Shown: positions 1 through 64,000 of the stretch, in pieces
How the letters are laid out: every line of letters starts with the position of its first letter
How positions within the stretch are numbered: the stretch's first letter is position 1
From: Caldisericia bacterium
Lineage (GTDB): Bacteria > Caldisericota > Caldisericia > JAAYUI01
Assembly (NCBI GenBank): GCA_963674785.1
Contig: OY771555.1
Location: 928,001 to 992,000, forward strand
Reading direction: 5' to 3'
DNA length: 64,000 nt
Notes under the pieces: generated by a model
Databases searched by the model: none
The model's input: the letters and a program-made list of their open reading frames with translations, nothing else
What the model was told of the DNA's origin: nothing
Made by a program: the position numbers and the translations under genes

Positions 1-191
1 AGGTTCAGTGTAATATGAACTATTTCTGGGAAAAGGATGAGGTCCTCGAAAAGCTTGACAAGCAGATGACAAGCGCTTTCCATGCTGTTGCTGATCTTTC
101 AAAGAGAAAGAATATTTACATGAGAGATGCAGCATACATGATTGCAATCGACAGGGTTGCAAAAGCATGTAAAGCTAGAGGTTGGGTATAA
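1..191 (+). CDS. gdhA: Glu/Leu/Phe/Val dehydrogenase (glutamate dehydrogenase), 3' end only
   Basis: Frame starting at nt 3 reads VQCNMNYFWEKDEVLEKLDKQMTSAF...MRDAAYMIAIDRVAKACKARGWV*, the typical GDH C-terminus. TAA at 189-191. Confidence 0.85.
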   Translation, partial: VQCNMNYFWEKDEVLEKLDKQMTSAFHAVADLSKRKNIYMRDAAYMIAIDRVAKACKARGWV

Positions 192-228
192 CTAACTTAG
201 CACATTTCTTCTAATTGTTTATTTGTGT

Positions 229-259
229 AAAAGGTCAGAGCTGGAACCTCTGGCCTTTT
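229..259 (+). terminator. Intrinsic terminator after gdh
   Basis: Hairpin AAAAGGTCAGAG-ctggaac-CTCTGGCCTTTT followed by a T-rich tail. Confidence 0.7.
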
Positions 260-286
260 ATTTATTTTTCTGGTAATCTTATTTTT

Positions 287-1363
287 ATGCCAGAAGCTTT
301 CAAAAACTATCTGAATGAAAAAGTAATTGATCTGTTTGCATCGGTTTTTAAGAAAAATTATTCAGAGTTTGATTCCAAAAGTTTTAAAAAAAATGTATTT
401 GACGAAGGCTGGAAAAATCTTGAATTGATGGAAAGAATCCATCATATCACAAAAACTCTCAGAGAGTTTTTGCCCGAAGATTACCTTAAAGCTCTGGAGA
501 TTTTGAGAAATGCTTATGCCAATTTTTCCGGTATGGGCACAACAATATTTCCAGATTTTGTTTCGATGTATGGTCTTGATTATTTTGATGAATCAGTTGC
601 TGCAATTGATTACTTTACAAGGAATTCCACATCTGAGTTTGCAGTAAGACCTTTCATCCAAAAATATGGTATGAGGATGATGAAGGTGATGGAGAAGTGG
701 GCTGAATCAGATAATGAGGATGTCAGGAGACTCGCATCAGAAGGGTGTAGACCGAGGCTTCCATGGGGGATCAGACTGCATGGGTTTGTAAAAGACCCTC
801 TACCAATATTGCCAATTCTTACGAAACTGATGAATGATGAATCTGAATATGTGAGAAATTCAGTCGCGAACAATCTTAATGATATTTCAAAAGATAATCC
901 AAAACTTGTGCTTGAGTTTGCGAAGAAGTGGATTGGTAAGAATAACGAAACAGATTGGATAATCAAACACGCTTGTAGGACTCTTCTTAAAAATGGCGAC
1001 CCTGAGACATTACAATTATTTGGTTATGTAGACCCAGACCACATCAGGCTTGATAATTTTTCTGTTTCAGAGTCTGTAAAAATGGGAGATGATTTGAAAT
1101 TTTCATTTTCACTTTGCTCAGATGATTGCAGTCTTGGAAAAATTCGGGTTGAGTATGGCATTCACTTTCTTAGAAAAAATGGAAAATTGAACAGAAAAGT
1201 TTTCAAAATCTCTGAATTTCAATGTGAAAAATCTAGTGTTTCTTATGATAAAAAATATTCATTCAAAAAAATCACAACCAGGAAGTATTATCCTGGGGAG
1301 CTAATGATTGAGATCATTGTAAATGGAAGATCGTTTGGGGAAAAGAGATTCGAGCTTCAATAA
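287..1363 (+). CDS. alkC: AlkC-family HEAT-repeat DNA alkylation repair glycosylase
   Basis: Motifs TSEFAVRPF, VRRLASEGCRPRLPW and YVRNSVANNLNDISKD, plus an Ig-like C-terminus (YYPG...IIVNG). Start moved to ATG 287, which lies 7 nt after TGg-TAATCT. Confidence 0.8.
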   Translation: MPEAFKNYLNEKVIDLFASVFKKNYSEFDSKSFKKNVFDEGWKNLELMERIHHITKTLREFLPEDYLKALEILRNAYANFSGMGTTIFPDFVSMYGLDYFDESVAAIDYFTRNSTSEFAVRPFIQKYGMRMMKVMEKWAESDNEDVRRLASEGCRPRLPWGIRLHGFVKDPLPILPILTKLMNDESEYVRNSVANNLNDISKDNPKLVLEFAKKWIGKNNETDWIIKHACRTLLKNGDPETLQLFGYVDPDHIRLDNFSVSESVKMGDDLKFSFSLCSDDCSLGKIRVEYGIHFLRKNGKLNRKVFKISEFQCEKSSVSYDKKYSFKKITTRKYYPGELMIEIIVNGRSFGEKRFELQ

Positions 1364-1367
1364 ACTG

Positions 1368-1395
1368 TTGATGTAAAAGAATAAACAGTTAGAAT
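1368..1395 (+). promoter_or_regulatory. sigma70-type promoter, leaderless start of RM gene
   Basis: TTGATG-N16-TAGAAT-N7-ATG(1403); no Shine-Dalgarno. Confidence 0.55.
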
Positions 1396-1402
1396 AGCCT
1401 CC

Positions 1403-4400
1403 ATGGGTGAGAATATCTCTTTTGTAAATGAATATGTTAACCAGGTTTCAAACAAATTTGGGACGGAGTATGCACAGGAACATGCTTACAGGATTCCGCT
1501 TGAAAAGCTTTTGAAATCTCTTGTACAAGATATAAAAGTAATCAATGACCCAAAACAGGTTGCAAAATCAATCAGACCAGATTTTATTATTTTCACCGGG
1601 AAGAACCATGATGTACTGGGTGGATATATTGAAGCAAAAGATCTTGATAAAAATCTAGATGAAATCGAAAAAACAGATCAGTTAGCCAAGAAGTATCTAC
1701 CAGCACTGTCCGATCTGGTTCTTACAAACTATCTAGAATTTAGACGATATGTGAATGGTGAAAAAGTTGAAACCATTGAGATTGGTCGTCTCGATAAGAA
1801 ATCGAAAAAAATTGAGTTTTTTGAAGATAGATTTTCAGCACTTACGAATCTTTTGATCGACTTTATAAACCAACCTGCAGACAAAGTTGTTGAATCCGCG
1901 GATATGTTATCTTCAAGATTGGCATCAAAGTGCTTACTTCTAAAAGAACAGATAGTCATTGCCAAAAATCACGAACGTGAAGTTTTTGAAAATGAAAATC
2001 CCAACATAAATTCGATGAAGACGGCAGCAAAAGTTGGTCCACTTTTTGATTTTTATAAATCATACAGAAAGATGCTATCGGGAGACATCAAGGATGAGGA
2101 GTATGGTGATAACCTTGCACAAACCTTTATATACAGCTTGTTTTCAGCGAGACTTCTTGTACCTGATTCCGAGCTTTCTGACTTTAGCTTCAAAACAGCT
2201 CTAGAGTACCTTCCTACAACAGTTCCTTTCCTCCATAGTTTGTATGCCAAAATGCAGGAATTTCGGAGGATGGGTAACATTGAAAATATTGAGTGGGTTT
2301 TATCTGATCTCACTTCAATTCTGAGACAAGCAGACATGGAGTCGGTGCTTTCTGACTTTGGAAGATTGAATAAAAATGAAGACCCAATTGTTCATTTCTA
2401 CGAGGGATTCCTAAAAGCCTATGATGAGGGGCTGAGAAAGGACAGAGGTGTTTGGTATACACCAAAACCGGTAGTCAAATACATTGTTGATTCAATCGAT
2501 GATATCTTGAAAACAAGATTTGGCAAAAAAATGGGTTTTGCTGACAAAGATGTCATCATCCTTGACCCTGCCTGTGGAACAGGAACTTTCCTCTCACAGG
2601 TTGTAGAGAAATGCAAGGAGAAAATCGATGAGGGTGTCTGGTACAAATTTGTGAATGAGAATCTGGTTGAAAGACTGTTTGGATTTGAAATCATGGTTGC
2701 CCCATATGCAATCTCTCACCTGAAATTGGCTCTTTCACTTTCGCATTATAATGAGGGTGCTTACCAGCTTGACACTTTAAAAAAATATCTTCCAAAGGAA
2801 AGAATAAATATCGTTCTCACAAACACTCTCGAAGAGCCAAGTCACAAGCTAGATCTTACAACCGACAATCCGCTTGAAAAAGAGGCATTGCTTGCAGACT
2901 CTGTCAAACGAGATAAAAAGGTTATGGTTATTCTTGGGAATCCTCCATATTCTGTCAGCACACAGAACAAAAATGAGTGGATAGACAATGTTTTGATGGA
3001 GGAGTACAAAAAAGAAGTCAAGAGTGAAAGAAATATTCAACCACTTTCTGATGACTACATCAAGTTTATCAGGTTTGCTCATTGGAGAATAGAAAACACT
3101 GGTCATGGCGTGGTTGGAATGATTACAAATAATAGTTACTTATCTGGGCTTATTCACCGGGGGATGAGAAAGAGCCTACTCAAGGACTATGATCAGATTC
3201 ATATTCTTGACCTTCATGGAAATTCACTTCTTAAAGAAACTACGCCAGAGGGGAATCCTGATCAAAATGTTTTTGATATCAGACAGGGTGTAAGCATTTC
3301 GATATGTGAGAGATTCAAGAATCATGATGATAACATTGAAGCGGGTGTTTATCATGGCGACCTTTGGGGTAAGAGGAAAGAAAAATATGAATACCTCAGG
3401 ACGATGAATTTGAAGAAATCCACTGAAAAAGGTGAGTTTGAAAGATTGCCTCTTTCCTCTGCAAATAAGTTTTTTGTGAAGAAGGATTTTTCAAAACTTG
3501 AGGAGTATGAGAGGTATGTTTCGATAAGAGATATTGTTCCAGAGAGTGCTGCTGGGATTGCAACCCACAGAGATAATCTTTTAGTGTCATTTGAAAGAGA
3601 TGAGCTTTCAAAAAGAATCAATGAGATAAGAAGAAATGATGATATTCGATACCTAAAATCAAAATTCAAAATCAAAGAAACAAAATACTGGAATCTAACT
3701 GACGCTCAAAAAGCTATGCGTGAAACTGAACCTGATGTTTTGATTACTGGGGTAGCATATAGGCCATTTGACAAGAGATGTGTCTACTATGAGAACAGAG
3801 TTGTTGAGAGAGCAAGATTTTCCCTTATGAAGCATTTGTTTATACCAAATATTTCTTTGAATACGGTTAGACAACTTTCAACGTATACCTTTGCTCATTC
3901 CGTTGTTTCTGATATTATTACAGAGAGATGTTATGTATCACTAGCATCAAGAGAAGTTGGTATCTCGTTTCCCCTCTACCTCTACCTCGACAAACATTCA
4001 AACTCTTCCTGGGAAAAAACAGAGCTAGAGGTTGAGGTTTCATATGGATTACCAAAACCTAAAAAACAAACAGTTTACCGTGTACCAAATCTAAACCCAG
4101 AGATTGTGGAGAGGTTTGAAGGTGCGCTGGGTCTAGAGTTTGTATCAGATGGAAAGGGCAATCTTAAGAAAACATTTGGACCTGAGGATTTGTATGCCTA
4201 TATCTATGCGGTTTTACACTCACCGACATATCGAACAAGATACGAAGAATTCTTGAAAATTGACTTCCCAAAAATCCCTTTGCTAGACAATGTTGACGCG
4301 TTTTCTGAGCTTGTAAAAACTGGTGAAGAGCTTATCGAACTTCATTTGATGAAAGCAGACCTTCCGCTTGAAACACAAAGGAATGTTACTTTCAAAGGGC

Positions 4401-4711
4401 AAGTTGAAGAAAAAGAAAAAGACTGTCTTGTTGAAAAAATTAGTTTCGAAAAGAATCGTGTTTGCATAAATAAAGTTCAGTATTTTGAGCCAGTATCAGA
4501 ACCTACTTGGAGCTTTATGATTGGTGGATATCAGGTTCTTCACAAGTGGTTAAAGGATAGAAAAGGAAGAAAGCACGATGATGGCAGAGACTGGCCGTTA
4601 TCCTTTGAAGAGATTAACCATTACAAGTACATAATCTATGCCCTTGAGCAAACACAATTTCTGATGTCGATGATTGATGGGCTGATTTCAAAACATAAAG
4701 TTTTTAAATAG
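1403..4711 (+). CDS. Single-polypeptide Type IIG-like restriction-modification enzyme (REase + N6-adenine MTase + Type ISP-like specificity domain)
   Basis: N-terminal PD-(D/E)xK (RPDF...GYIEAK), MTase motifs YTP, ILDPACGTGTF and GNPPY, C-terminal YAVLHSPTYR...IGGYQVLHKWLKDRK tail typical of ISP/IIG target recognition domains. Confidence 0.85.
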   Translation: MGENISFVNEYVNQVSNKFGTEYAQEHAYRIPLEKLLKSLVQDIKVINDPKQVAKSIRPDFIIFTGKNHDVLGGYIEAKDLDKNLDEIEKTDQLAKKYLPALSDLVLTNYLEFRRYVNGEKVETIEIGRLDKKSKKIEFFEDRFSALTNLLIDFINQPADKVVESADMLSSRLASKCLLLKEQIVIAKNHEREVFENENPNINSMKTAAKVGPLFDFYKSYRKMLSGDIKDEEYGDNLAQTFIYSLFSARLLVPDSELSDFSFKTALEYLPTTVPFLHSLYAKMQEFRRMGNIENIEWVLSDLTSILRQADMESVLSDFGRLNKNEDPIVHFYEGFLKAYDEGLRKDRGVWYTPKPVVKYIVDSIDDILKTRFGKKMGFADKDVIILDPACGTGTFLSQVVEKCKEKIDEGVWYKFVNENLVERLFGFEIMVAPYAISHLKLALSLSHYNEGAYQLDTLKKYLPKERINIVLTNTLEEPSHKLDLTTDNPLEKEALLADSVKRDKKVMVILGNPPYSVSTQNKNEWIDNVLMEEYKKEVKSERNIQPLSDDYIKFIRFAHWRIENTGHGVVGMITNNSYLSGLIHRGMRKSLLKDYDQIHILDLHGNSLLKETTPEGNPDQNVFDIRQGVSISICERFKNHDDNIEAGVYHGDLWGKRKEKYEYLRTMNLKKSTEKGEFERLPLSSANKFFVKKDFSKLEEYERYVSIRDIVPESAAGIATHRDNLLVSFERDELSKRINEIRRNDDIRYLKSKFKIKETKYWNLTDAQKAMRETEPDVLITGVAYRPFDKRCVYYENRVVERARFSLMKHLFIPNISLNTVRQLSTYTFAHSVVSDIITERCYVSLASREVGISFPLYLYLDKHSNSSWEKTELEVEVSYGLPKPKKQTVYRVPNLNPEIVERFEGALGLEFVSDGKGNLKKTFGPEDLYAYIYAVLHSPTYRTRYEEFLKIDFPKIPLLDNVDAFSELVKTGEELIELHLMKADLPLETQRNVTFKGQVEEKEKDCLVEKISFEKNRVCINKVQYFEPVSEPTWSFMIGGYQVLHKWLKDRKGRKHDDGRDWPLSFEEINHYKYIIYALEQTQFLMSMIDGLISKHKVFK

Positions 4712-4756
4712 GAAACTTCATTTCAAAAACTATCTATTTCCATTAGAATTATCAAT

Positions 4757-7081
4757 ATGGCAAACGGTAACAAAAAAAGGATCAGACCTGAATGGCGAGT
4801 TATAATCGACACTCTTCGAATCACAAACAATGCCCAATACAAGAGAGTTTGTAGAAGGTTGCTTTATGTTTTGTACCGCAAGGGTGCAAAGGGAGCTGAG
4901 AAACTTATTCAGGAGTTTAATCAAACAAAAGTTAGAATTGGTTTTGAAACCGAGGTTGGTGAAAACGTTCCGTTACCGATGACAAAAGCGGCTCATCTTG
5001 ACCAGATTAGAAATGAGACAATTGGTCTTGCGGATAAGTATTTGGATAATGCAGAGATACTGAGTCTTGTCCTTGGTTGGATCAAAGAAGATAATGTGAG
5101 TTTTTTGACAACGACAATCAACGATCCGACAACACCGTTCAATGAGATTGAGTCAACTCTTGATAGGTATTTCGGTTTGCCGAAATATGAACAACACCTG
5201 ACACATGAGCAATATAAAGGACTGAGAGTCTCTCTGATTCAGAGATTTTTGAGCGATTCACTTGATTTTGCTCGTGTCGCTTGTGGGTTTGTAACAGTAA
5301 GGGATTTTCATGAAATCCTCTCCAGGATGATAGGCACAAGAACAGGTGTTGGTAAAACCGGTGGTAAGGGAGCTGGAATTTTCATTGCTCACAGGGTCAT
5401 CGAAAAGGCAAAAAAAACAAATCCACTGCTTGAAAATATTAGAGTTCCAAATACATGGTATCTTCTCTCAGATGTCATCACAGATTTCATTCACTACAAC
5501 TCTTTGGAAGAGGTGATGAACTTTAAATATAAAGAGATCAATGAGATCAGACAGGAGTTTCATTATTTTGAACAGCTTTTCAAAAACTCCCAGTTTAACA
5601 GAAGCATTGTTAAAGGACTCTCTTTTGCCTTAAAGGATATTGGCAATAGACCAATTATTATCCGGAGTTCCTCTCTTCTAGAGGATAGTTTTGAAGCGTC
5701 ATTTGCCGGAAAATACAAAAGCCTCTTCCTCGCAAATACTGGCACAGTAAAGGATAGACTCATCAGATTGACCGACGCTATCGCTGAGGTTTTCGCATCA
5801 GTCCTGAATCCGGATGCGATTGAATACCGAAAAGAGCGTGGTCTCATTTACTTCCAAGAGGAAATGGGTTGTCTTCTTCAAAGTGTTATTGGAAAAAAGA
5901 TTGGAAAATATTTCTTCCCGGCGTTTGCGGGTGTGGCTTTCAGCAACAATGAAATTAGGTGGTCATCAAGGATCAAGCGCGAAGACGGTGTTGTGAGACT
6001 TGTTGCGGGACTTGGCACAAGAGCGGTCGACAGGGTTGCGGGGGACTATCCAACTCTTGCCTCTCCTGGTCAACCTAAAATAAGGGTTAATACAATTCCA
6101 TCTGAGATTGAAAAGTACTCACAGAAATATATTGACGTAATAAATATTGAAACTGGGGAGTTTGAAACCCTTGAGATAAAGCAGCTTTTAAAAGAGGTTG
6201 GAGATAAATATCCACAAATATACAATATCTTCTCATCATACAGCGATGGATTTTTAAAGCAGATAAATCCTTTGACTGATATAGAAAATGAAGACTTGGT
6301 TGTAACTTTTGATGGATTATTCAACAACACTCCTTTTTTAAAACAGATAAAACTGGTACTTGATATCCTCGAAGAGAGTCTACAAACACCGGTTGATGTT
6401 GAGTTTGCATCTGATGGAACAAATCTTTATATACTTCAGTGTCGTCCGCAGTATGTCAAACAGAGTCTTGGGAAAATTGAGATACCAAAGAACATTCCTC
6501 GTGAAGACATCATTTTTGATGCAGTCAAAAGCATTAGCGAGGGGATATGCAATAACATAGAGTATGTTGTTTATATTGACCCCATGGATTACGAGGCGAT
6601 CGAAAGTAGAGAAAAAATGCTAAAGGTTGGTCAGATTGTAAGTGATTTGAATTCAAGCCTTCCTGAAAATAGGTTTATTCTCATGGGACCGGGAAGATGG
6701 GGTAGCAGAGGGGACATCAAACTTGGTGTGAGTATCACCTATTCTGGAATCTCAAAAACCGCAGCATTGATCGAGATAGCAAGAAAAAAACAATCGTATG
6801 TTCCCGAGGTATCATTTGGCACTCATTTCTTCCAGGATCTTGTCGAGTCTGATATATCATATTTGCCACTTTACCCGGATGATGTTGGCAGAGTCTTCAA
6901 TCAAGATTTCCTCCGAAATTCAGAAAATCAGCTTCTCAAATATGTGCCATTAGCGAAAGATTTTGTCGATATTGTAAGGGTTATCGATGTAAAAAAAGTA
7001 ACCGGTGGTAGAAAAATGAAGTTGATAATGGATGCTGATGAGAACTACGCTGTTGCTTTTTTGACGGATGATGAGCAATAG
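4757..7081 (+). CDS. PEP/pyruvate-binding (PPDK_N, ATP-grasp) domain protein, PEP synthase-like
   Basis: Motifs GGKGAG, IIRSSSLLEDS...FAGKY, GLGTRAV, PVDVEFA...LYILQCRP, GPGRWGS and SFGTHFFQDLVE. Confidence 0.8.
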   Translation: MANGNKKRIRPEWRVIIDTLRITNNAQYKRVCRRLLYVLYRKGAKGAEKLIQEFNQTKVRIGFETEVGENVPLPMTKAAHLDQIRNETIGLADKYLDNAEILSLVLGWIKEDNVSFLTTTINDPTTPFNEIESTLDRYFGLPKYEQHLTHEQYKGLRVSLIQRFLSDSLDFARVACGFVTVRDFHEILSRMIGTRTGVGKTGGKGAGIFIAHRVIEKAKKTNPLLENIRVPNTWYLLSDVITDFIHYNSLEEVMNFKYKEINEIRQEFHYFEQLFKNSQFNRSIVKGLSFALKDIGNRPIIIRSSSLLEDSFEASFAGKYKSLFLANTGTVKDRLIRLTDAIAEVFASVLNPDAIEYRKERGLIYFQEEMGCLLQSVIGKKIGKYFFPAFAGVAFSNNEIRWSSRIKREDGVVRLVAGLGTRAVDRVAGDYPTLASPGQPKIRVNTIPSEIEKYSQKYIDVINIETGEFETLEIKQLLKEVGDKYPQIYNIFSSYSDGFLKQINPLTDIENEDLVVTFDGLFNNTPFLKQIKLVLDILEESLQTPVDVEFASDGTNLYILQCRPQYVKQSLGKIEIPKNIPREDIIFDAVKSISEGICNNIEYVVYIDPMDYEAIESREKMLKVGQIVSDLNSSLPENRFILMGPGRWGSRGDIKLGVSITYSGISKTAALIEIARKKQSYVPEVSFGTHFFQDLVESDISYLPLYPDDVGRVFNQDFLRNSENQLLKYVPLAKDFVDIVRVIDVKKVTGGRKMKLIMDADENYAVAFLTDDEQ

Positions 7082-7952
7082 AAAAAATCCAGTTACTGAT
7101 TACCTGATATTGGTTGCCGGTGTTCTTGGTATTTGTTTTGCCCCATCCCTGATTAAGATTGCACGGTCTCACGGGGTATCAGTTTTTGCAACGGCCTTCT
7201 GGCGAATTGCAGTTGGTGCTGTTTTTGTGACATTTATCGGCAAACCATGGCAAATCAAAGCAAGCAGAAAAGCGGTTCTTTTTGCAGTTGCCAGTGGAAT
7301 TTTTATGGCACTTCATTTTGTGGTTTGGGTGTGGTCTTTTGATTATGTTAGTGTTGCTGTTTCGGTTGTGCTTGTTACAACGGTTCCAATCTTTGCCGTA
7401 GCATTTGAATATCTTTTTCTGAAAAACAAACCAACTTCTAAAACTGTCTTTGGAGTTGCTTTGGCTATGGTTGGAGCAATCATTGTTTCTGCAACAGGGC
7501 TTTCATCTGGTTTTGGGCAAATCTTAGGGTCACTTCTTGCTCTTGCTGGTGCTCTTAATGCTGCCTGTTTCTTTTTTCTATCGAAACTCGCTCAGCAGGA
7601 GATGACATCATGGCAGACCATATCAGTTATGTTTGTAGCTGCTGCACTTGTTATGTTGATTTTTCTTCCATTTATCGGGGTCAGTTTGGTTGGATTTGAT
7701 AAAACTGGATGGTTTGCGGTGATAATGATGGGTCTTCTTTCTCAGCTTATCGGACAGTCGGCGCTAAATATTTCAGTTACTAGGCTTTCAACAACAATCA
7801 CAACAACTGCAGTCTTGTTTGAGCCTGTTGGTTCGTCGATTCTGGCTTGGTTCATGTTTGGTGAAATTATAACTCCACTGGTTTTTGTGGGTGGTGTTGT
7901 GATTATTTTTGGTGTGTGGTTGACAAATAAAAAAGATAAATTGTCAAAATGA
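7068..7952 (+). CDS. DMT/EamA family transporter
   Basis: About 10 hydrophobic helices, AFWR and LFEPVG motifs, two EamA repeats. Confidence 0.85.
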   Translation: MMSNRKNPVTDYLILVAGVLGICFAPSLIKIARSHGVSVFATAFWRIAVGAVFVTFIGKPWQIKASRKAVLFAVASGIFMALHFVVWVWSFDYVSVAVSVVLVTTVPIFAVAFEYLFLKNKPTSKTVFGVALAMVGAIIVSATGLSSGFGQILGSLLALAGALNAACFFFLSKLAQQEMTSWQTISVMFVAAALVMLIFLPFIGVSLVGFDKTGWFAVIMMGLLSQLIGQSALNISVTRLSTTITTTAVLFEPVGSSILAWFMFGEIITPLVFVGGVVIIFGVWLTNKKDKLSK

Positions 7953-7976
7953 CAAAAAGTTAAATCCTTAACCATA

Positions 7977-7998
7977 GTGTGACAAAGGGGTGTCACAC
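7977..7998. repeat. Perfect 8-bp inverted repeat (operator or terminator-like)
   Basis: GTGTGACA-aagggg-TGTCACAC in the intergenic region, just upstream of the -10-like TACCAT at 8008. Confidence 0.5.
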
Positions 7999-8019
7999 AT
8001 GATTTTATACCATTGTGCC

Positions 8020-8904
8020 ATGAAAAAACTAAGCGATATTACTTCATGGGCAACTGAGCTTGATAAACGTTTACCAGAATCTGCGTTAAGACTTTTTTCA
8101 GATGGATTACTTATTGACCCTCTTGATAAAGTGAAGCTTTCGGCATCTGAATGGATTATCAACCATATATCTCCTGCTCCATACAACTATTCGACTAGAC
8201 AGAACAATATTATTGACACTGATAAGTCAAGATGGGGTAAGGTTTTCTGCAGGAAATACATGAATTGGGATGTAAGGGCAAGAATAAGCCAGACAAAAGG
8301 CATTGAGCTTACAAGAGCACAGTTTCGCAACAGACTGGTCATTAGAAATCATCAGATGGTTCCATACACATATCTTCTTCGGAGAGCCAGGTGCAGATTT
8401 GGTCCATTTGCATGTACCTTTGGTGATGGTTTTGTTGTTGGAGCACTCTACTGTCTTGCTGGCGGAGAGAGCGTTTTGCAACTCTTTTGGTTTAAAGAAG
8501 ATGGTAGGGCAACATCTCAACTCCTTCAAACAAGAGAAATATTTGGAAGCTTTGCTTTCACATTCAAAATCCTCGCTGAGAAGCTAATATACAAAGACAA
8601 AAATAATATCTTAAAAGAAGCACTCAATTTTCCAAAATGCGTTGATTCGATAGATATCGGCTCAAAAGATAAAATCATCTGTGTCAACTCATCTGAGAGA
8701 AACAACTGTTGGTTCAGCTTCAATGATCCTCAGAAGTACAGATGTACATTCGTAGAATCAATCTGCAGAAAAACAAAATTGTTTGAATTCGGGATTTGTT
8801 TTGAAGTGCAGGGTGATTATTATGCCAAGGTCATTGACGGACCAACACTCGAGGTTTCTCAGTTAAGATCATTCAATGGTGATGGACTCAAAAGGAAAAC
8901 ATAA
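8020..8904 (+). CDS. Hypothetical protein
   Basis: Long ORF with no recognised motif. ATG 8020 lies 6 nt after TACCAT. Confidence 0.6.
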   Translation: MKKLSDITSWATELDKRLPESALRLFSDGLLIDPLDKVKLSASEWIINHISPAPYNYSTRQNNIIDTDKSRWGKVFCRKYMNWDVRARISQTKGIELTRAQFRNRLVIRNHQMVPYTYLLRRARCRFGPFACTFGDGFVVGALYCLAGGESVLQLFWFKEDGRATSQLLQTREIFGSFAFTFKILAEKLIYKDKNNILKEALNFPKCVDSIDIGSKDKIICVNSSERNNCWFSFNDPQKYRCTFVESICRKTKLFEFGICFEVQGDYYAKVIDGPTLEVSQLRSFNGDGLKRKT

Positions 8905-10286
8905 CCTGACAAATAATCAGTATAGGTCTTTGAATCCTCTGGCATGTTCTCAATCAATAACTTTTCATTGTCGATTGTGTATGAGGTAAACTCACCGGTA
9001 TCCAGATCGAGAAGCTGATTCGAGAAAATCCTGTATTTTTTGATTTTTCCAGTTGCAAAGAAAATATATGGGACAACCTCATGATTTTTTCCAGTTTCAA
9101 TCAGAAGTTCCCCACTTATTTTTTTAAATGCCGGGAGCCCTTTTGGGTCAACCTCAATTTTGGCAAGAAAGCCATCATTTTCTTCACTAATTGATTTTAT
9201 ACTTATGCCTTTACCTTTAATGGCTACCCTCGGAAAGTTGTCAGTTTTAATGAATACAGAGTGAATTGATGATTCTGATATGTTGCCAAGATTCAGGATT
9301 CTTGGCCATACTTCAACTTCAGGTTTTCTTGAAGTGAGCGTCAGGGAGAGACATTCTTCGTTTGTAAGAACAAAAAGCTGTTCACCTGCAACAGCCATAT
9401 CAAGTGGTAGCTTTTTTGTTATCTCAAACTGGAATTTCTCCTGCCCCCAAAGGGTGTGACCTGAAAGAAGTCCATTATCCCAAATAATAAGAATTGTTTC
9501 GTTTTCCCAAAGTGTGAAATCAATTGGGTAGGATTGTTTGTTTTTGACAATTTTTCCAGTTAGCTCCAAATCCTTTGAAAAAGTGTAAACCCAATTCTTA
9601 GGGGAATGATTAGAAGTGCTTTGCATCAATGCAAAAACTGAGTCTTCAGTTTGAATTATCTTTGTTGGAACAAGGAATGGGTCGAAATTATCTCTTGATG
9701 ATAACCCGTCTGTCTCTGTGTTTTTGATTCTTCCGTCATCGGTGATTTGATAGATTTCTGTGTTCTTCTTGATTTTGGTTTTCTCGACCATTGTTTCGAT
9801 ACGTTTTTCAAAATCAGAGAACTTAAAGCAGATGTTTCCATCAATTTCAATTATTTCTCCCGAGGATGTCCTTTCTAACTGCTTTACAGGAGTAAATTCA
9901 ATCTTTGTGTTTTTTACCTCGTAACCCCAAGAGTTTTTGAAAGTGGCAACTTTCTCTCCAGAAAATTTCAAAAAGAGTGTACCGTCTAATTCTCCAGCAA
10001 AAAGTATTTCAGGTTTTGGCCATGAAAGCCCTTCTGGAAGTCTGTCTGAGAAATTACCATTTGGATACCCTATGTTTTCCCAGCCTTCGTCTTTTCTCTG
10101 AAAAATTGAATTCTGCGAGATTTTATAGTTTTCTGATTCAAAGATAATATCAGAGATTGGATTATCAATTTGCCATGTTTTCTCAACCTTCACTCTTACT
10201 GGCATGTTACTATCTGGAATTACAAAAGCATATATTGCAGCAAACACTACAAGACCACACAAAACCCATAATAAACTTTTTTTCAT
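8859..10286 (-). CDS. Membrane-anchored/secreted protein, beta-propeller plus Ig-like region; last gene of ECF operon
   Basis: N-terminal MKKSLLWVLCGLVVFAAIYAFV anchor; ATGA overlap with the upstream gene. Confidence 0.7.
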   Translation of the reverse strand: MKKSLLWVLCGLVVFAAIYAFVIPDSNMPVRVKVEKTWQIDNPISDIIFESENYKISQNSIFQRKDEGWENIGYPNGNFSDRLPEGLSWPKPEILFAGELDGTLFLKFSGEKVATFKNSWGYEVKNTKIEFTPVKQLERTSSGEIIEIDGNICFKFSDFEKRIETMVEKTKIKKNTEIYQITDDGRIKNTETDGLSSRDNFDPFLVPTKIIQTEDSVFALMQSTSNHSPKNWVYTFSKDLELTGKIVKNKQSYPIDFTLWENETILIIWDNGLLSGHTLWGQEKFQFEITKKLPLDMAVAGEQLFVLTNEECLSLTLTSRKPEVEVWPRILNLGNISESSIHSVFIKTDNFPRVAIKGKGISIKSISEENDGFLAKIEVDPKGLPAFKKISGELLIETGKNHEVVPYIFFATGKIKKYRIFSNQLLDLDTGEFTSYTIDNEKLLIENMPEDSKTYTDYLSGYVFLLSPSPLNDLN

Positions 10287-10867
10287 AAAAGACCCCCAAG
10301 ATAACAAATTCCACCAGATAAAATTAGATGAATGATTATCAGAGAGATTAGCTTCAGAGTAGATGAATCATTTTCGGTGGCGATCATCCAAAGGAGAATG
10401 TATCTAAATAAAACAAGTATCAACGCTGGGTAAAGTAGAAGAATAGCCTCAAAAATAGCGTTAGCGGTCAACCCCGAAAAAGGAAGTATTTTATAAAGGT
10501 TCCAGAAAATCTCGTGATACAGGAAACCAATCAAAGCCAGACCAAAACAGCAGAGCTGGATGAGCGTAAAATTATTTATGTATCCGTTTATCCCTTTTTT
10601 CCCATACACAATAAACATTGGAAGAAATATTGAGAATATCTGTGTTCCAAGAGAAAAAAGGAAGAGTGGAAAGAGTTTTAGTTCCGGGGTTGGAAAGAGA
10701 GTTATCCCAAAGATGCTTGGGGAAAGTGAATTTGAAAGAAGAAGTAAAAATGAAGCAAGGATGATAAATGCTCCAGCAAGGATCGATTGCCAAATTGGTA
10801 TCTGCATCCCAATTGCTTCCCTTGGGGAGATAAAAAGCATTTTGATTTGAAGGAAAACTTTTTTCAT
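10283..10867 (-). CDS. Yip1-like multi-pass membrane protein
   Basis: About 5 TM helices, N-terminal LFISPREA Yip1-like signature, coupled to both neighbours. Confidence 0.6.
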   Translation of the reverse strand: MKKVFLQIKMLFISPREAIGMQIPIWQSILAGAFIILASFLLLLSNSLSPSIFGITLFPTPELKLFPLFLFSLGTQIFSIFLPMFIVYGKKGINGYINNFTLIQLCCFGLALIGFLYHEIFWNLYKILPFSGLTANAIFEAILLLYPALILVLFRYILLWMIATENDSSTLKLISLIIIHLILSGGICYLGGLL

Positions 10868-11109
10868 CCACCTACCACCGAGAGAAGAAAGTTAACAAAG
10901 TCTGGTAAAAGGTCTGTTCTTTGGGTGATAATAAGAACTGAAAAAACGGCTGTAACAAGAGCAAAAGACCATCCAACCGCTGATTGAATTGGATGTGCTC
11001 TGTTGTACGATCCAATATTTTCAAGGGCAACCCGCAGCTTTGGGATGAAACTTTCACTTAGAATTGTTCCTGGTTTTGCTTGATTTATTTTATTATCTAT
11101 TTCTTTCAT
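10864..11109 (-). CDS. Putative small anti-sigma factor (single TM)
   Basis: Overlaps the ECF sigma stop; short cytoplasmic domain followed by one TM helix. Confidence 0.55.
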   Translation of the reverse strand: MKEIDNKINQAKPGTILSESFIPKLRVALENIGSYNRAHPIQSAVGWSFALVTAVFSVLIITQRTDLLPDFVNFLLSVVGG

Positions 11110-11629
11110 TTGAGTTCCCTGACAAAATGCTTTTCATTTTTTCCTTTGCGTGAAAAATTCTTGACTTCACAGTCCCAATTGGAATCTTTAGAAGCTTAGA
11201 AATCTCTCCCATTGTAAGTCCTTCATAAAAATCCAGAAGAAGCGGGAGCCTGAATTTTTCTGGTAGATTCATAATCTCTCTTCTAACATCAAGCACAACG
11301 GCATCATCATTTGGGTCTCCCCAGTCAATCTCAATATCAAGCGGAAGTTTTCGCTTGTTTTTTCTGTAGAAATCAATTGCAAGATTTTTTGCGATTCTGA
11401 TAACCCAGTTTTCAAAAGGAATACCGGGTTTAAGTGAGTGAATCTTTGTGAAAGCTTTAAGGAAAGCCTCCTGTGTGATTTCCTCGGCGATTGCCTTGTT
11501 CCCTGTAACATACAAACAAACCCTCGCAACTTTTTCCATGCAAGTTTTTGTGAGAGAAATAAACGCTTCCTTATCGCCATTTCTCGCATCCTCTGTGAGT
11601 TTACTCGTTGTTTCCAGTTCATCTGACAT
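11093..11629 (-). CDS. ECF-family RNA polymerase sigma factor (SigW/RpoE-like)
   Basis: Region 2 (AEEITQEAFLKAF...WVIRIAKNLAIDFYRK) and region 4 (EISKLLKIPIGTVKSRIFHAK). Confidence 0.92.
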   Translation of the reverse strand: MSDELETTSKLTEDARNGDKEAFISLTKTCMEKVARVCLYVTGNKAIAEEITQEAFLKAFTKIHSLKPGIPFENWVIRIAKNLAIDFYRKNKRKLPLDIEIDWGDPNDDAVVLDVRREIMNLPEKFRLPLLLDFYEGLTMGEISKLLKIPIGTVKSRIFHAKEKMKSILSGNSNERNR

Positions 11630-11648
11630 GTCATTTTGTACTACTTAT

Positions 11649-11676
11649 CAAACGAACAGAACCATGTGATGGTTCA
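11649..11676 (-). promoter_or_regulatory. Putative autoregulated ECF-sigma promoter
   Basis: Minus strand TGAACC-N16-CGTTTG, about 20 nt upstream of the sigma ATG; resembles the SigW/SigX/SigM-type TGAAAC-N16-CGT consensus. Confidence 0.6.
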
Positions 11677-11679
11677 AAA

Positions 11680-13017
11680 TTATTCATCACCCCAGTTTCC
11701 AGCTCCACCCTCTCTGGCAAGCACTTCAAATCTGGTGTACTGGTTAAGGAATTTGAGACCGATCATTCCAACTGGACCGTTTCTCTGCTTGGCAAGAATC
11801 AGGTTGATGATTCCTTGACCTCGTTCCTGTTCTGAGGCAGGACGGGATAGGAACATGACCACATCTGCGTCTTGCTCAATTGAGCCACTCTCTCTCAAGT
11901 CTGAAAGCACCGGTCTGTGGTCTTGCCTCTGCTCAACTGACCTTGAAAGCTGCGACTGGACAATAATTGGAACTGAAAGCTCTCTGGCAAGTCCTTTAAG
12001 TGACCTTGTGATATGGGAGACTTCTTGAGTCCTGTTTTCTGTTTTTGTTTTTGTGTGAAGAAGCTGGAGGTAGTCAATGATTATCATCTTGATGTCTTTG
12101 TCCATGGCAAGCTTTCGGGCTTTTGCACGAAGCTCAAGCACGGTCATGTCAGCTGAGTCGTCAATATAGATTGGTAGTTGATTTATATCACCCAGCTTTT
12201 TTGCCATTCTCTCCCAGGCATCTTCGGAGAGTTTTCCTCGCCTCATGTCTTGAGAATTGATCCTCGCCTCAGAACTTATGATTCTTTGGGCAAGTGACTC
12301 TTTTGACATTTCGAGAGAAAATATTGCAACACCATCGCCTTTTCTTGCAATATTGCAAGCAACATTGATTCCAAGAGCAGATTTTCCAACAGATGGCCTT
12401 GCTGCGAGAATGATGAGGTCTGATGATTGGAAACCTGCTGTCATCTTATCAAGATCAGCAAATCCTGATGCAACACCGGTAATTCCTGTTCCAGCCTGAT
12501 GGATTTCCTCAAGTCTATCAATTACGGGATTCAGTAGTTTGTTGAGAGCTGTGAAACCTGCAGATTTTTTCCTGAGTGAGATTTCAAATATTTTTTTTTC
12601 GGCAGTATCGAGTGCTGCGTTGGAATCAATATCATCAAGATAACCCATTCCAGCAATCTCTTCACCAACTCTGATGATGTTTCGAAGGATTGATTTTTGG
12701 GAAACGATTGTTGCATAATAGTTGAGGTTTGCGGATGTTGGAGTGGCGTTTGTTAAATCCATCAGATAACCCATCCCACCAGACTGATCGAGTATCTTTT
12801 GTTGTTTCAGTTCCTCTGAGACTGTGAGCATGTCCACAGGACGTGATGTTTCATAGAGCCTTTCGATTGACTCGAAAATCATTTTGTGGCGAGGCTCATA
12901 GAAATCATCCGCTGTGATTTTAACTTCGAGTTTAGCAAATCCATCGGGGTCGATGAGGATTCCACCAAGAGTCGCCTGCTCTGCCTCAATTGAAAATGGG
13001 GGGATTCTTGTTTCCAT
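11680..13017 (-). CDS. dnaB: Replicative DNA helicase DnaB
   Basis: RIPPFSIEAEQ N-terminus, Walker A ARPSVGKS, IIIDYLQL, SQLSR, LSDLRESGSIEQDAD and KQRNGP; no intein. Confidence 0.97.
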   Translation of the reverse strand: METRIPPFSIEAEQATLGGILIDPDGFAKLEVKITADDFYEPRHKMIFESIERLYETSRPVDMLTVSEELKQQKILDQSGGMGYLMDLTNATPTSANLNYYATIVSQKSILRNIIRVGEEIAGMGYLDDIDSNAALDTAEKKIFEISLRKKSAGFTALNKLLNPVIDRLEEIHQAGTGITGVASGFADLDKMTAGFQSSDLIILAARPSVGKSALGINVACNIARKGDGVAIFSLEMSKESLAQRIISSEARINSQDMRRGKLSEDAWERMAKKLGDINQLPIYIDDSADMTVLELRAKARKLAMDKDIKMIIIDYLQLLHTKTKTENRTQEVSHITRSLKGLARELSVPIIVQSQLSRSVEQRQDHRPVLSDLRESGSIEQDADVVMFLSRPASEQERGQGIINLILAKQRNGPVGMIGLKFLNQYTRFEVLAREGGAGNWGDE

Positions 13018-13110
13018 ATTGTGCCATATATTAGCCTGTAATTTTACAAAGGGCAAGCAATAAACCAAAATAGAAATTGAAACTTTTACAAATTATGTTA
13101 TAGTCTTCCT

Positions 13111-13851
13111 GTGGACTGGACTGAAAGCTATTTTGATTCATTTTATGCGGATGCCTTTTTGTCAGAAATTGACGAAAAAAGAACAAGGGCTCAGGTAGAT
13201 ATAATTCTTGCCAATCTTGGTCTCGATACTCCGGCAATGATTGCAGATATTGGCTGCGGACTGGGAAGGCATACAATTGAGCTTGCGAAACGTGGCTATG
13301 TTGTACAGGGATTCGATTCCAATGCTGAGTATCTGAAACGTGCGACTGAATCTGCTGCAAGACAAAACGCAAAAAACGCTTTTTTTGTTCACATGGACAT
13401 GAGGGATTTTTTATTCAAGGAAGAGTTTGATGCACTGATTTCTGTGTGGGTTTCATTTGGATATTTTGATGATGAAACAAATGCAGATGTGTTTGCAAGG
13501 ATGATCAAAAGTGTAAAACCGGGTGGCAACGTTTTTATTGATGTTGAAAACCGTGAATATATCCTTCAGCATTTTCAGCCACAGTCTTGGAAAATGAAGG
13601 GCGACACTCTGATTCTTGAACGAAGCAGCTTTGACCACAATAGATCAATGAATGTCTGCAAAAGAATGATTTTGAGAAAAGGTCAAAAAACCACAACAAA
13701 AAGAGAAATCAGATTATATTCAGCTCATGAGCTGATGGCTCTTGCCCATGCAAACGATCTTTATGATATTAAACTGCTTGGTGATTGGGAAGGAACACCA
13801 TACAGTGTTAGAAGTCCAAGACTTATCCTTACCGCTCGAGTTGGTTTGTAG
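13111..13851 (+). CDS. Class I SAM-dependent methyltransferase
   Basis: Motifs DIGCGLGRH, SFGYF, KPGG and SPRLI. Promoter TTGAAA-N16-TATAGT ends 6 nt before the GTG. Confidence 0.9.
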   Translation: MDWTESYFDSFYADAFLSEIDEKRTRAQVDIILANLGLDTPAMIADIGCGLGRHTIELAKRGYVVQGFDSNAEYLKRATESAARQNAKNAFFVHMDMRDFLFKEEFDALISVWVSFGYFDDETNADVFARMIKSVKPGGNVFIDVENREYILQHFQPQSWKMKGDTLILERSSFDHNRSMNVCKRMILRKGQKTTTKREIRLYSAHELMALAHANDLYDIKLLGDWEGTPYSVRSPRLILTARVGL

Positions 13852-13860
13852 GAGTTATTT

Positions 13861-16458
13861 ATGCGAAAACTGACAATCTTTCTTACTGTTCTCACAATAA
13901 TTTTTTCTTTGGGTGTTACTTATGCGGAGTATGAAAACCCGGATCATCATGGTGTATGGATTGAGGCAGAGACTGCAACATTAATTGGTTGTAAAGAAGC
14001 CTACACCGAAAATTTCCTAGAGTATAATTATTCAGCAAGCAAAGAGGGCTTTTTGAGATTAAATCTCTCACCGACTGATGAGCTTGCATCAAAAAATAGC
14101 ATTTCACTTGAATGGGTTATCAGAGAAAAATATGGAATAGATTTTAGAAGCCTTTGGGTTTCTGCTACTAACTTTGGAAATTCCATGCCAGAAATCTCTT
14201 TTACTGCTGAGAATATTGAAGGTTTTAATATTATTAGCCTTTCAGGTGATGCTGTTATGATAGAGAAGGGCTCATCATATGGGGATTTCACCTGGTTGAA
14301 GTATGAAATTCCTTTCAATCTAAAATATGGTCAGCCTACAACCTATAAACTCACAATGAGTATTCAAACAGACTCTCCTTTTGATATTGGCTTAGATGCG
14401 ATTTATATATCTGACGACAAATATACTCCATATTCAAAGTCCTCTCCACTGGCTGATGCAACATTCCAATATGCGTCAAAAAAACTTCAGATAATTAATC
14501 CCCCACTGACAACTGATTTCACTGACAAACTGATTGTAAAACCTGATGACTTAGTAGATGAAATCTCATCAAAAACACCAGCTGGTGTGAAGCATTCTTT
14601 TGTGATCGGAATAAATGGTGGAGTCGACCTTGGTGATGTCCAGCTTATTAATAATTTTCCTTTGGAAAACGATAACGGAGACAAACTTCCTGAGATCGAT
14701 TTTTCAATTGTTTCTTATATGAGAAAAAGATTTGCATGGACAGGGAGTGTAAAGGATGTTGTGACATCTCCCGAGTATCTTACGCCTGGAAATTCAGCCC
14801 CTATCAGGGAAGGAAAAACAGAGTTCTTTTGGTTGAGTGTTGATATTCCGGTAGATACAAAACCTGGAATCTACAAAACTCGATTACTGATTGATACAGA
14901 GCCTGTGGAAGATTTGATGTTCCCCATAAATATTGAGGTTTTGCCATACAAGGTTGACATTAATGACTTCCCAGAAAAGCTTGAAGTTTCAAAGCTTGGT
15001 TCAGTAAAAGTAACCGACAGAATAATCTTCCAGTCGATTCCTCATACTGATGAGGCGGTTGATAAGAAGATAACGATGGATGAAGCCTGGAAAAGGTGGG
15101 AAGCTGATCTTGAGGAAATCTCATCCCATGGTTTCAATTGCCTTGTTTTCAAACTTCCAACAATCAAAAGTCCAGTCTATTTTCCGGATACTGAAAAATT
15201 GGAAAAGATTTCAACCCTTGCCAAACAAAACAAATTTAAAAGATTGTTTGTAGATATTACAGGGGCAACAGAAGATTGTTTCGAGGTTGAGGGAAGATAC
15301 TTCCTGGAGGAATACCCAAGGGAACTTGAAAAAATTGCAAAAACTGTCTCAGATGCTGGAGTTGAGACTGTTTTGTATTATGATTTCGAAAAATTTGAAA
15401 CTGAGCAAACATCTCTTCTTCACGAAGCCTTTGATTTGATGGAGAGTAAACCTCTCATATCAGCAAGCTATTCTGAAGTAAATACAGGTTTTTCAAAGGT
15501 TGATATTCCACTTTATCCTCATGACGAAATTGACTGGATTAGGGAATCTAAAAAACTTTCAAATGGAAATTGGATTTTCGAACCGAAAGTCCATCATGGT
15601 AGACACAAAGAGATGAGACTCCTTTCTGGGCTTTATTCTCTTTCGTCAAAATCTCCAATCTGTGGAATCAGTATTTTCAATGTTCCATATGGAAATTCGG
15701 AAAATGATTTTGATATCATGCTTGATGCTGTTCGTTATACTCCAGGTGATTACATGATGGTCTACACAAAAGAAGGCTACGAGATGTATCCTTCCTTGAA
15801 ATGGGAATGTTTTTATGAGGGGCTTGTCGACCGGGCTCTGATGGATATTCTCCTTGAAAAAATTGCCAATAACACGAAGAGTGAATCATCAGTTGCTGCG
15901 ATGGAATTTCTGAAATTTATTGCTCCAATGAATGCCACTTTTAAGGATGTTTCAAATTCATTTTCACCTGAGGAATTAAGGCTTATAAGAGATAGATTGA
16001 TCGATTACATAATCTGGCGAGATGGTGGAGAAAAGGTTGAAAACCCATGCGTAAGAAGGGACGTAATTTTCAAAATCGGTTCAAAGATATTTAGATCAAA
16101 CGGCGTTGAATCCGAGATGACAGTTGAACCTGTGATCATTGATGGGTCAACATTTATTCCTGCAAGATATTTGGTTGAACCACTTGGTGGAACTGCATCC
16201 TGGGAAGGTTCAACTCGAACTGTAATCCTTGAAGCACTTGGACACAAAGTTGAATTAGTGATAGATAAGGCTGATGCAAAAAGTGATGGCGAAAATGTCA
16301 CCTTGTCAAAGCCACCAACAATAGTAAATGGAAGAACGCTTATCCCTTTCAGAGCAGCAAGCACATTACTTGGCGCAGAGGTTTCATGGAATGCACAAAC
16401 AAGAGAGGCAATCTGTGATTTTGACCTCGGAAAAAGACTTTTGATGGAGATTGAATGA
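13861..16458 (+). CDS. Secreted protein with glycoside-hydrolase-like (GH123/DUF4091-like) core and C-terminal copper amine oxidase N-terminal (stalk) domain
   Basis: Signal peptide; FWLSVDIPVDTKPGIY and PSLKWECFYEGLVD motifs; C-terminal PVIIDGSTFIPAR / PTIVNGRTLIPFR repeats; GGAG RBS. Confidence 0.65.
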   Translation: MRKLTIFLTVLTIIFSLGVTYAEYENPDHHGVWIEAETATLIGCKEAYTENFLEYNYSASKEGFLRLNLSPTDELASKNSISLEWVIREKYGIDFRSLWVSATNFGNSMPEISFTAENIEGFNIISLSGDAVMIEKGSSYGDFTWLKYEIPFNLKYGQPTTYKLTMSIQTDSPFDIGLDAIYISDDKYTPYSKSSPLADATFQYASKKLQIINPPLTTDFTDKLIVKPDDLVDEISSKTPAGVKHSFVIGINGGVDLGDVQLINNFPLENDNGDKLPEIDFSIVSYMRKRFAWTGSVKDVVTSPEYLTPGNSAPIREGKTEFFWLSVDIPVDTKPGIYKTRLLIDTEPVEDLMFPINIEVLPYKVDINDFPEKLEVSKLGSVKVTDRIIFQSIPHTDEAVDKKITMDEAWKRWEADLEEISSHGFNCLVFKLPTIKSPVYFPDTEKLEKISTLAKQNKFKRLFVDITGATEDCFEVEGRYFLEEYPRELEKIAKTVSDAGVETVLYYDFEKFETEQTSLLHEAFDLMESKPLISASYSEVNTGFSKVDIPLYPHDEIDWIRESKKLSNGNWIFEPKVHHGRHKEMRLLSGLYSLSSKSPICGISIFNVPYGNSENDFDIMLDAVRYTPGDYMMVYTKEGYEMYPSLKWECFYEGLVDRALMDILLEKIANNTKSESSVAAMEFLKFIAPMNATFKDVSNSFSPEELRLIRDRLIDYIIWRDGGEKVENPCVRRDVIFKIGSKIFRSNGVESEMTVEPVIIDGSTFIPARYLVEPLGGTASWEGSTRTVILEALGHKVELVIDKADAKSDGENVTLSKPPTIVNGRTLIPFRAASTLLGAEVSWNAQTREAICDFDLGKRLLMEIE

Positions 16459-19400
16459 AGCAGTTGATAGATGCTGTTTCAGATATAGACACCAATTTAT
16501 CCAGGTATAAATATTCCAAGAAATTAATCGAAAAACTTTCTGATTATTTGCATTTTCCTTCGGCAATGCTTATCGATTCAGAGGGTGATTCAAATATTGT
16601 TGCGGCACACAATATGACTGAGACTCAAAGCAAGGGAATCCTTGACTTGATTTCAAGATCAGGAATATCCTCTATGGTTGCGCACATCAATGAGACTCTT
16701 CCTCCACCATGGGGTGATATTTCTAAGTTTCATTTCAGATCTCTCATATCTATACCACTTAAATATAATAAGAATAGAGTTGGATATATTGTACTTCTCT
16801 CCCCAAAAAAACATGAGATATCAGAAGAAGATTTTGGTTATCTGAATACAATCTCCAGGATTGTATCCAATGGATATTCTGTTAATAAACTAAACTCGTC
16901 AGGTTTTCGAGGGGAGTGTTTTGCAACTATTGATAAAACTTTCCTGGATCAACTGAAGAGTGGTTTTTTGTCATATGATGCTGGTGGGAATATTGAATAT
17001 ATCAATCCGACACTTGTGGCGATGCTCGGGTCTCCTAACCCCGAAGAATCCAAAAAAATAAATTTGTTTACATTCCAGGGTTTGGTGGATGCTGGTTTAT
17101 CTGAATCTTTTAAACGAGCTGTGAAAACTGGAAATAAAGTTTTTTCAACGCATACATACGTTTCAAAGTGGGGCGTTGAGAGCTATTTTCATCTGAATAT
17201 CAACCCTGTAAAGGATGAAAACGGTCAGATTGTAGGTGCTCATGCCTATGTACATGATATTACCGATAAGGTAAAAACAAATTCTCTATTGACGGCGATA
17301 AATCGGACAAAAAAAGACCTTTTTGGGAAAAGAAATCTGAGTCTTGCGGTAAAACAAGTTTCAAAAGAGATTTTTGAGTTCATGGATGTTGATGATATGT
17401 TGATCTGTGAATTTGTTTTAGGGATGGATTATGGTGTTTGCAAGATAAAGTCTGAAATATCTAAAAAAGACCTGCCCAAACTAACAACAAAACAAACTAT
17501 CGATACCCATGAGATTGGTATTGATGAGCAGAGACTTGAACAGCTTATTGCAGGTGAATCGATAACAATTGATTTTTCAAAAGAATATGAAACAACATCA
17601 ATCAGGTCAGATTTTACACAGCTTCATGTGACACCAATCGGTTCACAAAATGAGCTTTTTGGGCTTATTGTGCTTTTCCAAAGAACTGGCAGAAGGATTT
17701 GGTCACAAGAGATTTCAATGCTAATGAGTGTTTATTCTAACTATCTACTCGCTGCGATAACTCAGCAAAAAGATTTGCAGAAACTTGAAACAAAGGTGAT
17801 TCAAAAAGCTGAGGCCACAGCTTTGGATAATTACCAGTTGCTTATTGAGACCTCACCCTTTTCGATTATTTTCTTTTCAGAGTCGGGAAAGATTAATGAG
17901 ATAAATCACGTCGGACATGAGCTTATTTCTGATTTTATTGAATCTGATAAAACGGGTATCGATTATCTTCCAAAAAAATTTCTGAAGATTTTTTCAAAAT
18001 ACTTTGATTCATGTGATGACATCTCAAAAATTGTCTCCAGAACTGAAACCATCACTTTAAGTGATGGTGAAATTAAATACATACGGTTCTACTTGAGGTT
18101 GTTGCCTGGACCAGGGCATAAAAAATATCTTTTGATCATCGAAGATACGACGATGGTTGAAGAGTCATCAAGCCTTTTATCAGATGAGATGAAAAGGGTT
18201 GAGATTGCAAATAGGTCAAAAAGTGAATTTCTGGCAAACATGTCTCATGAGATAAGAACACCATTGAATGCTCTACTTGGGTTCTCAGAGTTAATGCGAA
18301 ATGAGAAGCTGAGCGGAAAAGCATCTGAGTATCTGGAGGCAATATATACTGCAGGTGAAACACTTGACTATCTGACGTCTGATTTGTTAGACATTACAAG
18401 AATCGAAGCAGGTAAGTTGTCAGTTTATCCGGATGCAAATGATCTGAAATTGACAATAGATCAAGTTATTCAAATGCTTCGCTCGAAGATTGAGGAAAAG
18501 AACCTTGAGATTGTAAAGGTTTATCCTGACACTCCAAAAACCTTACACCTCTTTGATAAATCTAGAATCAAACAGGTTTTGATAAATCTGTTGGGTAATG
18601 CGATAAAGTTTACTGATAACGGTAGTATTGTCATAGGGTATAGTATTAGGTTCTCAGATGATTTTGATGATGAGATAATAGTTTTTGTTGATGACTCTGG
18701 AATCGGAATCCCATCTGAGATGAGGGAATCTATTTTCTCTGTATTTACTCAAATCAACAGTTCTGATACAAAAAGACATGCTGGGGCTGGACTTGGTCTT
18801 TCGATTGTCAAAGGAATTGTCGCCTCAATTGACGGGAAAATTCGTATTGTTGAAAAGAACTCTCCAGGAACCAGGTTTGAAATTGACCTCACTCTTGAAA
18901 GAGTAAATGAAAATGATAATGGTGAGCTTATTGCAACAACCGAGGATATATACGATAGAATCAGAAAACCTCTGGAAAATGCTTCATATAGGGTGAGGGT
19001 TGGAGGACTACAATCAGCAACAATTATTGTTATTGAGAGTGGAATCGATGAGATAACAAGGATGCTTACAATCAATCCATCTCTAAAAGTGGTTTCAATT
19101 GGAACAGAGGGCAAAGGTAATGGGTGGATTGGAATCAAAGAAAATTTCTCTTCCACAGAGCTGATTGATGCAATCAAAGAAGTTGCAAGCCAAGAGAAGA
19201 ACGAACAAGGTGATGTTGGTATTCTCAATGGATTAAAAATCCTGGTTGTTGAGGATAATCCCTTGAATATCAAATTGATAACAGAAATTCTCAATAATTA
19301 TGGTAGTGAGGTAACAGTCTCCAAAACAGGTGTTAGTGGTGTAAGCACAGCATCAGAAGGAGCTTTCGATGTTTGTCTGATGGATATACAGATGCCTGAC

Positions 19401-19922
19401 ATCTCTGGACTCGATGCAACCATGCAGATTCGATACAACGAAGAAAAGTTCGGTAAAAGAAGATTGCCAATAATTGCCCTTACTGCATATGCGTCAGTCA
19501 CAGATAGAGACAGATGCCTTACAGCAGGGATGGATGGGTATGTTTCAAAACCCATAAAAATCCCAGAGCTCATAAAAGCCGTTGAGGTTGCAATGGGTAA
19601 GAAAAAAACTTCAATCATTGAGAGACTATCTGAACAACTTCTGATTGCACCATTGAAACTGAAAGATATTCTTGAGGAATATGTCACAAAGAGTCTAGAG
19701 GGGATTATCGAGATAAAAGACTTTGTAGAGGCTGGCGAGTATAAGAAAGCCAGTGATGTTTGCCATAGACTCAAGGGAATGGCTTATTTTGAGCCACTTC
19801 TCTCAAAGATCATCAAACTCAGTGGGTCAATCAAGGCAAACAGCGATGAAGATATTTCTGAGCAGTTGACTGACCTTGAATGTGAATTCAATCGAATCCA
19901 AGAAGAGCTTGAAAAAGTATAG
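16455..19922 (+). CDS. Cytoplasmic hybrid sensor histidine kinase (GAF-PAS-GAF-PAS-HisKA-HATPase-REC-HPt)
   Basis: FLANMSHEIRTPLN, QVLINLLGNAIKFT, DSGIGI, GAGLGLSI, receiver LVVEDN...LMDIQMP and HPt CHRLKG. Confidence 0.92.
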   Translation: MKQLIDAVSDIDTNLSRYKYSKKLIEKLSDYLHFPSAMLIDSEGDSNIVAAHNMTETQSKGILDLISRSGISSMVAHINETLPPPWGDISKFHFRSLISIPLKYNKNRVGYIVLLSPKKHEISEEDFGYLNTISRIVSNGYSVNKLNSSGFRGECFATIDKTFLDQLKSGFLSYDAGGNIEYINPTLVAMLGSPNPEESKKINLFTFQGLVDAGLSESFKRAVKTGNKVFSTHTYVSKWGVESYFHLNINPVKDENGQIVGAHAYVHDITDKVKTNSLLTAINRTKKDLFGKRNLSLAVKQVSKEIFEFMDVDDMLICEFVLGMDYGVCKIKSEISKKDLPKLTTKQTIDTHEIGIDEQRLEQLIAGESITIDFSKEYETTSIRSDFTQLHVTPIGSQNELFGLIVLFQRTGRRIWSQEISMLMSVYSNYLLAAITQQKDLQKLETKVIQKAEATALDNYQLLIETSPFSIIFFSESGKINEINHVGHELISDFIESDKTGIDYLPKKFLKIFSKYFDSCDDISKIVSRTETITLSDGEIKYIRFYLRLLPGPGHKKYLLIIEDTTMVEESSSLLSDEMKRVEIANRSKSEFLANMSHEIRTPLNALLGFSELMRNEKLSGKASEYLEAIYTAGETLDYLTSDLLDITRIEAGKLSVYPDANDLKLTIDQVIQMLRSKIEEKNLEIVKVYPDTPKTLHLFDKSRIKQVLINLLGNAIKFTDNGSIVIGYSIRFSDDFDDEIIVFVDDSGIGIPSEMRESIFSVFTQINSSDTKRHAGAGLGLSIVKGIVASIDGKIRIVEKNSPGTRFEIDLTLERVNENDNGELIATTEDIYDRIRKPLENASYRVRVGGLQSATIIVIESGIDEITRMLTINPSLKVVSIGTEGKGNGWIGIKENFSSTELIDAIKEVASQEKNEQGDVGILNGLKILVVEDNPLNIKLITEILNNYGSEVTVSKTGVSGVSTASEGAFDVCLMDIQMPDISGLDATMQIRYNEEKFGKRRLPIIALTAYASVTDRDRCLTAGMDGYVSKPIKIPELIKAVEVAMGKKKTSIIERLSEQLLIAPLKLKDILEEYVTKSLEGIIEIKDFVEAGEYKKASDVCHRLKGMAYFEPLLSKIIKLSGSIKANSDEDISEQLTDLECEFNRIQEELEKV

Positions 19923-19929
19923 TTTGCAG

Positions 19930-21294
19930 TTATCCTTCAATTACTGCATAATTCCTGTTTTCTATGAGCCCAACACGCTTTGAAATCTCAACATATTTTT
20001 TGAGTAGTTGTGCAATCTCAGATTTTGTTTTTATACAAAAAGGTTCTGAGATTGCACCTTTTTTCTCAAATGCTGTTGCTGCACATCCTCCTCCACATAT
20101 AGGTACAATTGGACAATTTGAATCTATACATTTCTTCACTCGAATAAAACCACTTTCCAACCAATGTGTTTCACCATTATCTTTGTAAAAACCGTTTGAG
20201 TTCACATTTCCAACCGAATGACTTTCATTGCCAACAAAACTCCAGCATCTACCTATGTTTCCATCAGGATCAATAACGTAGTTATGGAATGAATGAGAGC
20301 TACACGGGGAAGTTATAAAGGTTTGTAAATACCTTTTTTTGAGTTCAAAAATATCTTTTATGAAACCATATTTATCCAATTCTTCTAGCCATTTTGTCAT
20401 AAAGCCATAGCGTTTTGGTTGTGGAATACAATTACATTCATATGAGGTGCTATCACCAGTCAATGACTGTATGAATGATGGGTGAATAGAAATTTTTTCA
20501 TTTTCCAGAAGCCCGTGTTGCCTTAAATCTGAAATCACTTCAGGAAGTGAGTCAGCATTTTTTGTGTCGAGATTAATCCTCAGTGCAATATGAGTTTTAG
20601 GTATCGTTTCCAATGCAGCTTTGATCCCCTCTATTATCAAGTCATATGAAGGTTTTCCACTTATGTATGTTCTTTGTTTGTCGTGGAATCTTCTCGAACC
20701 ATGTAAAGTCACTTGAATGTTTTTTAGAGGAAGATGTTTAAAATAATGTATATTACTTGTTAACAGTGATCCATTTGTAACCATCATCATATTTGTATTG
20801 GTGTTTGGATGATTTTTTGAGATGTATTCGAAAGTTTCTGTAAAAAAATGTGGTTGTAGTAAAGGTTCTCCACCATAACACCCAAGCAAAACCTCATAAA
20901 TATCATATTTTGCTATTCGTGATGAAATAAACCGCTTTAGATTTTCAAATGTACCCGTTGTCATCACTTTAGAATTTCTATGTTCATAGCAATATGGACA
21001 TGCAAAGTTGCAATTTAGTGTTGGAGCAAGAAGTATTCCCATTCTTTTTCCATCTTTTCCCCAGATATTTCTGAAGAAACCTAAAATCTTATCATCATTA
21101 GTGCTTTTATCATCAACCATAAAGCACGTTTTCAAAAGGTCTTTTGCAAGTGATGAGCTTTCTTCAATCAACTCAGGTTTTTCTATTATCCATGAGGGGA
21201 AGACTGCAATTGACCTTGTTATTGATGAAAGTGCGACATATTCATTCTCATTTATTTTTTCATAAAAAACATACTTAGAGAGGCGGAGACTCAT
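19930..21294 (-). CDS. Radical SAM/SPASM domain peptide maturase with N-terminal RRE-like region
   Basis: CNFACPYC (CxxxCxxC), GGEPLL, VTNG; 7-Cys SPASM C-x13-G-x4-C ... C-x4-C-x5-C-x3-C-x15-C; ~85-aa N-terminal extension. Confidence 0.92.
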   Translation of the reverse strand: MSLRLSKYVFYEKINENEYVALSSITRSIAVFPSWIIEKPELIEESSSLAKDLLKTCFMVDDKSTNDDKILGFFRNIWGKDGKRMGILLAPTLNCNFACPYCYEHRNSKVMTTGTFENLKRFISSRIAKYDIYEVLLGCYGGEPLLQPHFFTETFEYISKNHPNTNTNMMMVTNGSLLTSNIHYFKHLPLKNIQVTLHGSRRFHDKQRTYISGKPSYDLIIEGIKAALETIPKTHIALRINLDTKNADSLPEVISDLRQHGLLENEKISIHPSFIQSLTGDSTSYECNCIPQPKRYGFMTKWLEELDKYGFIKDIFELKKRYLQTFITSPCSSHSFHNYVIDPDGNIGRCWSFVGNESHSVGNVNSNGFYKDNGETHWLESGFIRVKKCIDSNCPIVPICGGGCAATAFEKKGAISEPFCIKTKSEIAQLLKKYVEISKRVGLIENRNYAVIEG

Positions 21295-21308
21295 TGATTC
21301 TTCCTTTT

Positions 21309-21512
21309 TTATTCAGGTTCAGAAATTGGACAGCAATATGTTGCCTGACAGTATATATCACATAGAGAAACGATGTTCATAATATTCGGATCAAATGTAA
21401 CTTTATCTATCCAGCAGACTGATTTTGTTGGCACGATCTCCATTTTTGATAAATCAACTCTATTGCTGTCAATAACTATTTTTATTGAATTTTCATTATG
21501 TTGATAAGTCAT
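21309..21512 (-). CDS. Putative RiPP precursor 4 (67 aa; core ...VSLCDIYCQATYCCPISEPE)
   Basis: AGGAGA RBS; paralogous leader YQHNENS...K.VCWID; 14 nt upstream of the rSAM gene. Confidence 0.85.
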   Translation of the reverse strand: MTYQHNENSIKIVIDSNRVDLSKMEIVPTKSVCWIDKVTFDPNIMNIVSLCDIYCQATYCCPISEPE

Positions 21513-21523
21513 TAAACTTTCTC

Positions 21524-21727
21524 CTATGTTGCTTCATTGTAGCCTTCACAAAACGTTTGAGCACAAAGTGGCTGACAACATGTAACAATATTCATATATC
21601 TTGGATCGTAGTTATTTGTATCTATCCAACAGACTGTTTTTGTAGGTACTTCTTGCATAGTTTGTGGATTGACTAGATTTGAGTTAATTGTAATTGCCAA
21701 AGAATTCTCATCTTTTATATATCCCAT
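21524..21727 (-). CDS. Putative RiPP precursor 3 (67 aa; core ...VTCCQPLCAQTFCEGYNEAT)
   Basis: AAGGAGG RBS; shared leader motifs; Cys-rich C-terminus. Confidence 0.85.
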   Translation of the reverse strand: MGYIKDENSLAITINSNLVNPQTMQEVPTKTVCWIDTNNYDPRYMNIVTCCQPLCAQTFCEGYNEAT

Positions 21728-21736
21728 ATATCCTCC

Positions 21737-21946
21737 TTAACACATGTCATTGTAATTGCCAGAACAGTATGTTGAATGACAATATGTGGCAACGCAGGAA
21801 ACAACCGGAAGATGCATATTCGCATCATAATTTGAGAAATCGAGCCAACATACTTTTAAAATCGGAATTTCTTCCATTGTGTTTGGGTTAAATTGGTTCG
21901 GATTGATTGTAACACGGATAGAATTTTCATTATGCTGATATGACAC
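21737..21946 (-). CDS. Putative RiPP precursor 2 (69 aa; core ...VVSCVATYCHSTYCSGNYNDMC)
   Basis: AGGAGGTGA RBS; shared leader motifs; Cys every fifth residue. Confidence 0.85.
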   Translation of the reverse strand: MSYQHNENSIRVTINPNQFNPNTMEEIPILKVCWLDFSNYDANMHLPVVSCVATYCHSTYCSGNYNDMC

Positions 21947-21957
21947 TCATTCACCTC

Positions 21958-22164
21958 CTAACTGATGTTTCCCTTTGAGTCACAAAAACCAATGTTGCAG
22001 AAATTACTTTGACAGTATCCAACAACTTCCATAGTATTTTGATCAAAATTACTCTTATCTATCCAAACGACGATTTTATTGTTATCAATCTCCATGATTC
22101 CAGTATCAACTAATGTTGAGTTGATACCAATTCTTAAAGAGTCTTGATCATGTATATACGGCAT
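21958..22164 (-). CDS. Putative RiPP precursor 1 (68 aa; core ...VVGYCQSNFCNIGFCDSKGNIS)
   Basis: Start reassigned to ATG 22164 (GAAGGAG RBS), which puts it in register with its three paralogues. Confidence 0.85.
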   Translation of the reverse strand: MPYIHDQDSLRIGINSTLVDTGIMEIDNNKIVVWIDKSNFDQNTMEVVGYCQSNFCNIGFCDSKGNIS

Positions 22165-22264
22165 AAAGCACTCCTTCCATAAGTTTCCACCCCTCACTAA
22201 TTCACAATATAGAGGGGCTGTGACAGTGTACAATTAAACTTCCTTAACTGAAATAGCGACATTC

Positions 22265-22283
22265 TTAGCATTAATATTGCTAA
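22265..22283. promoter_or_regulatory. Palindromic operator-like site upstream of the peptide cluster
   Basis: TTAGCA-ttaatat-TGCTAA, next to a minus-strand TGa-TATATT -10-like box. Confidence 0.4.
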
Positions 22284-22421
22284 TATATCATTTCTTAATG
22301 TAAGTTTATATTATTTCCAGAATTATGAATGACTTCTGTTAGATAGGTATAAATTGATAAAATCCATGATTATGACAAAAACAAAGTTGACCAACCCCCA
22401 TTTTTTTGATAAAAAATAAGC

Positions 22422-23492
22422 ATGAGAAAATTCTTAGTTCCAGTTTTACTTCTTGTTGTTTTTGTTGCTTGTTCATGTGGGAAACCAATGCCAAACCAAA
22501 AACATCTCGACTCGTTTTCGATGCTTCCTGATTTTGTTGTCACAAAGTCAAGTGAATCGGGAAACAGTGTGACACTGTATTCCTTTGATATGGAGGCAAT
22601 CAGGGCAAACATCCAGATTGATAAAGAAAAACCACATACAGGTCAGGTCAATAATCTTGGAATAGCTGTAAGCAGAAACTATGAGAAAAATGCGGAACTT
22701 GGAATACTCGATCTTGAAAAAATGAAATATATAGCGACTTGCCCATATTGGAATGTCCAAGCATTTACACCTGCTGGTGGGCTTTTGGAAAAAATATCTG
22801 ATGCCGGATTTATTGAAGAGATCATTGGTGATGGGTATCTTCTGACGAAGGATTTTGAAGACAACATCACAGCCGAACTTGCGCCAGTTAACTGTTTTGT
22901 TGATGATACAATTGTTCAGGTCACAACAACAGCAAAACTTCAAAAAGAGGCAGTAACTTTGATGCTAATGGAGGAAGGCAACAGAGTTGATAAATTCCCC
23001 GCAATTTCTGAGATATTAAAATTGATGCCAGAATACCAAGCAGTTTGCCTTGTTTTCAGTTTTGATAGATACAGTGTGCTTGCTGAAGATGGTAGCATTC
23101 CTGGCTTCTTTGATGCTGCTGAGCAGTATGACATGATTCCGAGATTTGAAACATGGGGAAGACCTGATTCATACAGGATGGGTGCGGTCGGATCGTCCGT
23201 TGTTGATGGGGTAGAGCATTCAACAATTGTGCTTCTCTATGATTCTGAAAAGTCGGCGAAAGATGACAAACTGAATGTTGATAAAGCATTGCTTTCTGTT
23301 CCAAGCATGGTTGATGGAAATCCTTGGATGAAACACATGAACTTTGGGAAACCAATCGTCAAGGTTCAAAAAAATGCGATACTAATCGATTTTGATATTG
23401 AGAATCGAAAAAAAGAAGATGGACTCTTTTCAATGCAGATGTTGAAGTTTATGGATAAAACTGGAGATTGGGGGGTATTTTGGAGAAAATAA
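22422..23492 (+). CDS. Lipoprotein, hypothetical
   Basis: Lipobox VACSC; promoter TTGACC-N17-TAAAAA-N6-ATG. Confidence 0.75.
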   Translation: MRKFLVPVLLLVVFVACSCGKPMPNQKHLDSFSMLPDFVVTKSSESGNSVTLYSFDMEAIRANIQIDKEKPHTGQVNNLGIAVSRNYEKNAELGILDLEKMKYIATCPYWNVQAFTPAGGLLEKISDAGFIEEIIGDGYLLTKDFEDNITAELAPVNCFVDDTIVQVTTTAKLQKEAVTLMLMEEGNRVDKFPAISEILKLMPEYQAVCLVFSFDRYSVLAEDGSIPGFFDAAEQYDMIPRFETWGRPDSYRMGAVGSSVVDGVEHSTIVLLYDSEKSAKDDKLNVDKALLSVPSMVDGNPWMKHMNFGKPIVKVQKNAILIDFDIENRKKEDGLFSMQMLKFMDKTGDWGVFWRK

Positions 23493-24712
23493 CAAAGTCA
23501 ATTCTTGCTCTTGTACTTGTTTGTTTGCTTAGTGTTTCCTGTGGCGGGGACGGAGTAGACGAAGTTGTCAAGATTTCTGAGCCAAATCCGACAAACCCAA
23601 TACAGCAGGCTTTATCAAAAATGCCTGTTTCAATCATGAATCTTCCTGGAAGAGATCTCAAAATGAAAGCCTTTATCTTCAACAATATCGAATTAACCGT
23701 AAGGAGTAGAAACCTTGCAAATTATATGTTGGTGAATGAAAACGAGCAGATTTCATGGCTTTTTAAGATGGGTCATAATGTCACGTCGTCAATGAATTCA
23801 GTTATCGATTTTGGCAAATGGCATCATACAGATTTTATGAATCAAACAACCTGGAAGATGAATATCTTTGACTACACAAGAGACCATGAGGTTGTTTTCT
23901 CAAAATCTGATAAAGAAGAATTCCTCACCTGGATGCTCAGACACAATTTTGAAGTATACAAATCTGAGCCAGCATTGACCCTGAAACCAGGTAGTGTTTA
24001 TCATAGGGATGCTTATGTTTTTGGTGCCGGTATTGTTCAGGGTGAAGATGGGGCAACATTCATTTGTCGTGAGCTTCCAACAGATGGTACAGTTGATGAT
24101 GCGTTGGCAATTTATGAAGGTACGATGGGTTCCCTTCTTTCTGATCCAGAGATTTATGAAATTTCATCAAGGATTCCAGAGGGTGCTTTCTCTTCAATGA
24201 TCTGTAAACTTGATACATCATATGCAAAACACAATCAGGTCACAACTGCCGATACAACAGGTTTTTCTGGTGTTCCTTTAACTGATGAACAGACCGTTTG
24301 GGTTTCAGTTTATGGAAGACCAAAGGAATTGACTTGGTTTTCAGCTTCACACATCACAAAAGATGGTCATCACGGACTTCTTTGGGAGTTCCAGTATGAA
24401 ACACCTGAGGCAGCAGAGGCTGACTTGACTCCACTTACTGATGCAATTACTGAGGCAAAGGGCAGATTCACAGAAAAGAATTGGTGGGATGAAGACCTTC
24501 ATCTTGAATCCCCTGAGATTTCTGTTGAGGACAATATCATATCAATCTGGTCAGAGTGGATAATCCCCAGGGATGAAAAAAAGAAGATTGAATCTGGTAT
24601 CATGACCGACGAAGAGAAGGAAACTCTCTGGTTTGAATATGTCCGAAGCATCTTTGATCTGTTTGACAAATTCGAACGCCAGGATTACGGTCCACTTTGG
24701 CAGGGGTATTGA
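23480..24712 (+). CDS. Lipoprotein, distant paralogue of the upstream gene
   Basis: Lipobox LSVSC; probable TTG start after a G-rich RBS; shared C-terminal motifs. Confidence 0.7.
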   Translation: MEKITKSILALVLVCLLSVSCGGDGVDEVVKISEPNPTNPIQQALSKMPVSIMNLPGRDLKMKAFIFNNIELTVRSRNLANYMLVNENEQISWLFKMGHNVTSSMNSVIDFGKWHHTDFMNQTTWKMNIFDYTRDHEVVFSKSDKEEFLTWMLRHNFEVYKSEPALTLKPGSVYHRDAYVFGAGIVQGEDGATFICRELPTDGTVDDALAIYEGTMGSLLSDPEIYEISSRIPEGAFSSMICKLDTSYAKHNQVTTADTTGFSGVPLTDEQTVWVSVYGRPKELTWFSASHITKDGHHGLLWEFQYETPEAAEADLTPLTDAITEAKGRFTEKNWWDEDLHLESPEISVEDNIISIWSEWIIPRDEKKKIESGIMTDEEKETLWFEYVRSIFDLFDKFERQDYGPLWQGY

Positions 24713-24713
24713 G

Positions 24714-25772
24714 TTAGATATTTTCAGGTTTCAATTCAAATTGAATTTGATACGTCATTAACTTTATGTTTTGTGATGCCTTAAGAGCGTACTTGAGCTT
24801 TTCTGAATAGTCGCCTGCAATGATTAATCCCTCAACTTGGTTGTCTGATGATGCAAGATTCTCAGATACCCAGCCAATGTATCTTTGAATCTGACCAAGT
24901 GTTTCATCAGATGTTTTGTCTTTTTTAAGTTCGATGACCAACCACCTATCTTCGGTTTTATGGGATGCAAGAATGTCTATTCTACCTATATTTCCAGCAA
25001 TATATTCAACTCCAACGGTTGCACCATCTTCCTTGTGAATCTCCCATTGCCCAAATTCTTTCAGGTTATCCCAATTGCCGGCTAAGAAATCTTGTAGATG
25101 TTTTTCTAATTCAAAGTTGCCGTTGTTTGTGAGAGAACTGCTGGAATAGCCAGAATTTGTAAAATCAACTTCATTTGATTTTTGTATTTCTTCTCGGTAG
25201 ATAAATTCAAACAAGGCGTTGAGAGTCCATTTGTCAATTACCAGTTCTTCTGAAAGAGATCCAAGCATCAGGTTTACCAAAATATGTTTCAATAACACTG
25301 TATCTCCACCATCTGGCCATAAATCAAACTCTTTTATAACGTATTCAGCTGAAGCACTCCATATGCCATACTTATCTGGTTCCGTTATTTGTAGGATGGT
25401 GGTCAATACGTTTTTGTCTAGTCCCTTTATTTTTTGTTTTTCATTTGGGAATGCATATTCAAACCTATCGAACCGATTTTTTGATCTATCAAGAAACCCT
25501 TTGAATACTTGCCGAAGCTCATATATATCTTTTGTTATTTCCTTGGCTAGTTTGTCATAACTCTTCAATTGCTTGTTGTTTTCAAACTTCAAGAATTCAC
25601 AAAAAACTTTTCTGTCAAGTTTTCTTATATTTTCATATTGGAATATTGGTTGGTACTTTGCGATTACTTCATCTTTTGAGGAAACAACCATTTGAAACTC
25701 AGCATCTTTTTTTGCTCTATCTAGTGCTTCTTTGAGTGCAATAATTGCATCATCAAAAGCTTCTTTTGCCAT
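24714..25772 (-). CDS. Endonuclease with C-terminal NucS/DUF91-like PD-(D/E)xK domain
   Basis: LEKHLQDFL...VEY...GRIDILA...VIELKK...LGQIQRY; TAATG coupling to cinA. Confidence 0.75.
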   Translation of the reverse strand: MAKEAFDDAIIALKEALDRAKKDAEFQMVVSSKDEVIAKYQPIFQYENIRKLDRKVFCEFLKFENNKQLKSYDKLAKEITKDIYELRQVFKGFLDRSKNRFDRFEYAFPNEKQKIKGLDKNVLTTILQITEPDKYGIWSASAEYVIKEFDLWPDGGDTVLLKHILVNLMLGSLSEELVIDKWTLNALFEFIYREEIQKSNEVDFTNSGYSSSSLTNNGNFELEKHLQDFLAGNWDNLKEFGQWEIHKEDGATVGVEYIAGNIGRIDILASHKTEDRWLVIELKKDKTSDETLGQIQRYIGWVSENLASSDNQVEGLIIAGDYSEKLKYALKASQNIKLMTYQIQFELKPENI

Positions 25773-26992
25773 TACTTCCCCCTAAGCTGTTTTACCGCTT
25801 CCCACAAAACTCTCATCAAAGTTTTTATCCTGACATCATCCCTTGTCCCGGTGAAGACTTCCCTGATTACAGATACACCATTCGGTGTGGAAATTCCCAT
25901 ATAGACAAGTCCAACTGGTTTTTCTGCTGTCCCACCTGTCGGACCTGCGATTCCAGTTGTCGATATCGTTACATCAGTTTTAAAGACCCTTTTTGCTCCC
26001 TGTGCCATCTCCTTTGCAACCTGTGATGAAACAGCTCCAAAACTAGAAAGTGATTCTTCAGATACACCGAGAATGTCCATTTTTGCTTGGTTTGAATACG
26101 TTACGGCCGAACCCATAAACACATCAGAAGCCCCGGAAATATCTGTCAGCGTTTTTGCAATCAGTCCACCTGTGCATGACTCTGCTGTTGCAATTGACCA
26201 CCCTTTTTCTCTCAGGATTTTAAGTAAGGTTTCTGGTGCAGGATGGTCGAAAATATGATCCTTCAAAAGTCTTTTGATTTGACCGATAGAGTTACTCGAT
26301 TTCTCATCAAACTCTTTTTCATCACTTGCTAATGTTGAAACTCTCAATCTTATCTGCCCAAGCCCAGCGTATGGGGCAACTGAGATTGGATTTTCTGTAT
26401 TGAGGATGTTCCCCAGAATGTCTGCCATTTTTGATTCAGGTAATCCAAGAACATAAAAATCTCTATGGAATTCTTTTGTATTGGTTTCAAGTGTTGGTAG
26501 AACGTGGTTATTCCACATCGGCTCAAGCTCTCTTGGTGGGCCAGGAAGAAGGATTATTATCTTTCTGTCTTTTTCGATCTTTATTCCTGGTGCTGTGCCA
26601 AAAGAGTTTTGAAGGATAATCGAGTTCTTTGGGATGTGTGCCTGATTGAGATTTGATTTTGGCATCTCAATTCCTCTATTTTTAAAAAAATCTTTAATGG
26701 TGTGTTCAACCTTGTCCGAAAAAACCATCGGTAAGGAGAGGAATTCAGCGACCGCAGATTTGGTCAAATCATCAGGTGTTGGGCCAAGTCCACCCGTCAA
26801 AATAATCAGTTCAGATTCATCAAATAGAACCCTCAGGACTTTTTGAATTTCTGCCTTTAGATCTGGAACAACAGCAGTCATTTTTGGAGAAAAGCCGATT
26901 GAGACCAGAGAATTTACTAACCACTTGGTAGTAGTATTGTTGATGCTACCAGACAAAACCTCGTTACCTACTGCGATAATCGAAAATCTCAT
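25772..26992 (-). CDS. cinA: Competence/damage-inducible protein CinA (MoCF-biosynthesis-like + PncC NMN deamidase)
   Basis: AVGNEVLSG, TGGLGPTPDD, LPGPPRE, AESCTGG and TGIAGPTGG. Confidence 0.95.
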   Translation of the reverse strand: MRFSIIAVGNEVLSGSINNTTTKWLVNSLVSIGFSPKMTAVVPDLKAEIQKVLRVLFDESELIILTGGLGPTPDDLTKSAVAEFLSLPMVFSDKVEHTIKDFFKNRGIEMPKSNLNQAHIPKNSIILQNSFGTAPGIKIEKDRKIIILLPGPPRELEPMWNNHVLPTLETNTKEFHRDFYVLGLPESKMADILGNILNTENPISVAPYAGLGQIRLRVSTLASDEKEFDEKSSNSIGQIKRLLKDHIFDHPAPETLLKILREKGWSIATAESCTGGLIAKTLTDISGASDVFMGSAVTYSNQAKMDILGVSEESLSSFGAVSSQVAKEMAQGAKRVFKTDVTISTTGIAGPTGGTAEKPVGLVYMGISTPNGVSVIREVFTGTRDDVRIKTLMRVLWEAVKQLRGK

Positions 26993-27026
26993 AGGTTTAT
27001 TGTGGATTTGAAATCTAGTATGTCAA

Positions 27027-27851
27027 TTATTCTGATAACTGTTTTCTATGTTTCTCAATGTCAAAAGGTTCGAGATATGCAAAATCAGCTCTCCATTCGT
27101 TTTCTTCAAAAACGAAATCCGCTTTAACAATTGCTTTTTGTTCTGATGTTTCTGGGTCACCGATTGCGATCGTAGCAAATACAAATCCCTTCATCGTTTT
27201 ATCATCATCGATGTATTCTGGTTCTGTAGAAAATGCTGGTCCAATCATGATTACATACTCTTCCTCACGGGGAGTTTTCCCGGAAACGGTTTTTATTGCA
27301 AGCTGTTTGTATTCAGCAATTGTATACTCTTCATGAATCCTTTTACTCGATTTGTCCCAAAGTTTTTCGGTATTTGCATCAAGCATCCAGTCAAAGAAAT
27401 CGAGCGACTCACCTCTGAGTTTGTCTGTTATATAGAAGCCCTTATAGTCCTCAGATTGTTGCTCAGCAACAACATTTGCAACCCACCACTGTTCATCATC
27501 AAGGATCATCGGCAATCTGAAGTCTTGTTCCTGGTCGTCAATTGTCAAAAGTCCGTAAACTGAGGCAGTCTCTCCATCTCGAAAAACTCTGCTATTGTAA
27601 ACATCAAAATGGATTCCAGTATCTGAAATAGAAACATTTGTTTCAGGGTTGATCATATAATCATTGAAAACATCCATGTTCATGTTTTCTCGCATTGCAG
27701 GGGTAAGATAGCTATAGGCCGCTTCGAACTCTCCTTGTTCAATAAGACTCAGATATTCCTTTGCCCTTTGTGACACAATATCTGTGCCACAAGAAACGAA
27801 TAAAACCAATCCCAACAATAACGATACTATCCCTAAAACTCTTTTACTCAT
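27027..27851 (-). CDS. Lipoprotein with two NTF2-like repeats
   Basis: Lipobox FVSC; repeats ending DDEQWWV and EENEWRA. Confidence 0.65.
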   Translation of the reverse strand: MSKRVLGIVSLLLGLVLFVSCGTDIVSQRAKEYLSLIEQGEFEAAYSYLTPAMRENMNMDVFNDYMINPETNVSISDTGIHFDVYNSRVFRDGETASVYGLLTIDDQEQDFRLPMILDDEQWWVANVVAEQQSEDYKGFYITDKLRGESLDFFDWMLDANTEKLWDKSSKRIHEEYTIAEYKQLAIKTVSGKTPREEEYVIMIGPAFSTEPEYIDDDKTMKGFVFATIAIGDPETSEQKAIVKADFVFEENEWRADFAYLEPFDIEKHRKQLSE

Positions 27852-27928
27852 GACATTAAGAATATTTTGAATTCCAAATGATTCAACTGCTATAATAGGT
27901 GTCAGAAATAAATGAAAAGAGGAAAATC

Positions 27929-28930
27929 ATGAAACTTGAAGAGCTATATAAGTTAGCAGTTGAAGTTGGAATAAAAAATGACCCCAGAGGAACAGAGGAA
28001 CCAAACAAGCTTCTTTCAAAGATGAAGAAGAAATTTGAAAAAATGGATGAAAAGGACAAGCCATTCTTTGACCAAGACAAGCTTTGGAATCCATACGCGG
28101 ACACTAGAATCCAAAATGGTCCAAACGATGCCGAGGTAAAGAAGATACTTGTTGGTGTAGACATAGACACCTCAGAGGTACTTCTTGCTGATCAGCTCAA
28201 CGAAAGAGGAGCAAAAATTGATGCTGTTGTGTCCCATCATCCAGGTGGTCAGGGATCAATTGGTTTGTCACAGTTGATGCTTATCCAGACAGGGCTTTTA
28301 CAAGCATCAGGAGTTTCAGTAAATGTCGCAGAAGACCTTGTTATCCCACGTGCTGCCGAGGTCGGAGACAGGATTTATTCTGGAAACCACTACAAAACAG
28401 CAAATGCTGCAAGACTTCTTAAAATGCCTTTGATGTCCGTCCATTCTCCTGCGGATAACTGTGTCCAGTCATATTTACAGAAAGAACTAGACAAGGAAAA
28501 ACCAGAAACCCTGGGTGACCTTGTGGATTTTATCCATACAATCCCAGAATATCATCTTGCAAGGCTCAAACAGCTTCCTGCAAAGATTGAAAATGGAAAC
28601 AGAGACAGACTCTGTGGAAAAATCAGAGTTTCAATGACCGGTGGAACAACGGGAAACATCGGAATCTACAAGGAACTCAAAGAGCAGGGTGTGGGGACAT
28701 GGGTTGTAATGCACATTCCACCAGATCATGTTACTGAGGCCAAAAAACACCATATTAATGTTGTAAACGTAGGACATATGGCGTCAGATTCTGTTGGTAT
28801 GAACTTTATCCTCGATGCGTTTGAAGCAGCAGGCGTCGAGATTGTTCCAGCATCCGGAATTATCAGGGTATCGGCAGAATACAGAAAAAACTTCAAAGCA
28901 GGAGAGACCCCTCCACCTGAGATGTACTAA
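27929..28930 (+). CDS. NIF3/YqfO-like (NGG1p-interacting factor) metal-binding protein
   Basis: NPYADTRI, VGVDID, SHHP, HSPADN and GHMASDSVG; GAGG RBS before ATG 27929; TGc-TATAAT at 27888-27896. Confidence 0.85.
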   Translation: MKLEELYKLAVEVGIKNDPRGTEEPNKLLSKMKKKFEKMDEKDKPFFDQDKLWNPYADTRIQNGPNDAEVKKILVGVDIDTSEVLLADQLNERGAKIDAVVSHHPGGQGSIGLSQLMLIQTGLLQASGVSVNVAEDLVIPRAAEVGDRIYSGNHYKTANAARLLKMPLMSVHSPADNCVQSYLQKELDKEKPETLGDLVDFIHTIPEYHLARLKQLPAKIENGNRDRLCGKIRVSMTGGTTGNIGIYKELKEQGVGTWVVMHIPPDHVTEAKKHHINVVNVGHMASDSVGMNFILDAFEAAGVEIVPASGIIRVSAEYRKNFKAGETPPPEMY

Positions 28931-28950
28931 AGGTATTTGTTAGAATACAT

Positions 28951-28976
28951 AAATCCCCACAATTTTGTGGGGATTT
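28951..28976. terminator. Bidirectional intrinsic terminator
   Basis: AAATCCCCACAA-tt-TTGTGGGGATTT. Confidence 0.75.
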
Positions 28977-28977
28977 A

Positions 28978-29250
28978 CTATTTTTCCGGATTATCAAGTC
29001 TTTGTCCGATCTTTTTGATTTGAAAGCTAAGTATTGTTATCACCACACACAAAATCCCTAAACTCATCGTTAAAACACCCATCGGCACATTGGAAATAGT
29101 CTATTTTCCTATAATCTCTGTTTCGTGAATCAATCTTTCTCGAAACACTCTATGTTCATCATCTGCTCTATGTTTTCTTTCAAAACCCGCCTGCAAAAAA
29201 GCTAACAACACAACAATTATACAACCAGTAAGTATAACTGAATACCACAT
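28978..29250 (-). pseudogene. Small 2-TM protein gene interrupted by an in-frame TAG (or a 49-aa ORF 29101-29250)
   Basis: GGAGG RBS; reads MWYSVILTGCIIVVLLAFL...IIGK*TISNVPMGVLTMSLGILCVVITILSFQIKK...NPEK*. Confidence 0.5.
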
Positions 29251-29327
29251 ACTTTCCTCCGTTATCAAACTATACTAACTATCAGAACGCTTCAGATAGT
29301 TGATAATGGATGCATCCATCAAATCTA

Positions 29328-32306
29328 TTATGGCTGGCTGATTGTGATTGTTGCAGATCGGGTCAATGAATCCCAACCAACCTCTGCTCCCAGCGCCTCT
29401 GTTACGAATCGGAGTGGAACATATGTTCTTCCCTCTCGAATCATCGGACCTGCGTCAAGTTCAACCATCTTGCCATCGACGTCTGCAATCTTAGACCCAA
29501 TTGTGAGAATTATGATTTTTCCACCCATGATGTATGAAACGGTTTCAACTCCACCATCCTCTCCAGTCGTGTATCCAACCTCGGCACCAATTGATTCACC
29601 CAGAAATCTGAAAGGAACCATTGAGCGACCAGCAGAGCTTACAAATGGAGTTCCCTTGCAATCCATCTCGATTCCATTGACTTTTGCTGTTGCTTTACCG
29701 ATTGTAAAGACTACAACTGTTTTTTCTGGTCTGAGGTCAGCTTTTACTGTTAAACTCTTGCCTTTCTCACCATCACGTTCGGGATAGACCTCATATTTAT
29801 TCAACCCATTTCGAACAAACTCGGAGTCGATATAATAGGTATCTTTTACTTTTGCAATCTCAACACCATTTCTCAAAATGATGTAATGTGTTCCTTCTTG
29901 TTTTCCTTGCCAATAGAGCATGATTGAGTTTTCGGCGACATCTGTTTTTAGTTCAGTTATTTCAACTATCGGTGGTGCAAGATTAACAACAATTTGGGTT
30001 GCTTCGCTTTCCACTCCTCCTATTTTTGCTGTGATACTGTATGCCAATTTTTGTTTTGGGGCTGAGTTATCTTTGTAGTATTTTTCAGTCGTTTCCTCTA
30101 AAAATTCATCATTTCTGCTAATTTCATATGTAGCATTATCATCATGATCCCAGATGAGCATCACAGAATCCCCAATCATCTCATATCTGAGATTGGTTAC
30201 AGGGTTTACCTTGTCTGGTTTGTTTTCAAAGATCACAAACGCCTCAGGACCGATTTCATCACCATTAAGTGGAAATACCTTATAAATGAGTTGTGTCCTT
30301 GGTGGATTTTCGTGGGTATATGTTTTTTCAGATGTCTTGCCAGTTTCTTCCCCATTGCACTCAATCTTGAATTCAACATCCTGCTCAGATTCCCAAGTAA
30401 GAATTATGTCACCGTCTTTTTTCTCTGCCTTCAAGTTTGTAACAGCCTTGAGTTTGAGTGGGATTGTGATGCTTACAGGATCGCTCATATCCGAATAAAG
30501 TTGATCTTTTGCAATTGCGACAACTGCGTAGTTATATGTTTTCCCCGGTTCAACATCAGAGTCCTTCAGATTTGTTTCCTTTACCATTGATTTATTCATC
30601 TCGGTATTTGGGAGAGGGGTATCCTGACCAATGCTTTTAAAGACATTGTAGCCAACAGTTTCAGCACCTTCTTCGGATTTTTTCCAGTTGAGTTCAACAT
30701 GGTCATAAACCCAAACGGCAGTCAAATCTGTTGGTGGATTTGGTGGTTCAGGCTGAGGTTCTTCTGGTTCCTCCTCTGTCACGGTTATGTTTGCAGTTAC
30801 AAACCCAAGTGTTCTGTGTCCGTATTCTCCGTCCATGATAAAGATTTCCAGTTGACCTGAGTAATTTCCTGGTCTGTTGTTTCCTGCTTTTATTTTCACT
30901 CTGATTGTTGTTTCTTCCCCTGCAGGGAGAGGCAACACTTCAACTGTTGGTTCCATAAGGGATCCGCCGTCAAAGAGAAGCTCAAGGTCAACCTTACCTT
31001 CATTGCTTAGTCTGACCTGTCTTGTGGTTTCACCTCTCCATGGGATGCTCACGTTGAAACTTTTGTCTTTGATGAGAAGCTTTGGTTCCTGATCTTTCGG
31101 CCTTGGTTGTTTTCCATAACAAAAAACCGTTCTGGTTCGATATTTTTCGTTGCTTCCAAACTCGACAAACATTCGTTTCCAAGCAACTACCGGTTGATAT
31201 ACATACTCAGCCTCTTCACCAAAAAGAACCTTGTCGATTATCTCACCAGTATCGGGTGAAACGATGTATACACCAGCAATTTCAGCATCTGAACTGGCAA
31301 CTGGAACAAGCAATTTATCATCCATCACAGTTAAGGCATCAGTGACCTTTCCAGGCATATCTACATCCCAGATGATGTCACCATTTATCTTGAATCTGAC
31401 AAGGCGCCCTCTGTCATTTCCAATCACAAGGCTGTCCCCATAAACAGATGGCCCGTGGAAACACCATGAACCTACATCAATTATCTCTTCAGAGCTTGCA
31501 CCAGCTGGTTTTGGTAATGCGATAATCTCACCACCTGCAGCTGTATAGATCATGTATTTATCAAAAGCAACGGTCGGTGCCCAGAATTGAGTTGAGATTT
31601 CATATGATTCTTTGATTCCACCATATCCTTCTGCAAGAAGTTTCAGATCATAGTGACCAGCCATCCCGACCGTGCTTGCAACATCATTTACACCGGGGGC
31701 TGCAACTACTGCTCTTTCATGTCCGATTCTCCAGCCTGATTTTGGGGTGTCGAGTCTTACTCTATGTACCGCACCTGTTTGTGAGTAGGAGGAAAAATAT
31801 CCGTAGATTTCTTCGTTTTTTAGGAGTGCTGCAACAGAAGACATGTGGCTGTCCCCGCTTGATGCGTACCATACAATCTCACCTGTTGCCATGGATAGAG
31901 CAAGATATCTTGATTGAAGGGGTACTATGACAGTATCGCCAAGGATCGTGCAAGATTCTGTGCAAGCCTCAGAAAGTTCAAGACTCCACATCTGACTTCC
32001 AGAGATAACATCGATACATCTGACATAATATGTATCACCGATGACCATCATTCCGTTTCCGATGACAGGATTTCTGTTCCATCCCCTGTTGGTTTTCAGT
32101 TTCAGCTCCCAGGCGACATCATGATAGGTTTCGTAGTCCCAGGTATCAAAGGAATTTGAGGTGTGAGCGGCATTGCAGGCGTACTGTGGCCATGGTTTGG
32201 GGATATTCTCTTCACCAAATATTATCTCATCATCGGCAGAAACTGGGTTTAAAAACCCGCCTATGGCAAGGAACAGAACAAGAGCAATTCTAACTAAAGA
32301 TTTCAT
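29328..32306 (-). CDS. Secreted PQQ-like (BamB-type) beta-propeller + Ig/FN3 repeats + copper amine oxidase N-terminal domain
   Basis: Signal peptide, WPQYACNAAHT propeller start, FN3 motifs (PPTDL...VELNW...GYNV...YNYAV), C-terminal GRSMVPFRF / GRTYVPLRF; AGGAGG RBS. Confidence 0.85.
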   Translation of the reverse strand: MKSLVRIALVLFLAIGGFLNPVSADDEIIFGEENIPKPWPQYACNAAHTSNSFDTWDYETYHDVAWELKLKTNRGWNRNPVIGNGMMVIGDTYYVRCIDVISGSQMWSLELSEACTESCTILGDTVIVPLQSRYLALSMATGEIVWYASSGDSHMSSVAALLKNEEIYGYFSSYSQTGAVHRVRLDTPKSGWRIGHERAVVAAPGVNDVASTVGMAGHYDLKLLAEGYGGIKESYEISTQFWAPTVAFDKYMIYTAAGGEIIALPKPAGASSEEIIDVGSWCFHGPSVYGDSLVIGNDRGRLVRFKINGDIIWDVDMPGKVTDALTVMDDKLLVPVASSDAEIAGVYIVSPDTGEIIDKVLFGEEAEYVYQPVVAWKRMFVEFGSNEKYRTRTVFCYGKQPRPKDQEPKLLIKDKSFNVSIPWRGETTRQVRLSNEGKVDLELLFDGGSLMEPTVEVLPLPAGEETTIRVKIKAGNNRPGNYSGQLEIFIMDGEYGHRTLGFVTANITVTEEEPEEPQPEPPNPPTDLTAVWVYDHVELNWKKSEEGAETVGYNVFKSIGQDTPLPNTEMNKSMVKETNLKDSDVEPGKTYNYAVVAIAKDQLYSDMSDPVSITIPLKLKAVTNLKAEKKDGDIILTWESEQDVEFKIECNGEETGKTSEKTYTHENPPRTQLIYKVFPLNGDEIGPEAFVIFENKPDKVNPVTNLRYEMIGDSVMLIWDHDDNATYEISRNDEFLEETTEKYYKDNSAPKQKLAYSITAKIGGVESEATQIVVNLAPPIVEITELKTDVAENSIMLYWQGKQEGTHYIILRNGVEIAKVKDTYYIDSEFVRNGLNKYEVYPERDGEKGKSLTVKADLRPEKTVVVFTIGKATAKVNGIEMDCKGTPFVSSAGRSMVPFRFLGESIGAEVGYTTGEDGGVETVSYIMGGKIIILTIGSKIADVDGKMVELDAGPMIREGRTYVPLRFVTEALGAEVGWDSLTRSATITISQP

Positions 32307-32499
32307 TAGCTCCTCCTTTATCATCAAATAAAGTATAACGGCAAATGATGTTCAAGTGAAGCGGACGCCTTTTTGCGGTTATGTGTTAATAGAATGATGA
32401 AGTAAGAATCGATATGATTGATGTGTTAAACTTTGAATAATGACAACGAGTGCTGTAATGGAATCAAGAATGCTTATGTTTGGTGGAGGAAAGTAATAA

Positions 32500-33732
32500 A
32501 TGAAGAACTTATTAAAATATTGGATAGGTATTATAGTGATAGGGGTTGTGATCATTTTGATCTCTACCATTTTTTTGTTGAAGCAGAGTAGAACCGAACA
32601 TTTTTTGGAGTATACCAAATTAGATACTCTGACAATTGAAGGTGATATGATCAATACAAAGAGTTACCAATCAACTGGTCCATATTTGTATAGCTTATCA
32701 AAAAACAATCTATATCGTTATTTTGCTGATTTGGATACTCATGAAATCTCAAAGATTGAGCTCCAATTTGATGCAGAATCTTCATATATTGAACATCAAG
32801 TTATTTCAGGAGTTAATACTGTTACTGATGTCGTATTCCTAATCGGAGAATCTGAAGGTAAAAGGTATCTTACCATTGTGCGTAGAGAAGATGACGAATC
32901 CCATGATTTCAAGATAATCAATACTTTCCCTGTGAGTGTTTCAAAGCTGGTGCATGTTTCAAGAAATATTGGTGGACACATAATCGGTGTTGAAGATGAT
33001 AACCAAACGATTGTGAAATATTCAGAAGATGGAAACGGGTTATTGAGAAAAAAACTTCCTACCCAATATATTTTCCCTGAGTATATCAGTCAATATTGTT
33101 TGTATGCATGTGGCACAAAAGATCTCATTTTTATCGACCCAGAAACTCTAGAGATAATGGACAAGTATCCACTTAAAAAAGAAGTAGAATTAAATAAGAT
33201 TATCCCCCCAAAATCTTTTATAGAAGATTTCATTGTTGATAATGAAATCTACGAAATAGTGCTTGAATGTCTCGAAAGAGAAACCAAAATTAGAAATGTT
33301 GAAAAACTATCATATTCCCCAAAAGCTTCAATATGGGGGCATAAAATCAAAAGTGAGAATTCAATTGATTATGGAGATGGCACGATAATTACTCTTGATG
33401 AAGGGTTTAAATATCTGAGATCACTGAACATCTTTGATGCACCTAGAGATGGGTTTAGGACATCTGATGTTTTCATAAAACAAAATAAACTGGATGTTCG
33501 TACAGAGATTGTTCTTATTTGTAGATTTAAAGGAATAAAAAATAAGTCGAGTTTTGTGAACTACCATATTGTAAAAGTTGAGCCATTTAACGATATAATC
33601 AACGATGTTTTCGAAGATAGATACAAAGCAGACAACATATATTTCATAGGCGAAAACAGCACTTACAAATCAATTCATCCGAAGCACTGGAAGTACATAA
33701 ACAAAGTGGAGACTGTTAAGTCAAAAAACTAA
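32500..33732 (+). CDS. Hypothetical membrane-anchored protein
   Basis: N-terminal TM anchor, GGAGG RBS, AT-rich. Confidence 0.65.
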   Translation: MKNLLKYWIGIIVIGVVIILISTIFLLKQSRTEHFLEYTKLDTLTIEGDMINTKSYQSTGPYLYSLSKNNLYRYFADLDTHEISKIELQFDAESSYIEHQVISGVNTVTDVVFLIGESEGKRYLTIVRREDDESHDFKIINTFPVSVSKLVHVSRNIGGHIIGVEDDNQTIVKYSEDGNGLLRKKLPTQYIFPEYISQYCLYACGTKDLIFIDPETLEIMDKYPLKKEVELNKIIPPKSFIEDFIVDNEIYEIVLECLERETKIRNVEKLSYSPKASIWGHKIKSENSIDYGDGTIITLDEGFKYLRSLNIFDAPRDGFRTSDVFIKQNKLDVRTEIVLICRFKGIKNKSSFVNYHIVKVEPFNDIINDVFEDRYKADNIYFIGENSTYKSIHPKHWKYINKVETVKSKN

Positions 33733-33768
33733 TAGATAATAGGTGCGTATCTAATTCGAATTATTATA

Positions 33769-33793
33769 CCAGAGTAGCTTGGAGCTACTCTGG
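33769..33793. terminator. Hairpin terminator between convergent genes
   Basis: CCAGAGTAGCT-tgg-AGCTACTCTGG. Confidence 0.7.
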
Positions 33794-33805
33794 ATTACTT
33801 ACCCA

Positions 33806-34318
33806 CTATCCCTGGCTCATCATTCCCCAAAGCTCTAATCTAATGCCATTTGGGGTTTTAAATATTCCACGAAGCATGGGTGAACCTTCCATGTCTGGTG
33901 CTGGTTTTCTTTCAAACTCAATCTCTCTTTTTTCGAGTGCTTCAGTTACTTCCTCAATGTTTTCAACCATCAGACAGAGCTTGATAGCATTTCCCGGAGT
34001 TGCAATTTTTTCCTTGCCGTCTGCTTTATAGAAACTGAAATAGAAAAACTTGTCAGGATTTGTGACAGAACAATACCCCATGTTTCCATCAGCAACAAAG
34101 GTATCAAAGCCTAAGATGTCAGTCATAAACCCAACTTCGGCTTCGAAGTCATCAACATAATACTCGATCATGTGAGTCCAACATGGGCCAAGTTTGTAGA
34201 TGAATTCATTTTCATTTGCTGGCCACTTTGTTTGCCAATCTTCGGGTGTTTTCAGACTTGCTGCGATCTCAATTCTCTTTTTTCCAAACTCTCTACATTT
34301 TTCAATTAGTTCACTCAT
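33806..34318 (-). CDS. VOC (glyoxalase/bleomycin resistance) family protein
   Basis: EYYVDDFEAEVGFMTDILG...FKTPNGIRLELW. Confidence 0.85.
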   Translation of the reverse strand: MSELIEKCREFGKKRIEIAASLKTPEDWQTKWPANENEFIYKLGPCWTHMIEYYVDDFEAEVGFMTDILGFDTFVADGNMGYCSVTNPDKFFYFSFYKADGKEKIATPGNAIKLCLMVENIEEVTEALEKREIEFERKPAPDMEGSPMLRGIFKTPNGIRLELWGMMSQG

Positions 34319-34328
34319 TATTACACTC

Positions 34329-34829
34329 CTATTCTTTCATTCCCCACAATTCAATTGGTATTTTGTTTGGTGTTTCAAGTTTGCAGACCAAAAGGGGATC
34401 ATTATTTTTTGGATAACCTTTTGGTTTATGGAAAAACTGCACTCCTCTTTCTTCAAGCTCTCTGTACTTTTTTTCAATTTCATCAATCAGGAATCCAATT
34501 GTGATCGACTCAGGTTGAGTTTGCCTCTTTATTTCTGAATCTTTCCAAAACCCAAAAAAGAAATCATTTTTTGGGTTTGATAAAACCGCATAATTCTCAC
34601 TTATTGCATTTGGGATCAAACCAAGAATATCCACAAAAAATCCAAGCTCTGCTTCAAAACTCTTTACAACATACTCAATCCAGAACGGTCTTGCGGGGTT
34701 CAGGGAAAAAGGATATTCATTTTCTGATTTCCACCAATCGATTCTATCATCGGGATTAAGCCTGTTATGAATGACAGTTTCAATTCGCTTTTTCCCGAAA
34801 TTCTCGCAGAGTTTGTTGAAATCTGACAT
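34329..34829 (-). CDS. VOC family protein
   Basis: EYVVKSFEAELGFFVDILG...ETPNKIPIELW. Confidence 0.85.
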   Translation of the reverse strand: MSDFNKLCENFGKKRIETVIHNRLNPDDRIDWWKSENEYPFSLNPARPFWIEYVVKSFEAELGFFVDILGLIPNAISENYAVLSNPKNDFFFGFWKDSEIKRQTQPESITIGFLIDEIEKKYRELEERGVQFFHKPKGYPKNNDPLLVCKLETPNKIPIELWGMKE

Positions 34830-34834
34830 ATGTT

Positions 34835-35344
34835 CTAATCCATTGTGGTGTCGCCCCAGATTTGGATCACGACTCCATTTGGACTGATTATTTTTCCTTG
34901 GTGGAATGTTGCTCCATCTTGAACTGGTTTGATTTCATCGATAAACTCAATACCTCGTTCAGTTAGAGTTTTTGCAACCTCTACAGGGTTTTTTACCCAA
35001 AACATCATTCTGAGTGCACCCTTTGGGGTCGCTGGAACCTTGTCATCCGATGCCCAGAAACCGAAAAAGAATTCATCCCCGGGTGACTTGAACATGATAT
35101 ACTCTTCATCAAATCCTTTAATTTGAAGCCCCATCATATCTGTAAAAAATCCAACCTCAGAAAGGAAATCCTCAACATAATACTCGAAATTTACATCCCA
35201 ACATCTTGAAAGGTCATTGCAAAACTCAATTGGAAACTTTGGAGTACTTGTAGCAAATTTCTGAAAATCCTCACTTGACTCGATCTTTTCAGCCTCTGCC
35301 CATCTTTTTTCTCCGAGTTCCCTGCATTTTTCTTTGAAGTCCAT
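34835..35344 (-). CDS. VOC family protein
   Basis: EYYVEDFLSEVGFFTDMMG...SPNGVVIQIW. Confidence 0.85.
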   Translation of the reverse strand: MDFKEKCRELGEKRWAEAEKIESSEDFQKFATSTPKFPIEFCNDLSRCWDVNFEYYVEDFLSEVGFFTDMMGLQIKGFDEEYIMFKSPGDEFFFGFWASDDKVPATPKGALRMMFWVKNPVEVAKTLTERGIEFIDEIKPVQDGATFHQGKIISPNGVVIQIWGDTTMD

Positions 35345-35355
35345 TTTGTTTTCTC

Positions 35356-36153
35356 CTATAGTTTTTCAATATTGAATTCATAAACTGGTTCATCTGGAAC
35401 TGTATCGAAAAAGATAATGTTCCCATCAGGGTCTTCCATTGTGGCACAATCGCCACCATTTTTGCCAGCCCTGAAATCTTTTTGGAATTCGTATCCTGCA
35501 GCCTTCATGTCGTCAACATTTTGTTTGACATCAGAACCTCTGAAATTAAGAACCCATTTCTTTTGCATGTTGATGTCACCATGTCTGAAGAGTGCAATGA
35601 TTCCGTTGTTGTGTTTGAGAATCGCCCAACCTTCTTCATCTGGGCTTCCGTCGATAAGGTCAAATCCCAGCCTAACATAGAAGTCAAGCGTTTCCTCGAA
35701 ATCCATACAATCAAGGCACATTTCGAATCTACCAAGTTTGAATCGTTTGTTTTCAGGTAGCTTTTTTATCCCAAATTTGATTTCAGGTTCATCAGCGGCT
35801 GTATTGAAATATATGACGTTTCCCTCGGGGTCGATTATCTCCATTGAAGGACTTCCATCGCACTCCTCAATATGCGCTTTTGTGTTTGTGATTATATCGT
35901 TTTTTTCGAGTTCTTTCTCAATATGGAATGGGTCCTTCCCTCTGAAGTGAAGAAGGTTTTTGTCAATGTGCCCCTGGAAAAGTCCCATTATGCAATTGCT
36001 GTGTTTCAGGATTGACCATCCCTGCTCAGGGTCACCACCGATTCTGTCAAATCCAAGCTGGTTGTAAAAATCAATTGACTCTTTTAGATTAGCGACATTC
36101 AGACAGATTTCGAATCTTCCAAGATTCAAATCAACATTTCTTTTTGAGTCCAT
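35356..36153 (-). CDS. Two-domain VOC family protein
   Basis: Internal duplication: LGRFEICL...DPEGN and LGRFEMCL...DPDGN; start at ATG 36153. Confidence 0.85.
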   Translation of the reverse strand: MDSKRNVDLNLGRFEICLNVANLKESIDFYNQLGFDRIGGDPEQGWSILKHSNCIMGLFQGHIDKNLLHFRGKDPFHIEKELEKNDIITNTKAHIEECDGSPSMEIIDPEGNVIYFNTAADEPEIKFGIKKLPENKRFKLGRFEMCLDCMDFEETLDFYVRLGFDLIDGSPDEEGWAILKHNNGIIALFRHGDINMQKKWVLNFRGSDVKQNVDDMKAAGYEFQKDFRAGKNGGDCATMEDPDGNIIFFDTVPDEPVYEFNIEKL

Positions 36154-36157
36154 TGCT

Positions 36158-36619
36158 TTATTCTTCCCAGATTCTATTTTCTGGTCTTTCTTTTGGAACT
36201 GCATAGACCTCAACAGTGTAACCCATTGGGTCACGGACAGGGAACGCCCAATATGAATCCTGACACCATATTGGATTCGGGAAAAGTAGTTGAGCTCCTT
36301 CTTCTTTTAGTTTTTTTACAACTTCAGGGAAGACATCTGTTGGAAGTTGAATCCCCCATGAAGCCTCTTCTACCTCTCCACCCTCAAAACCTGGCAGGTC
36401 TACCCATTTCTCCCTCTTTGGAAGATTTTCCTTCTCAGTTTTGAACCACATCATGCTCATTTTGTCGGCCGTCATACCACAAAAAACATTGTCTGGCATA
36501 CCAAAATCATGTTCGCCCATTCCAATGATTTCTTTGTAGAAATGCCTGATCTCATGAACATCATTACAATATAAATATAAAACGTTGATTGATGCCTTAA
36601 TTTCATTTTTTTCTTCCAT
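36158..36619 (-). CDS. VOC family protein
   Basis: INVLYLYCND...IRHFYKEIIG...DPMGYTVEV. Confidence 0.85.
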   Translation of the reverse strand: MEEKNEIKASINVLYLYCNDVHEIRHFYKEIIGMGEHDFGMPDNVFCGMTADKMSMMWFKTEKENLPKREKWVDLPGFEGGEVEEASWGIQLPTDVFPEVVKKLKEEGAQLLFPNPIWCQDSYWAFPVRDPMGYTVEVYAVPKERPENRIWEE

Positions 36620-36622
36620 GTG

Positions 36623-37078
36623 TTACTCCCATTCCTTTCTTTCAGGTGTTTTTTCAGGGACACAAAACACCTCAACTGTGTAACCCATTGGGTCGGAAAC
36701 TGGGTAAGACCAGTATGAATCAGATATAAATCTTGGTTTCTCAAAAACTGCTGGTGTTTTTTCAGCCATCAGTTTTCTTACGGTTTCTCGGAATAAATCC
36801 TCTGGATATTGAATTCCCCATGAAGCCTCTTCGATGCTACCAAAATCAGTTCCTGGAATATCTGCCCAGGGTTTTCTGAGGGGGAGTGAGACATATTCTG
36901 ATTTGGCCCACATCATTGTTATCCCGTCTGATGTCTGACCGCAATATAATTTTTCTGGGTCTCCAATTTTCTCATCACCGAGACCAATTATGTCTTTGTA
37001 GAAATGCCTTATAGAGTGAATATCGTTGCAATGAAGATAAAGCACGTTGATCGTGATTTTTGGTTTTTTTTCATCCAC
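36623..37078 (-). CDS. VOC family protein, close paralogue of 36158-36619
   Basis: INVLYLHCND...IRHFYKDIIG...DPMGYTVEV; GTG start with RBS. Confidence 0.85.
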   Translation of the reverse strand: MDEKKPKITINVLYLHCNDIHSIRHFYKDIIGLGDEKIGDPEKLYCGQTSDGITMMWAKSEYVSLPLRKPWADIPGTDFGSIEEASWGIQYPEDLFRETVRKLMAEKTPAVFEKPRFISDSYWSYPVSDPMGYTVEVFCVPEKTPERKEWE

Positions 37079-37104
37079 TTGTCACCCCTTTCAGACAATT
37101 TCCA

Positions 37105-37132
37105 ATTCTACGGAAAAAATTTGAAGTGACAA
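37105..37132 (-). promoter_or_regulatory. sigma70 promoter of the VOC operon
   Basis: TTGTCA-N16-TAGAAT. Confidence 0.55.
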
Positions 37133-37168
37133 TATGTGTATATATACTTATGCTAACTATTATTATCG

Positions 37169-37801
37169 TTACTTTGATTGGTAATCACAAAATTCAACAA
37201 TCTTGCAAATATCACAATTTGGTCTTATAGGTTTACATACTTCTTGACCAAGTCTGACAAGCAGTTCATTAGAAATAATCCAGAGGTCTTTAGGGAGAAG
37301 CTCCATCAAAGCCTTCTCTGTCTGATCGGGTGTTTTTGTGTTTACCCATCCAACTCGATTTGAAATTCTATGGACGTGTGAGTCAACAGTGATTCCTGGG
37401 ATTCCGTACCCAAGGGTCAAGACCAGATTGGCTATCTTCCTGCCAATCCCTTTGAGACTTGTTAAGTCCTTCATATTATCCGGTGTTTTGCCGTTGAATC
37501 TGCTACAAATTTCTGATGCAAGGTTTACGAGTGTTTCACCTTTTGTTTTATAAAATCCTGCAGGATAAATGATTTTTGCAACATCTTCCGGGTCGGCTTC
37601 AGAAAGCTCAGAAGTGGATTTCCACTTTTCAAAAAGCCTTATTGTTGCGGGATATGTTACCTCGTCTTTTGTTCGGGCTGAAATCACTCCAGAAACCAGA
37701 ATCCTGAATGGGTCATGCTTATTGAGCCTCTGAAAATCCATGCCGTCCCGATCTTTTGCAAGGGTTAGGATTGCCTTCTCGGCATTAGTTTTTTGAGACA
37801 T
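37169..37801 (-). CDS. nth: Endonuclease III (HhH-GPD, 4Fe-4S)
   Basis: LKGIGRKIAN HhH, VDSHVHRI, C-x6-C-x2-C-x5-C FCL motif. Confidence 0.93.
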   Translation of the reverse strand: MSQKTNAEKAILTLAKDRDGMDFQRLNKHDPFRILVSGVISARTKDEVTYPATIRLFEKWKSTSELSEADPEDVAKIIYPAGFYKTKGETLVNLASEICSRFNGKTPDNMKDLTSLKGIGRKIANLVLTLGYGIPGITVDSHVHRISNRVGWVNTKTPDQTEKALMELLPKDLWIISNELLVRLGQEVCKPIRPNCDICKIVEFCDYQSK

Positions 37802-39167
37802 ATAAAACAGCTTCTGCCAAATCTTCGTCTTGATGATCAAAAACTGTCCTCACGTCAAGAATTACTTTGTCATCAATGATGTGACCGATTACTGGAGTGT
37901 CTGCATTTCTTAATTTTGCAAGCATTGTTTGAGCAGAACCCTCAGGTGTGAGTTCTATTGCCCATGATTCAAAGTCGATATCTGGAAGTGAGCCTCCACC
38001 CATCTGTCCAGTGACTGGAATAACTTTTGGTGAGAACTTCTTAGTTTTAGATACTATCATTGAGTAAAGTTTATCAGCATGTAGTTTTAGTTCATCTGTT
38101 TCAATTGTTATCATTCTCATGACAGGATTTCTTTTTATGACTTCTGAGTCAGGAAGTAACCATAGTCTGAGAGTTTCTTCAATCATGCAGATGTGTGCTT
38201 TTGATAATCTATATGATCTCATGAGCGGATGTTTACCAATCCTGCTGAGATATTCCTCTCGACCGATAATGAATCCAGCTTGAGTTCCGCCAAGAAGTTT
38301 GTCCCCAGAAAAAAGCACAATGTCTGCACCTTTTTCAAGTGACTCTCTGCAGTTCGGCTCTTCTCTGAAATATTTGTGAGAGAGTGGTTTAAGAAGCCCT
38401 GAGCCAATATCATGTGCAAAAGGAGTACTATGTCTTTTTGCAAGTTCTGCTAATTCATCTTCTGCTGGGACTGATGAAAAACCCCGGATTGCATAGTTTG
38501 AGGGATGAATTTTGAGGATTAACGCGGTGTTTTCATTTATTGCTTCCTCGTAGTCTCTCAGGTGAGTTCTATTTGTTGTTCCAACCTCACGAAGGATTGC
38601 ACCTGATTGTCTCATGATATCGGGGATTCTAAATGATCCACCCAGTTCGATGAGTTCTCCTCTTGAAACAATTACTTCACGACCTTCAGCGAGAACTTTC
38701 AACATTAGAAGGACTCCTGCAGCATTGTTGTTTACAAGAACGCCAGCCTCTGCACCTGTTACGAGTTTGATTAGCTCCTTAACGTGTGAACCACGTTTGC
38801 CACGTTTTCCTGTTTCAAGGTCAAATTCGAGATTGCTGTAGTTGCAGGAGATTTGCTGGAGTCTGAGATTTTCTGCCATTGGAGCTCTTCCAAGGTTTGT
38901 GTGAAGAACAATTCCGGTTGCATTTATGATTGGTTTAAGTGAACTTTTCTTTAGGATTCCGAGATTTTTATCGAGAGCATTCAAGATTGCTTTTGGGATA
39001 TTTTCTTTTATCTTGCCAGAACCAATCTCTTTTCTGACCTCATCAATTGATTTTTTGACAAGTCTTGAAACAATTTCTGGATTGAATCTCTCAAATTCTC
39101 TTTTGAAATCCGGATCGTCAATTATTGAAGAAATCTGTGGAATTTCTTTAAAAAGCTCGTTACTCAT
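37785..39167 (-). CDS. selA: L-seryl-tRNA(Sec) selenium transferase
   Basis: INATGIVLHTNLGRA, YSNLEFDL, VNNNAA, SRGELIELGGSFRIPD, FSGDKLLGG and GGGSLP. Confidence 0.93.
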   Translation of the reverse strand: MSNELFKEIPQISSIIDDPDFKREFERFNPEIVSRLVKKSIDEVRKEIGSGKIKENIPKAILNALDKNLGILKKSSLKPIINATGIVLHTNLGRAPMAENLRLQQISCNYSNLEFDLETGKRGKRGSHVKELIKLVTGAEAGVLVNNNAAGVLLMLKVLAEGREVIVSRGELIELGGSFRIPDIMRQSGAILREVGTTNRTHLRDYEEAINENTALILKIHPSNYAIRGFSSVPAEDELAELAKRHSTPFAHDIGSGLLKPLSHKYFREEPNCRESLEKGADIVLFSGDKLLGGTQAGFIIGREEYLSRIGKHPLMRSYRLSKAHICMIEETLRLWLLPDSEVIKRNPVMRMITIETDELKLHADKLYSMIVSKTKKFSPKVIPVTGQMGGGSLPDIDFESWAIELTPEGSAQTMLAKLRNADTPVIGHIIDDKVILDVRTVFDHQDEDLAEAVLYVSKN

Positions 39168-39298
39168 AAACCCAACCTCCAATCACCTATGATATTAAAA
39201 GGATAATCATGAAATGACAAGATTTGCATTTTTAGATGACTTTTTTCTACCAACTCTCGTATAAGTTGAAAAGGAAAAACTGGAAAGGAGAAGTTGCC

Positions 39299-40591
39299 AT
39301 GAATAAGAGCCAGTCTAATGTTTTAATTTTTGTGATTGTTGGTGTACTTTTGGTTTCACTCATACCGATAGGTTTTGCAGAATCACATTCTTTTATGGTT
39401 TTGGTTGGAGAAGGTTACAATATTGTTGATACAAATCAGGTAAATTGTTATGACAACAGTGGGATAATGAATAATCCCTCAAAAAGTTCCAATTTTTATG
39501 GTCAGGATGCTCAGCATGATGGGAATCAGCCAAGATATGAGTTAATTGATGATGATATTGTGCTTGACCTTGTAACAGGTCTTATGTGGCAGCGTGATCC
39601 TGATGAAAAGATGAGTTTTGATGATGCTGTTTCTGATGCTGATGATTTTGAGCTTGGTGGTTTTGATGACTGGAGACTTCCATCTATCAAAGAATTGTAC
39701 TCACTGATTGATTTTTCGGGCTATTGTGGACGTTCTGCGTCGGAATCAAAACCTTTTATTGATACAGATTATTTTGTGTTTGAGTTTGGTGATGAGAGCA
39801 AAGGTGAAAGACACATTGATTCACAGTATTGGTCATCAACTGAATATCTTTCTACCACAATGGGAGGGAACAAAACAACATTCGGCGTTAATTTTGCTGA
39901 TGGTCGAATAAAGGGATATCCGCAATCAGCACCGCAAGGAGCACCAGGAGGGGGTCAACCAGGTGGAGGTGGAGCTAGACCTAATTCGACTTCTGCCACA
40001 AAGAAACTCAATTTTGTAATGTATGTCCGAGGCAATATAGATTATGGAATCAATGATTTCAGAGATAATGATGACAGTACTATCACTGATAGAGCAACAG
40101 GTCTCATGTGGACAAAGGATGATAGCGGAAAAGGAATGATTTGGAAAGACGCACTTGCCTGGGTTCAGAAGAAAAACAAAGAGAACTATTTAGGCCATGA
40201 TGACTGGAGGCTTCCAAATATCAAGGAGCTTCAAAGCATTGTTGACTATTCAAGATGTCCTGCTGTAACAGACAGTGCGGCTATCGACCCAGTGTTTGAC
40301 ATCACAAAAGTCGGAGATAACTACCCTTATTTCTGGTCAAGCACAACACATCTTGATGGCCCAAAAGATAAGCAAGGGTCAACTGCTTGTTACATTGCTT
40401 TTGGCGAGGCAAGAGGATATATGGGGCCGCCAAATGGCGGAGACAAAAAGCTGATGGATGTTCATGGCGCAGGTGCTCAAAGGAGTGACCCAAAGACCGG
40501 TGATCCCGATGATTATCCAGAAGGACATGGCCCTCAGGGTGATGTCATTAATATCTATAATTTTGTAAGACTCGTAAGGGATGTTGACTGA
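39299..40591 (+). CDS. Secreted DUF1566 (Lcl C-terminal domain) protein, two repeats
   Basis: Two copies of D..TGLMW...DDWRLP.IKEL.S; signal peptide; AAGGAG RBS. Confidence 0.85.
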   Translation: MNKSQSNVLIFVIVGVLLVSLIPIGFAESHSFMVLVGEGYNIVDTNQVNCYDNSGIMNNPSKSSNFYGQDAQHDGNQPRYELIDDDIVLDLVTGLMWQRDPDEKMSFDDAVSDADDFELGGFDDWRLPSIKELYSLIDFSGYCGRSASESKPFIDTDYFVFEFGDESKGERHIDSQYWSSTEYLSTTMGGNKTTFGVNFADGRIKGYPQSAPQGAPGGGQPGGGGARPNSTSATKKLNFVMYVRGNIDYGINDFRDNDDSTITDRATGLMWTKDDSGKGMIWKDALAWVQKKNKENYLGHDDWRLPNIKELQSIVDYSRCPAVTDSAAIDPVFDITKVGDNYPYFWSSTTHLDGPKDKQGSTACYIAFGEARGYMGPPNGGDKKLMDVHGAGAQRSDPKTGDPDDYPEGHGPQGDVINIYNFVRLVRDVD

Positions 40592-40637
40592 CTAGACCTC
40601 CAAAGCTAGCAACGATCCCCCACTTCTTTATGTTAGG

Positions 40638-40675
40638 AGTCCCTGACGCCCCCTAGTCGGGGACTTACCTTTTTT
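40638..40675 (+). terminator. GC-rich hairpin terminator
   Basis: AGTCCCTGAC-gcccccta-GTCGGGGACT followed by TACCTTTTTT. Confidence 0.6.
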
Positions 40676-40677
40676 GC

Positions 40678-40737
40678 TACTCTTCAAAGATCTTTTCAAA
40701 ATCACTTCTATTCAATCCGCCCTATGTTGGACTTTTT
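40678..40737 (-). pseudogene. Remnant of the 3' end of a pyrimidine-dimer glycosylase gene; direct repeat of 42262-42320
   Basis: 30 bp identical (40678-40707 = 42262-42291), then a 1-nt indel and 24/29 identity; reads KSPT*GGLNRSDFEKIFEE*. Confidence 0.7.
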
Positions 40738-40848
40738 GCGCCTTTTGATCGATAGAGATTGACATAAGAGCCTCGAATCATAAAATATGTAGGTATTAGG
40801 TTGTCGGGTTTAAATGATTTTGTAGCTGGTTTATACAGGAGGAACATT

Positions 40849-41121
40849 ATGGGTGTGAAGTACATTGTTTTTGATTTGTCAAATGCCACATCTGATGATT
40901 ATAGATTGATCAAAAAGAGAATAGACAAATTTTATCCGGACAATATTCATCCGTTAAATACAACTTATTATGTAGCAACTGACGATTCTTGCAGAGATGT
41001 TTTTTTCAATATCGAGGAAGCATTCATGGGTGCTGATTACAAATTAATTGTTGGTGTACATGCAGGGAGTTATTCATCAGACAACTTAGATGTTGCTTCT
41101 TGGCTGAAAAAGCATAGGTAA
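40849..41121 (+). CDS. Small ferredoxin-fold protein, Cas2/VapD-like pattern
   Basis: YIVFDL...DY..I...HPLNTTYYV...WLK pattern; AGGAGG RBS; promoter TTGACA(40759)...TAAAAT(40781). Confidence 0.6.
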   Translation: MGVKYIVFDLSNATSDDYRLIKKRIDKFYPDNIHPLNTTYYVATDDSCRDVFFNIEEAFMGADYKLIVGVHAGSYSSDNLDVASWLKKHR

Positions 41122-41142
41122 GCGATTTCTTTTAATAAGTGT

Positions 41143-41835
41143 CTATTTTGGGTCGATGTCTTTGACCATATCCAGCTGGACTTTTTGAATCTCCATTAAC
41201 ATTTGCCAGTTGTTTTTTATAAAGCTATCGAGTTTTTCATGTAACATTCTTATCTCAAGTTCAGCTTTCAGGTTTATTTTGTAATCGTTTACAGATCTGA
41301 TTCTATCCCTTTTTTCTTGCCTGTTTTGACTCATCATGATTATTGGAGCTTGCAGGGCTGCAATACATGAGAGAGCGAGGTTTAACAGTATAAATGGGTA
41401 TGGATCGAATCTTCCGAAAATCAAGAAAATAGAATTGCTGATAATCCACAGCAAGATGATGCTACAGAAAATTATTATGAATTTCCAGCTTCCTGCAAAT
41501 GTTGCCAACTTATCTGAAACCATGTCGGCAAAAGTTCTATTTTCGTCTATATCCTCATCAATGTTTTCTGAAATGAGACCTTTTTCCTGTATGCTTTCTA
41601 TTACATCTATGACATCTTTGTTATCACCATCGGTATGTTTTTCTAGAAGCCCCTTTATGTATTTTGCCCTATATTCATTTAGATCTTCTGCACAAATATA
41701 ATCATAATCCTCGATGTTGGGGTAATCCTTTTTTATGACATCAAGAATTTGAATGCTGACGAAAGATAGAGGGAAGAGCCTCTGCTTTGGTTTTCTTGGG
41801 TCACAATTGCATATTATATTCTTTTGTTTTTCCAT
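41143..41835 (-). CDS. DUF1003 membrane protein
   Basis: FAGSWKFI, FDPYPFILLNLALSCIAALQAPIIMMSQNRQ and DYKINLKAELEI. Confidence 0.9.
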   Translation of the reverse strand: MEKQKNIICNCDPRKPKQRLFPLSFVSIQILDVIKKDYPNIEDYDYICAEDLNEYRAKYIKGLLEKHTDGDNKDVIDVIESIQEKGLISENIDEDIDENRTFADMVSDKLATFAGSWKFIIIFCSIILLWIISNSIFLIFGRFDPYPFILLNLALSCIAALQAPIIMMSQNRQEKRDRIRSVNDYKINLKAELEIRMLHEKLDSFIKNNWQMLMEIQKVQLDMVKDIDPK

Positions 41836-41898
41836 TTATACCTCCATTTATGTGATCCCCTTATTGTAATTAAGAAACTAGTGCAGTAAAATTATAGT

Positions 41899-42213
41899 AT
41901 GAGTCAGTATGAAAGAGTTGTTGACATCGTAAAAGAGCTCAAAAAAGGTCTCAAGTCAAATGATTTAGATGAAAATCAGTTGGGACATCGATTGAATGAA
42001 ATTTTGCTCGAACTCGAATCGCAAGATGTGAAAGAAGATAGTCTGATGGTTTTTGTCCAGAAAATATTGAAAAATCAGTCTGATATTATTGGAAGAATAG
42101 AAAAAATTGAGAGAAGTATCAAATCCAATCGAGACTTGATAGATGAAGTCAATGAAAGAGCTGATAAATATTCTGAACTACTTCTCTCCTTATTTAAAAA
42201 GCAGAACAAATAA
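41899..42213 (+). CDS. Hypothetical coiled-coil protein
   Basis: Heptad-rich ORF; TAAAAT-N6-ATG. Confidence 0.6.
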   Translation: MSQYERVVDIVKELKKGLKSNDLDENQLGHRLNEILLELESQDVKEDSLMVFVQKILKNQSDIIGRIEKIERSIKSNRDLIDEVNERADKYSELLLSLFKKQNK

Positions 42214-42730
42214 GATAGTGGGTTTTTGAAAGTCTCCCAAGTTTTTTCTGTTGGCTACTGTTACTCTTCAAAGATCTTTTCAAAATCACTTTAGTCAATC
42301 CTCCCCATGTAGGGCTTTTTTTGTCACCCTTCCATTTGGTGATAAGAGTTTTTCTGTATGCTTCAAATGTTGGTAGGTTTTTGTATGGTGTACAGTTGTG
42401 GAAATCATGTTCCTCAAGAACCCAATCCCCCGATTGAATTGATTTGAATCTTTCCTCTGTTTTGTGTAGTTTGCAGTTTGGGAAACGAGTTTTTCGTTCA
42501 TCACACAAAGCCTTCAAATAATCAACTGTCCAGAAGTAGTGCATTCTGCTTTTGAGAAGCCACTTTACAAGTGGATGATTAACATGCGTTGGTTTATATG
42601 GTTTATCAATCAACTCAGGATACGCTGTAGACAGAAGCTGTGCAGACTCAACAATGATTTTATTCAACCTCAAATCATCCAGGTGTTTTGCACAAATCTT
42701 TGGGTTTATGTTTGTTATAAAAAGCTGCAT
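42194..42730 (-). CDS. Pyrimidine dimer DNA glycosylase / T4 endonuclease V-like protein; C-terminus probably frameshift-extended
   Basis: MQLF...AKHLDDLRLNK.IVESAQLLST...YKPTHVNHP...W motif. Confidence 0.75.
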   Translation of the reverse strand: MQLFITNINPKICAKHLDDLRLNKIIVESAQLLSTAYPELIDKPYKPTHVNHPLVKWLLKSRMHYFWTVDYLKALCDERKTRFPNCKLHKTEERFKSIQSGDWVLEEHDFHNCTPYKNLPTFEAYRKTLITKWKGDKKSPTWGGLTKVILKRSLKSNSSQQKKLGRLSKTHYLICSAF

Positions 42731-42736
42731 ATATTA

Positions 42737-42773
42737 AAAAAACACACCTCTTTTTCAAAAGAGGTGTGTTTTT
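42737..42773. terminator. Intrinsic terminator
   Basis: AAAAACACACCTCTTTT-tc-AAAAGAGGTGTGTTTTT. Confidence 0.8.
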
Positions 42774-42785
42774 AGACAGTATTTT

Positions 42786-42953
42786 TTACTTGTCCGTAAA
42801 CGGGATTATTACAGCAATGATACCTATTACGACCTTCGCAACTGCGTGCCACATTGGCTCAGAGCCTATAGCAAGCGAGGGAATAAGTGCCATTACACCC
42901 ATAATAACCAAGATGATTCCAACAATGACCAGTGATACCTTAGATAAACTCAC
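42786..42953 (-). CDS. 55-aa two-TM membrane protein (copy 1)
   Basis: GTG start with AAGGGGG RBS; near-identical to 43082-43249. Confidence 0.75.
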   Translation of the reverse strand: MSLSKVSLVIVGIILVIMGVMALIPSLAIGSEPMWHAVAKVVIGIIAVIIPFTDK

Positions 42954-42984
42954 AGAATTACCCCCTTTGTCTCTTGATGTTGTA

Positions 42985-43013
42985 ATTATAGCAAGAAAGC
43001 CTGTATGTGTCAA
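42985..43013 (-). promoter_or_regulatory. Perfect consensus sigma70 promoter
   Basis: TTGACA-N17-TATAAT with extended TG. Confidence 0.8.
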
Positions 43014-43081
43014 ACATTGTTGTGTTTGTTACGCTTGATTTAACGCTGCTTAGCTTACAGAAAACTCTTAGATATGGACAA

Positions 43082-43249
43082 TCATTTATCGGTAAGTGGG
43101 ATTATGATCACAACAAAACCGATCATGATCTTTGCGATGGCATGCCACACTGGTTCAAAACCCAGTGCAAGTGAAGGAATTAGACCCATTATGCCCATTA
43201 TTACTAAAATGATTCCAACGATAACAAGCGTTACTTTAGGTAAACTCAT
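43082..43249 (-). CDS. 55-aa two-TM membrane protein (copy 2)
   Basis: MSLPKVTLVIVGIILVIMGIMGLIPSLALGFEPVWHAIAKIMIGFVVIIIPLTDK. Confidence 0.75.
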   Translation of the reverse strand: MSLPKVTLVIVGIILVIMGIMGLIPSLALGFEPVWHAIAKIMIGFVVIIIPLTDK

Positions 43250-43280
43250 AGAATTGCCTTCTTTATTTTTTAGTAGCTTG

Positions 43281-43331
43281 ATTATAGGTTGAAATGCGGG
43301 ATTTGTCAAAAATTTATCAGTTAGTTATAAT
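43281..43331. promoter_or_regulatory. Back-to-back overlapping sigma70 promoters
   Basis: Minus strand TTGACA(43309-43304)-N17-TATAAT(43286-43281); plus strand TTGTCA(43303)-N17-TATAAT(43326). Confidence 0.75.
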
Positions 43332-43352
43332 CGATACAAAGGGGTAACATCT

Positions 43353-44327
43353 ATGATAAAAAATATGTGGTACGCTGTTTTGGACTCAAAAGAAGTGCCA
43401 AAAGGGAAAATAGTTGGTGTCAAAAGATTGGGTCAAAAACTGGCGTTTTGGAGAAAAAATAACGGGCAGATCGCCTGTATTATTGATAAGTGCTGTCACA
43501 GAGGTGCATCGATTAGTAAAGGAAAGATTGTCTCTGAACGTGCTCAGTGCCCATTTCATGGATTTGAATATGATTCAGATGGAAGGGTGAAGGTGATCCC
43601 GGCAAATGGAAGAACAGCTCAAGTTCCAGAAAGATTTAGAGTTGATGCCTATCCTGTAAAAGAAAAATATGGATTCATCTGGGTATTTTGGGGAATACCA
43701 TCCGGTGAACTGCAGGAGATCCCATTCTTTGATGATCTGAAAGAAGGGTTTTATTATTCTCAGCTAAAAGATAAGTGGAGTGTCGATTACACAAGGTGCA
43801 TCGAAAACCAGATGGATGTAGTCCATGTTCCCTTTGTCCACTACAACACCATTGGCAAATCTGGTAAAACTGTTGTTTATGGCCCAAGGACAAAATGGGA
43901 CGATAACAAACTGACATGGTATGTCAAGAATGTTGTTGATGATTGCAAGGTTAAAGCAAAACCAGCAGATGAGATGGGGGATGAAAAAGACCTCTTTTCT
44001 TTGGAATTTGTTATGCCAAATATATGGCACAACATAATTGCTGATAAAGTCAGAGTCTTTGCTGCATTTGCTCCGATTGATGATGAAAACACAATGATCT
44101 ATCTGCGTTTCTATCAGTCATTCATGCCTATATGGGGTTTAAGGCACATAGTAGGATTTTTCGGAAGGATTTCCAGCAAAATCATCCTCAGACAAGACAA
44201 AAGAGTTGTTGTCACTCAACTACCAAAAAAAAGCTTTATGAAAATGGACGAAAAGCTCATTCCAGGTGACAGACCCATTGCCGAGTTCAGAAGAAAAAGG
44301 GATGAGATGATAAAAGAGAATGAATAG
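43353..44327 (+). CDS. Rieske non-heme iron oxygenase alpha subunit (VanA-like)
   Basis: Rieske CCHRG...CPFHG; mononuclear Fe site ENQMDVVHVPFVH...QD. Confidence 0.9.
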   Translation: MIKNMWYAVLDSKEVPKGKIVGVKRLGQKLAFWRKNNGQIACIIDKCCHRGASISKGKIVSERAQCPFHGFEYDSDGRVKVIPANGRTAQVPERFRVDAYPVKEKYGFIWVFWGIPSGELQEIPFFDDLKEGFYYSQLKDKWSVDYTRCIENQMDVVHVPFVHYNTIGKSGKTVVYGPRTKWDDNKLTWYVKNVVDDCKVKAKPADEMGDEKDLFSLEFVMPNIWHNIIADKVRVFAAFAPIDDENTMIYLRFYQSFMPIWGLRHIVGFFGRISSKIILRQDKRVVVTQLPKKSFMKMDEKLIPGDRPIAEFRRKRDEMIKENE

Positions 44328-44449
44328 ATAATTCAAATCCTTAAAAAGGTGACAGTTAATGATATTGTGGAGGGATTGTAAATCTAGTTTGAGCAAAACT
44401 TTGTAATATTTGACTCCCAGATACTTTCTCCAGGTTCAGCGAATATTTA

Positions 44450-45382
44450 TTAGTTATTTTTTATTTTCGATATTAACTTGTCTACAAGCAATGGATCATC
44501 TGACATTAAGGCTACAATATTTGATAAGCTCAGACAAAATTCTTTGACCTGATTCTTATTGACATTATGCCATATTGGAAGAATAAGATTTTCATCACTA
44601 TCAATATTTTTTGCGAAAATTGATTCGAATTCTGCTTCTCCCCAGCCTTTGTTGTTGAGGAAATTTGGTGAAAGAACCAAAATACAATACTTGGTTTCTC
44701 TTAAGCCTTTTTCAATGCTTTTCCTTAGATTATCTCCAACTCCAAGCGAGAAGTCATCGTACCATACTGGGCAAAACCTCTGGGTTAGTTTTAATGCTAA
44801 ATCGCTTACCAAGACCTCTTTGTCACGAGAGTCGTGAGATATAAAAGCAAGCGGACTTCGATCTTTTGTTGTTGCATCCAAGTAGTTTTTGTCTCTGATA
44901 ACTGGGTATAAACCTGCCTTTTGGCCTAATTCTAAAAGAAAGTCTCTTTTGTTTTTTTCAATATATTTCTCAACATAGATGAACACTCTTTTGTTAAATT
45001 GGGTATCAGATAGTTTTTGATGATCACCAAATCCTTGATGGCCAGAAAGTACATCAAAACCACCATCGGGAGAGTTTAATTCCAGAGGCTTTTCTAGTCC
45101 AATCCCCTCTACTCTAATCTTTTTTCTTCTAGAAATATCATCTTTTCCCAAATCACATTTTTGCACATAATCTGTTTTGTATATTAGGTCGATGTACTCA
45201 GCATAGTGTGGGGTTTCGGGTATATATGACTTAACTAGTCTTGTATTATTATTTATATCGAAACACACTTTTAAAATTGCTGAGGGCAAAGGATTTTTGT
45301 TGTTGTCATTGAAGTTGAGTATTAATCCTTGGGTAAAAAAATTGCTTAAATCTCTTTCAAACAAATCTTTAACAGTATTCAT
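44450..45382 (-). CDS. TIR domain protein (unknown N-terminal domain + C-terminal TIR)
   Basis: AFISHDSRDK...VWYDDFSL.VGD...IEKGL...ILVLSPNFL...W.EAEF...ILPIWH; catalytic Glu apparently present; GGAGG RBS. Confidence 0.85.
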   Translation of the reverse strand: MNTVKDLFERDLSNFFTQGLILNFNDNNKNPLPSAILKVCFDINNNTRLVKSYIPETPHYAEYIDLIYKTDYVQKCDLGKDDISRRKKIRVEGIGLEKPLELNSPDGGFDVLSGHQGFGDHQKLSDTQFNKRVFIYVEKYIEKNKRDFLLELGQKAGLYPVIRDKNYLDATTKDRSPLAFISHDSRDKEVLVSDLALKLTQRFCPVWYDDFSLGVGDNLRKSIEKGLRETKYCILVLSPNFLNNKGWGEAEFESIFAKNIDSDENLILPIWHNVNKNQVKEFCLSLSNIVALMSDDPLLVDKLISKIKNN

Positions 45383-45405
45383 GCTCCTCCAATATCAATC
45401 AAGTA

Positions 45406-46743
45406 TTACTCCCTAATCTTCCCCAGAAGTTTTGGAATATCTTGATATTCTTCCACCCACAAAACATTCAAACCCAGCTCATTAAAGTCCTGGGTTTCGA
45501 GGTTTTTGGAAATCTCAAAGACCTCTCCTGAAATGTCCGCGGAGTTTTTGTCTTTCATGATGAGATAATGTTTCTTTTCGTGGTTGATGTTTTTCCTGTT
45601 TGAAACATCAAGAAGTCTTCTGAGGTTTGGGTCTGTCAGACTGAGACCAAGGAAAAGACAGGTGTTTTGGCTGTATTTGATGAGCTGAATGATGTTTGAC
45701 CAGCTATAAACATCCATTGTTTTGTTGTGATATGAGTCCTCGGAAAAAACAAGTTCTGTATCTTCTGGAATCTCACCTGTTCGAGGAAGGTACCCGTGAA
45801 CATGATAGATAGGGAGTTCATTCGGGTTGAAACGTACTCCATCATTGTAGATTGGTTTGAAATCAACCCTCAATTTTTGAAGCTCCTCCTCAATTAAGCC
45901 ATCAAAATTGAAAGTGATTATTGAATCAAGTGAACAACCGTTTCTCCTGCTTGGTTTTGAGAGCATCGCAATCTCTCTGATGAGGTCACATGTGCCGTTA
46001 CCACCCTTATATAGTGCAGCTCGAAGCTCCTCATTGAAAAAACTACCGAAATGGTTTTTAAGACTTTTGCCAAGGATGATTGGGGATTGGTTGTAATAGC
46101 TCAGGAAATCAGAGGCTTTTATTGGATTTTCTATGTTTAGGGCAAGTTGAGAGATCATCCGGTCGAGAAGGTCTTCTATCAGGTTGTTCCAGGTGGGAAT
46201 TCCTGCGCTAACAGAAACCCCAGCTCCACATACAAGCGACAAAGCACCATCATGGAAGGCATCTTGAAGATTTTCAATATATAGGTCATTGATGTTGTCT
46301 GGTCTTTTGATGAGTATTTCAGGTGGTGGACTTGCTTGTTCTCCACTTTCGAGTTTGCTTGCAAATTTGGCGAATGTTTCAAGCTGTTTATCAAAGTTTT
46401 CAGATAGGTCGATATAGACATTTGAAAACATCATCGGTGGAATCTCTGACATATCGATTTTATCAAACGTCAGAACATAAAGCTTCCTTGAATCAAATGT
46501 TCCGCCGAAATAATTGAGATATGTCAACCATACCTCTTTTGTGTTCATGTGCATTGTCTCGGCACTCAGAACAAGAAGCACCATCTCTGCTTTTTCATAA
46601 ACATCAAGAATCTCAGATGGTGTTTCCTCGTCTGGGTTTACATCAGAGACCTTAAAAACAGTATGCCCAAAGGCCTGGAGTTTTTCGGCTACTTGGTCAA
46701 CCCTGGCTTCGTCCTTGTGACCGTATTCAATGAATATATTCAT
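45406..46743 (-). CDS. TIR-like + SIR2 (SIR2_2) fusion protein
   Basis: N-terminal IFIEYGHKD...LLVLS...KEV TIR-like fold; SIR2 motifs GAGVS.SAGIPTW, IITFNFD, YHVHG and LFLGLSLTDPNL; own promoter TTGCGA-N17-TAAAAT-N6-ATG. Confidence 0.8.
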   Translation of the reverse strand: MNIFIEYGHKDEARVDQVAEKLQAFGHTVFKVSDVNPDEETPSEILDVYEKAEMVLLVLSAETMHMNTKEVWLTYLNYFGGTFDSRKLYVLTFDKIDMSEIPPMMFSNVYIDLSENFDKQLETFAKFASKLESGEQASPPPEILIKRPDNINDLYIENLQDAFHDGALSLVCGAGVSVSAGIPTWNNLIEDLLDRMISQLALNIENPIKASDFLSYYNQSPIILGKSLKNHFGSFFNEELRAALYKGGNGTCDLIREIAMLSKPSRRNGCSLDSIITFNFDGLIEEELQKLRVDFKPIYNDGVRFNPNELPIYHVHGYLPRTGEIPEDTELVFSEDSYHNKTMDVYSWSNIIQLIKYSQNTCLFLGLSLTDPNLRRLLDVSNRKNINHEKKHYLIMKDKNSADISGEVFEISKNLETQDFNELGLNVLWVEEYQDIPKLLGKIRE

Positions 46744-46756
46744 GTATTCATTTTAG

Positions 46757-47608
46757 TCACTTGAACATACAATCGCAAATGTCAGCGATTGGTTTATATC
46801 CAATTTTTTGGTAGATGCTATTTGATGTGGGGTTTGCAAGGTCTGTAAAGAGTGTACAGAATTTTTTCCCACTTTTTAAGATTTCTTTTGATAGTTCTGA
46901 GACAACCGCTGTTGCGTAACCTTTTCCTCTTTCATCAGGCGGAGTATAAACTGATGCGACACATTCGCTGTTTGGTGTTGGTCTTGTCCTTGCTGCCATT
47001 GAGACCGGTTTATCCTTTTCCCAGAGATAAAAGAAACCTGACTTTATCTTGTCTTCAAGGTGATTTGAATCATCGGGAGTATTGTTACTATTTTCTCCAA
47101 AGCAATCGATCATGAATTTCTTTGTCCAATCAAGACACAGGTCAAAGTCATCCATGGTTGCGACACGAAAATTCCCTTCTGGATAATCACGTTTTGCAAC
47201 CTCTGTGAGTTTGAATATTCTCATACTCATGACAATTTTTAATTTTCTGCCAGTTTTTTCACAGTAGTTTTTTGCAAAAGTTTCTGCAATATTTTTTTCT
47301 GCAATCACTCCTGGGACATACCAGTTTGAGTTTCCGATATTTTTTGTGAGTGTTTCAACTGCTTCTAATGAATTATTTCCACATGCAATGATCTGGATTT
47401 TAAATGGTGGAGTCATCATAACAACAAGCTCAATTCCTGAACTTGAAGATACTGTTGCCAGTAAAGGTTTTGTTCCGTAGTAGTTGGGATCAGCTTTAAG
47501 AAGTTCTGCAATTCCAAGCATCAAGCCGTTTTCCGCTTCACTTGCAAGAAGGATTTCTCTAGTAGTATCTAAAAAATTATTTATATTATTGTATTCTTTA
47601 TACTCCAT
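46757..47608 (-). CDS. GNAT family N-acetyltransferase
   Basis: VYTPPDERGKGYA and LFTDLANPTSNSIYQKIGY. Confidence 0.9.
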   Translation of the reverse strand: MEYKEYNNINNFLDTTREILLASEAENGLMLGIAELLKADPNYYGTKPLLATVSSSSGIELVVMMTPPFKIQIIACGNNSLEAVETLTKNIGNSNWYVPGVIAEKNIAETFAKNYCEKTGRKLKIVMSMRIFKLTEVAKRDYPEGNFRVATMDDFDLCLDWTKKFMIDCFGENSNNTPDDSNHLEDKIKSGFFYLWEKDKPVSMAARTRPTPNSECVASVYTPPDERGKGYATAVVSELSKEILKSGKKFCTLFTDLANPTSNSIYQKIGYKPIADICDCMFK

Positions 47609-47611
47609 GTT

Positions 47612-48565
47612 TTATTCCACCTTTTCTACATTGTCTGCCGGGAATAAGTCTGGGGTAGACAGATATCTCTCACCTGTATCATACATGAAACAAACTATTG
47701 TTTTTCCAACAAATTCTGGTCTTTCTGAAATCTGTCCCGCAACCCAAACAGATGCTCCTGATGTTGGCCCAACAAGAATACCCTCTTTTCTTGCAATTAA
47801 TCTTGCTGTTTCAAAGGCGACATCATTTTCTACAAGGATGATTTCATCAAGATTTTGTCTTGATCTTTTGAAGTTGTCTGTAATAAATCCTGGGCCAATA
47901 CCGATAAGTTTGTGAGGAGCTTGAGCTCCACCTGAATAGACTGGACTTGCTGCAGGCTCAAAACCAATGATTTTTATGTTTGGGTTTTTGCTTTTGAGAA
48001 ATCTTGATAGACCATCAAATGTCCCGCTTGTTCCAAGACCAATTATTGCAACATCGATGTTGCCGTTAGTTTGTTCCCAAATCTCTGGTCCTGTTGTTGT
48101 TTCGTGTGCTTTTCCGTTGTTTTGGTTTCCGTGTTGATTGAGGAAAAATGTCGTATTTGGATTTTTATCACAATACTTTATAGCTCTTTCTCTTGCACCT
48201 TTTGTGTGTTCAGCAGCGGGGGTAAGCATTACTTTTGCGCCATATGCACAAAGGATTTGCTGCCTCTCGACACTGCAAAGCTCACTCATGAAGATACGAG
48301 TTTTATAATCTAGCATCGCTCCCAAGCTTGCAATCGCAATTGCAGTATTACCACTGCTTGCCTCAACAACCTCTGTTTCTGAGGTTATTTTGCCCTCAGC
48401 CATCACTGTTTTTATCATTGATCTGACAGCTCTATCCTTTACTGATGTTGGATTGCAGCGTTCCATTTTAGCAAGGATTCTTGCTTTAGGATCAACAAAA
48501 ACTTTTGTCAGTTCAAAAAGTGGAGTATTTCCAATCAAGTCACATGCATCAGTAATGATATTCAT
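47612..48565 (-). CDS. cysK: Cysteine synthase (PLP-dependent)
   Basis: IGNTPL, NPTSVKDR, EASSGNT, GLGTSGT, GIGPG and DTGERYLST. Confidence 0.9.
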   Translation of the reverse strand: MNIITDACDLIGNTPLFELTKVFVDPKARILAKMERCNPTSVKDRAVRSMIKTVMAEGKITSETEVVEASSGNTAIAIASLGAMLDYKTRIFMSELCSVERQQILCAYGAKVMLTPAAEHTKGARERAIKYCDKNPNTTFFLNQHGNQNNGKAHETTTGPEIWEQTNGNIDVAIIGLGTSGTFDGLSRFLKSKNPNIKIIGFEPAASPVYSGGAQAPHKLIGIGPGFITDNFKRSRQNLDEIILVENDVAFETARLIARKEGILVGPTSGASVWVAGQISERPEFVGKTIVCFMYDTGERYLSTPDLFPADNVEKVE

Positions 48566-48679
48566 AAAGCTCTCCTTATTTTTTTGTAATTGGGAGAAGA
48601 GTCTAATGATAAAATGTCAAAATGCAAGCGGAATGGGCTGGTTTACAAATTCATATATTTTTATATACTTCTTCCTGGT

Positions 48680-51600
48680 ATGGAATCCTCTGACAATTTG
48701 ATAAAACTAGCTTTTTCAATGCAATCAAACAAGGGCGTTTATGCTCTCCTTCTTGGTTCTGGGATTTCAATTTCGGCAGGTATCCCAACAGGTTGGGGAG
48801 TTGTTTGCGACCTTATAAATAAACTCGCAAGACTGCATGGTGAAAACCCTGGCGAGAAGTGTTGGGAATGGTACGAAAAAAAGTTTGATAAACCAGCAGA
48901 CTATTCAGATCTCCTTGATTTCCTGGCAGATACTCCCACCCAAAGGGCGAAACTTCTAACATCATATTTTGAGCCAAATGATGAAGAAAAAAAGTCAGGT
49001 AAAAAACTTCCAACACCTGCACATAAGGCGATTGCAAAGCTAATTGAACAGAAGTTTGTGAAGGTCATTATTACAACAAATTTCGATAGACTTCTTGAAA
49101 AAGCACTTTCTGATTTGAATATCAATCCAAGAGTTGTTTCGTCTTCAGATGATATTGAAGGTCTACCATCTCTTGTTCATATGGAAAGACCACTAATAAT
49201 CAAAGTAAACGGTGATTATCTTGATTCAAGAATAAAAAATACTCCAGAGGAGCTTGAAAACTATACTTCTGAAATGAACCAACTTTTGACTGAGATTTTT
49301 TCAGAGTATGGATTGATAATATCTGGTTGGTCAGCAAGATATGATTCAGCCTTAATTGAGTGTTATGAGCAGGCTAAAAACACTGATTTTATAACGTGTT
49401 GGATAGATCCATTTGATTTATCAGAGCCAGCTTTGAAGCTTTTGTCATTGAGAAATGGAAGATTTATCAAAGAAAAAGCAGATATCTTTTTCCCAGAACT
49501 TGCAAAAAAGTTACGCTGCATTTATGAAAGATCAGATAAACTAGATGTTCCGAACAACCTTCCTGAGGGTCTTTCATCTTTTATTGGAAGAGAAAAAGAG
49601 ATTTCTGAAATCCTTGAGCTTGAAAAAAAACATAGGATGATAACTCTTGTTGGACCTGCAGGGGTTGGTAAAACAAGATTGGCAATTGAGATCGCAAAAA
49701 GACTTTCAAGCTCAAGCTATTCTAAAATATGGTTTATCAATCTTTCACTCGTTTCTGAAAAAATCCAAGTATATCAAATAATCTTTGAGGCATTGGGTAT
49801 TCGATTAGATTATACTGAGTCTTCTATTGATGCTATCATCAATGCAATAAAAAACACAAAGTGTTTGATAATTTTCGATAACTGTGAACAGGTAATAAAC
49901 ATTGTCTCACAGATTGCAAAAAAGCTTTTAAATGAAACAAAACAGCTAAAGATAATTGCAACAAGCAGGGAGACTCTAAACATTGAGATCGAAGCTAGGT
50001 GGTACACTCCTGTTATGGAATTCCCAGAACGATCTGATGAGGAATTCTCAAAAATTCTTGAATACTCAAGTATAAAGCTATTTTATGAACGAGCAAAAAC
50101 TGTATCATCAGATTTTGTCTTAGATGAAAACAATATCCGAAGTGTTGTCAATATTTGTATCAAACTTGATGGCTTACCGCTTGCAATCGAACTTGCATCA
50201 GCAAGAACAAAAGTTCTTTCTGTAAAACAAATTGAGAAAAAACTTGCAAGAAGATTCAAGCTATTAACAAAAAGTTTTAGTAGAGTCCCGGATAGACAAA
50301 AAACTCTTAAAGGTGCAATCGATTGGAGTTTTGATTTGTTATCTGATGATGAAAAAAAACTTCTTACTAGAGTATCTGTTTTTACTGGAGGATTTTCTCT
50401 GGAATCATCAGTTGCTGTTTTTACGGGAAGAATTTATAAGGGTGATACTGGGACAGATAAATATTTTGAATTTGATGAATTTGAAGTACTTGATCTGATA
50501 CAGCAATTAGTATCAAAATCTTTGATCATTTCAAAAAAATCAGTTGATGGGAATATCAGGTATAGCCTTCTCGAATCAATAAAGAAATATGGAATGGAAA
50601 AGCTAGAAACCTTTGGTGAAATGGTCTTGATCCATGACAGGCATTCCCGATGGTTTGATTTTTGGATAAACTCACACACAGAGAAACTCAGAACCAGTGA
50701 ACAATTCCTTTGGCAAAAGAAGATTGAATTTGAAAATGAAAACATCTTAGCGGCTCTGGATTACTTGTATGAGACAAAACGATTGACTAGATGTGCAAGG
50801 ATAATAAGTGGAGTTTCAATTTTCTGGGATTTGGTGTATTACAATGAACTTGGATACACTTGGACAAAAAAGGTTATTGAAACAGATCTTATTGATGATG
50901 ATGGACTTCTTGGTTTGATGTATAATTGTAATGGGGCTTTTTTGTTCAACTTAGGAAGGGACAATGAGGCAATTAGTTCTCATGAAAAAGCATTAAAGCT
51001 ATTTGAAAAAACAGGAAATAAGGAAAGAATTTCGATGGTTTCACAAAATCTTGCACTTTCCTATAAAAAAGTTGGAAAGATTTCAAAATGCGTTCCTTTG
51101 TTAGAAAAAGCAATAAAGGCAAGTATTGATGCAGAAAATGATTATTTCTTAGCTGTAAACAGAATGAATCTTGGCGATGTATATTTTTTCCAAGGTGACT
51201 TTGAGAAATCAATGGAACAATTTGAAAAGTCTATATCGATTTTTAGGAAGCTTTCAGATCAAAGAATGATTTTAATGGTTCAGAATAATTTTGCATCTGC
51301 ATACTATAACCTTCTAAATCTACCGAAGATGAAAGAAGTTCTTGATGAGATGTACCCGCTTGCTAAGTCAATCAGTTATACTGAATATGTTGATGTTTTG
51401 AGGCTGTTGTGTGATTATTATCTCATATTGGGAGAGTATGATAAAGCAACGAATCAATATAAACTGATGGAAAAGCTGAGAAAAGAAAATCCAACACAAT
51501 ACATTATCGAGCCGATCGAATATTCTTACTCTGCAATAATGATGGAAAAGGGTAATTTCGATGATGCATATGAAATATATGTAAATGCTGGACTTTTTGA

Positions 51601-52120
51601 TATGACAAAAGATTTCAGTATCAAAGAACTAATGCTGATGCTCTATTATTCAATTTCTATGAAGGATAAAAAGTTAATAGGTGAAATTATTGAAAAAATA
51701 TCAACCGATAAGAAAATAATCCCATCAAAACTAGATTTAATAAGGTTTGTTGGTTACAAAGCGACCTTTAATTATCTAGATGGAAAACTGTCTGAAGCGC
51801 TAGTTACCCTAAAAAAAGTAATCTTTGACTTTTATAAAATTGAGGCATATTTTGATCTTATCAAAATACTCGAGATGACGTCAATTGTTTTTTGTGAATT
51901 GGGTGATTTTTCGGTTTCTGCAATGATTCTTGGAAAAATGAAACAATTAAGATCTTTTTTCGGAACCCCACTTTCTCCAGCGAGGAAACCAGATATTGAA
52001 AAGTTAAAAGCTGATTTGAACCATGAAATCGGAGATGATTTTGAAAAAATGATGGTCAAAGGTTCAAAGCTTACGACTGAGGAAATAATTAAAGTTGTAG
52101 GTTGTGATTTAGTGAACTGA
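48680..52120 (+). CDS. SIR2 - STAND (NB-ARC/COG3903-like) NTPase - TPR protein, copy 1
   Basis: SIR2 GSGIS/TTNFD; NNLP..LSSFIGRE; Walker A GPAGVGKT; Walker B IIFDNCE; LDGLPLAIELA; C-terminal TPRs; start at ATG 48680 by alignment to its paralogue. Confidence 0.85.
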   Translation: MESSDNLIKLAFSMQSNKGVYALLLGSGISISAGIPTGWGVVCDLINKLARLHGENPGEKCWEWYEKKFDKPADYSDLLDFLADTPTQRAKLLTSYFEPNDEEKKSGKKLPTPAHKAIAKLIEQKFVKVIITTNFDRLLEKALSDLNINPRVVSSSDDIEGLPSLVHMERPLIIKVNGDYLDSRIKNTPEELENYTSEMNQLLTEIFSEYGLIISGWSARYDSALIECYEQAKNTDFITCWIDPFDLSEPALKLLSLRNGRFIKEKADIFFPELAKKLRCIYERSDKLDVPNNLPEGLSSFIGREKEISEILELEKKHRMITLVGPAGVGKTRLAIEIAKRLSSSSYSKIWFINLSLVSEKIQVYQIIFEALGIRLDYTESSIDAIINAIKNTKCLIIFDNCEQVINIVSQIAKKLLNETKQLKIIATSRETLNIEIEARWYTPVMEFPERSDEEFSKILEYSSIKLFYERAKTVSSDFVLDENNIRSVVNICIKLDGLPLAIELASARTKVLSVKQIEKKLARRFKLLTKSFSRVPDRQKTLKGAIDWSFDLLSDDEKKLLTRVSVFTGGFSLESSVAVFTGRIYKGDTGTDKYFEFDEFEVLDLIQQLVSKSLIISKKSVDGNIRYSLLESIKKYGMEKLETFGEMVLIHDRHSRWFDFWINSHTEKLRTSEQFLWQKKIEFENENILAALDYLYETKRLTRCARIISGVSIFWDLVYYNELGYTWTKKVIETDLIDDDGLLGLMYNCNGAFLFNLGRDNEAISSHEKALKLFEKTGNKERISMVSQNLALSYKKVGKISKCVPLLEKAIKASIDAENDYFLAVNRMNLGDVYFFQGDFEKSMEQFEKSISIFRKLSDQRMILMVQNNFASAYYNLLNLPKMKEVLDEMYPLAKSISYTEYVDVLRLLCDYYLILGEYDKATNQYKLMEKLRKENPTQYIIEPIEYSYSAIMMEKGNFDDAYEIYVNAGLFDMTKDFSIKELMLMLYYSISMKDKKLIGEIIEKISTDKKIIPSKLDLIRFVGYKATFNYLDGKLSEALVTLKKVIFDFYKIEAYFDLIKILEMTSIVFCELGDFSVSAMILGKMKQLRSFFGTPLSPARKPDIEKLKADLNHEIGDDFEKMMVKGSKLTTEEIIKVVGCDLVN

Positions 52121-52174
52121 TAAAAAACCAAGTCAGTTTACTTTTTTCTACATTTTCATATACTCTCACCTAGT

Positions 52175-55100
52175 ATGGAAGTCTCTGATAATACTATAAA
52201 ACTAGCATTTTCTATGCAATCGAATAAGGGTGTGTATGCTCTTCTGCTTGGTTCAGGAATATCAATATCAGCAGGCATCCCAACAGGTTGGGGAGTTGTT
52301 TGTGACCTTATAAATAAACTCGCAAGGCTGCATGGTGAAAACCCTGGCGAGAAATGCTGGGAATGGTACGAAAAAAAGTTTGACAAACCCGCAGACTATT
52401 CAGACCTCCTTGATTTCTTGGCAGATACTCCCACCCAAAGAGCAAAACTACTGACTTCATACTTTGAGCCAAATGATGAAGAAAAAAAGTCAGGCAAAAA
52501 ACTTCCAACACCTGCACACAAGGCGATTGCAAAACTTATTGAGCAGAAGTTTGTGAAGGTCATTATTACAACAAATTTCGATAGGCTTCTTGAAAAAGCA
52601 CTTTCTGATTTAAATATCAATCCAAGAGTTGTTTCGTCTTCAGATGATATTGAAGGTCTGCCATCTCTTGTTCATATGGAAAGACCACTAATAATCAAAG
52701 TAAACGGTGATTATCTTGATTCAAGAATAAAAAATACTCCAGAGGAGCTTGAAAACTATACTTCTGAAATGAACCAACTTTTGACTGAGATTTTTTTAAA
52801 GTATGGGTTGATACTCTCTGGATGGTCAGGCAAATATGATACTGCACTCATTGAGTGTTATAAAAATGGTATCAATAAAGAGTTTTCAACCTATTGGGTT
52901 GACCCTGGTGGATTATCAGACTCTGCAAGTGAACTTTTGTCTTTGAGGGATGGAAAGTTTGTAAAAGCAACATCAGATGAGTTTTTCTCTGATCTTGAAC
53001 ATAAGCTCATGAATAATGAGGTTCAAGAGACAAAAGAGACCTATGAGGTTCGAAATAATCTACCTGAAGACCTTTCATCATTCATTGGACGAAAAAAAGA
53101 GATTGATGAGATTAAATCTATTCTTGAAGATAAAAGACTGATCACAATCCTTGGTATCGGTGGTTCTGGAAAAACAAGACTTGTAATTGAGGCCGCAAAA
53201 AGAAACACTGATAAATTCACAGATGGTATCTGTTTTGTTAGTCTTTCTGATATTTCTGAAAAAATCCAGTTGGTTCAATCTATTTCTACATTTTTGAATG
53301 TTCAAGGTGACTCCGAAAAATCTCCGACTGAATTGATAATTGATCATATTTCAGATAAAAAAATGCTTTTAATCCTTGATAGTTGTGAGCTTGTTTCATC
53401 TTCGCTTGCAAAGATTTCAGAAAGGTTTTTGGAGAATTGCCCAAACTTGAGAATTATTGCTACAACAACTGAATCACTCGAGATCAAAGGTGAAGAGGTT
53501 TGGAGAATTCCATCACTTGTAGTTCCACAATCGAATTCAATTAAACTTGATGATTTTGAAAAATTTTCAGCAGTAAAATTATTTGTTGAAAGAGCAAGAT
53601 CTGTTGCAACTGATTTTACCCTTTCAGAAGAAAATTCGGACGCAGTTTGTGATATTGTGAGAAGACTCGATGGTTTACCGCTAGCAATTGAACTTGCTGC
53701 TGCAAGGGTGAAGGTTCTTTCACCAGACCAGATAAACCAAAAATTGAATAAAAGATTTAAGCTTTTGACAAAGGGTTCAAGAGATGCAACCGATAGACAG
53801 AAAACCCTTCGGAAAACAATTGATTGGAGTTATGATCTCCTCTCTTCTGATGAGAGAACATTGCTCAATAGGATGTCAGTTTTTTCTGAAGGATTCACAT
53901 TAGAGTCTTCAACCGCTATTGCCACAGGTGACTTTGAGTTCAAGTTAGATGACAAAGTACTCGCTGATTCAATTTCTGAAGATGCTGAAACTTTTGATGA
54001 TGATTTTTGTGAATTTGATGAGTTTGAAATCCTTGACCTTATTGATGGGCTTCACTCAAAATCACTTATTGTTACAAATAAAACTGCTAAAGGTGAAACA
54101 AGATATTATCTCCTAAACACGATAAGAGAATATGCAAAAGAAAAGCTTGTTGAGTCAGGCGAGTATGAATTTATAAGAAAAAGATACCTTAGGTGGTTCG
54201 CCACATGGGTAAACACCAATAGAAATAATCTGAGAGGTAAAGACCAAGCACTTTGGTTAGCAAGGTTTGAGTCAGAAAATAAAAATGTTCTTTCTGCAAT
54301 TGATTTTGCCTTCGAGTCAAATCAAGATGGATACTTGATAATCCTGACTTCCTCGATGTGCATTTTTTGGAATGTTATGGGTTATCATAGATTGGGTTTG
54401 GAAAAGACAAAGCAGGCGATTGAAAGAATCAATATCAAATCAAAAACAGCGGGTTCGCTTTGTTTGAATTCAGGTGTGTTTGCACATTGGCTTGGCGATT
54501 TTGATGAGGCTATCAGGGTTACAAATAAATCAATTGGAATACTTGAAGAAATTGATGCTCAGGATTCATTACTTTTTTCCTATCAGAATTTGGCAATCTA
54601 TTATCAGGGGAATGGAAATATAGATAAGAGCTTTGAGTTATATGAAAAAACAATAAAGCTCAGCACAGAATTGAAACAATACCATATGCTTGCGACAAGT
54701 CAGATGAATCTTGGTTTGAGTTATTTTGATGTTGGAAGATATGATGATGCCTTGAGAGAATTGAAGACCTCTCTTGCTTCATTTGAAAAGATCTCCGACT
54801 ATAGGATGATTTGTTGGACAAATAGATTAATATCATCGATCCATATTGACAGATTGAATCTCAAAGAAGCTGAAAGGTTTATTTCCGAGGCTATGAAATA
54901 TGGTGGAAAGTCTGGGGTTAACCTCGAGATAATTCTAACTTTGAGGAAAAAGGCTCAGTTTAATGTTCTGATTGGGAAATATGATGAAGCGATTGAATGC
55001 AATAATAAAATAAAACAGCTTTCAAAAAAACAGCTTCAAGATCTTGGAATGGATTATTATTATGATAGCTCAATCGAGATTTACATGTCGATGAATGATA

Positions 55101-55666
55101 TGGAAAAAACAAAGTATTATTTAGAAAAACTTGGTCATCTGAAAGAAGATGAAAAGTTTGGTTACAGAGAAAATGATATTAGCATATTGCTTACACTTGC
55201 CAAATATTACATTTTCAATCGAGAGCTAAATAACGCAAAACTTATTTTCGATAAAATTGATGAAAGAAAAAAAGTTCTTACAAAATCGTCTTTCATAAAT
55301 AGATATATGTTATATAAGGGGATGTATCTCCATTTGAAAAATGATTTTATGGAATCGACAGAATGCCTGCTAGGTGTTTTAAAAAACCATATGGAGTCGA
55401 AATCCATGTTACAGGTAATTGTTTCGCTGGAATTTCTATCCATGAGCTTTGGAAATATGAAGAAATATAAGGAAGCATCGCTTATTATCGGCAAAGCAAT
55501 TCAATTGAGAAATAAGTTTGGTGTCCCAAATGACCCCCTTATTAAACCTTACATTGATGAAATTATTGCCAACTTAAGCGAGTTTTCCGGAGCAACTTTT
55601 GAAAAATATGGAGATCGCGGAGCAAACATGTCCCTTGATGAGATTATCGAGTTTATATCTCAATAA
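52175..55666 (+). CDS. SIR2 - STAND NTPase - TPR protein, copy 2
   Basis: Same architecture; Walker A GIGGSGKT, Walker B LILDSCE, LDGLPLAIELAAAR. Confidence 0.85.
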   Translation: MEVSDNTIKLAFSMQSNKGVYALLLGSGISISAGIPTGWGVVCDLINKLARLHGENPGEKCWEWYEKKFDKPADYSDLLDFLADTPTQRAKLLTSYFEPNDEEKKSGKKLPTPAHKAIAKLIEQKFVKVIITTNFDRLLEKALSDLNINPRVVSSSDDIEGLPSLVHMERPLIIKVNGDYLDSRIKNTPEELENYTSEMNQLLTEIFLKYGLILSGWSGKYDTALIECYKNGINKEFSTYWVDPGGLSDSASELLSLRDGKFVKATSDEFFSDLEHKLMNNEVQETKETYEVRNNLPEDLSSFIGRKKEIDEIKSILEDKRLITILGIGGSGKTRLVIEAAKRNTDKFTDGICFVSLSDISEKIQLVQSISTFLNVQGDSEKSPTELIIDHISDKKMLLILDSCELVSSSLAKISERFLENCPNLRIIATTTESLEIKGEEVWRIPSLVVPQSNSIKLDDFEKFSAVKLFVERARSVATDFTLSEENSDAVCDIVRRLDGLPLAIELAAARVKVLSPDQINQKLNKRFKLLTKGSRDATDRQKTLRKTIDWSYDLLSSDERTLLNRMSVFSEGFTLESSTAIATGDFEFKLDDKVLADSISEDAETFDDDFCEFDEFEILDLIDGLHSKSLIVTNKTAKGETRYYLLNTIREYAKEKLVESGEYEFIRKRYLRWFATWVNTNRNNLRGKDQALWLARFESENKNVLSAIDFAFESNQDGYLIILTSSMCIFWNVMGYHRLGLEKTKQAIERINIKSKTAGSLCLNSGVFAHWLGDFDEAIRVTNKSIGILEEIDAQDSLLFSYQNLAIYYQGNGNIDKSFELYEKTIKLSTELKQYHMLATSQMNLGLSYFDVGRYDDALRELKTSLASFEKISDYRMICWTNRLISSIHIDRLNLKEAERFISEAMKYGGKSGVNLEIILTLRKKAQFNVLIGKYDEAIECNNKIKQLSKKQLQDLGMDYYYDSSIEIYMSMNDMEKTKYYLEKLGHLKEDEKFGYRENDISILLTLAKYYIFNRELNNAKLIFDKIDERKKVLTKSSFINRYMLYKGMYLHLKNDFMESTECLLGVLKNHMESKSMLQVIVSLEFLSMSFGNMKKYKEASLIIGKAIQLRNKFGVPNDPLIKPYIDEIIANLSEFSGATFEKYGDRGANMSLDEIIEFISQ

Positions 55667-56556
55667 TTGATTCTGGAAATCTTTTTAAATCTGACCTGTG
55701 ATATTACAACTCCTGAAAGAACAACAACAATTCCAACCATATTAAAAATTGTCAGTTTTTCACCAAGCACTATGAATGCCGCAATTGCAGTAAAAATCGG
55801 GATTGTATTTGTGAAAAGGTTTGCGGTTGACATCCCAAGTTCCTGGATTGCAGAAATGAAGAAGATATAGGCAAGTGATGAGCCGAGAACCGCCAGTAGA
55901 AGAAATGGCATGATGGTACCTGAAACAAATCCAATTTTAAGAATATGTCTCAGATCAGTTACCAGGAATAGTGGAATGAACATTATTGAACCGATAAGAT
56001 TCTGCCAGAAGAGGATTGAAAAAACATTGTATCGATCCTTGAGTTTATATATGAGTACGGTGTAGATAATTGCTGAAAGAATAGCCAAGAATAAAAGAAA
56101 AACACCAAATGGGTGTGCTGAAAATGAAAGATCATTCTTCATGACTACCATCAAAACCCCGAAAAATGAGATTATCATTCCCAAAACAAAAAATCTTGTG
56201 AGTTTTTCTTTGAAGAAAATATGTCCCGCAATTGGCGTAAAAAGCGGAATCATTGCGATGATTACTGCTGTGACAGTTGTGGAGACATACATCAATCCGT
56301 AGTTTTCGCAGATGAAATATAAAAATGGTTGGAAGAGTGACAAAAGCACGAACTGCCAAAAATCTTCTTTTCGAATCTTTTGCAGTTGTTTTAGAAACAG
56401 ATTGAATATAAACATGAAAAAAACTGAAATGATGAGTCTTACAGTTATGATTGTGATCGGATTGTAGAACTCAAGAATCTGTTTTGTCCAAATAAAGGTG
56501 AGTCCCCAGAAAACCATTGCCAGAGAAAGATTTATGTATACAAGAGCTTTTTTCAT
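55660..56556 (-). CDS. DMT/EamA family transporter
   Basis: FWGLTF...R, about 10 TM helices, two EamA repeats, LGE motif. Confidence 0.88.
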   Translation of the reverse strand: MKKALVYINLSLAMVFWGLTFIWTKQILEFYNPITIITVRLIISVFFMFIFNLFLKQLQKIRKEDFWQFVLLSLFQPFLYFICENYGLMYVSTTVTAVIIAMIPLFTPIAGHIFFKEKLTRFFVLGMIISFFGVLMVVMKNDLSFSAHPFGVFLLFLAILSAIIYTVLIYKLKDRYNVFSILFWQNLIGSIMFIPLFLVTDLRHILKIGFVSGTIMPFLLLAVLGSSLAYIFFISAIQELGMSTANLFTNTIPIFTAIAAFIVLGEKLTIFNMVGIVVVLSGVVISQVRFKKISRINY

Positions 56557-56572
56557 GTTTTATTACTTGTGA

Positions 56573-56950
56573 CTATTGTTTTGTCTTGAGGTTCTCGATT
56601 ACCTTTAGGGCTTCCTCTTTTGATGAAACTACATGAACTATCTCTTTTCGAAATGTTCCAACGAGTTTCATACCTGATTTTTGAAGCAGACTTTTTACAA
56701 TTGAAATTGACGCAAGCCATGAGCCATGAAGTGAACTTGAGAGTTTGCTGTATTTTATTGCAGGACCCGATTTTGGAAAAAGCTCGGTTACGTCAGAGAT
56801 AAACCAGCATTTCTTCCCAATACTGGAAACATTGACCCTGATCTTCTCAAAAACTTCAACAGCGTCTTTATCGGTGTCCATATTCCCGACAAGTTTTGCA
56901 AGCAGGATGTTCTCCTGCTCATCGTATTCAAAATTTACGTCTACTGGCAT
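56573..56950 (-). CDS. STAS/SEC14 (SpoIIAA-like) small protein
   Basis: Beta-alpha pattern ...WFISDVTE...VSSKEEALKVI; GGAGG RBS. Confidence 0.55.
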   Translation of the reverse strand: MPVDVNFEYDEQENILLAKLVGNMDTDKDAVEVFEKIRVNVSSIGKKCWFISDVTELFPKSGPAIKYSKLSSSLHGSWLASISIVKSLLQKSGMKLVGTFRKEIVHVVSSKEEALKVIENLKTKQ

Positions 56951-56995
56951 ATAACCTCCGCCATCATTCTAAATTGCGATAGTAGTATGTCAAAC

Positions 56996-57370
56996 CTATG
57001 AATTGCCTTTTTCAGAATGTTTCTTTACGATTTCCATTGCTGACTCTAGGTCGAATGCAGTGTAGAAATTGACTCTTCTGTAATATCTCAAAAGGTTTAT
57101 TCCAGTCTTTCTGATAACATCCTGAAGAATAAAGACTGTCCCGTGTCTTTTTGCGTCCAAACCCATCATCCCTTTTGCAAAATACTGAACCAAAGTAATG
57201 CTTTCTATCATAAAATCTGAAATATCAGAAATTATCCAGAACTTTTTGTCAAACTCTGAATCGATTTTTTTGAATTCCGCAACAAGCTCATCTATCTGAA
57301 CTCTCGTATTCAAATGCCCTATAGGCTTAACAAAAACTGTATTAATATCGGGGAAGTATCTTTTTTCCAT
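56996..57370 (-). CDS. STAS/SEC14-like small protein (paralogue)
   Basis: ...WIISDISD...IRKTG...FDLESAMEIV; probable start ATG 57370. Confidence 0.55.
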   Translation of the reverse strand: MEKRYFPDINTVFVKPIGHLNTRVQIDELVAEFKKIDSEFDKKFWIISDISDFMIESITLVQYFAKGMMGLDAKRHGTVFILQDVIRKTGINLLRYYRRVNFYTAFDLESAMEIVKKHSEKGNS

Positions 57371-57481
57371 TGTTAACACCATAACTATGCGGAGCAAGAT
57401 GTTATAGCATTTGCGTACACTGACAATACCAGTAATTGTTAAGAAATCTTCTGTTTAATTATGTTTGTTATCAGTTTTTGC

Positions 57482-58291
57482 CTAAAGTCCACTTTCATCA
57501 GCAAGGGTTAGATCGACTGCACCGATTGCAGTTATCAAGAAACTGAAGACGAAGAGGATGTGTATTACCCCAAATTCACCCATGTTTCCAAACAATCTTG
57601 CCCAGACAATGTAATTGAATAGGAACATCGTCAGGCTTCCGATAGCGATCAGAAGGAACGGTCTTCCAATTCTTCCACCAGCAAAAACCATCGTGCATCT
57701 GAGAGCAGATGCAAACACAAAAAGCGTCAAAGTCGGATATATTATTTGGATTATTAGATTCAAGGTTGTGAGATTCTCAGACTTATTTACAAAGAAGATT
57801 ATAATTGTGATTATAAGAACAGCCAAAAGCGAAAGAAGAAACCACTTTCTTTGTGAGTTTCGGAGTGTAATATCAAGGCTCTTTGGAAATGCGAAAAGTG
57901 CCCACGCAACAAGGATTCCACCGATAAGATAGAGAACCGATGCCTGAATCAAAGAGCTAGCAAGCTCATGATGAAGGACAAAAACGCGAACGAAGAATTC
58001 ATATCCATATCCAAATGCGATTGCCCATATACCAAAACCAATCATTATGACGTAGCTTTTTACGGTCTGAAGGATTCTGCCAAAAAAACCTTGATAAAGA
58101 AGTATTCCGCCAGCAACAAAGGCAGACAAAAACTTGAGAACGCCAATCCAATGTAACCCAAGTAGCTTGAAAACACCCATTGATGGTGTGGTAACAGGGG
58201 TTCCACCTTTGTGAGTAAGAAGCAATATAGATACTAGTATTGAAAGAAAAACTGCGGAAATAACACTGATTTTTGTCTTGTCCATTTCCAT
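57482..58291 (-). CDS. Polytopic (7-8 TM) membrane protein, copy 2
   Basis: Shares LLYQGF.G.IL.TV and ALRCTMVFA.GRIGRPFL.IAIG with the upstream paralogue. Confidence 0.75.
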   Translation of the reverse strand: MEMDKTKISVISAVFLSILVSILLLTHKGGTPVTTPSMGVFKLLGLHWIGVLKFLSAFVAGGILLYQGFFGRILQTVKSYVIMIGFGIWAIAFGYGYEFFVRVFVLHHELASSLIQASVLYLIGGILVAWALFAFPKSLDITLRNSQRKWFLLSLLAVLIITIIIFFVNKSENLTTLNLIIQIIYPTLTLFVFASALRCTMVFAGGRIGRPFLLIAIGSLTMFLFNYIVWARLFGNMGEFGVIHILFVFSFLITAIGAVDLTLADESGL

Positions 58292-58302
58292 CTTTCCTTT
58301 TA

Positions 58303-59103
58303 TCACCCGTTTATCGAGTCTGAGAGTGTCATATCAAATGCTCCAAGAGCGGTGATAAGAAAACAGAATACCCATAGTGTATGAATTGGATGGAATGCAT
58401 TGATTCTTGGTGTAAACGGAAGCCATGTGTAATAGACATTGGTAAAGATTGCCAAACCACCGATGGCGATGAATAAAAATGGTCTACCGATTCGACCTTC
58501 TGCAAAAACCATTGTGCATCTTAGAGCGCCAATGAATATCGAAAGAGTCAAGACAGCGTACAATATTTGAGATATAATACTAAGAGGGTCTGGAGATTTG
58601 ATCGATAATCTGATCATAAAAGCAATAGTCAGAATTGTCGTTACACCTACTGCAGTAAAAAACCATGGTCTCTGAGTTGCTTTCAATCGAGCTTCAAGTC
58701 TTGCTGGGAAGTCAAACAGTGCCCAAACTACAAGAACAGCTCCAACAACAAAAAATGCAGTGTATGCCCCAAATGCAACCGTATCTAGCTTCAGAAATGC
58801 TCTCTGATACACCTCGAATGCAAAACCGATTGCGATACTCAATACTCCAAAACCGATAACCTTTACGGTTGGTCTTACAGTTGAAAGGATGTTACCGACA
58901 AATCCTTGATAAAGCAGTATGAGTCCTGCAAAAAGTGGAGTAATGACCTTTGCAAGCTCAACCCAGAGTGCCCAGGAAACCTGACCATCAGCTACTCTGT
59001 TTTCCCAAACAATTTTCACAGCGCCAACTTCGAATATCGATAATATCAAAAATATAAGACAGATAGCAACGATAACCAACAAACTGATTCGAATCTTATC
59101 CAT
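58303..59103 (-). CDS. Polytopic (7-8 TM) membrane protein, copy 1
   Basis: Same motifs as the downstream paralogue; AGGAG RBS. Confidence 0.75.
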   Translation of the reverse strand: MDKIRISLLVIVAICLIFLILSIFEVGAVKIVWENRVADGQVSWALWVELAKVITPLFAGLILLYQGFVGNILSTVRPTVKVIGFGVLSIAIGFAFEVYQRAFLKLDTVAFGAYTAFFVVGAVLVVWALFDFPARLEARLKATQRPWFFTAVGVTTILTIAFMIRLSIKSPDPLSIISQILYAVLTLSIFIGALRCTMVFAEGRIGRPFLFIAIGGLAIFTNVYYTWLPFTPRINAFHPIHTLWVFCFLITALGAFDMTLSDSING

Positions 59104-59293
59104 GATGGATACTCCTAACTGATATTTTGTTTGAAAAAATCAAGCTTTTTTCTCGTCAATCACTGGTAAAAATAATACAAAAAAATAATCAAAAAAGCAA
59201 GTGATTTTTTTTATTTTCAGATATTGTTTTTTAAAAGAGGGTGACAATCAGAAAAACTTGCTGATTGTATGTTTTGCTTGTAAAATGCATCTG

Positions 59294-62248
59294 ATGAAGA
59301 AAGTAATGGTTTTAGCATTGTCAGTTATGTTGTTGTTTTTAGGATCAGGAGTAAGTGGATTCGAATATGCGAATTTTGTTTCAAAACCCACAAGATTCCG
59401 TGTAAAAGTGAATTCTTCTTTAGCTGTAGGAAGAATCTCTTTTGATGCATGGAATAATCCTGAGATGCCACAGCTTCAAAGGATGCCAAGGATCAAAGTT
59501 GGTTTTGCACCGATTGTTAATGGAACTGAGGTATGGGGAACCAATCTTTCGAGACTTCTTACGAATGATGGTTTTTCTGAATACATCGCAAGAAACTATC
59601 CAAACTTGAAAACGATAGAATTTGGGGAACAGTACGAACAGTTTATGGGTGGGGAGCTTATCACCACTTCAAAGATGTATAATGCTATTACAAATACCGG
59701 TATGTCGAAATCTACTGCAGAACAGCTTGCATTTGAAGCGATTGAAAATGAAGTTGATTGGACGATCCCTGGTACAGAGGATAATTTTGAAAAGATTGAT
59801 GTTTATCCTGGTTACGAAAACAGGGTAAACCTTGGTGATATTTTTGGTTCTGAGCTCGACAGAAAGAATGGTCGAGCTCTGACTGCAATTTCCCAGGGAT
59901 TTATTCCAGATTATGGTGTCGCTGAGGAACCTTTGGATTTTACAATATGCAATCCGTATACTTCAATCCCTGTGGTGTACGCTGAAGATCAGTACATGGA
60001 TTTCTTTTTTAGACCGATTGGAACAATTTTTGAACAAGATGGTGGAACTGTTGTAACAAAACCAAGTACTGAAACAGCTTGTTTTGTAAAGTTCAAGTAT
60101 CACGATACAACAGTTAGAAATATCCCATACACAAAATCAGATGATGGAATTGATGAGGCAGAGATTGATTTGAATGTCAGATATACTGGTGAATACAGGT
60201 TTGATTTTGCAATTGACCCTCCTCAGATTGGTGGTCAGGCAAATCTTCCACTAATTACTACAGGTATTGGTGAGGCTTCAATGTTTGATGGAGAAGGTAC
60301 GCAACACCTTGTGCAAAGCTTTCCATCACTTCGAAAGTTCTACGGTTGGCTTCCCCATACAGACCCCGGATATATCAACCAGAGGCTGTTGATTACTCCT
60401 GCGGTAAGAAAAAAATGTTTCTATGAATCGCGTCTTTGGGAGCTTTCCCATTTCAGGATTTTTTATCCTGTAGCAAGATTTGAGGATGACCTTCAAATTG
60501 TAACCGAAGAATCTGTGGATGTCTCTCCGATGTTTTTTGAAGAGATATCAATGGGCGAAATTGGATATTTCAAATTTACGAATCTTCCTTGGCTTGAGGG
60601 TGATGAAAATACTCACTATATCTACTCAGTTGATAGACCAATGAGGATTGTTGCCGTATATGAGCCGGGTGATCTTACGCCACGTGGAAAAGATGTGAGG
60701 GTTGAGTCGACCAGAATCACTCTTAACTGGGCTGTCACAACTGAAATGAAAAAGCTTGCAGAAATCAAAAAGAGGGAATGGGGAGAGAATTGGTGGGAGA
60801 AATATTTCCCGACCTTTTACACCATTAAGGTGGTTGGAGAAAATGGCTACAACAAGACATTCAAAAAAATCAACCCACTCACAGATACTTTAGTTATCGA
60901 AGAACTTGAACCAGGTAGTGAGTATTCATGGGAACTAGAAACTTGGGTTTCTGATGATAATGGATCATCTTCCCTGATGAATACTTGGACTTCTGAAAAA
61001 ATCAGAACAATTCCTCTTCCTAAACTTGTTGGTCATTGTGCAAAGGCTGATGCGATAAAACTTGAAACAGAGGTTAATGATGAAGGTTTTGAGGTTTGGA
61101 AGATAACCACCCCAATGAAGTATAAGCTTGGCTCAGCAGAACTTCAGCCGATGAGTTTTGAAGCTCGTCCAAGCGCAAGAATGTCACCTGTGAGATTGAA
61201 TCAACTTGATATGGTTGATGTCAGTTCTGAGGTCTCAGGTTCTACAAACTTGATTGCTAGAGTAAAGATTATCGATTTCACAGATAGTTTTGAAAAAAAT
61301 GACGAGGGTGAAAACATCATCCATGTTTTCTTCAGACCGCTTCGTGTGCAGGTGAAAGGGGTTGCGGTAGACGAGGTCTTCAAGCCTATTGGTGCTGAGG
61401 TAGGTGGTCAACTTAACCAATGGTGGCCTGCTGCAGATGGTTTGCTTACTGAATCTCCTAACAGGATGGTGACAGCTCCATTGATGTTTAAGGGAAAAAA
61501 GATGTGGAGCTTTAAAGAGTGGAAATGGAATGGGAAGATTCATGCCACAAAAGCCCCTTTTAAAGATCATATTAATGGAACAAGCGTCATTATGGTCAAA
61601 GGTTTCGGTTGTCAGGATGACCCTGAAAATCCTGTTGAGCTTACGATGTATGCTGTCTATGAAGAAGTTGAAGTTGATTGCTTCAACATTTCTGTTGATT
61701 TTTCTGTAAGATGGAATCTTGTTGATGTGAACTACAAAATTCCGATTTCTCCAAAGGGAGATTGCCCTGGAGACGAAAAAAAATTCATGACCGGCACCAA
61801 AGTTTCGATTGGACCGGTTCCAAATGTGATTGAAGTTGATGATCTTGAGTATAAATTTGTCGGATGGATCGTTGGTGACCAGACCTATACCGGTTTATCA
61901 ACGCTATCGCTTACAATGGATTCAGATAAAAGAGTGCTTGCAAACTACCAACCTTCAGACAGTAGATTTGAACTGAAATTCTATGCGATACTCGGAAGCA
62001 GAAATGTTAAACTCGATACGAAGATATTCCCTGATCCTGATCGTGAAGGCTACTATAAGGCAGGTGAGACTGTAGAGATTGGACCAGTTCCGATGTCTTT
62101 AAACAATGGTGAATACGTGTTTTCAGGTTGGTCTGTTGACGGAGCAGTTCAGGCTCCATCTGAAAAGCATAACATGTACAGCATCGTGATGGATGGAAAT
62201 CATAGAGTAGCGGCAGTGTACGAGTTGGCCCAGAAGAACCGGCGTTAA
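59294..62248 (+). CDS. Large secreted protein with FN3-like domain and InlB-B/'bacterial repeat' domains
   Basis: Signal peptide MKKVMVLALSVMLLF; ELEPGSEYSW; repeats G..V.IGPVP...Y.F.GW...MD....V.A.Y; promoter TTGCTG-N17-TAAAAT-N7-ATG. Confidence 0.7.
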   Translation: MKKVMVLALSVMLLFLGSGVSGFEYANFVSKPTRFRVKVNSSLAVGRISFDAWNNPEMPQLQRMPRIKVGFAPIVNGTEVWGTNLSRLLTNDGFSEYIARNYPNLKTIEFGEQYEQFMGGELITTSKMYNAITNTGMSKSTAEQLAFEAIENEVDWTIPGTEDNFEKIDVYPGYENRVNLGDIFGSELDRKNGRALTAISQGFIPDYGVAEEPLDFTICNPYTSIPVVYAEDQYMDFFFRPIGTIFEQDGGTVVTKPSTETACFVKFKYHDTTVRNIPYTKSDDGIDEAEIDLNVRYTGEYRFDFAIDPPQIGGQANLPLITTGIGEASMFDGEGTQHLVQSFPSLRKFYGWLPHTDPGYINQRLLITPAVRKKCFYESRLWELSHFRIFYPVARFEDDLQIVTEESVDVSPMFFEEISMGEIGYFKFTNLPWLEGDENTHYIYSVDRPMRIVAVYEPGDLTPRGKDVRVESTRITLNWAVTTEMKKLAEIKKREWGENWWEKYFPTFYTIKVVGENGYNKTFKKINPLTDTLVIEELEPGSEYSWELETWVSDDNGSSSLMNTWTSEKIRTIPLPKLVGHCAKADAIKLETEVNDEGFEVWKITTPMKYKLGSAELQPMSFEARPSARMSPVRLNQLDMVDVSSEVSGSTNLIARVKIIDFTDSFEKNDEGENIIHVFFRPLRVQVKGVAVDEVFKPIGAEVGGQLNQWWPAADGLLTESPNRMVTAPLMFKGKKMWSFKEWKWNGKIHATKAPFKDHINGTSVIMVKGFGCQDDPENPVELTMYAVYEEVEVDCFNISVDFSVRWNLVDVNYKIPISPKGDCPGDEKKFMTGTKVSIGPVPNVIEVDDLEYKFVGWIVGDQTYTGLSTLSLTMDSDKRVLANYQPSDSRFELKFYAILGSRNVKLDTKIFPDPDREGYYKAGETVEIGPVPMSLNNGEYVFSGWSVDGAVQAPSEKHNMYSIVMDGNHRVAAVYELAQKNRR

Positions 62249-64000
62249 TTGATCTGAGTTGATTTTAAGTCGTATCTTGTGTTTTCGACAAATCTAGGCT
62301 TGAGATCACTTTTTTCTCCACCTTTGTCGTGCATAAACTCTGAATATGACTTTTTGTTTTTTACACTTGGGATGAGTTCATCTGGCCTGTAGAACTGTTG
62401 CATGTAGGCTTCAAGTAGGTCAATTGTTACCTTGGGGCTATTGAAGAAAATCCAACTTGGCTCAGAAAGATTTTTGCTTATGAATTCCTTCTCCCAGACT
62501 GGGATTGCAGGATCAAGGTATATGAGGTATTTTTCAAAATATCCAAGAAGATCATCCATCAAAGTGTTGATCTCAATGAATGTGTAGTTTCTCACTTTCC
62601 AAGGGATGAGTGGGATTGGGTTGTATCTGAGAAACTGAAGTAGACAGACATAACTTGTGAAAAACGATAACCCCTTGTGTTCGGAGCTGCCAATGTGATA
62701 TTTGATCATGAATCTTGCTTGATACTCGAGTTTCTTCCATATCCCATGAACATATTGTTGTGCTGTTGAAAGTTTTGAGTATCTGAAATGTGAGAAGCAG
62801 GCAACAAGGAAAAATAGGGCAACAGATATTTTTTGATGGAATTGGTGTTCAGATGTCGAGAGGGAATGGATCTGCTCGATAAGGATATCAATGAGGCTGT
62901 GGCATCTCTTAACGATTGGTTCATCTTCTCCAGTGTCTTGCAAGTAAAATTGGAGTTTATCAATCCTTCCAATACAGATTCTTATTATTGATGAGTAGGC
63001 GATCAACTTAAGATTTATATTTTTGTCTTCATTCAGATTGATTTTGAGGAAATGAAGCGATTTGTCCATTCTGTCCTGAATCCACTCAATTATTGAAATG
63101 TCATTCAGAACATTCCCGATAAATAGTGTATTGTTTATGTTTTCATGGTTTCTTAAAAGGGTTGTGTAAATCATTCTGAAGGATGAGGAGATAAAGTCAT
63201 AATCAATTGTCGCAATTGATTTGATGAGAAGTACCTCAAGAACTCTGTATCCATGTAGAACTTCCCACTCATGCTCTCTGTTGTCTGCGACAATATCCCA
63301 GTTGTCTGATTGTTTCAGAAGATTGTTGCAGGAATGGATCAAATCGTGTAGAAGTTGTCTTATTATCTCGATGTTCTTGTCGTTTTTTTCAAGGGTAGTG
63401 GGATGATAAACAGCTATCTTGCATGCAGCCTCGATTGCTTTAATCATACCGGTTCTGTCGGTCACATTGAGGTCTCTTAGATAGTGGTTCATATCTTGTG
63501 AAAAAAATATTATTCTGTCATTTGTTTGTCTGAATTCCTTGAGAAGTTTCTCAGAAAGAAGAGTTTTTTCTCTCTTTGTTTTTGGTGCAACTATCTCATC
63601 ATCTATGTTTGTCCAAATATTGCAGATTGATTTTCTAAGAACTGGATAATGGGTTGGGTACTTCAAAAGATTGTCAAAAGTTGCATCTCGCAATTTGCTT
63701 GAGAGTTTTTCGCCCTCAAGAAGAAGAATTCCTTGTTTGTAGATGTAGAAAATCATGATCAGTGAAACGGCAAATAAAGTAGCAGAAAAAACTCCTGAGA
63801 TTTGTAGCGAGTTAATAATTAACTTCATCCCAAGTGTGATAAGACCAATTAAACCAAGTGAGATTACATGTGCCACAAACGTTGCCGATGTTTTTATGAA
63901 AGACACAAATACTTTTGAATTTCCTGAGATCACAAGACTTGTAGAAATCCCAACAATGAAAGTGATTATAAAAAAAGTACTTGGTATTGTTGGATTGATT
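62245..64000 (-). CDS. Hypothetical protein with N-terminal TM helices and helical C-terminal domain (5' end outside window)
   Basis: Frame stays open from the window edge (INPTIPSTFFIITFIVGISTSLVISG...) to the stop at 62245. Confidence 0.65.
   Translation of the reverse strand, partial: INPTIPSTFFIITFIVGISTSLVISGNSKVFVSFIKTSATFVAHVISLGLIGLITLGMKLIINSLQISGVFSATLFAVSLIMIFYIYKQGILLLEGEKLSSKLRDATFDNLLKYPTHYPVLRKSICNIWTNIDDEIVAPKTKREKTLLSEKLLKEFRQTNDRIIFFSQDMNHYLRDLNVTDRTGMIKAIEAACKIAVYHPTTLEKNDKNIEIIRQLLHDLIHSCNNLLKQSDNWDIVADNREHEWEVLHGYRVLEVLLIKSIATIDYDFISSSFRMIYTTLLRNHENINNTLFIGNVLNDISIIEWIQDRMDKSLHFLKINLNEDKNINLKLIAYSSIIRICIGRIDKLQFYLQDTGEDEPIVKRCHSLIDILIEQIHSLSTSEHQFHQKISVALFFLVACFSHFRYSKLSTAQQYVHGIWKKLEYQARFMIKYHIGSSEHKGLSFFTSYVCLLQFLRYNPIPLIPWKVRNYTFIEINTLMDDLLGYFEKYLIYLDPAIPVWEKEFISKNLSEPSWIFFNSPKVTIDLLEAYMQQFYRPDELIPSVKNKKSYSEFMHDKGGEKSDLKPRFVENTRYDLKSTQIN

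What the first reader, a model, noticed from the sequence alone, without database searches (positions are those of the whole stretch)
19930..22164. Candidate new RiPP system: four Cys-rich precursor paralogues plus a radical SAM/SPASM maturase
Seen: four co-oriented 67-69 aa ORFs, each with a strong SD and 9-14 nt gaps, lead directly into a 454-aa radical SAM enzyme with CxxxCxxC, a 7-Cys SPASM domain and an N-terminal RRE-sized extension. All four share a leader M.Y.(H/K)(N/D)(E/Q)(N/D)S+.+.I(N/D)...M(E/Q)....K.V(C/V)W(I/L)D...(F/Y)D...M followed by divergent ~20-aa Cys-rich cores. Established: a conserved leader, variable core and adjacent rSAM/SPASM enzyme are the hallmarks of RiPP clusters (sactipeptides, ranthipeptides such as PapB/CteB products, triceptides). 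Inference: one enzyme macrocyclises four different cores. I do not recognise the leader as SCIFF, Nif11, NHLP or double-Gly type. The locus looks somewhat more AT-rich than dnaB by spot counts.
Basis: partly seen in the sequence, partly recalled or inferred. Interest (0 to 1): 0.9.

Follow-up and report, generated by a model that had tools for sequence, protein, structure and literature searches.

The report
Cys-rich peptide array with radical-SAM maturase
Four small sister genes for cysteine-rich peptides sit in front of one iron-sulfur radical enzyme in a Caldisericota genome, forming a compact, previously undescribed family of the well-known kind of pathway that makes cross-linked peptide natural products.

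Summary
On the minus strand, four 67-69 aa paralogues (22164-21309), each with its own ribosome-binding site and 9-14 nt gaps, precede a 454-aa radical SAM/SPASM enzyme (21294-19930). The enzyme has CxxxCxxC, seven SPASM cysteines and an N-terminal domain that superposes on that of CteB.

The peptides match no NCBIfam or Pfam model. The enzyme falls far below every curated cut-off; the best is CefB, 177 of 600 bits. An exhaustive profile search of 1.84 billion proteins found 12 hits. Genome scans place the family in one family of Caldisericota.

The close enzyme clade occurs only in the genomes that carry a short peptide. The genome holds a second, single-peptide locus that is conserved in relatives. 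The four-peptide operon is a 2.5-kb indel absent from two congeners at the same site.

The cores share C-x3/4-C-x4-C, with Thr-Phe/Tyr before the third Cys. No protease or exporter lies nearby.

Best reading: a leader-guided, thioether-type RiPP system, a new family of a known kind. The chemistry, leader removal and biological role are untested. A sequence look-up in earlier scan notes found nothing. Similar undescribed Cys-rich cassettes were noted on other genomes. Interest is moderate, not 0.9.

The parts
21958..22164 (-). Precursor 1 (68 aa): about 47-aa leader, core YCQSNFCNIGFCDSKGNIS (C-x4-C-x4-C). It is the most divergent copy.
   Evidence: The AAGGAG site lies 6 nt before the ATG at 22164. 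The profile E-value in the own genome is 1e-34.
21737..21946 (-). Precursor 2 (69 aa, GTG start): core CVATYCHSTYCSGNYNDMC.
   Evidence: An orthologue, P0011, is known from an unnamed contig (leader 34 of 46, core 18 of 23 identical). A 183-base contig with 1 difference occurs in a salt-marsh run.
21524..21727 (-). Precursor 3 (67 aa): core CCQPLCAQTFCEGYNEAT.
   Evidence: The orthologue P0012 is 66% identical overall.
21309..21512 (-). Precursor 4 (67 aa): core LCDIYCQATYCCPISEPE.
   Evidence: The orthologue P0010 has leader 36 of 45 and core 12 of 22 identical.
19930..21294 (-). Radical SAM/SPASM peptide maturase, 454 aa.
   Evidence: Pfam Radical_SAM scores 57.9 bits against a cut-off of 29.5. 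The best NCBIfam hit is CefB at 176.7 of 600. The AF2 model has pLDDT 91.9. CteB 5wgg_A gives Z 27.1 with 397 residues aligned.
21055..21294 (-). N-terminal domain of the maturase (residues 1 to about 80): three strands then helices, RRE-like.
   Evidence: DSSP of the model gives E9-15, E18-23, E28-33, H34-38, H48-55 and H66-79. The alignments to CteB (model 6-438 to chain 1-450) and TigE (1-449) include this domain. anSME and ChlB align only from residue 79-84.
20989..21012 (-). CNFACPYC: the CxxxCxxC ligands of the radical SAM [4Fe-4S] cluster (C95, C99, C102).
   Evidence: invariant in 90 sequences.
20035..20304 (-). SPASM domain with seven cysteines (C331, C350, C389, C394, C400, C404, C420).
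   Evidence: TIGR04085 matches residues 331-420 at 52.8 bits against a cut-off of 27.
22165..22421 (.). 257-bp intergenic region between precursor 1 and the divergent lipoprotein-like gene. It presumably holds the operon's promoter, which was not identified.
   Evidence: The consensus scan found no sigma-70-like site on the minus strand here. Rfam gave no match.
19896..22403 (.). 2.5-kb indel relative to congeners. It comprises exactly the four precursors, the maturase and the upstream spacer.
   Evidence: In G003 the homology with the window stops at 19895 and resumes at 22404, with 111 bp between. In G001 the two flanking genes are about 530 bp apart. GC is 33.5%.

Best explanation
This is a five-gene operon of the RiPP type (ribosomally made, post-translationally modified peptide). 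The four peptides are substrates of the one radical SAM/SPASM enzyme.

Proposed mechanism, all of it inferred:
- The conserved first 45-48 residues act as a leader. Their hallmarks are M-x-Y-x-H-N/D near the start, V-V/C-W-I/M-D in the middle and F-D-P-N-x-M at the end. The leader docks on the enzyme's N-terminal RRE-like domain.
- The variable C-terminal 18-22 residues are the core. Their skeleton is C-x3/4-C-x4-C, and the third Cys is usually preceded by Thr-Phe/Tyr.
- The enzyme abstracts a hydrogen atom from a nearby residue and joins a cysteine sulfur to that carbon, losing 2 Da per link. This would give one to three small thioether rings per peptide, as in sactipeptides and ranthipeptides.
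- The short tail after the last Cys (6-9 residues) favours local rings within or between the pentads over a long nested hairpin.

Shown here: the genes, the enzyme's cluster-binding motifs and fold, the leader/core conservation pattern, and the strict peptide-enzyme co-occurrence.

Not shown: leader binding, the thioether chemistry, the acceptor residues, leader removal, export, and any bioactivity.

The operon is an accessory 2.5-kb indel in this species. A second locus with a single peptide and a conserved core (C-x-C-P-N-Y-R-C-W-x-N) is the commoner form in the lineage.
For: 1. Architecture. There are four SD-led paralogues 9-14 nt apart, followed by the rSAM.

2. Enzyme features. It has CxxxCxxC and seven SPASM cysteines. 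The confident model (pLDDT 91.9) matches CteB best and over its full length, N-terminal domain included (Foldseek E 1.9e-19; VIA Z 27.1, rmsd 4.4, 397 aligned). CteB is also the best sequence match among solved structures (E 1.6e-17).

3. Family scores. The highest NCBIfam scores are all maturases paired with Cys-rich peptides: CefB 176.7, TIGR04463 165.9, Clo7bot 151.8, geopeptide 149.5, FlmE/OhkG 125.5, PapB 114.3. Cyclophane synthases score lower: YhhB 63 and FxsB 49.5.

4. Leader conserved, core variable. The mean top-residue frequency is 0.59 over 45 leader columns and 0.40 over 22 core columns in 16 sequences. The window's paralogues share 16-23 of 45 leader positions and 3-8 of 22 core positions. 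Within the core, C-x3/4-C-x4-C occurs in 11 of 11 peptides of this type, and C-x2-T-[FY]-C in 10 of 11.

5. Co-occurrence. In the 11 genomes of the family, an rSAM of this clade (660 bits or more) is found in G000 (twice), G003, G004, G008 and G010. These are exactly the genomes with short peptides, and the two genes are adjacent in all six loci. The other 6 genomes reach at most 201 bits.

6. Tree. The nine enzymes linked to this peptide family form one clade on a long stem (SH-aLRT 100, quick tree) apart from 33 nearest outsiders.

7. Distant homologues. They sit beside other multi-copy Cys-rich peptide arrays: six copies in L023 and five in L026.
Against: - No chemistry has been observed.
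- No peptidase or exporter lies within about 10 kb, and the genome has no C39 peptidase domain (completeness 92%). Leader removal and secretion therefore have no visible machinery.
- The fold of the catalytic core does not tell a thioether synthase from other SPASM enzymes. anSME scores Z 27.0 and the cyclophane synthase ChlB Z 25.9, against 27.1 for CteB.
- The core keeps aromatic residues next to the cysteines, which would also suit aromatic cross-links.
- Asp/Glu acceptors of the PapB type are not conserved. The cores of orthologues P0011 and P0012 have none.
- No promoter or terminator was found by the consensus scans.
Confidence: 0.6

Rival explanations
1. The peptides are the enzyme's substrates, but the chemistry differs. 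Options are carbon-carbon cyclophane links from the conserved Phe/Tyr/Trp (triceptide-like, Omega-X-X), another radical modification such as epimerisation, or Cys oxidation of the anSME type. The cysteines would then serve for disulfides or metal binding.
For: An aromatic residue precedes the second and third Cys in most cores; C-x3-[FYW]-C occurs in 11 of 11. The single-copy type has an invariant W-x-N after Cys, in 5 of 5. ChlB, named a multiple cyclophane synthase in the reference list of PMC12912966 (passages seen), matches the catalytic core at Z 25.9 and anSME at Z 27.0, nearly as well as CteB.
Against: The residue two places after the aromatic would carry the cyclophane link, yet it varies freely and is Gly in P0005 (Y-C-G), which has no beta carbon. 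The cysteines, not those positions, are the invariant elements. Cyclophane families score lowest among the peptide maturases (YhhB 63 of 445, FxsB 49.5 of 370). ChlB and anSME lack the N-terminal domain that aligns with CteB and TigE.
Confidence: 0.15
2. The products are not exported natural products. They would be intracellular modified small proteins, SCIFF-like or CrpA-like, that keep their 'leader', with a housekeeping, redox, metal or signalling role.
For: No protease or transporter lies in or near either locus, and the genome has no C39 peptidase. The single-copy core is almost unchanged across two genera. It is recorded on dozens of Caldisericia contigs as 'hypothetical protein'; one cluster member is on 59 contigs. 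A leader-like module also occurs in tandem at the start of 228-400 aa proteins in genomes without the enzyme. SPASM enzymes that cross-link whole Cys-rich proteins are known: CrpC/CrpA (PMC13692751, abstract and outline seen).
Against: Four diverged cores behind one enzyme, an accessory 2.5-kb indel absent from two congeners at the same site, and copy number that varies from 1 to 4 between contigs. These are typical of diversifying, competition-type peptides. The precursor alone gives no confident fold (pLDDT 49).
Confidence: 0.15
3. The small ORFs are unrelated to the enzyme, for example small metal-binding proteins that merely lie upstream, and the rSAM acts on something else.
For: Only that no interaction or modification has been shown.
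Against: Adjacency and the same orientation hold in all six loci examined across three genera' worth of divergence. Presence and absence are strictly shared in 11 genomes. The enzyme has a CteB-like peptide-maturase architecture.
Confidence: 0.04

Closest known systems
CefA/CefB 'Cys-every-fifth' system (NCBIfam NF038108 / NF038107), with its neighbours TIGR04463 and Clo7bot (TIGR04333/TIGR04334). As far as I could see these are defined by comparative genomics only.
   Same: CefB is the best-scoring family for the enzyme (176.7 bits, E 7e-52). The cores have cysteines five residues apart: C-x4-C-x4-C in 8 of 11 and C-x3-C-x4-C in 3 of 11. Several tandem precursors precede one enzyme, as in the distant homologues L023 and L026.
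   Different: The enzyme is far below the cut-offs: 176.7 of 600, 165.9 of 525 and 151.8 of 600. The peptides do not match CefA or Clo7bot peptide models even at E 1, although those models give weak hits on other fetched peptides. The leader is 45-48 residues with its own motifs, whereas the fetched homologues have short M-E/K-W-I-x-K-P type leaders. Only three cysteines are in register. The enzymes form their own clade.
SCIFF peptides with CteB/Tte1186 (thioether-forming rSAM/SPASM; PDB 5wgg, 5why)
   Same: CteB is the closest solved structure by sequence and fold, N-terminal domain included. Both are two-component peptide-plus-enzyme loci with no protease or exporter. The single-copy form is conserved within a lineage.
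   Different: TIGR03974 scores 88.5 of 425 and the peptides give no SCIFF hit. The core pattern differs and the leader is much longer. Here the peptide is amplified to four diverged copies.
[quoted passage not shown]
   Same: A periodic Cys motif is handled repeatedly by one leader-dependent rSAM/SPASM enzyme. PapB is the characterised thioether family with the highest score (114.3 bits).
   Different: The score is 114.3 of 340. Asp/Glu at Cys+4 is not conserved and is absent from the cores of P0011 and P0012. The conserved residues are instead Thr and Phe/Tyr just before the third Cys.
CrpC/CrpA, a SPASM rSAM that installs ranthionine links on a Cys-rich protein (PMC13692751, abstract and outline seen)
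   Same: An rSAM/SPASM with a predicted RRE acts on an adjacent Cys-rich gene product. It is a precedent for substrates that are not classical short leader-core peptides.
   Different: It is an archaeal system with a large protein substrate. No sequence comparison was made here.

Membership tests
rSAM/SPASM peptide maturase with RRE (CteB-like architecture) | CxxxCxxC radical SAM cluster motif | tested here: met
   CNFACPYC lies at residues 95-102 and is invariant in 90 sequences. Pfam Radical_SAM scores 57.9 against 29.5.
rSAM/SPASM peptide maturase with RRE (CteB-like architecture) | C-terminal SPASM domain with seven Cys for two auxiliary clusters | tested here: met
   TIGR04085 scores 52.8 against 27. 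C331, C350, C389, C394, C400, C404 and C420 are conserved. Cluster content itself was not tested.
rSAM/SPASM peptide maturase with RRE (CteB-like architecture) | N-terminal peptide-recognition (RRE-like, winged-helix) domain | tested here: met
   Model residues 6-438 align to CteB chain residues 1-450 (Z 27.1), and 1-449 to TigE. The strand-strand-strand-helix order is seen in DSSP. That the CteB domain is an RRE is recalled, not from a call. The Pfam PqqD model gave no hit. Binding was not tested.
RiPP system (general) | Conserved leader, variable core | tested here: met
   Top-residue frequency is 0.59 in the leader and 0.40 in the core. Paralogues share 36-51% of leader and 14-36% of core positions.
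RiPP system (general) | Precursor and maturase co-occur and are adjacent | tested here: met
   All six loci in 5 genomes are adjacent. The 6 genomes without peptides lack the enzyme clade.
RiPP system (general) | Post-translational modification of the core; leader removal | not testable with these tools
   No peptidase or exporter is nearby and the genome has no C39 domain.
CefA/CefB (Cys-every-fifth) | Enzyme reaches the NF038107 cut-off (600 bits) | tested here: not met
   The score is 176.7 bits.
CefA/CefB (Cys-every-fifth) | Peptide matches NF038108 (cut-off 30 bits) | tested here: not met
   None of the four peptides hit at E up to 1. The model is in the library.
CefA/CefB (Cys-every-fifth) | Cys at every fifth residue in the core | tested here: inconclusive
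   C-x4-C-x4-C occurs in 8 of 11 and C-x3-C-x4-C in 3 of 11, with only three Cys in register. The number of repeats typical of CefA is recalled, not checked.
TIGR04463 and Clo7bot maturases | Enzyme reaches the cut-off (525 / 600 bits) | tested here: not met
   The scores are 165.9 and 151.8 bits.
SCIFF / ScfB (TIGR03974) | Enzyme reaches 425 bits; peptide matches the SCIFF model | tested here: not met
   The enzyme scores 88.5 bits and the peptides give no hit.
PapB ranthipeptide family (NF047865) | [quoted passage not shown] | tested here: not met
   The enzyme scores 114.3 bits. The cores of P0011 and P0012 have no Asp or Glu.
Triceptide (three-residue cyclophane) synthases: YhhB, FxsB, GrrM | Enzyme reaches the family cut-off; Omega-X-X motifs with a conserved third residue | tested here: not met
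   YhhB scores 63 of 445 and FxsB 49.5 of 370. The third residue is variable and includes Gly. This lowers membership, not the possibility of aromatic cross-links.
Sactipeptide / ranthipeptide (by product) | Cys S to C-alpha, or to C-beta/gamma, thioether in the mature peptide | not testable with these tools
   This needs MS/MS, alkylation and NMR or desulfurisation.

The most novel reading that the evidence does not exclude
This would be a Caldisericota-only RiPP family with three unusual features.

- The 45-residue leader would be a recruited copy of a protein module. The same module stands in tandem at the start of 228-400 aa proteins in sister genomes that lack the enzyme.
- The enzyme would make a cross-link not yet described, with Cys sulfur joined to the conserved Thr or Phe/Tyr inside C-x2-T-[FY]-C pentads.
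- The conserved single-copy form (C-P-N-Y-R-C-W-x-N, directly downstream of mraY in this genus) would be a housekeeping or signalling peptide. The four-copy array would be a recently acquired, diversifying offshoot of it.
Probability: 0.15. Interest if true: 0.7.

Novelty: new variant of a known kind. Interest (0 to 1): 0.45.

Why it matters
Caldisericota has almost no cultured members, and I could find no described natural products from it. Only two texts, a preprint and its published version, hold both 'Caldiseric...' and 'radical SAM', and both concern lipids.

The locus is small and self-contained at 2.4 kb. One enzyme faces four natural substrates with a shared skeleton. That makes it an easy heterologous-expression target for asking three questions:
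- which cross-link the enzyme makes;
- how a very long leader is read by an RRE-like domain;
- how tolerant the enzyme is of core variation.

If the chemistry turns out to be ordinary sactionine or ranthionine, this is one more family in a crowded field. The scan itself has already logged several undescribed Cys-rich rSAM cassettes on other genomes.

Tried and rejected
- **Complex prediction.** Complex prediction of the enzyme (alignment A5) with precursor 3 (alignment A7) gave no verdict: median score 0.19 against a mark of 0.32, and the controls were not run. It is not used either way.
- **Precursor fold.** AlphaFold2 of the precursor alone gave pLDDT 49.2, too low to say anything firm about folding.
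- **Locus search with the peptide alignment.** The enzyme alignment was used instead.
- **Metagenome scan.** With the enzyme clade it returned no close relative.
- **Expression.** No RNA holder is listed for the locus, so expression is untested.
- **RNA and mobility signals.** Rfam gave no match in 19500-22800. No tRNA lies in 10000-30000. No direct or inverted repeats bracket the indel convincingly.
- **Promoter and terminator scan.** It found nothing on the minus strand upstream of precursor 1 and no terminator after the enzyme gene.
- **Long-form protein.** The ESM Atlas look-up gave only a weak bactofilin lead (score 0.81). Pfam gave nothing.
- **Literature.**
  - The search for 'Cys-every-fifth/CefA/CefB' was swamped by cephalosporin names. 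I cannot say whether CefA/B is in print.
  - 'OhkG/FlmE/Clo7bot/geopeptide' returned nothing relevant.
  - PMC10288494 (passages seen) does not mention Caldiseric..., TIGR04463, NF038107 or Clo7bot in its main text. Its supplements list about 15,000 RiPP rSAM enzymes and could not be opened, so they may contain this enzyme.
- **Readings considered and rejected.**
  - A PapB-type Cys-Asp/Glu link: the acceptors are not conserved.
  - A long nested sactipeptide hairpin: the tail after the last Cys is only 6-9 residues.
  - A recent duplication of the genome's second locus: the two enzymes are only 32% identical.
Full report
**Observation.** On the minus strand of the window lie four small ORFs: 22164-21958 (68 aa), 21946-21737 (69 aa, GTG start), 21727-21524 (67 aa) and 21512-21309 (67 aa). 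A 454-aa ORF follows at 21294-19930. The gaps are 11, 9, 11 and 14 nt, and each holds an AGGAGG-like site 5-7 nt before the start codon, read directly. The ORF listing extends the first ORF to a TTG at 22233. The alignment with the other copies, and the AAGGAG site before the ATG at 22164, show that 22164 is the real start.

The four peptides align with 12 invariant columns. The first 45 or so residues are shared; the last 20 or so are cysteine-rich and diverge. Between paralogues the leader is 16-23 of 45 identical and the core 3-8 of 22. The locus has 33.7% GC against 37.8% for the window, and 3.9% of 618 equal-sized windows are as low.

**The enzyme.** Pfam finds Radical_SAM and Fer4_12. 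In NCBIfam only the generic SPASM domain model passes its cut-off (52.8 against 27). Every named maturase family fails by a wide margin:
- CefB 176.7 of 600
- TIGR04463 165.9 of 525
- Clo7bot 151.8 of 600
- geopeptide 149.5 of 400
- FlmE/OhkG 125.5 of 500
- PapB 114.3 of 340
- SCIFF 88.5 of 425
- YhhB 63 of 445

In a 90-sequence alignment C95, C99 and C102 (CNFACPYC) are invariant. So are the SPASM cysteines C350, C389, C394, C400, C404 and C420, and C331 is nearly so.

The AlphaFold2 model is confident, with pLDDT 91.9 and pTM 0.90. Foldseek ranks CteB first (5why_B, E 1.9e-19), then TigE, ChlB, anSME and SuiB. In the VIA re-alignment CteB 5wgg_A gives Z 27.1, rmsd 4.4 and 397 residues aligned, with model 6-438 on chain 1-450. 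TigE aligns over 1-449. anSME (Z 27.0) and ChlB (Z 25.9) align only from residue 79-84. The N-terminal 80 residues (three strands then helices) therefore correspond to the N-terminal domain of CteB. From memory, that domain is its RiPP recognition element. By sequence, CteB is also the best solved relative (E 1.6e-17).

**The peptides are a new, very small family.** None of the four matches any NCBIfam or Pfam model at a meaningful level. The CefA and Clo7bot peptide models are in the library, because they gave weak hits on other peptides I fetched.

A word-indexed search of 5.8 billion proteins with an eight-sequence profile found 12 peptides. An exhaustive HMMER pass over 1.84 billion cluster representatives with a 14-sequence profile found 12 proteins at E up to 0.001:
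- five members of the query alignment;
- three further short peptides (P0133, P0137, P0139);
- two long proteins of 228 and 400 aa that begin with two leader-like modules (P0134, P0135);
- two repeat proteins (P0136, P0138) that share only a short V-x-W-[LV]-D stretch. I set these two aside as not homologous over the peptide.

**Distribution and linkage.** The window's own genome is 2.23 Mb in one contig. It holds a second locus at about 2,138,163-2,139,752. There a 63-aa peptide with the same leader and the core CGCPNYRCWQNGSTME precedes a 460-aa enzyme that is 32% identical to the window's.

Across the 93 genomes scanned in the phylum, the leader profile hits 8, all in one family: 7 of its 10 other members, and 0 of 82 elsewhere (the earlier sample was 8 of 61). 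Four of those genomes (G003, G004, G008, G010) carry the single-peptide type next to the enzyme. Three (G005, G007, G009) carry only the long form.

A scan of the family's 11 genomes with the enzyme-clade profile finds matches of 660 bits or more only in G000 (twice), G003, G004, G008 and G010. The rest reach at most 201 bits. Peptide and enzyme clade thus share presence and absence exactly.

In one-genome-per-species contigs of 185,579 species, only two loci are close: a Caldisericales MAG and a Caldisericota MAG, both at 36% identity, E 4e-92 and 1e-90. The next is at 1e-47. NCBI records call the single-type peptide 'hypothetical protein' from Caldisericia or Caldisericales bacteria. This confirms the taxon named in an earlier scan note.

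A quick maximum-likelihood tree puts the nine linked enzymes in one clade (SH-aLRT 100, stem 0.74) apart from 33 nearest outsiders. The enzymes of the single-peptide type form a subclade (SH-aLRT 97) (the careful search did not finish).

**Two core types.** The first is a single-copy type with a nearly fixed core, C-x2-Y-R-C-W-x-N in 5 of 5. The second is the window's type, with C-x3/4-C-x4-C in 11 of 11, C-x2-T-[FY]-C in 10 of 11, and usually Gly plus an aromatic residue shortly after the last Cys.

Orthologues of window peptides 4, 2 and 3 (P0010, P0011, P0012) each occur on one contig of 1,012 bases, presumably the same one. They keep the cysteines while other core residues change: leader 32-36 of 45-46 identical, core 12-18 of 22-23. 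Other contigs seem to carry one or two peptides of this type with an enzyme of the clade. This is inferred from equal contig lengths only.

**Genomic setting.** The operon lies between a convergent hybrid histidine kinase and a divergent pair of lipoprotein-like genes with no Pfam match. The kinase's stop codon ends at 19922, 7 bases from the enzyme's stop. No peptidase or transporter lies within about 10 kb, and the genome has no C39 peptidase domain.

In congener G003 the kinase and lipoprotein genes are adjacent with 111 bp between them. Homology to the window stops at 19895 and resumes at 22404. In G001 the two genes are about 530 bp apart. The operon is thus a 2.5-kb indel. It is absent from three congeners as a locus, and from the same site in two. 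I found no flanking repeats, tRNA or mobility genes.

Short contigs with no or one difference from parts of the enzyme gene (0 and 1 differences) occur in two microbial-mat runs, which gave identical results and may be one data set. One with 1 difference, covering precursor 2, occurs in a salt-marsh run.

**Mechanism.** The best-supported reading is a leader-guided rSAM/SPASM maturation of four different cores by one enzyme, most likely forming thioether rings. The grounds are these:
- the CteB-like architecture, including the N-terminal domain;
- the fact that the highest-scoring families are all maturases paired with Cys-rich peptides;
- the invariance of the cysteines within otherwise variable cores;
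- the strict co-inheritance of peptide and enzyme.

The short tail after the last Cys argues for local rings. The conserved Thr-Phe/Tyr before the third Cys is the most obvious candidate acceptor region. PapB-type Asp/Glu acceptors are not conserved (PapB motif from PMC9413430).

The fold alone cannot exclude cyclophane or other chemistry. The absence of a protease and exporter leaves open a SCIFF-like or CrpA-like intracellular fate (PMC13692751).

**Comparison and novelty.** The system works like sactipeptide/ranthipeptide and SCIFF systems. It is nearest to the NCBIfam-defined CefB/TIGR04463/Clo7bot supergroup, but it fails every curated membership test for both enzyme and peptide. Distant homologues of the enzyme also sit behind arrays of five or six Cys-rich peptides with short, different leaders. 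The multi-precursor layout is therefore ordinary for this kind.

What is new is the peptide family with its long leader, the enzyme clade, and the restriction to one Caldisericota family. Only two texts, a preprint and its published version, hold both 'Caldiseric...' and 'radical SAM', and both are about lipids. A sequence look-up in earlier scan notes found nothing. A word look-up shows several other undescribed Cys-rich rSAM cassettes on other genomes.

**Verdict.** This is a real, tidy, undescribed family of a known kind. Interest is moderate at 0.45.

Noticed in passing
outside the window: own genome C1:2138163-2139752 (locus L005:64-1665, minus strand): A second locus of the same family. 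A 63-aa peptide (core CGCPNYRCWQNGSTME) precedes a 460-aa rSAM that is 32% identical to the window's, directly downstream of an mraY-like gene on the same strand. G003 has the same arrangement. This single-copy type is the form conserved across genera.
   Followed up: yes
L013:946-1650 (-), L014:931-1650 (-), L015:1501-2187 (+); proteins P0134, P0135: Proteins of 228-400 aa in a sister genus begin with two tandem copies of the leader-like module, followed by GD-x-YG-type repeats. They lie next to a glutamine synthetase gene, and these genomes lack the enzyme clade. They have no Pfam match, and the Atlas gave only a weak bactofilin lead. The peptide leader may derive from such a module, or the reverse.
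   Followed up: partly
window 19896-22403: The whole operon is a 2.5-kb indel relative to two congeners, in which the flanking kinase and lipoprotein genes are 111 bp and about 530 bp apart. No repeats, tRNA or mobility gene mark the junctions.
   Followed up: yes
window 20090-20329, 20431-20699, 21732-21913: Short contigs with 0-1 differences from these stretches occur in microbial-mat and salt-marsh metagenome runs of other studies. In the mat runs the neighbouring lipoprotein gene is only about 80% identical (76 differences in 394). It may come from a relative, or the cassette may move between strains.
   Followed up: partly
proteins P0136 (532 aa) and P0138 (904 aa): Two long repeat proteins carry many copies of a V-x-W-[LV]-D-(K/Q)-x-x-F/x-D stretch that resembles the centre of the leader. 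This is probably convergence or a shared short strand motif.
   Followed up: no
window 22422-23492 and 23468-24712 (+): Two consecutive lipoprotein-like genes, each with an N-terminal hydrophobic stretch ending in Cys, have no Pfam family. Their ends overlap by 25 bases. They are conserved in congeners at 39-65% identity.
   Followed up: partly
window 19922-19930: The hybrid histidine kinase (16455-19922, +) and the rSAM gene (minus strand) converge with only 7 bases between their stop codons. No terminator-like hairpin was found.
   Followed up: no
window 13861-16458 (+) and 29328-32327 (-): Two large proteins (865 and 999 aa) end in a copper amine oxidase N-terminal-like domain (PF07833). 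The second also has PQQ/beta-propeller repeats. They are likely cell-surface proteins.
   Followed up: no
window 24714-25772 (-): A 352-aa protein has a C-terminal PD-(D/E)XK nuclease domain (YhcG_C, NucS_C-like).
   Followed up: no
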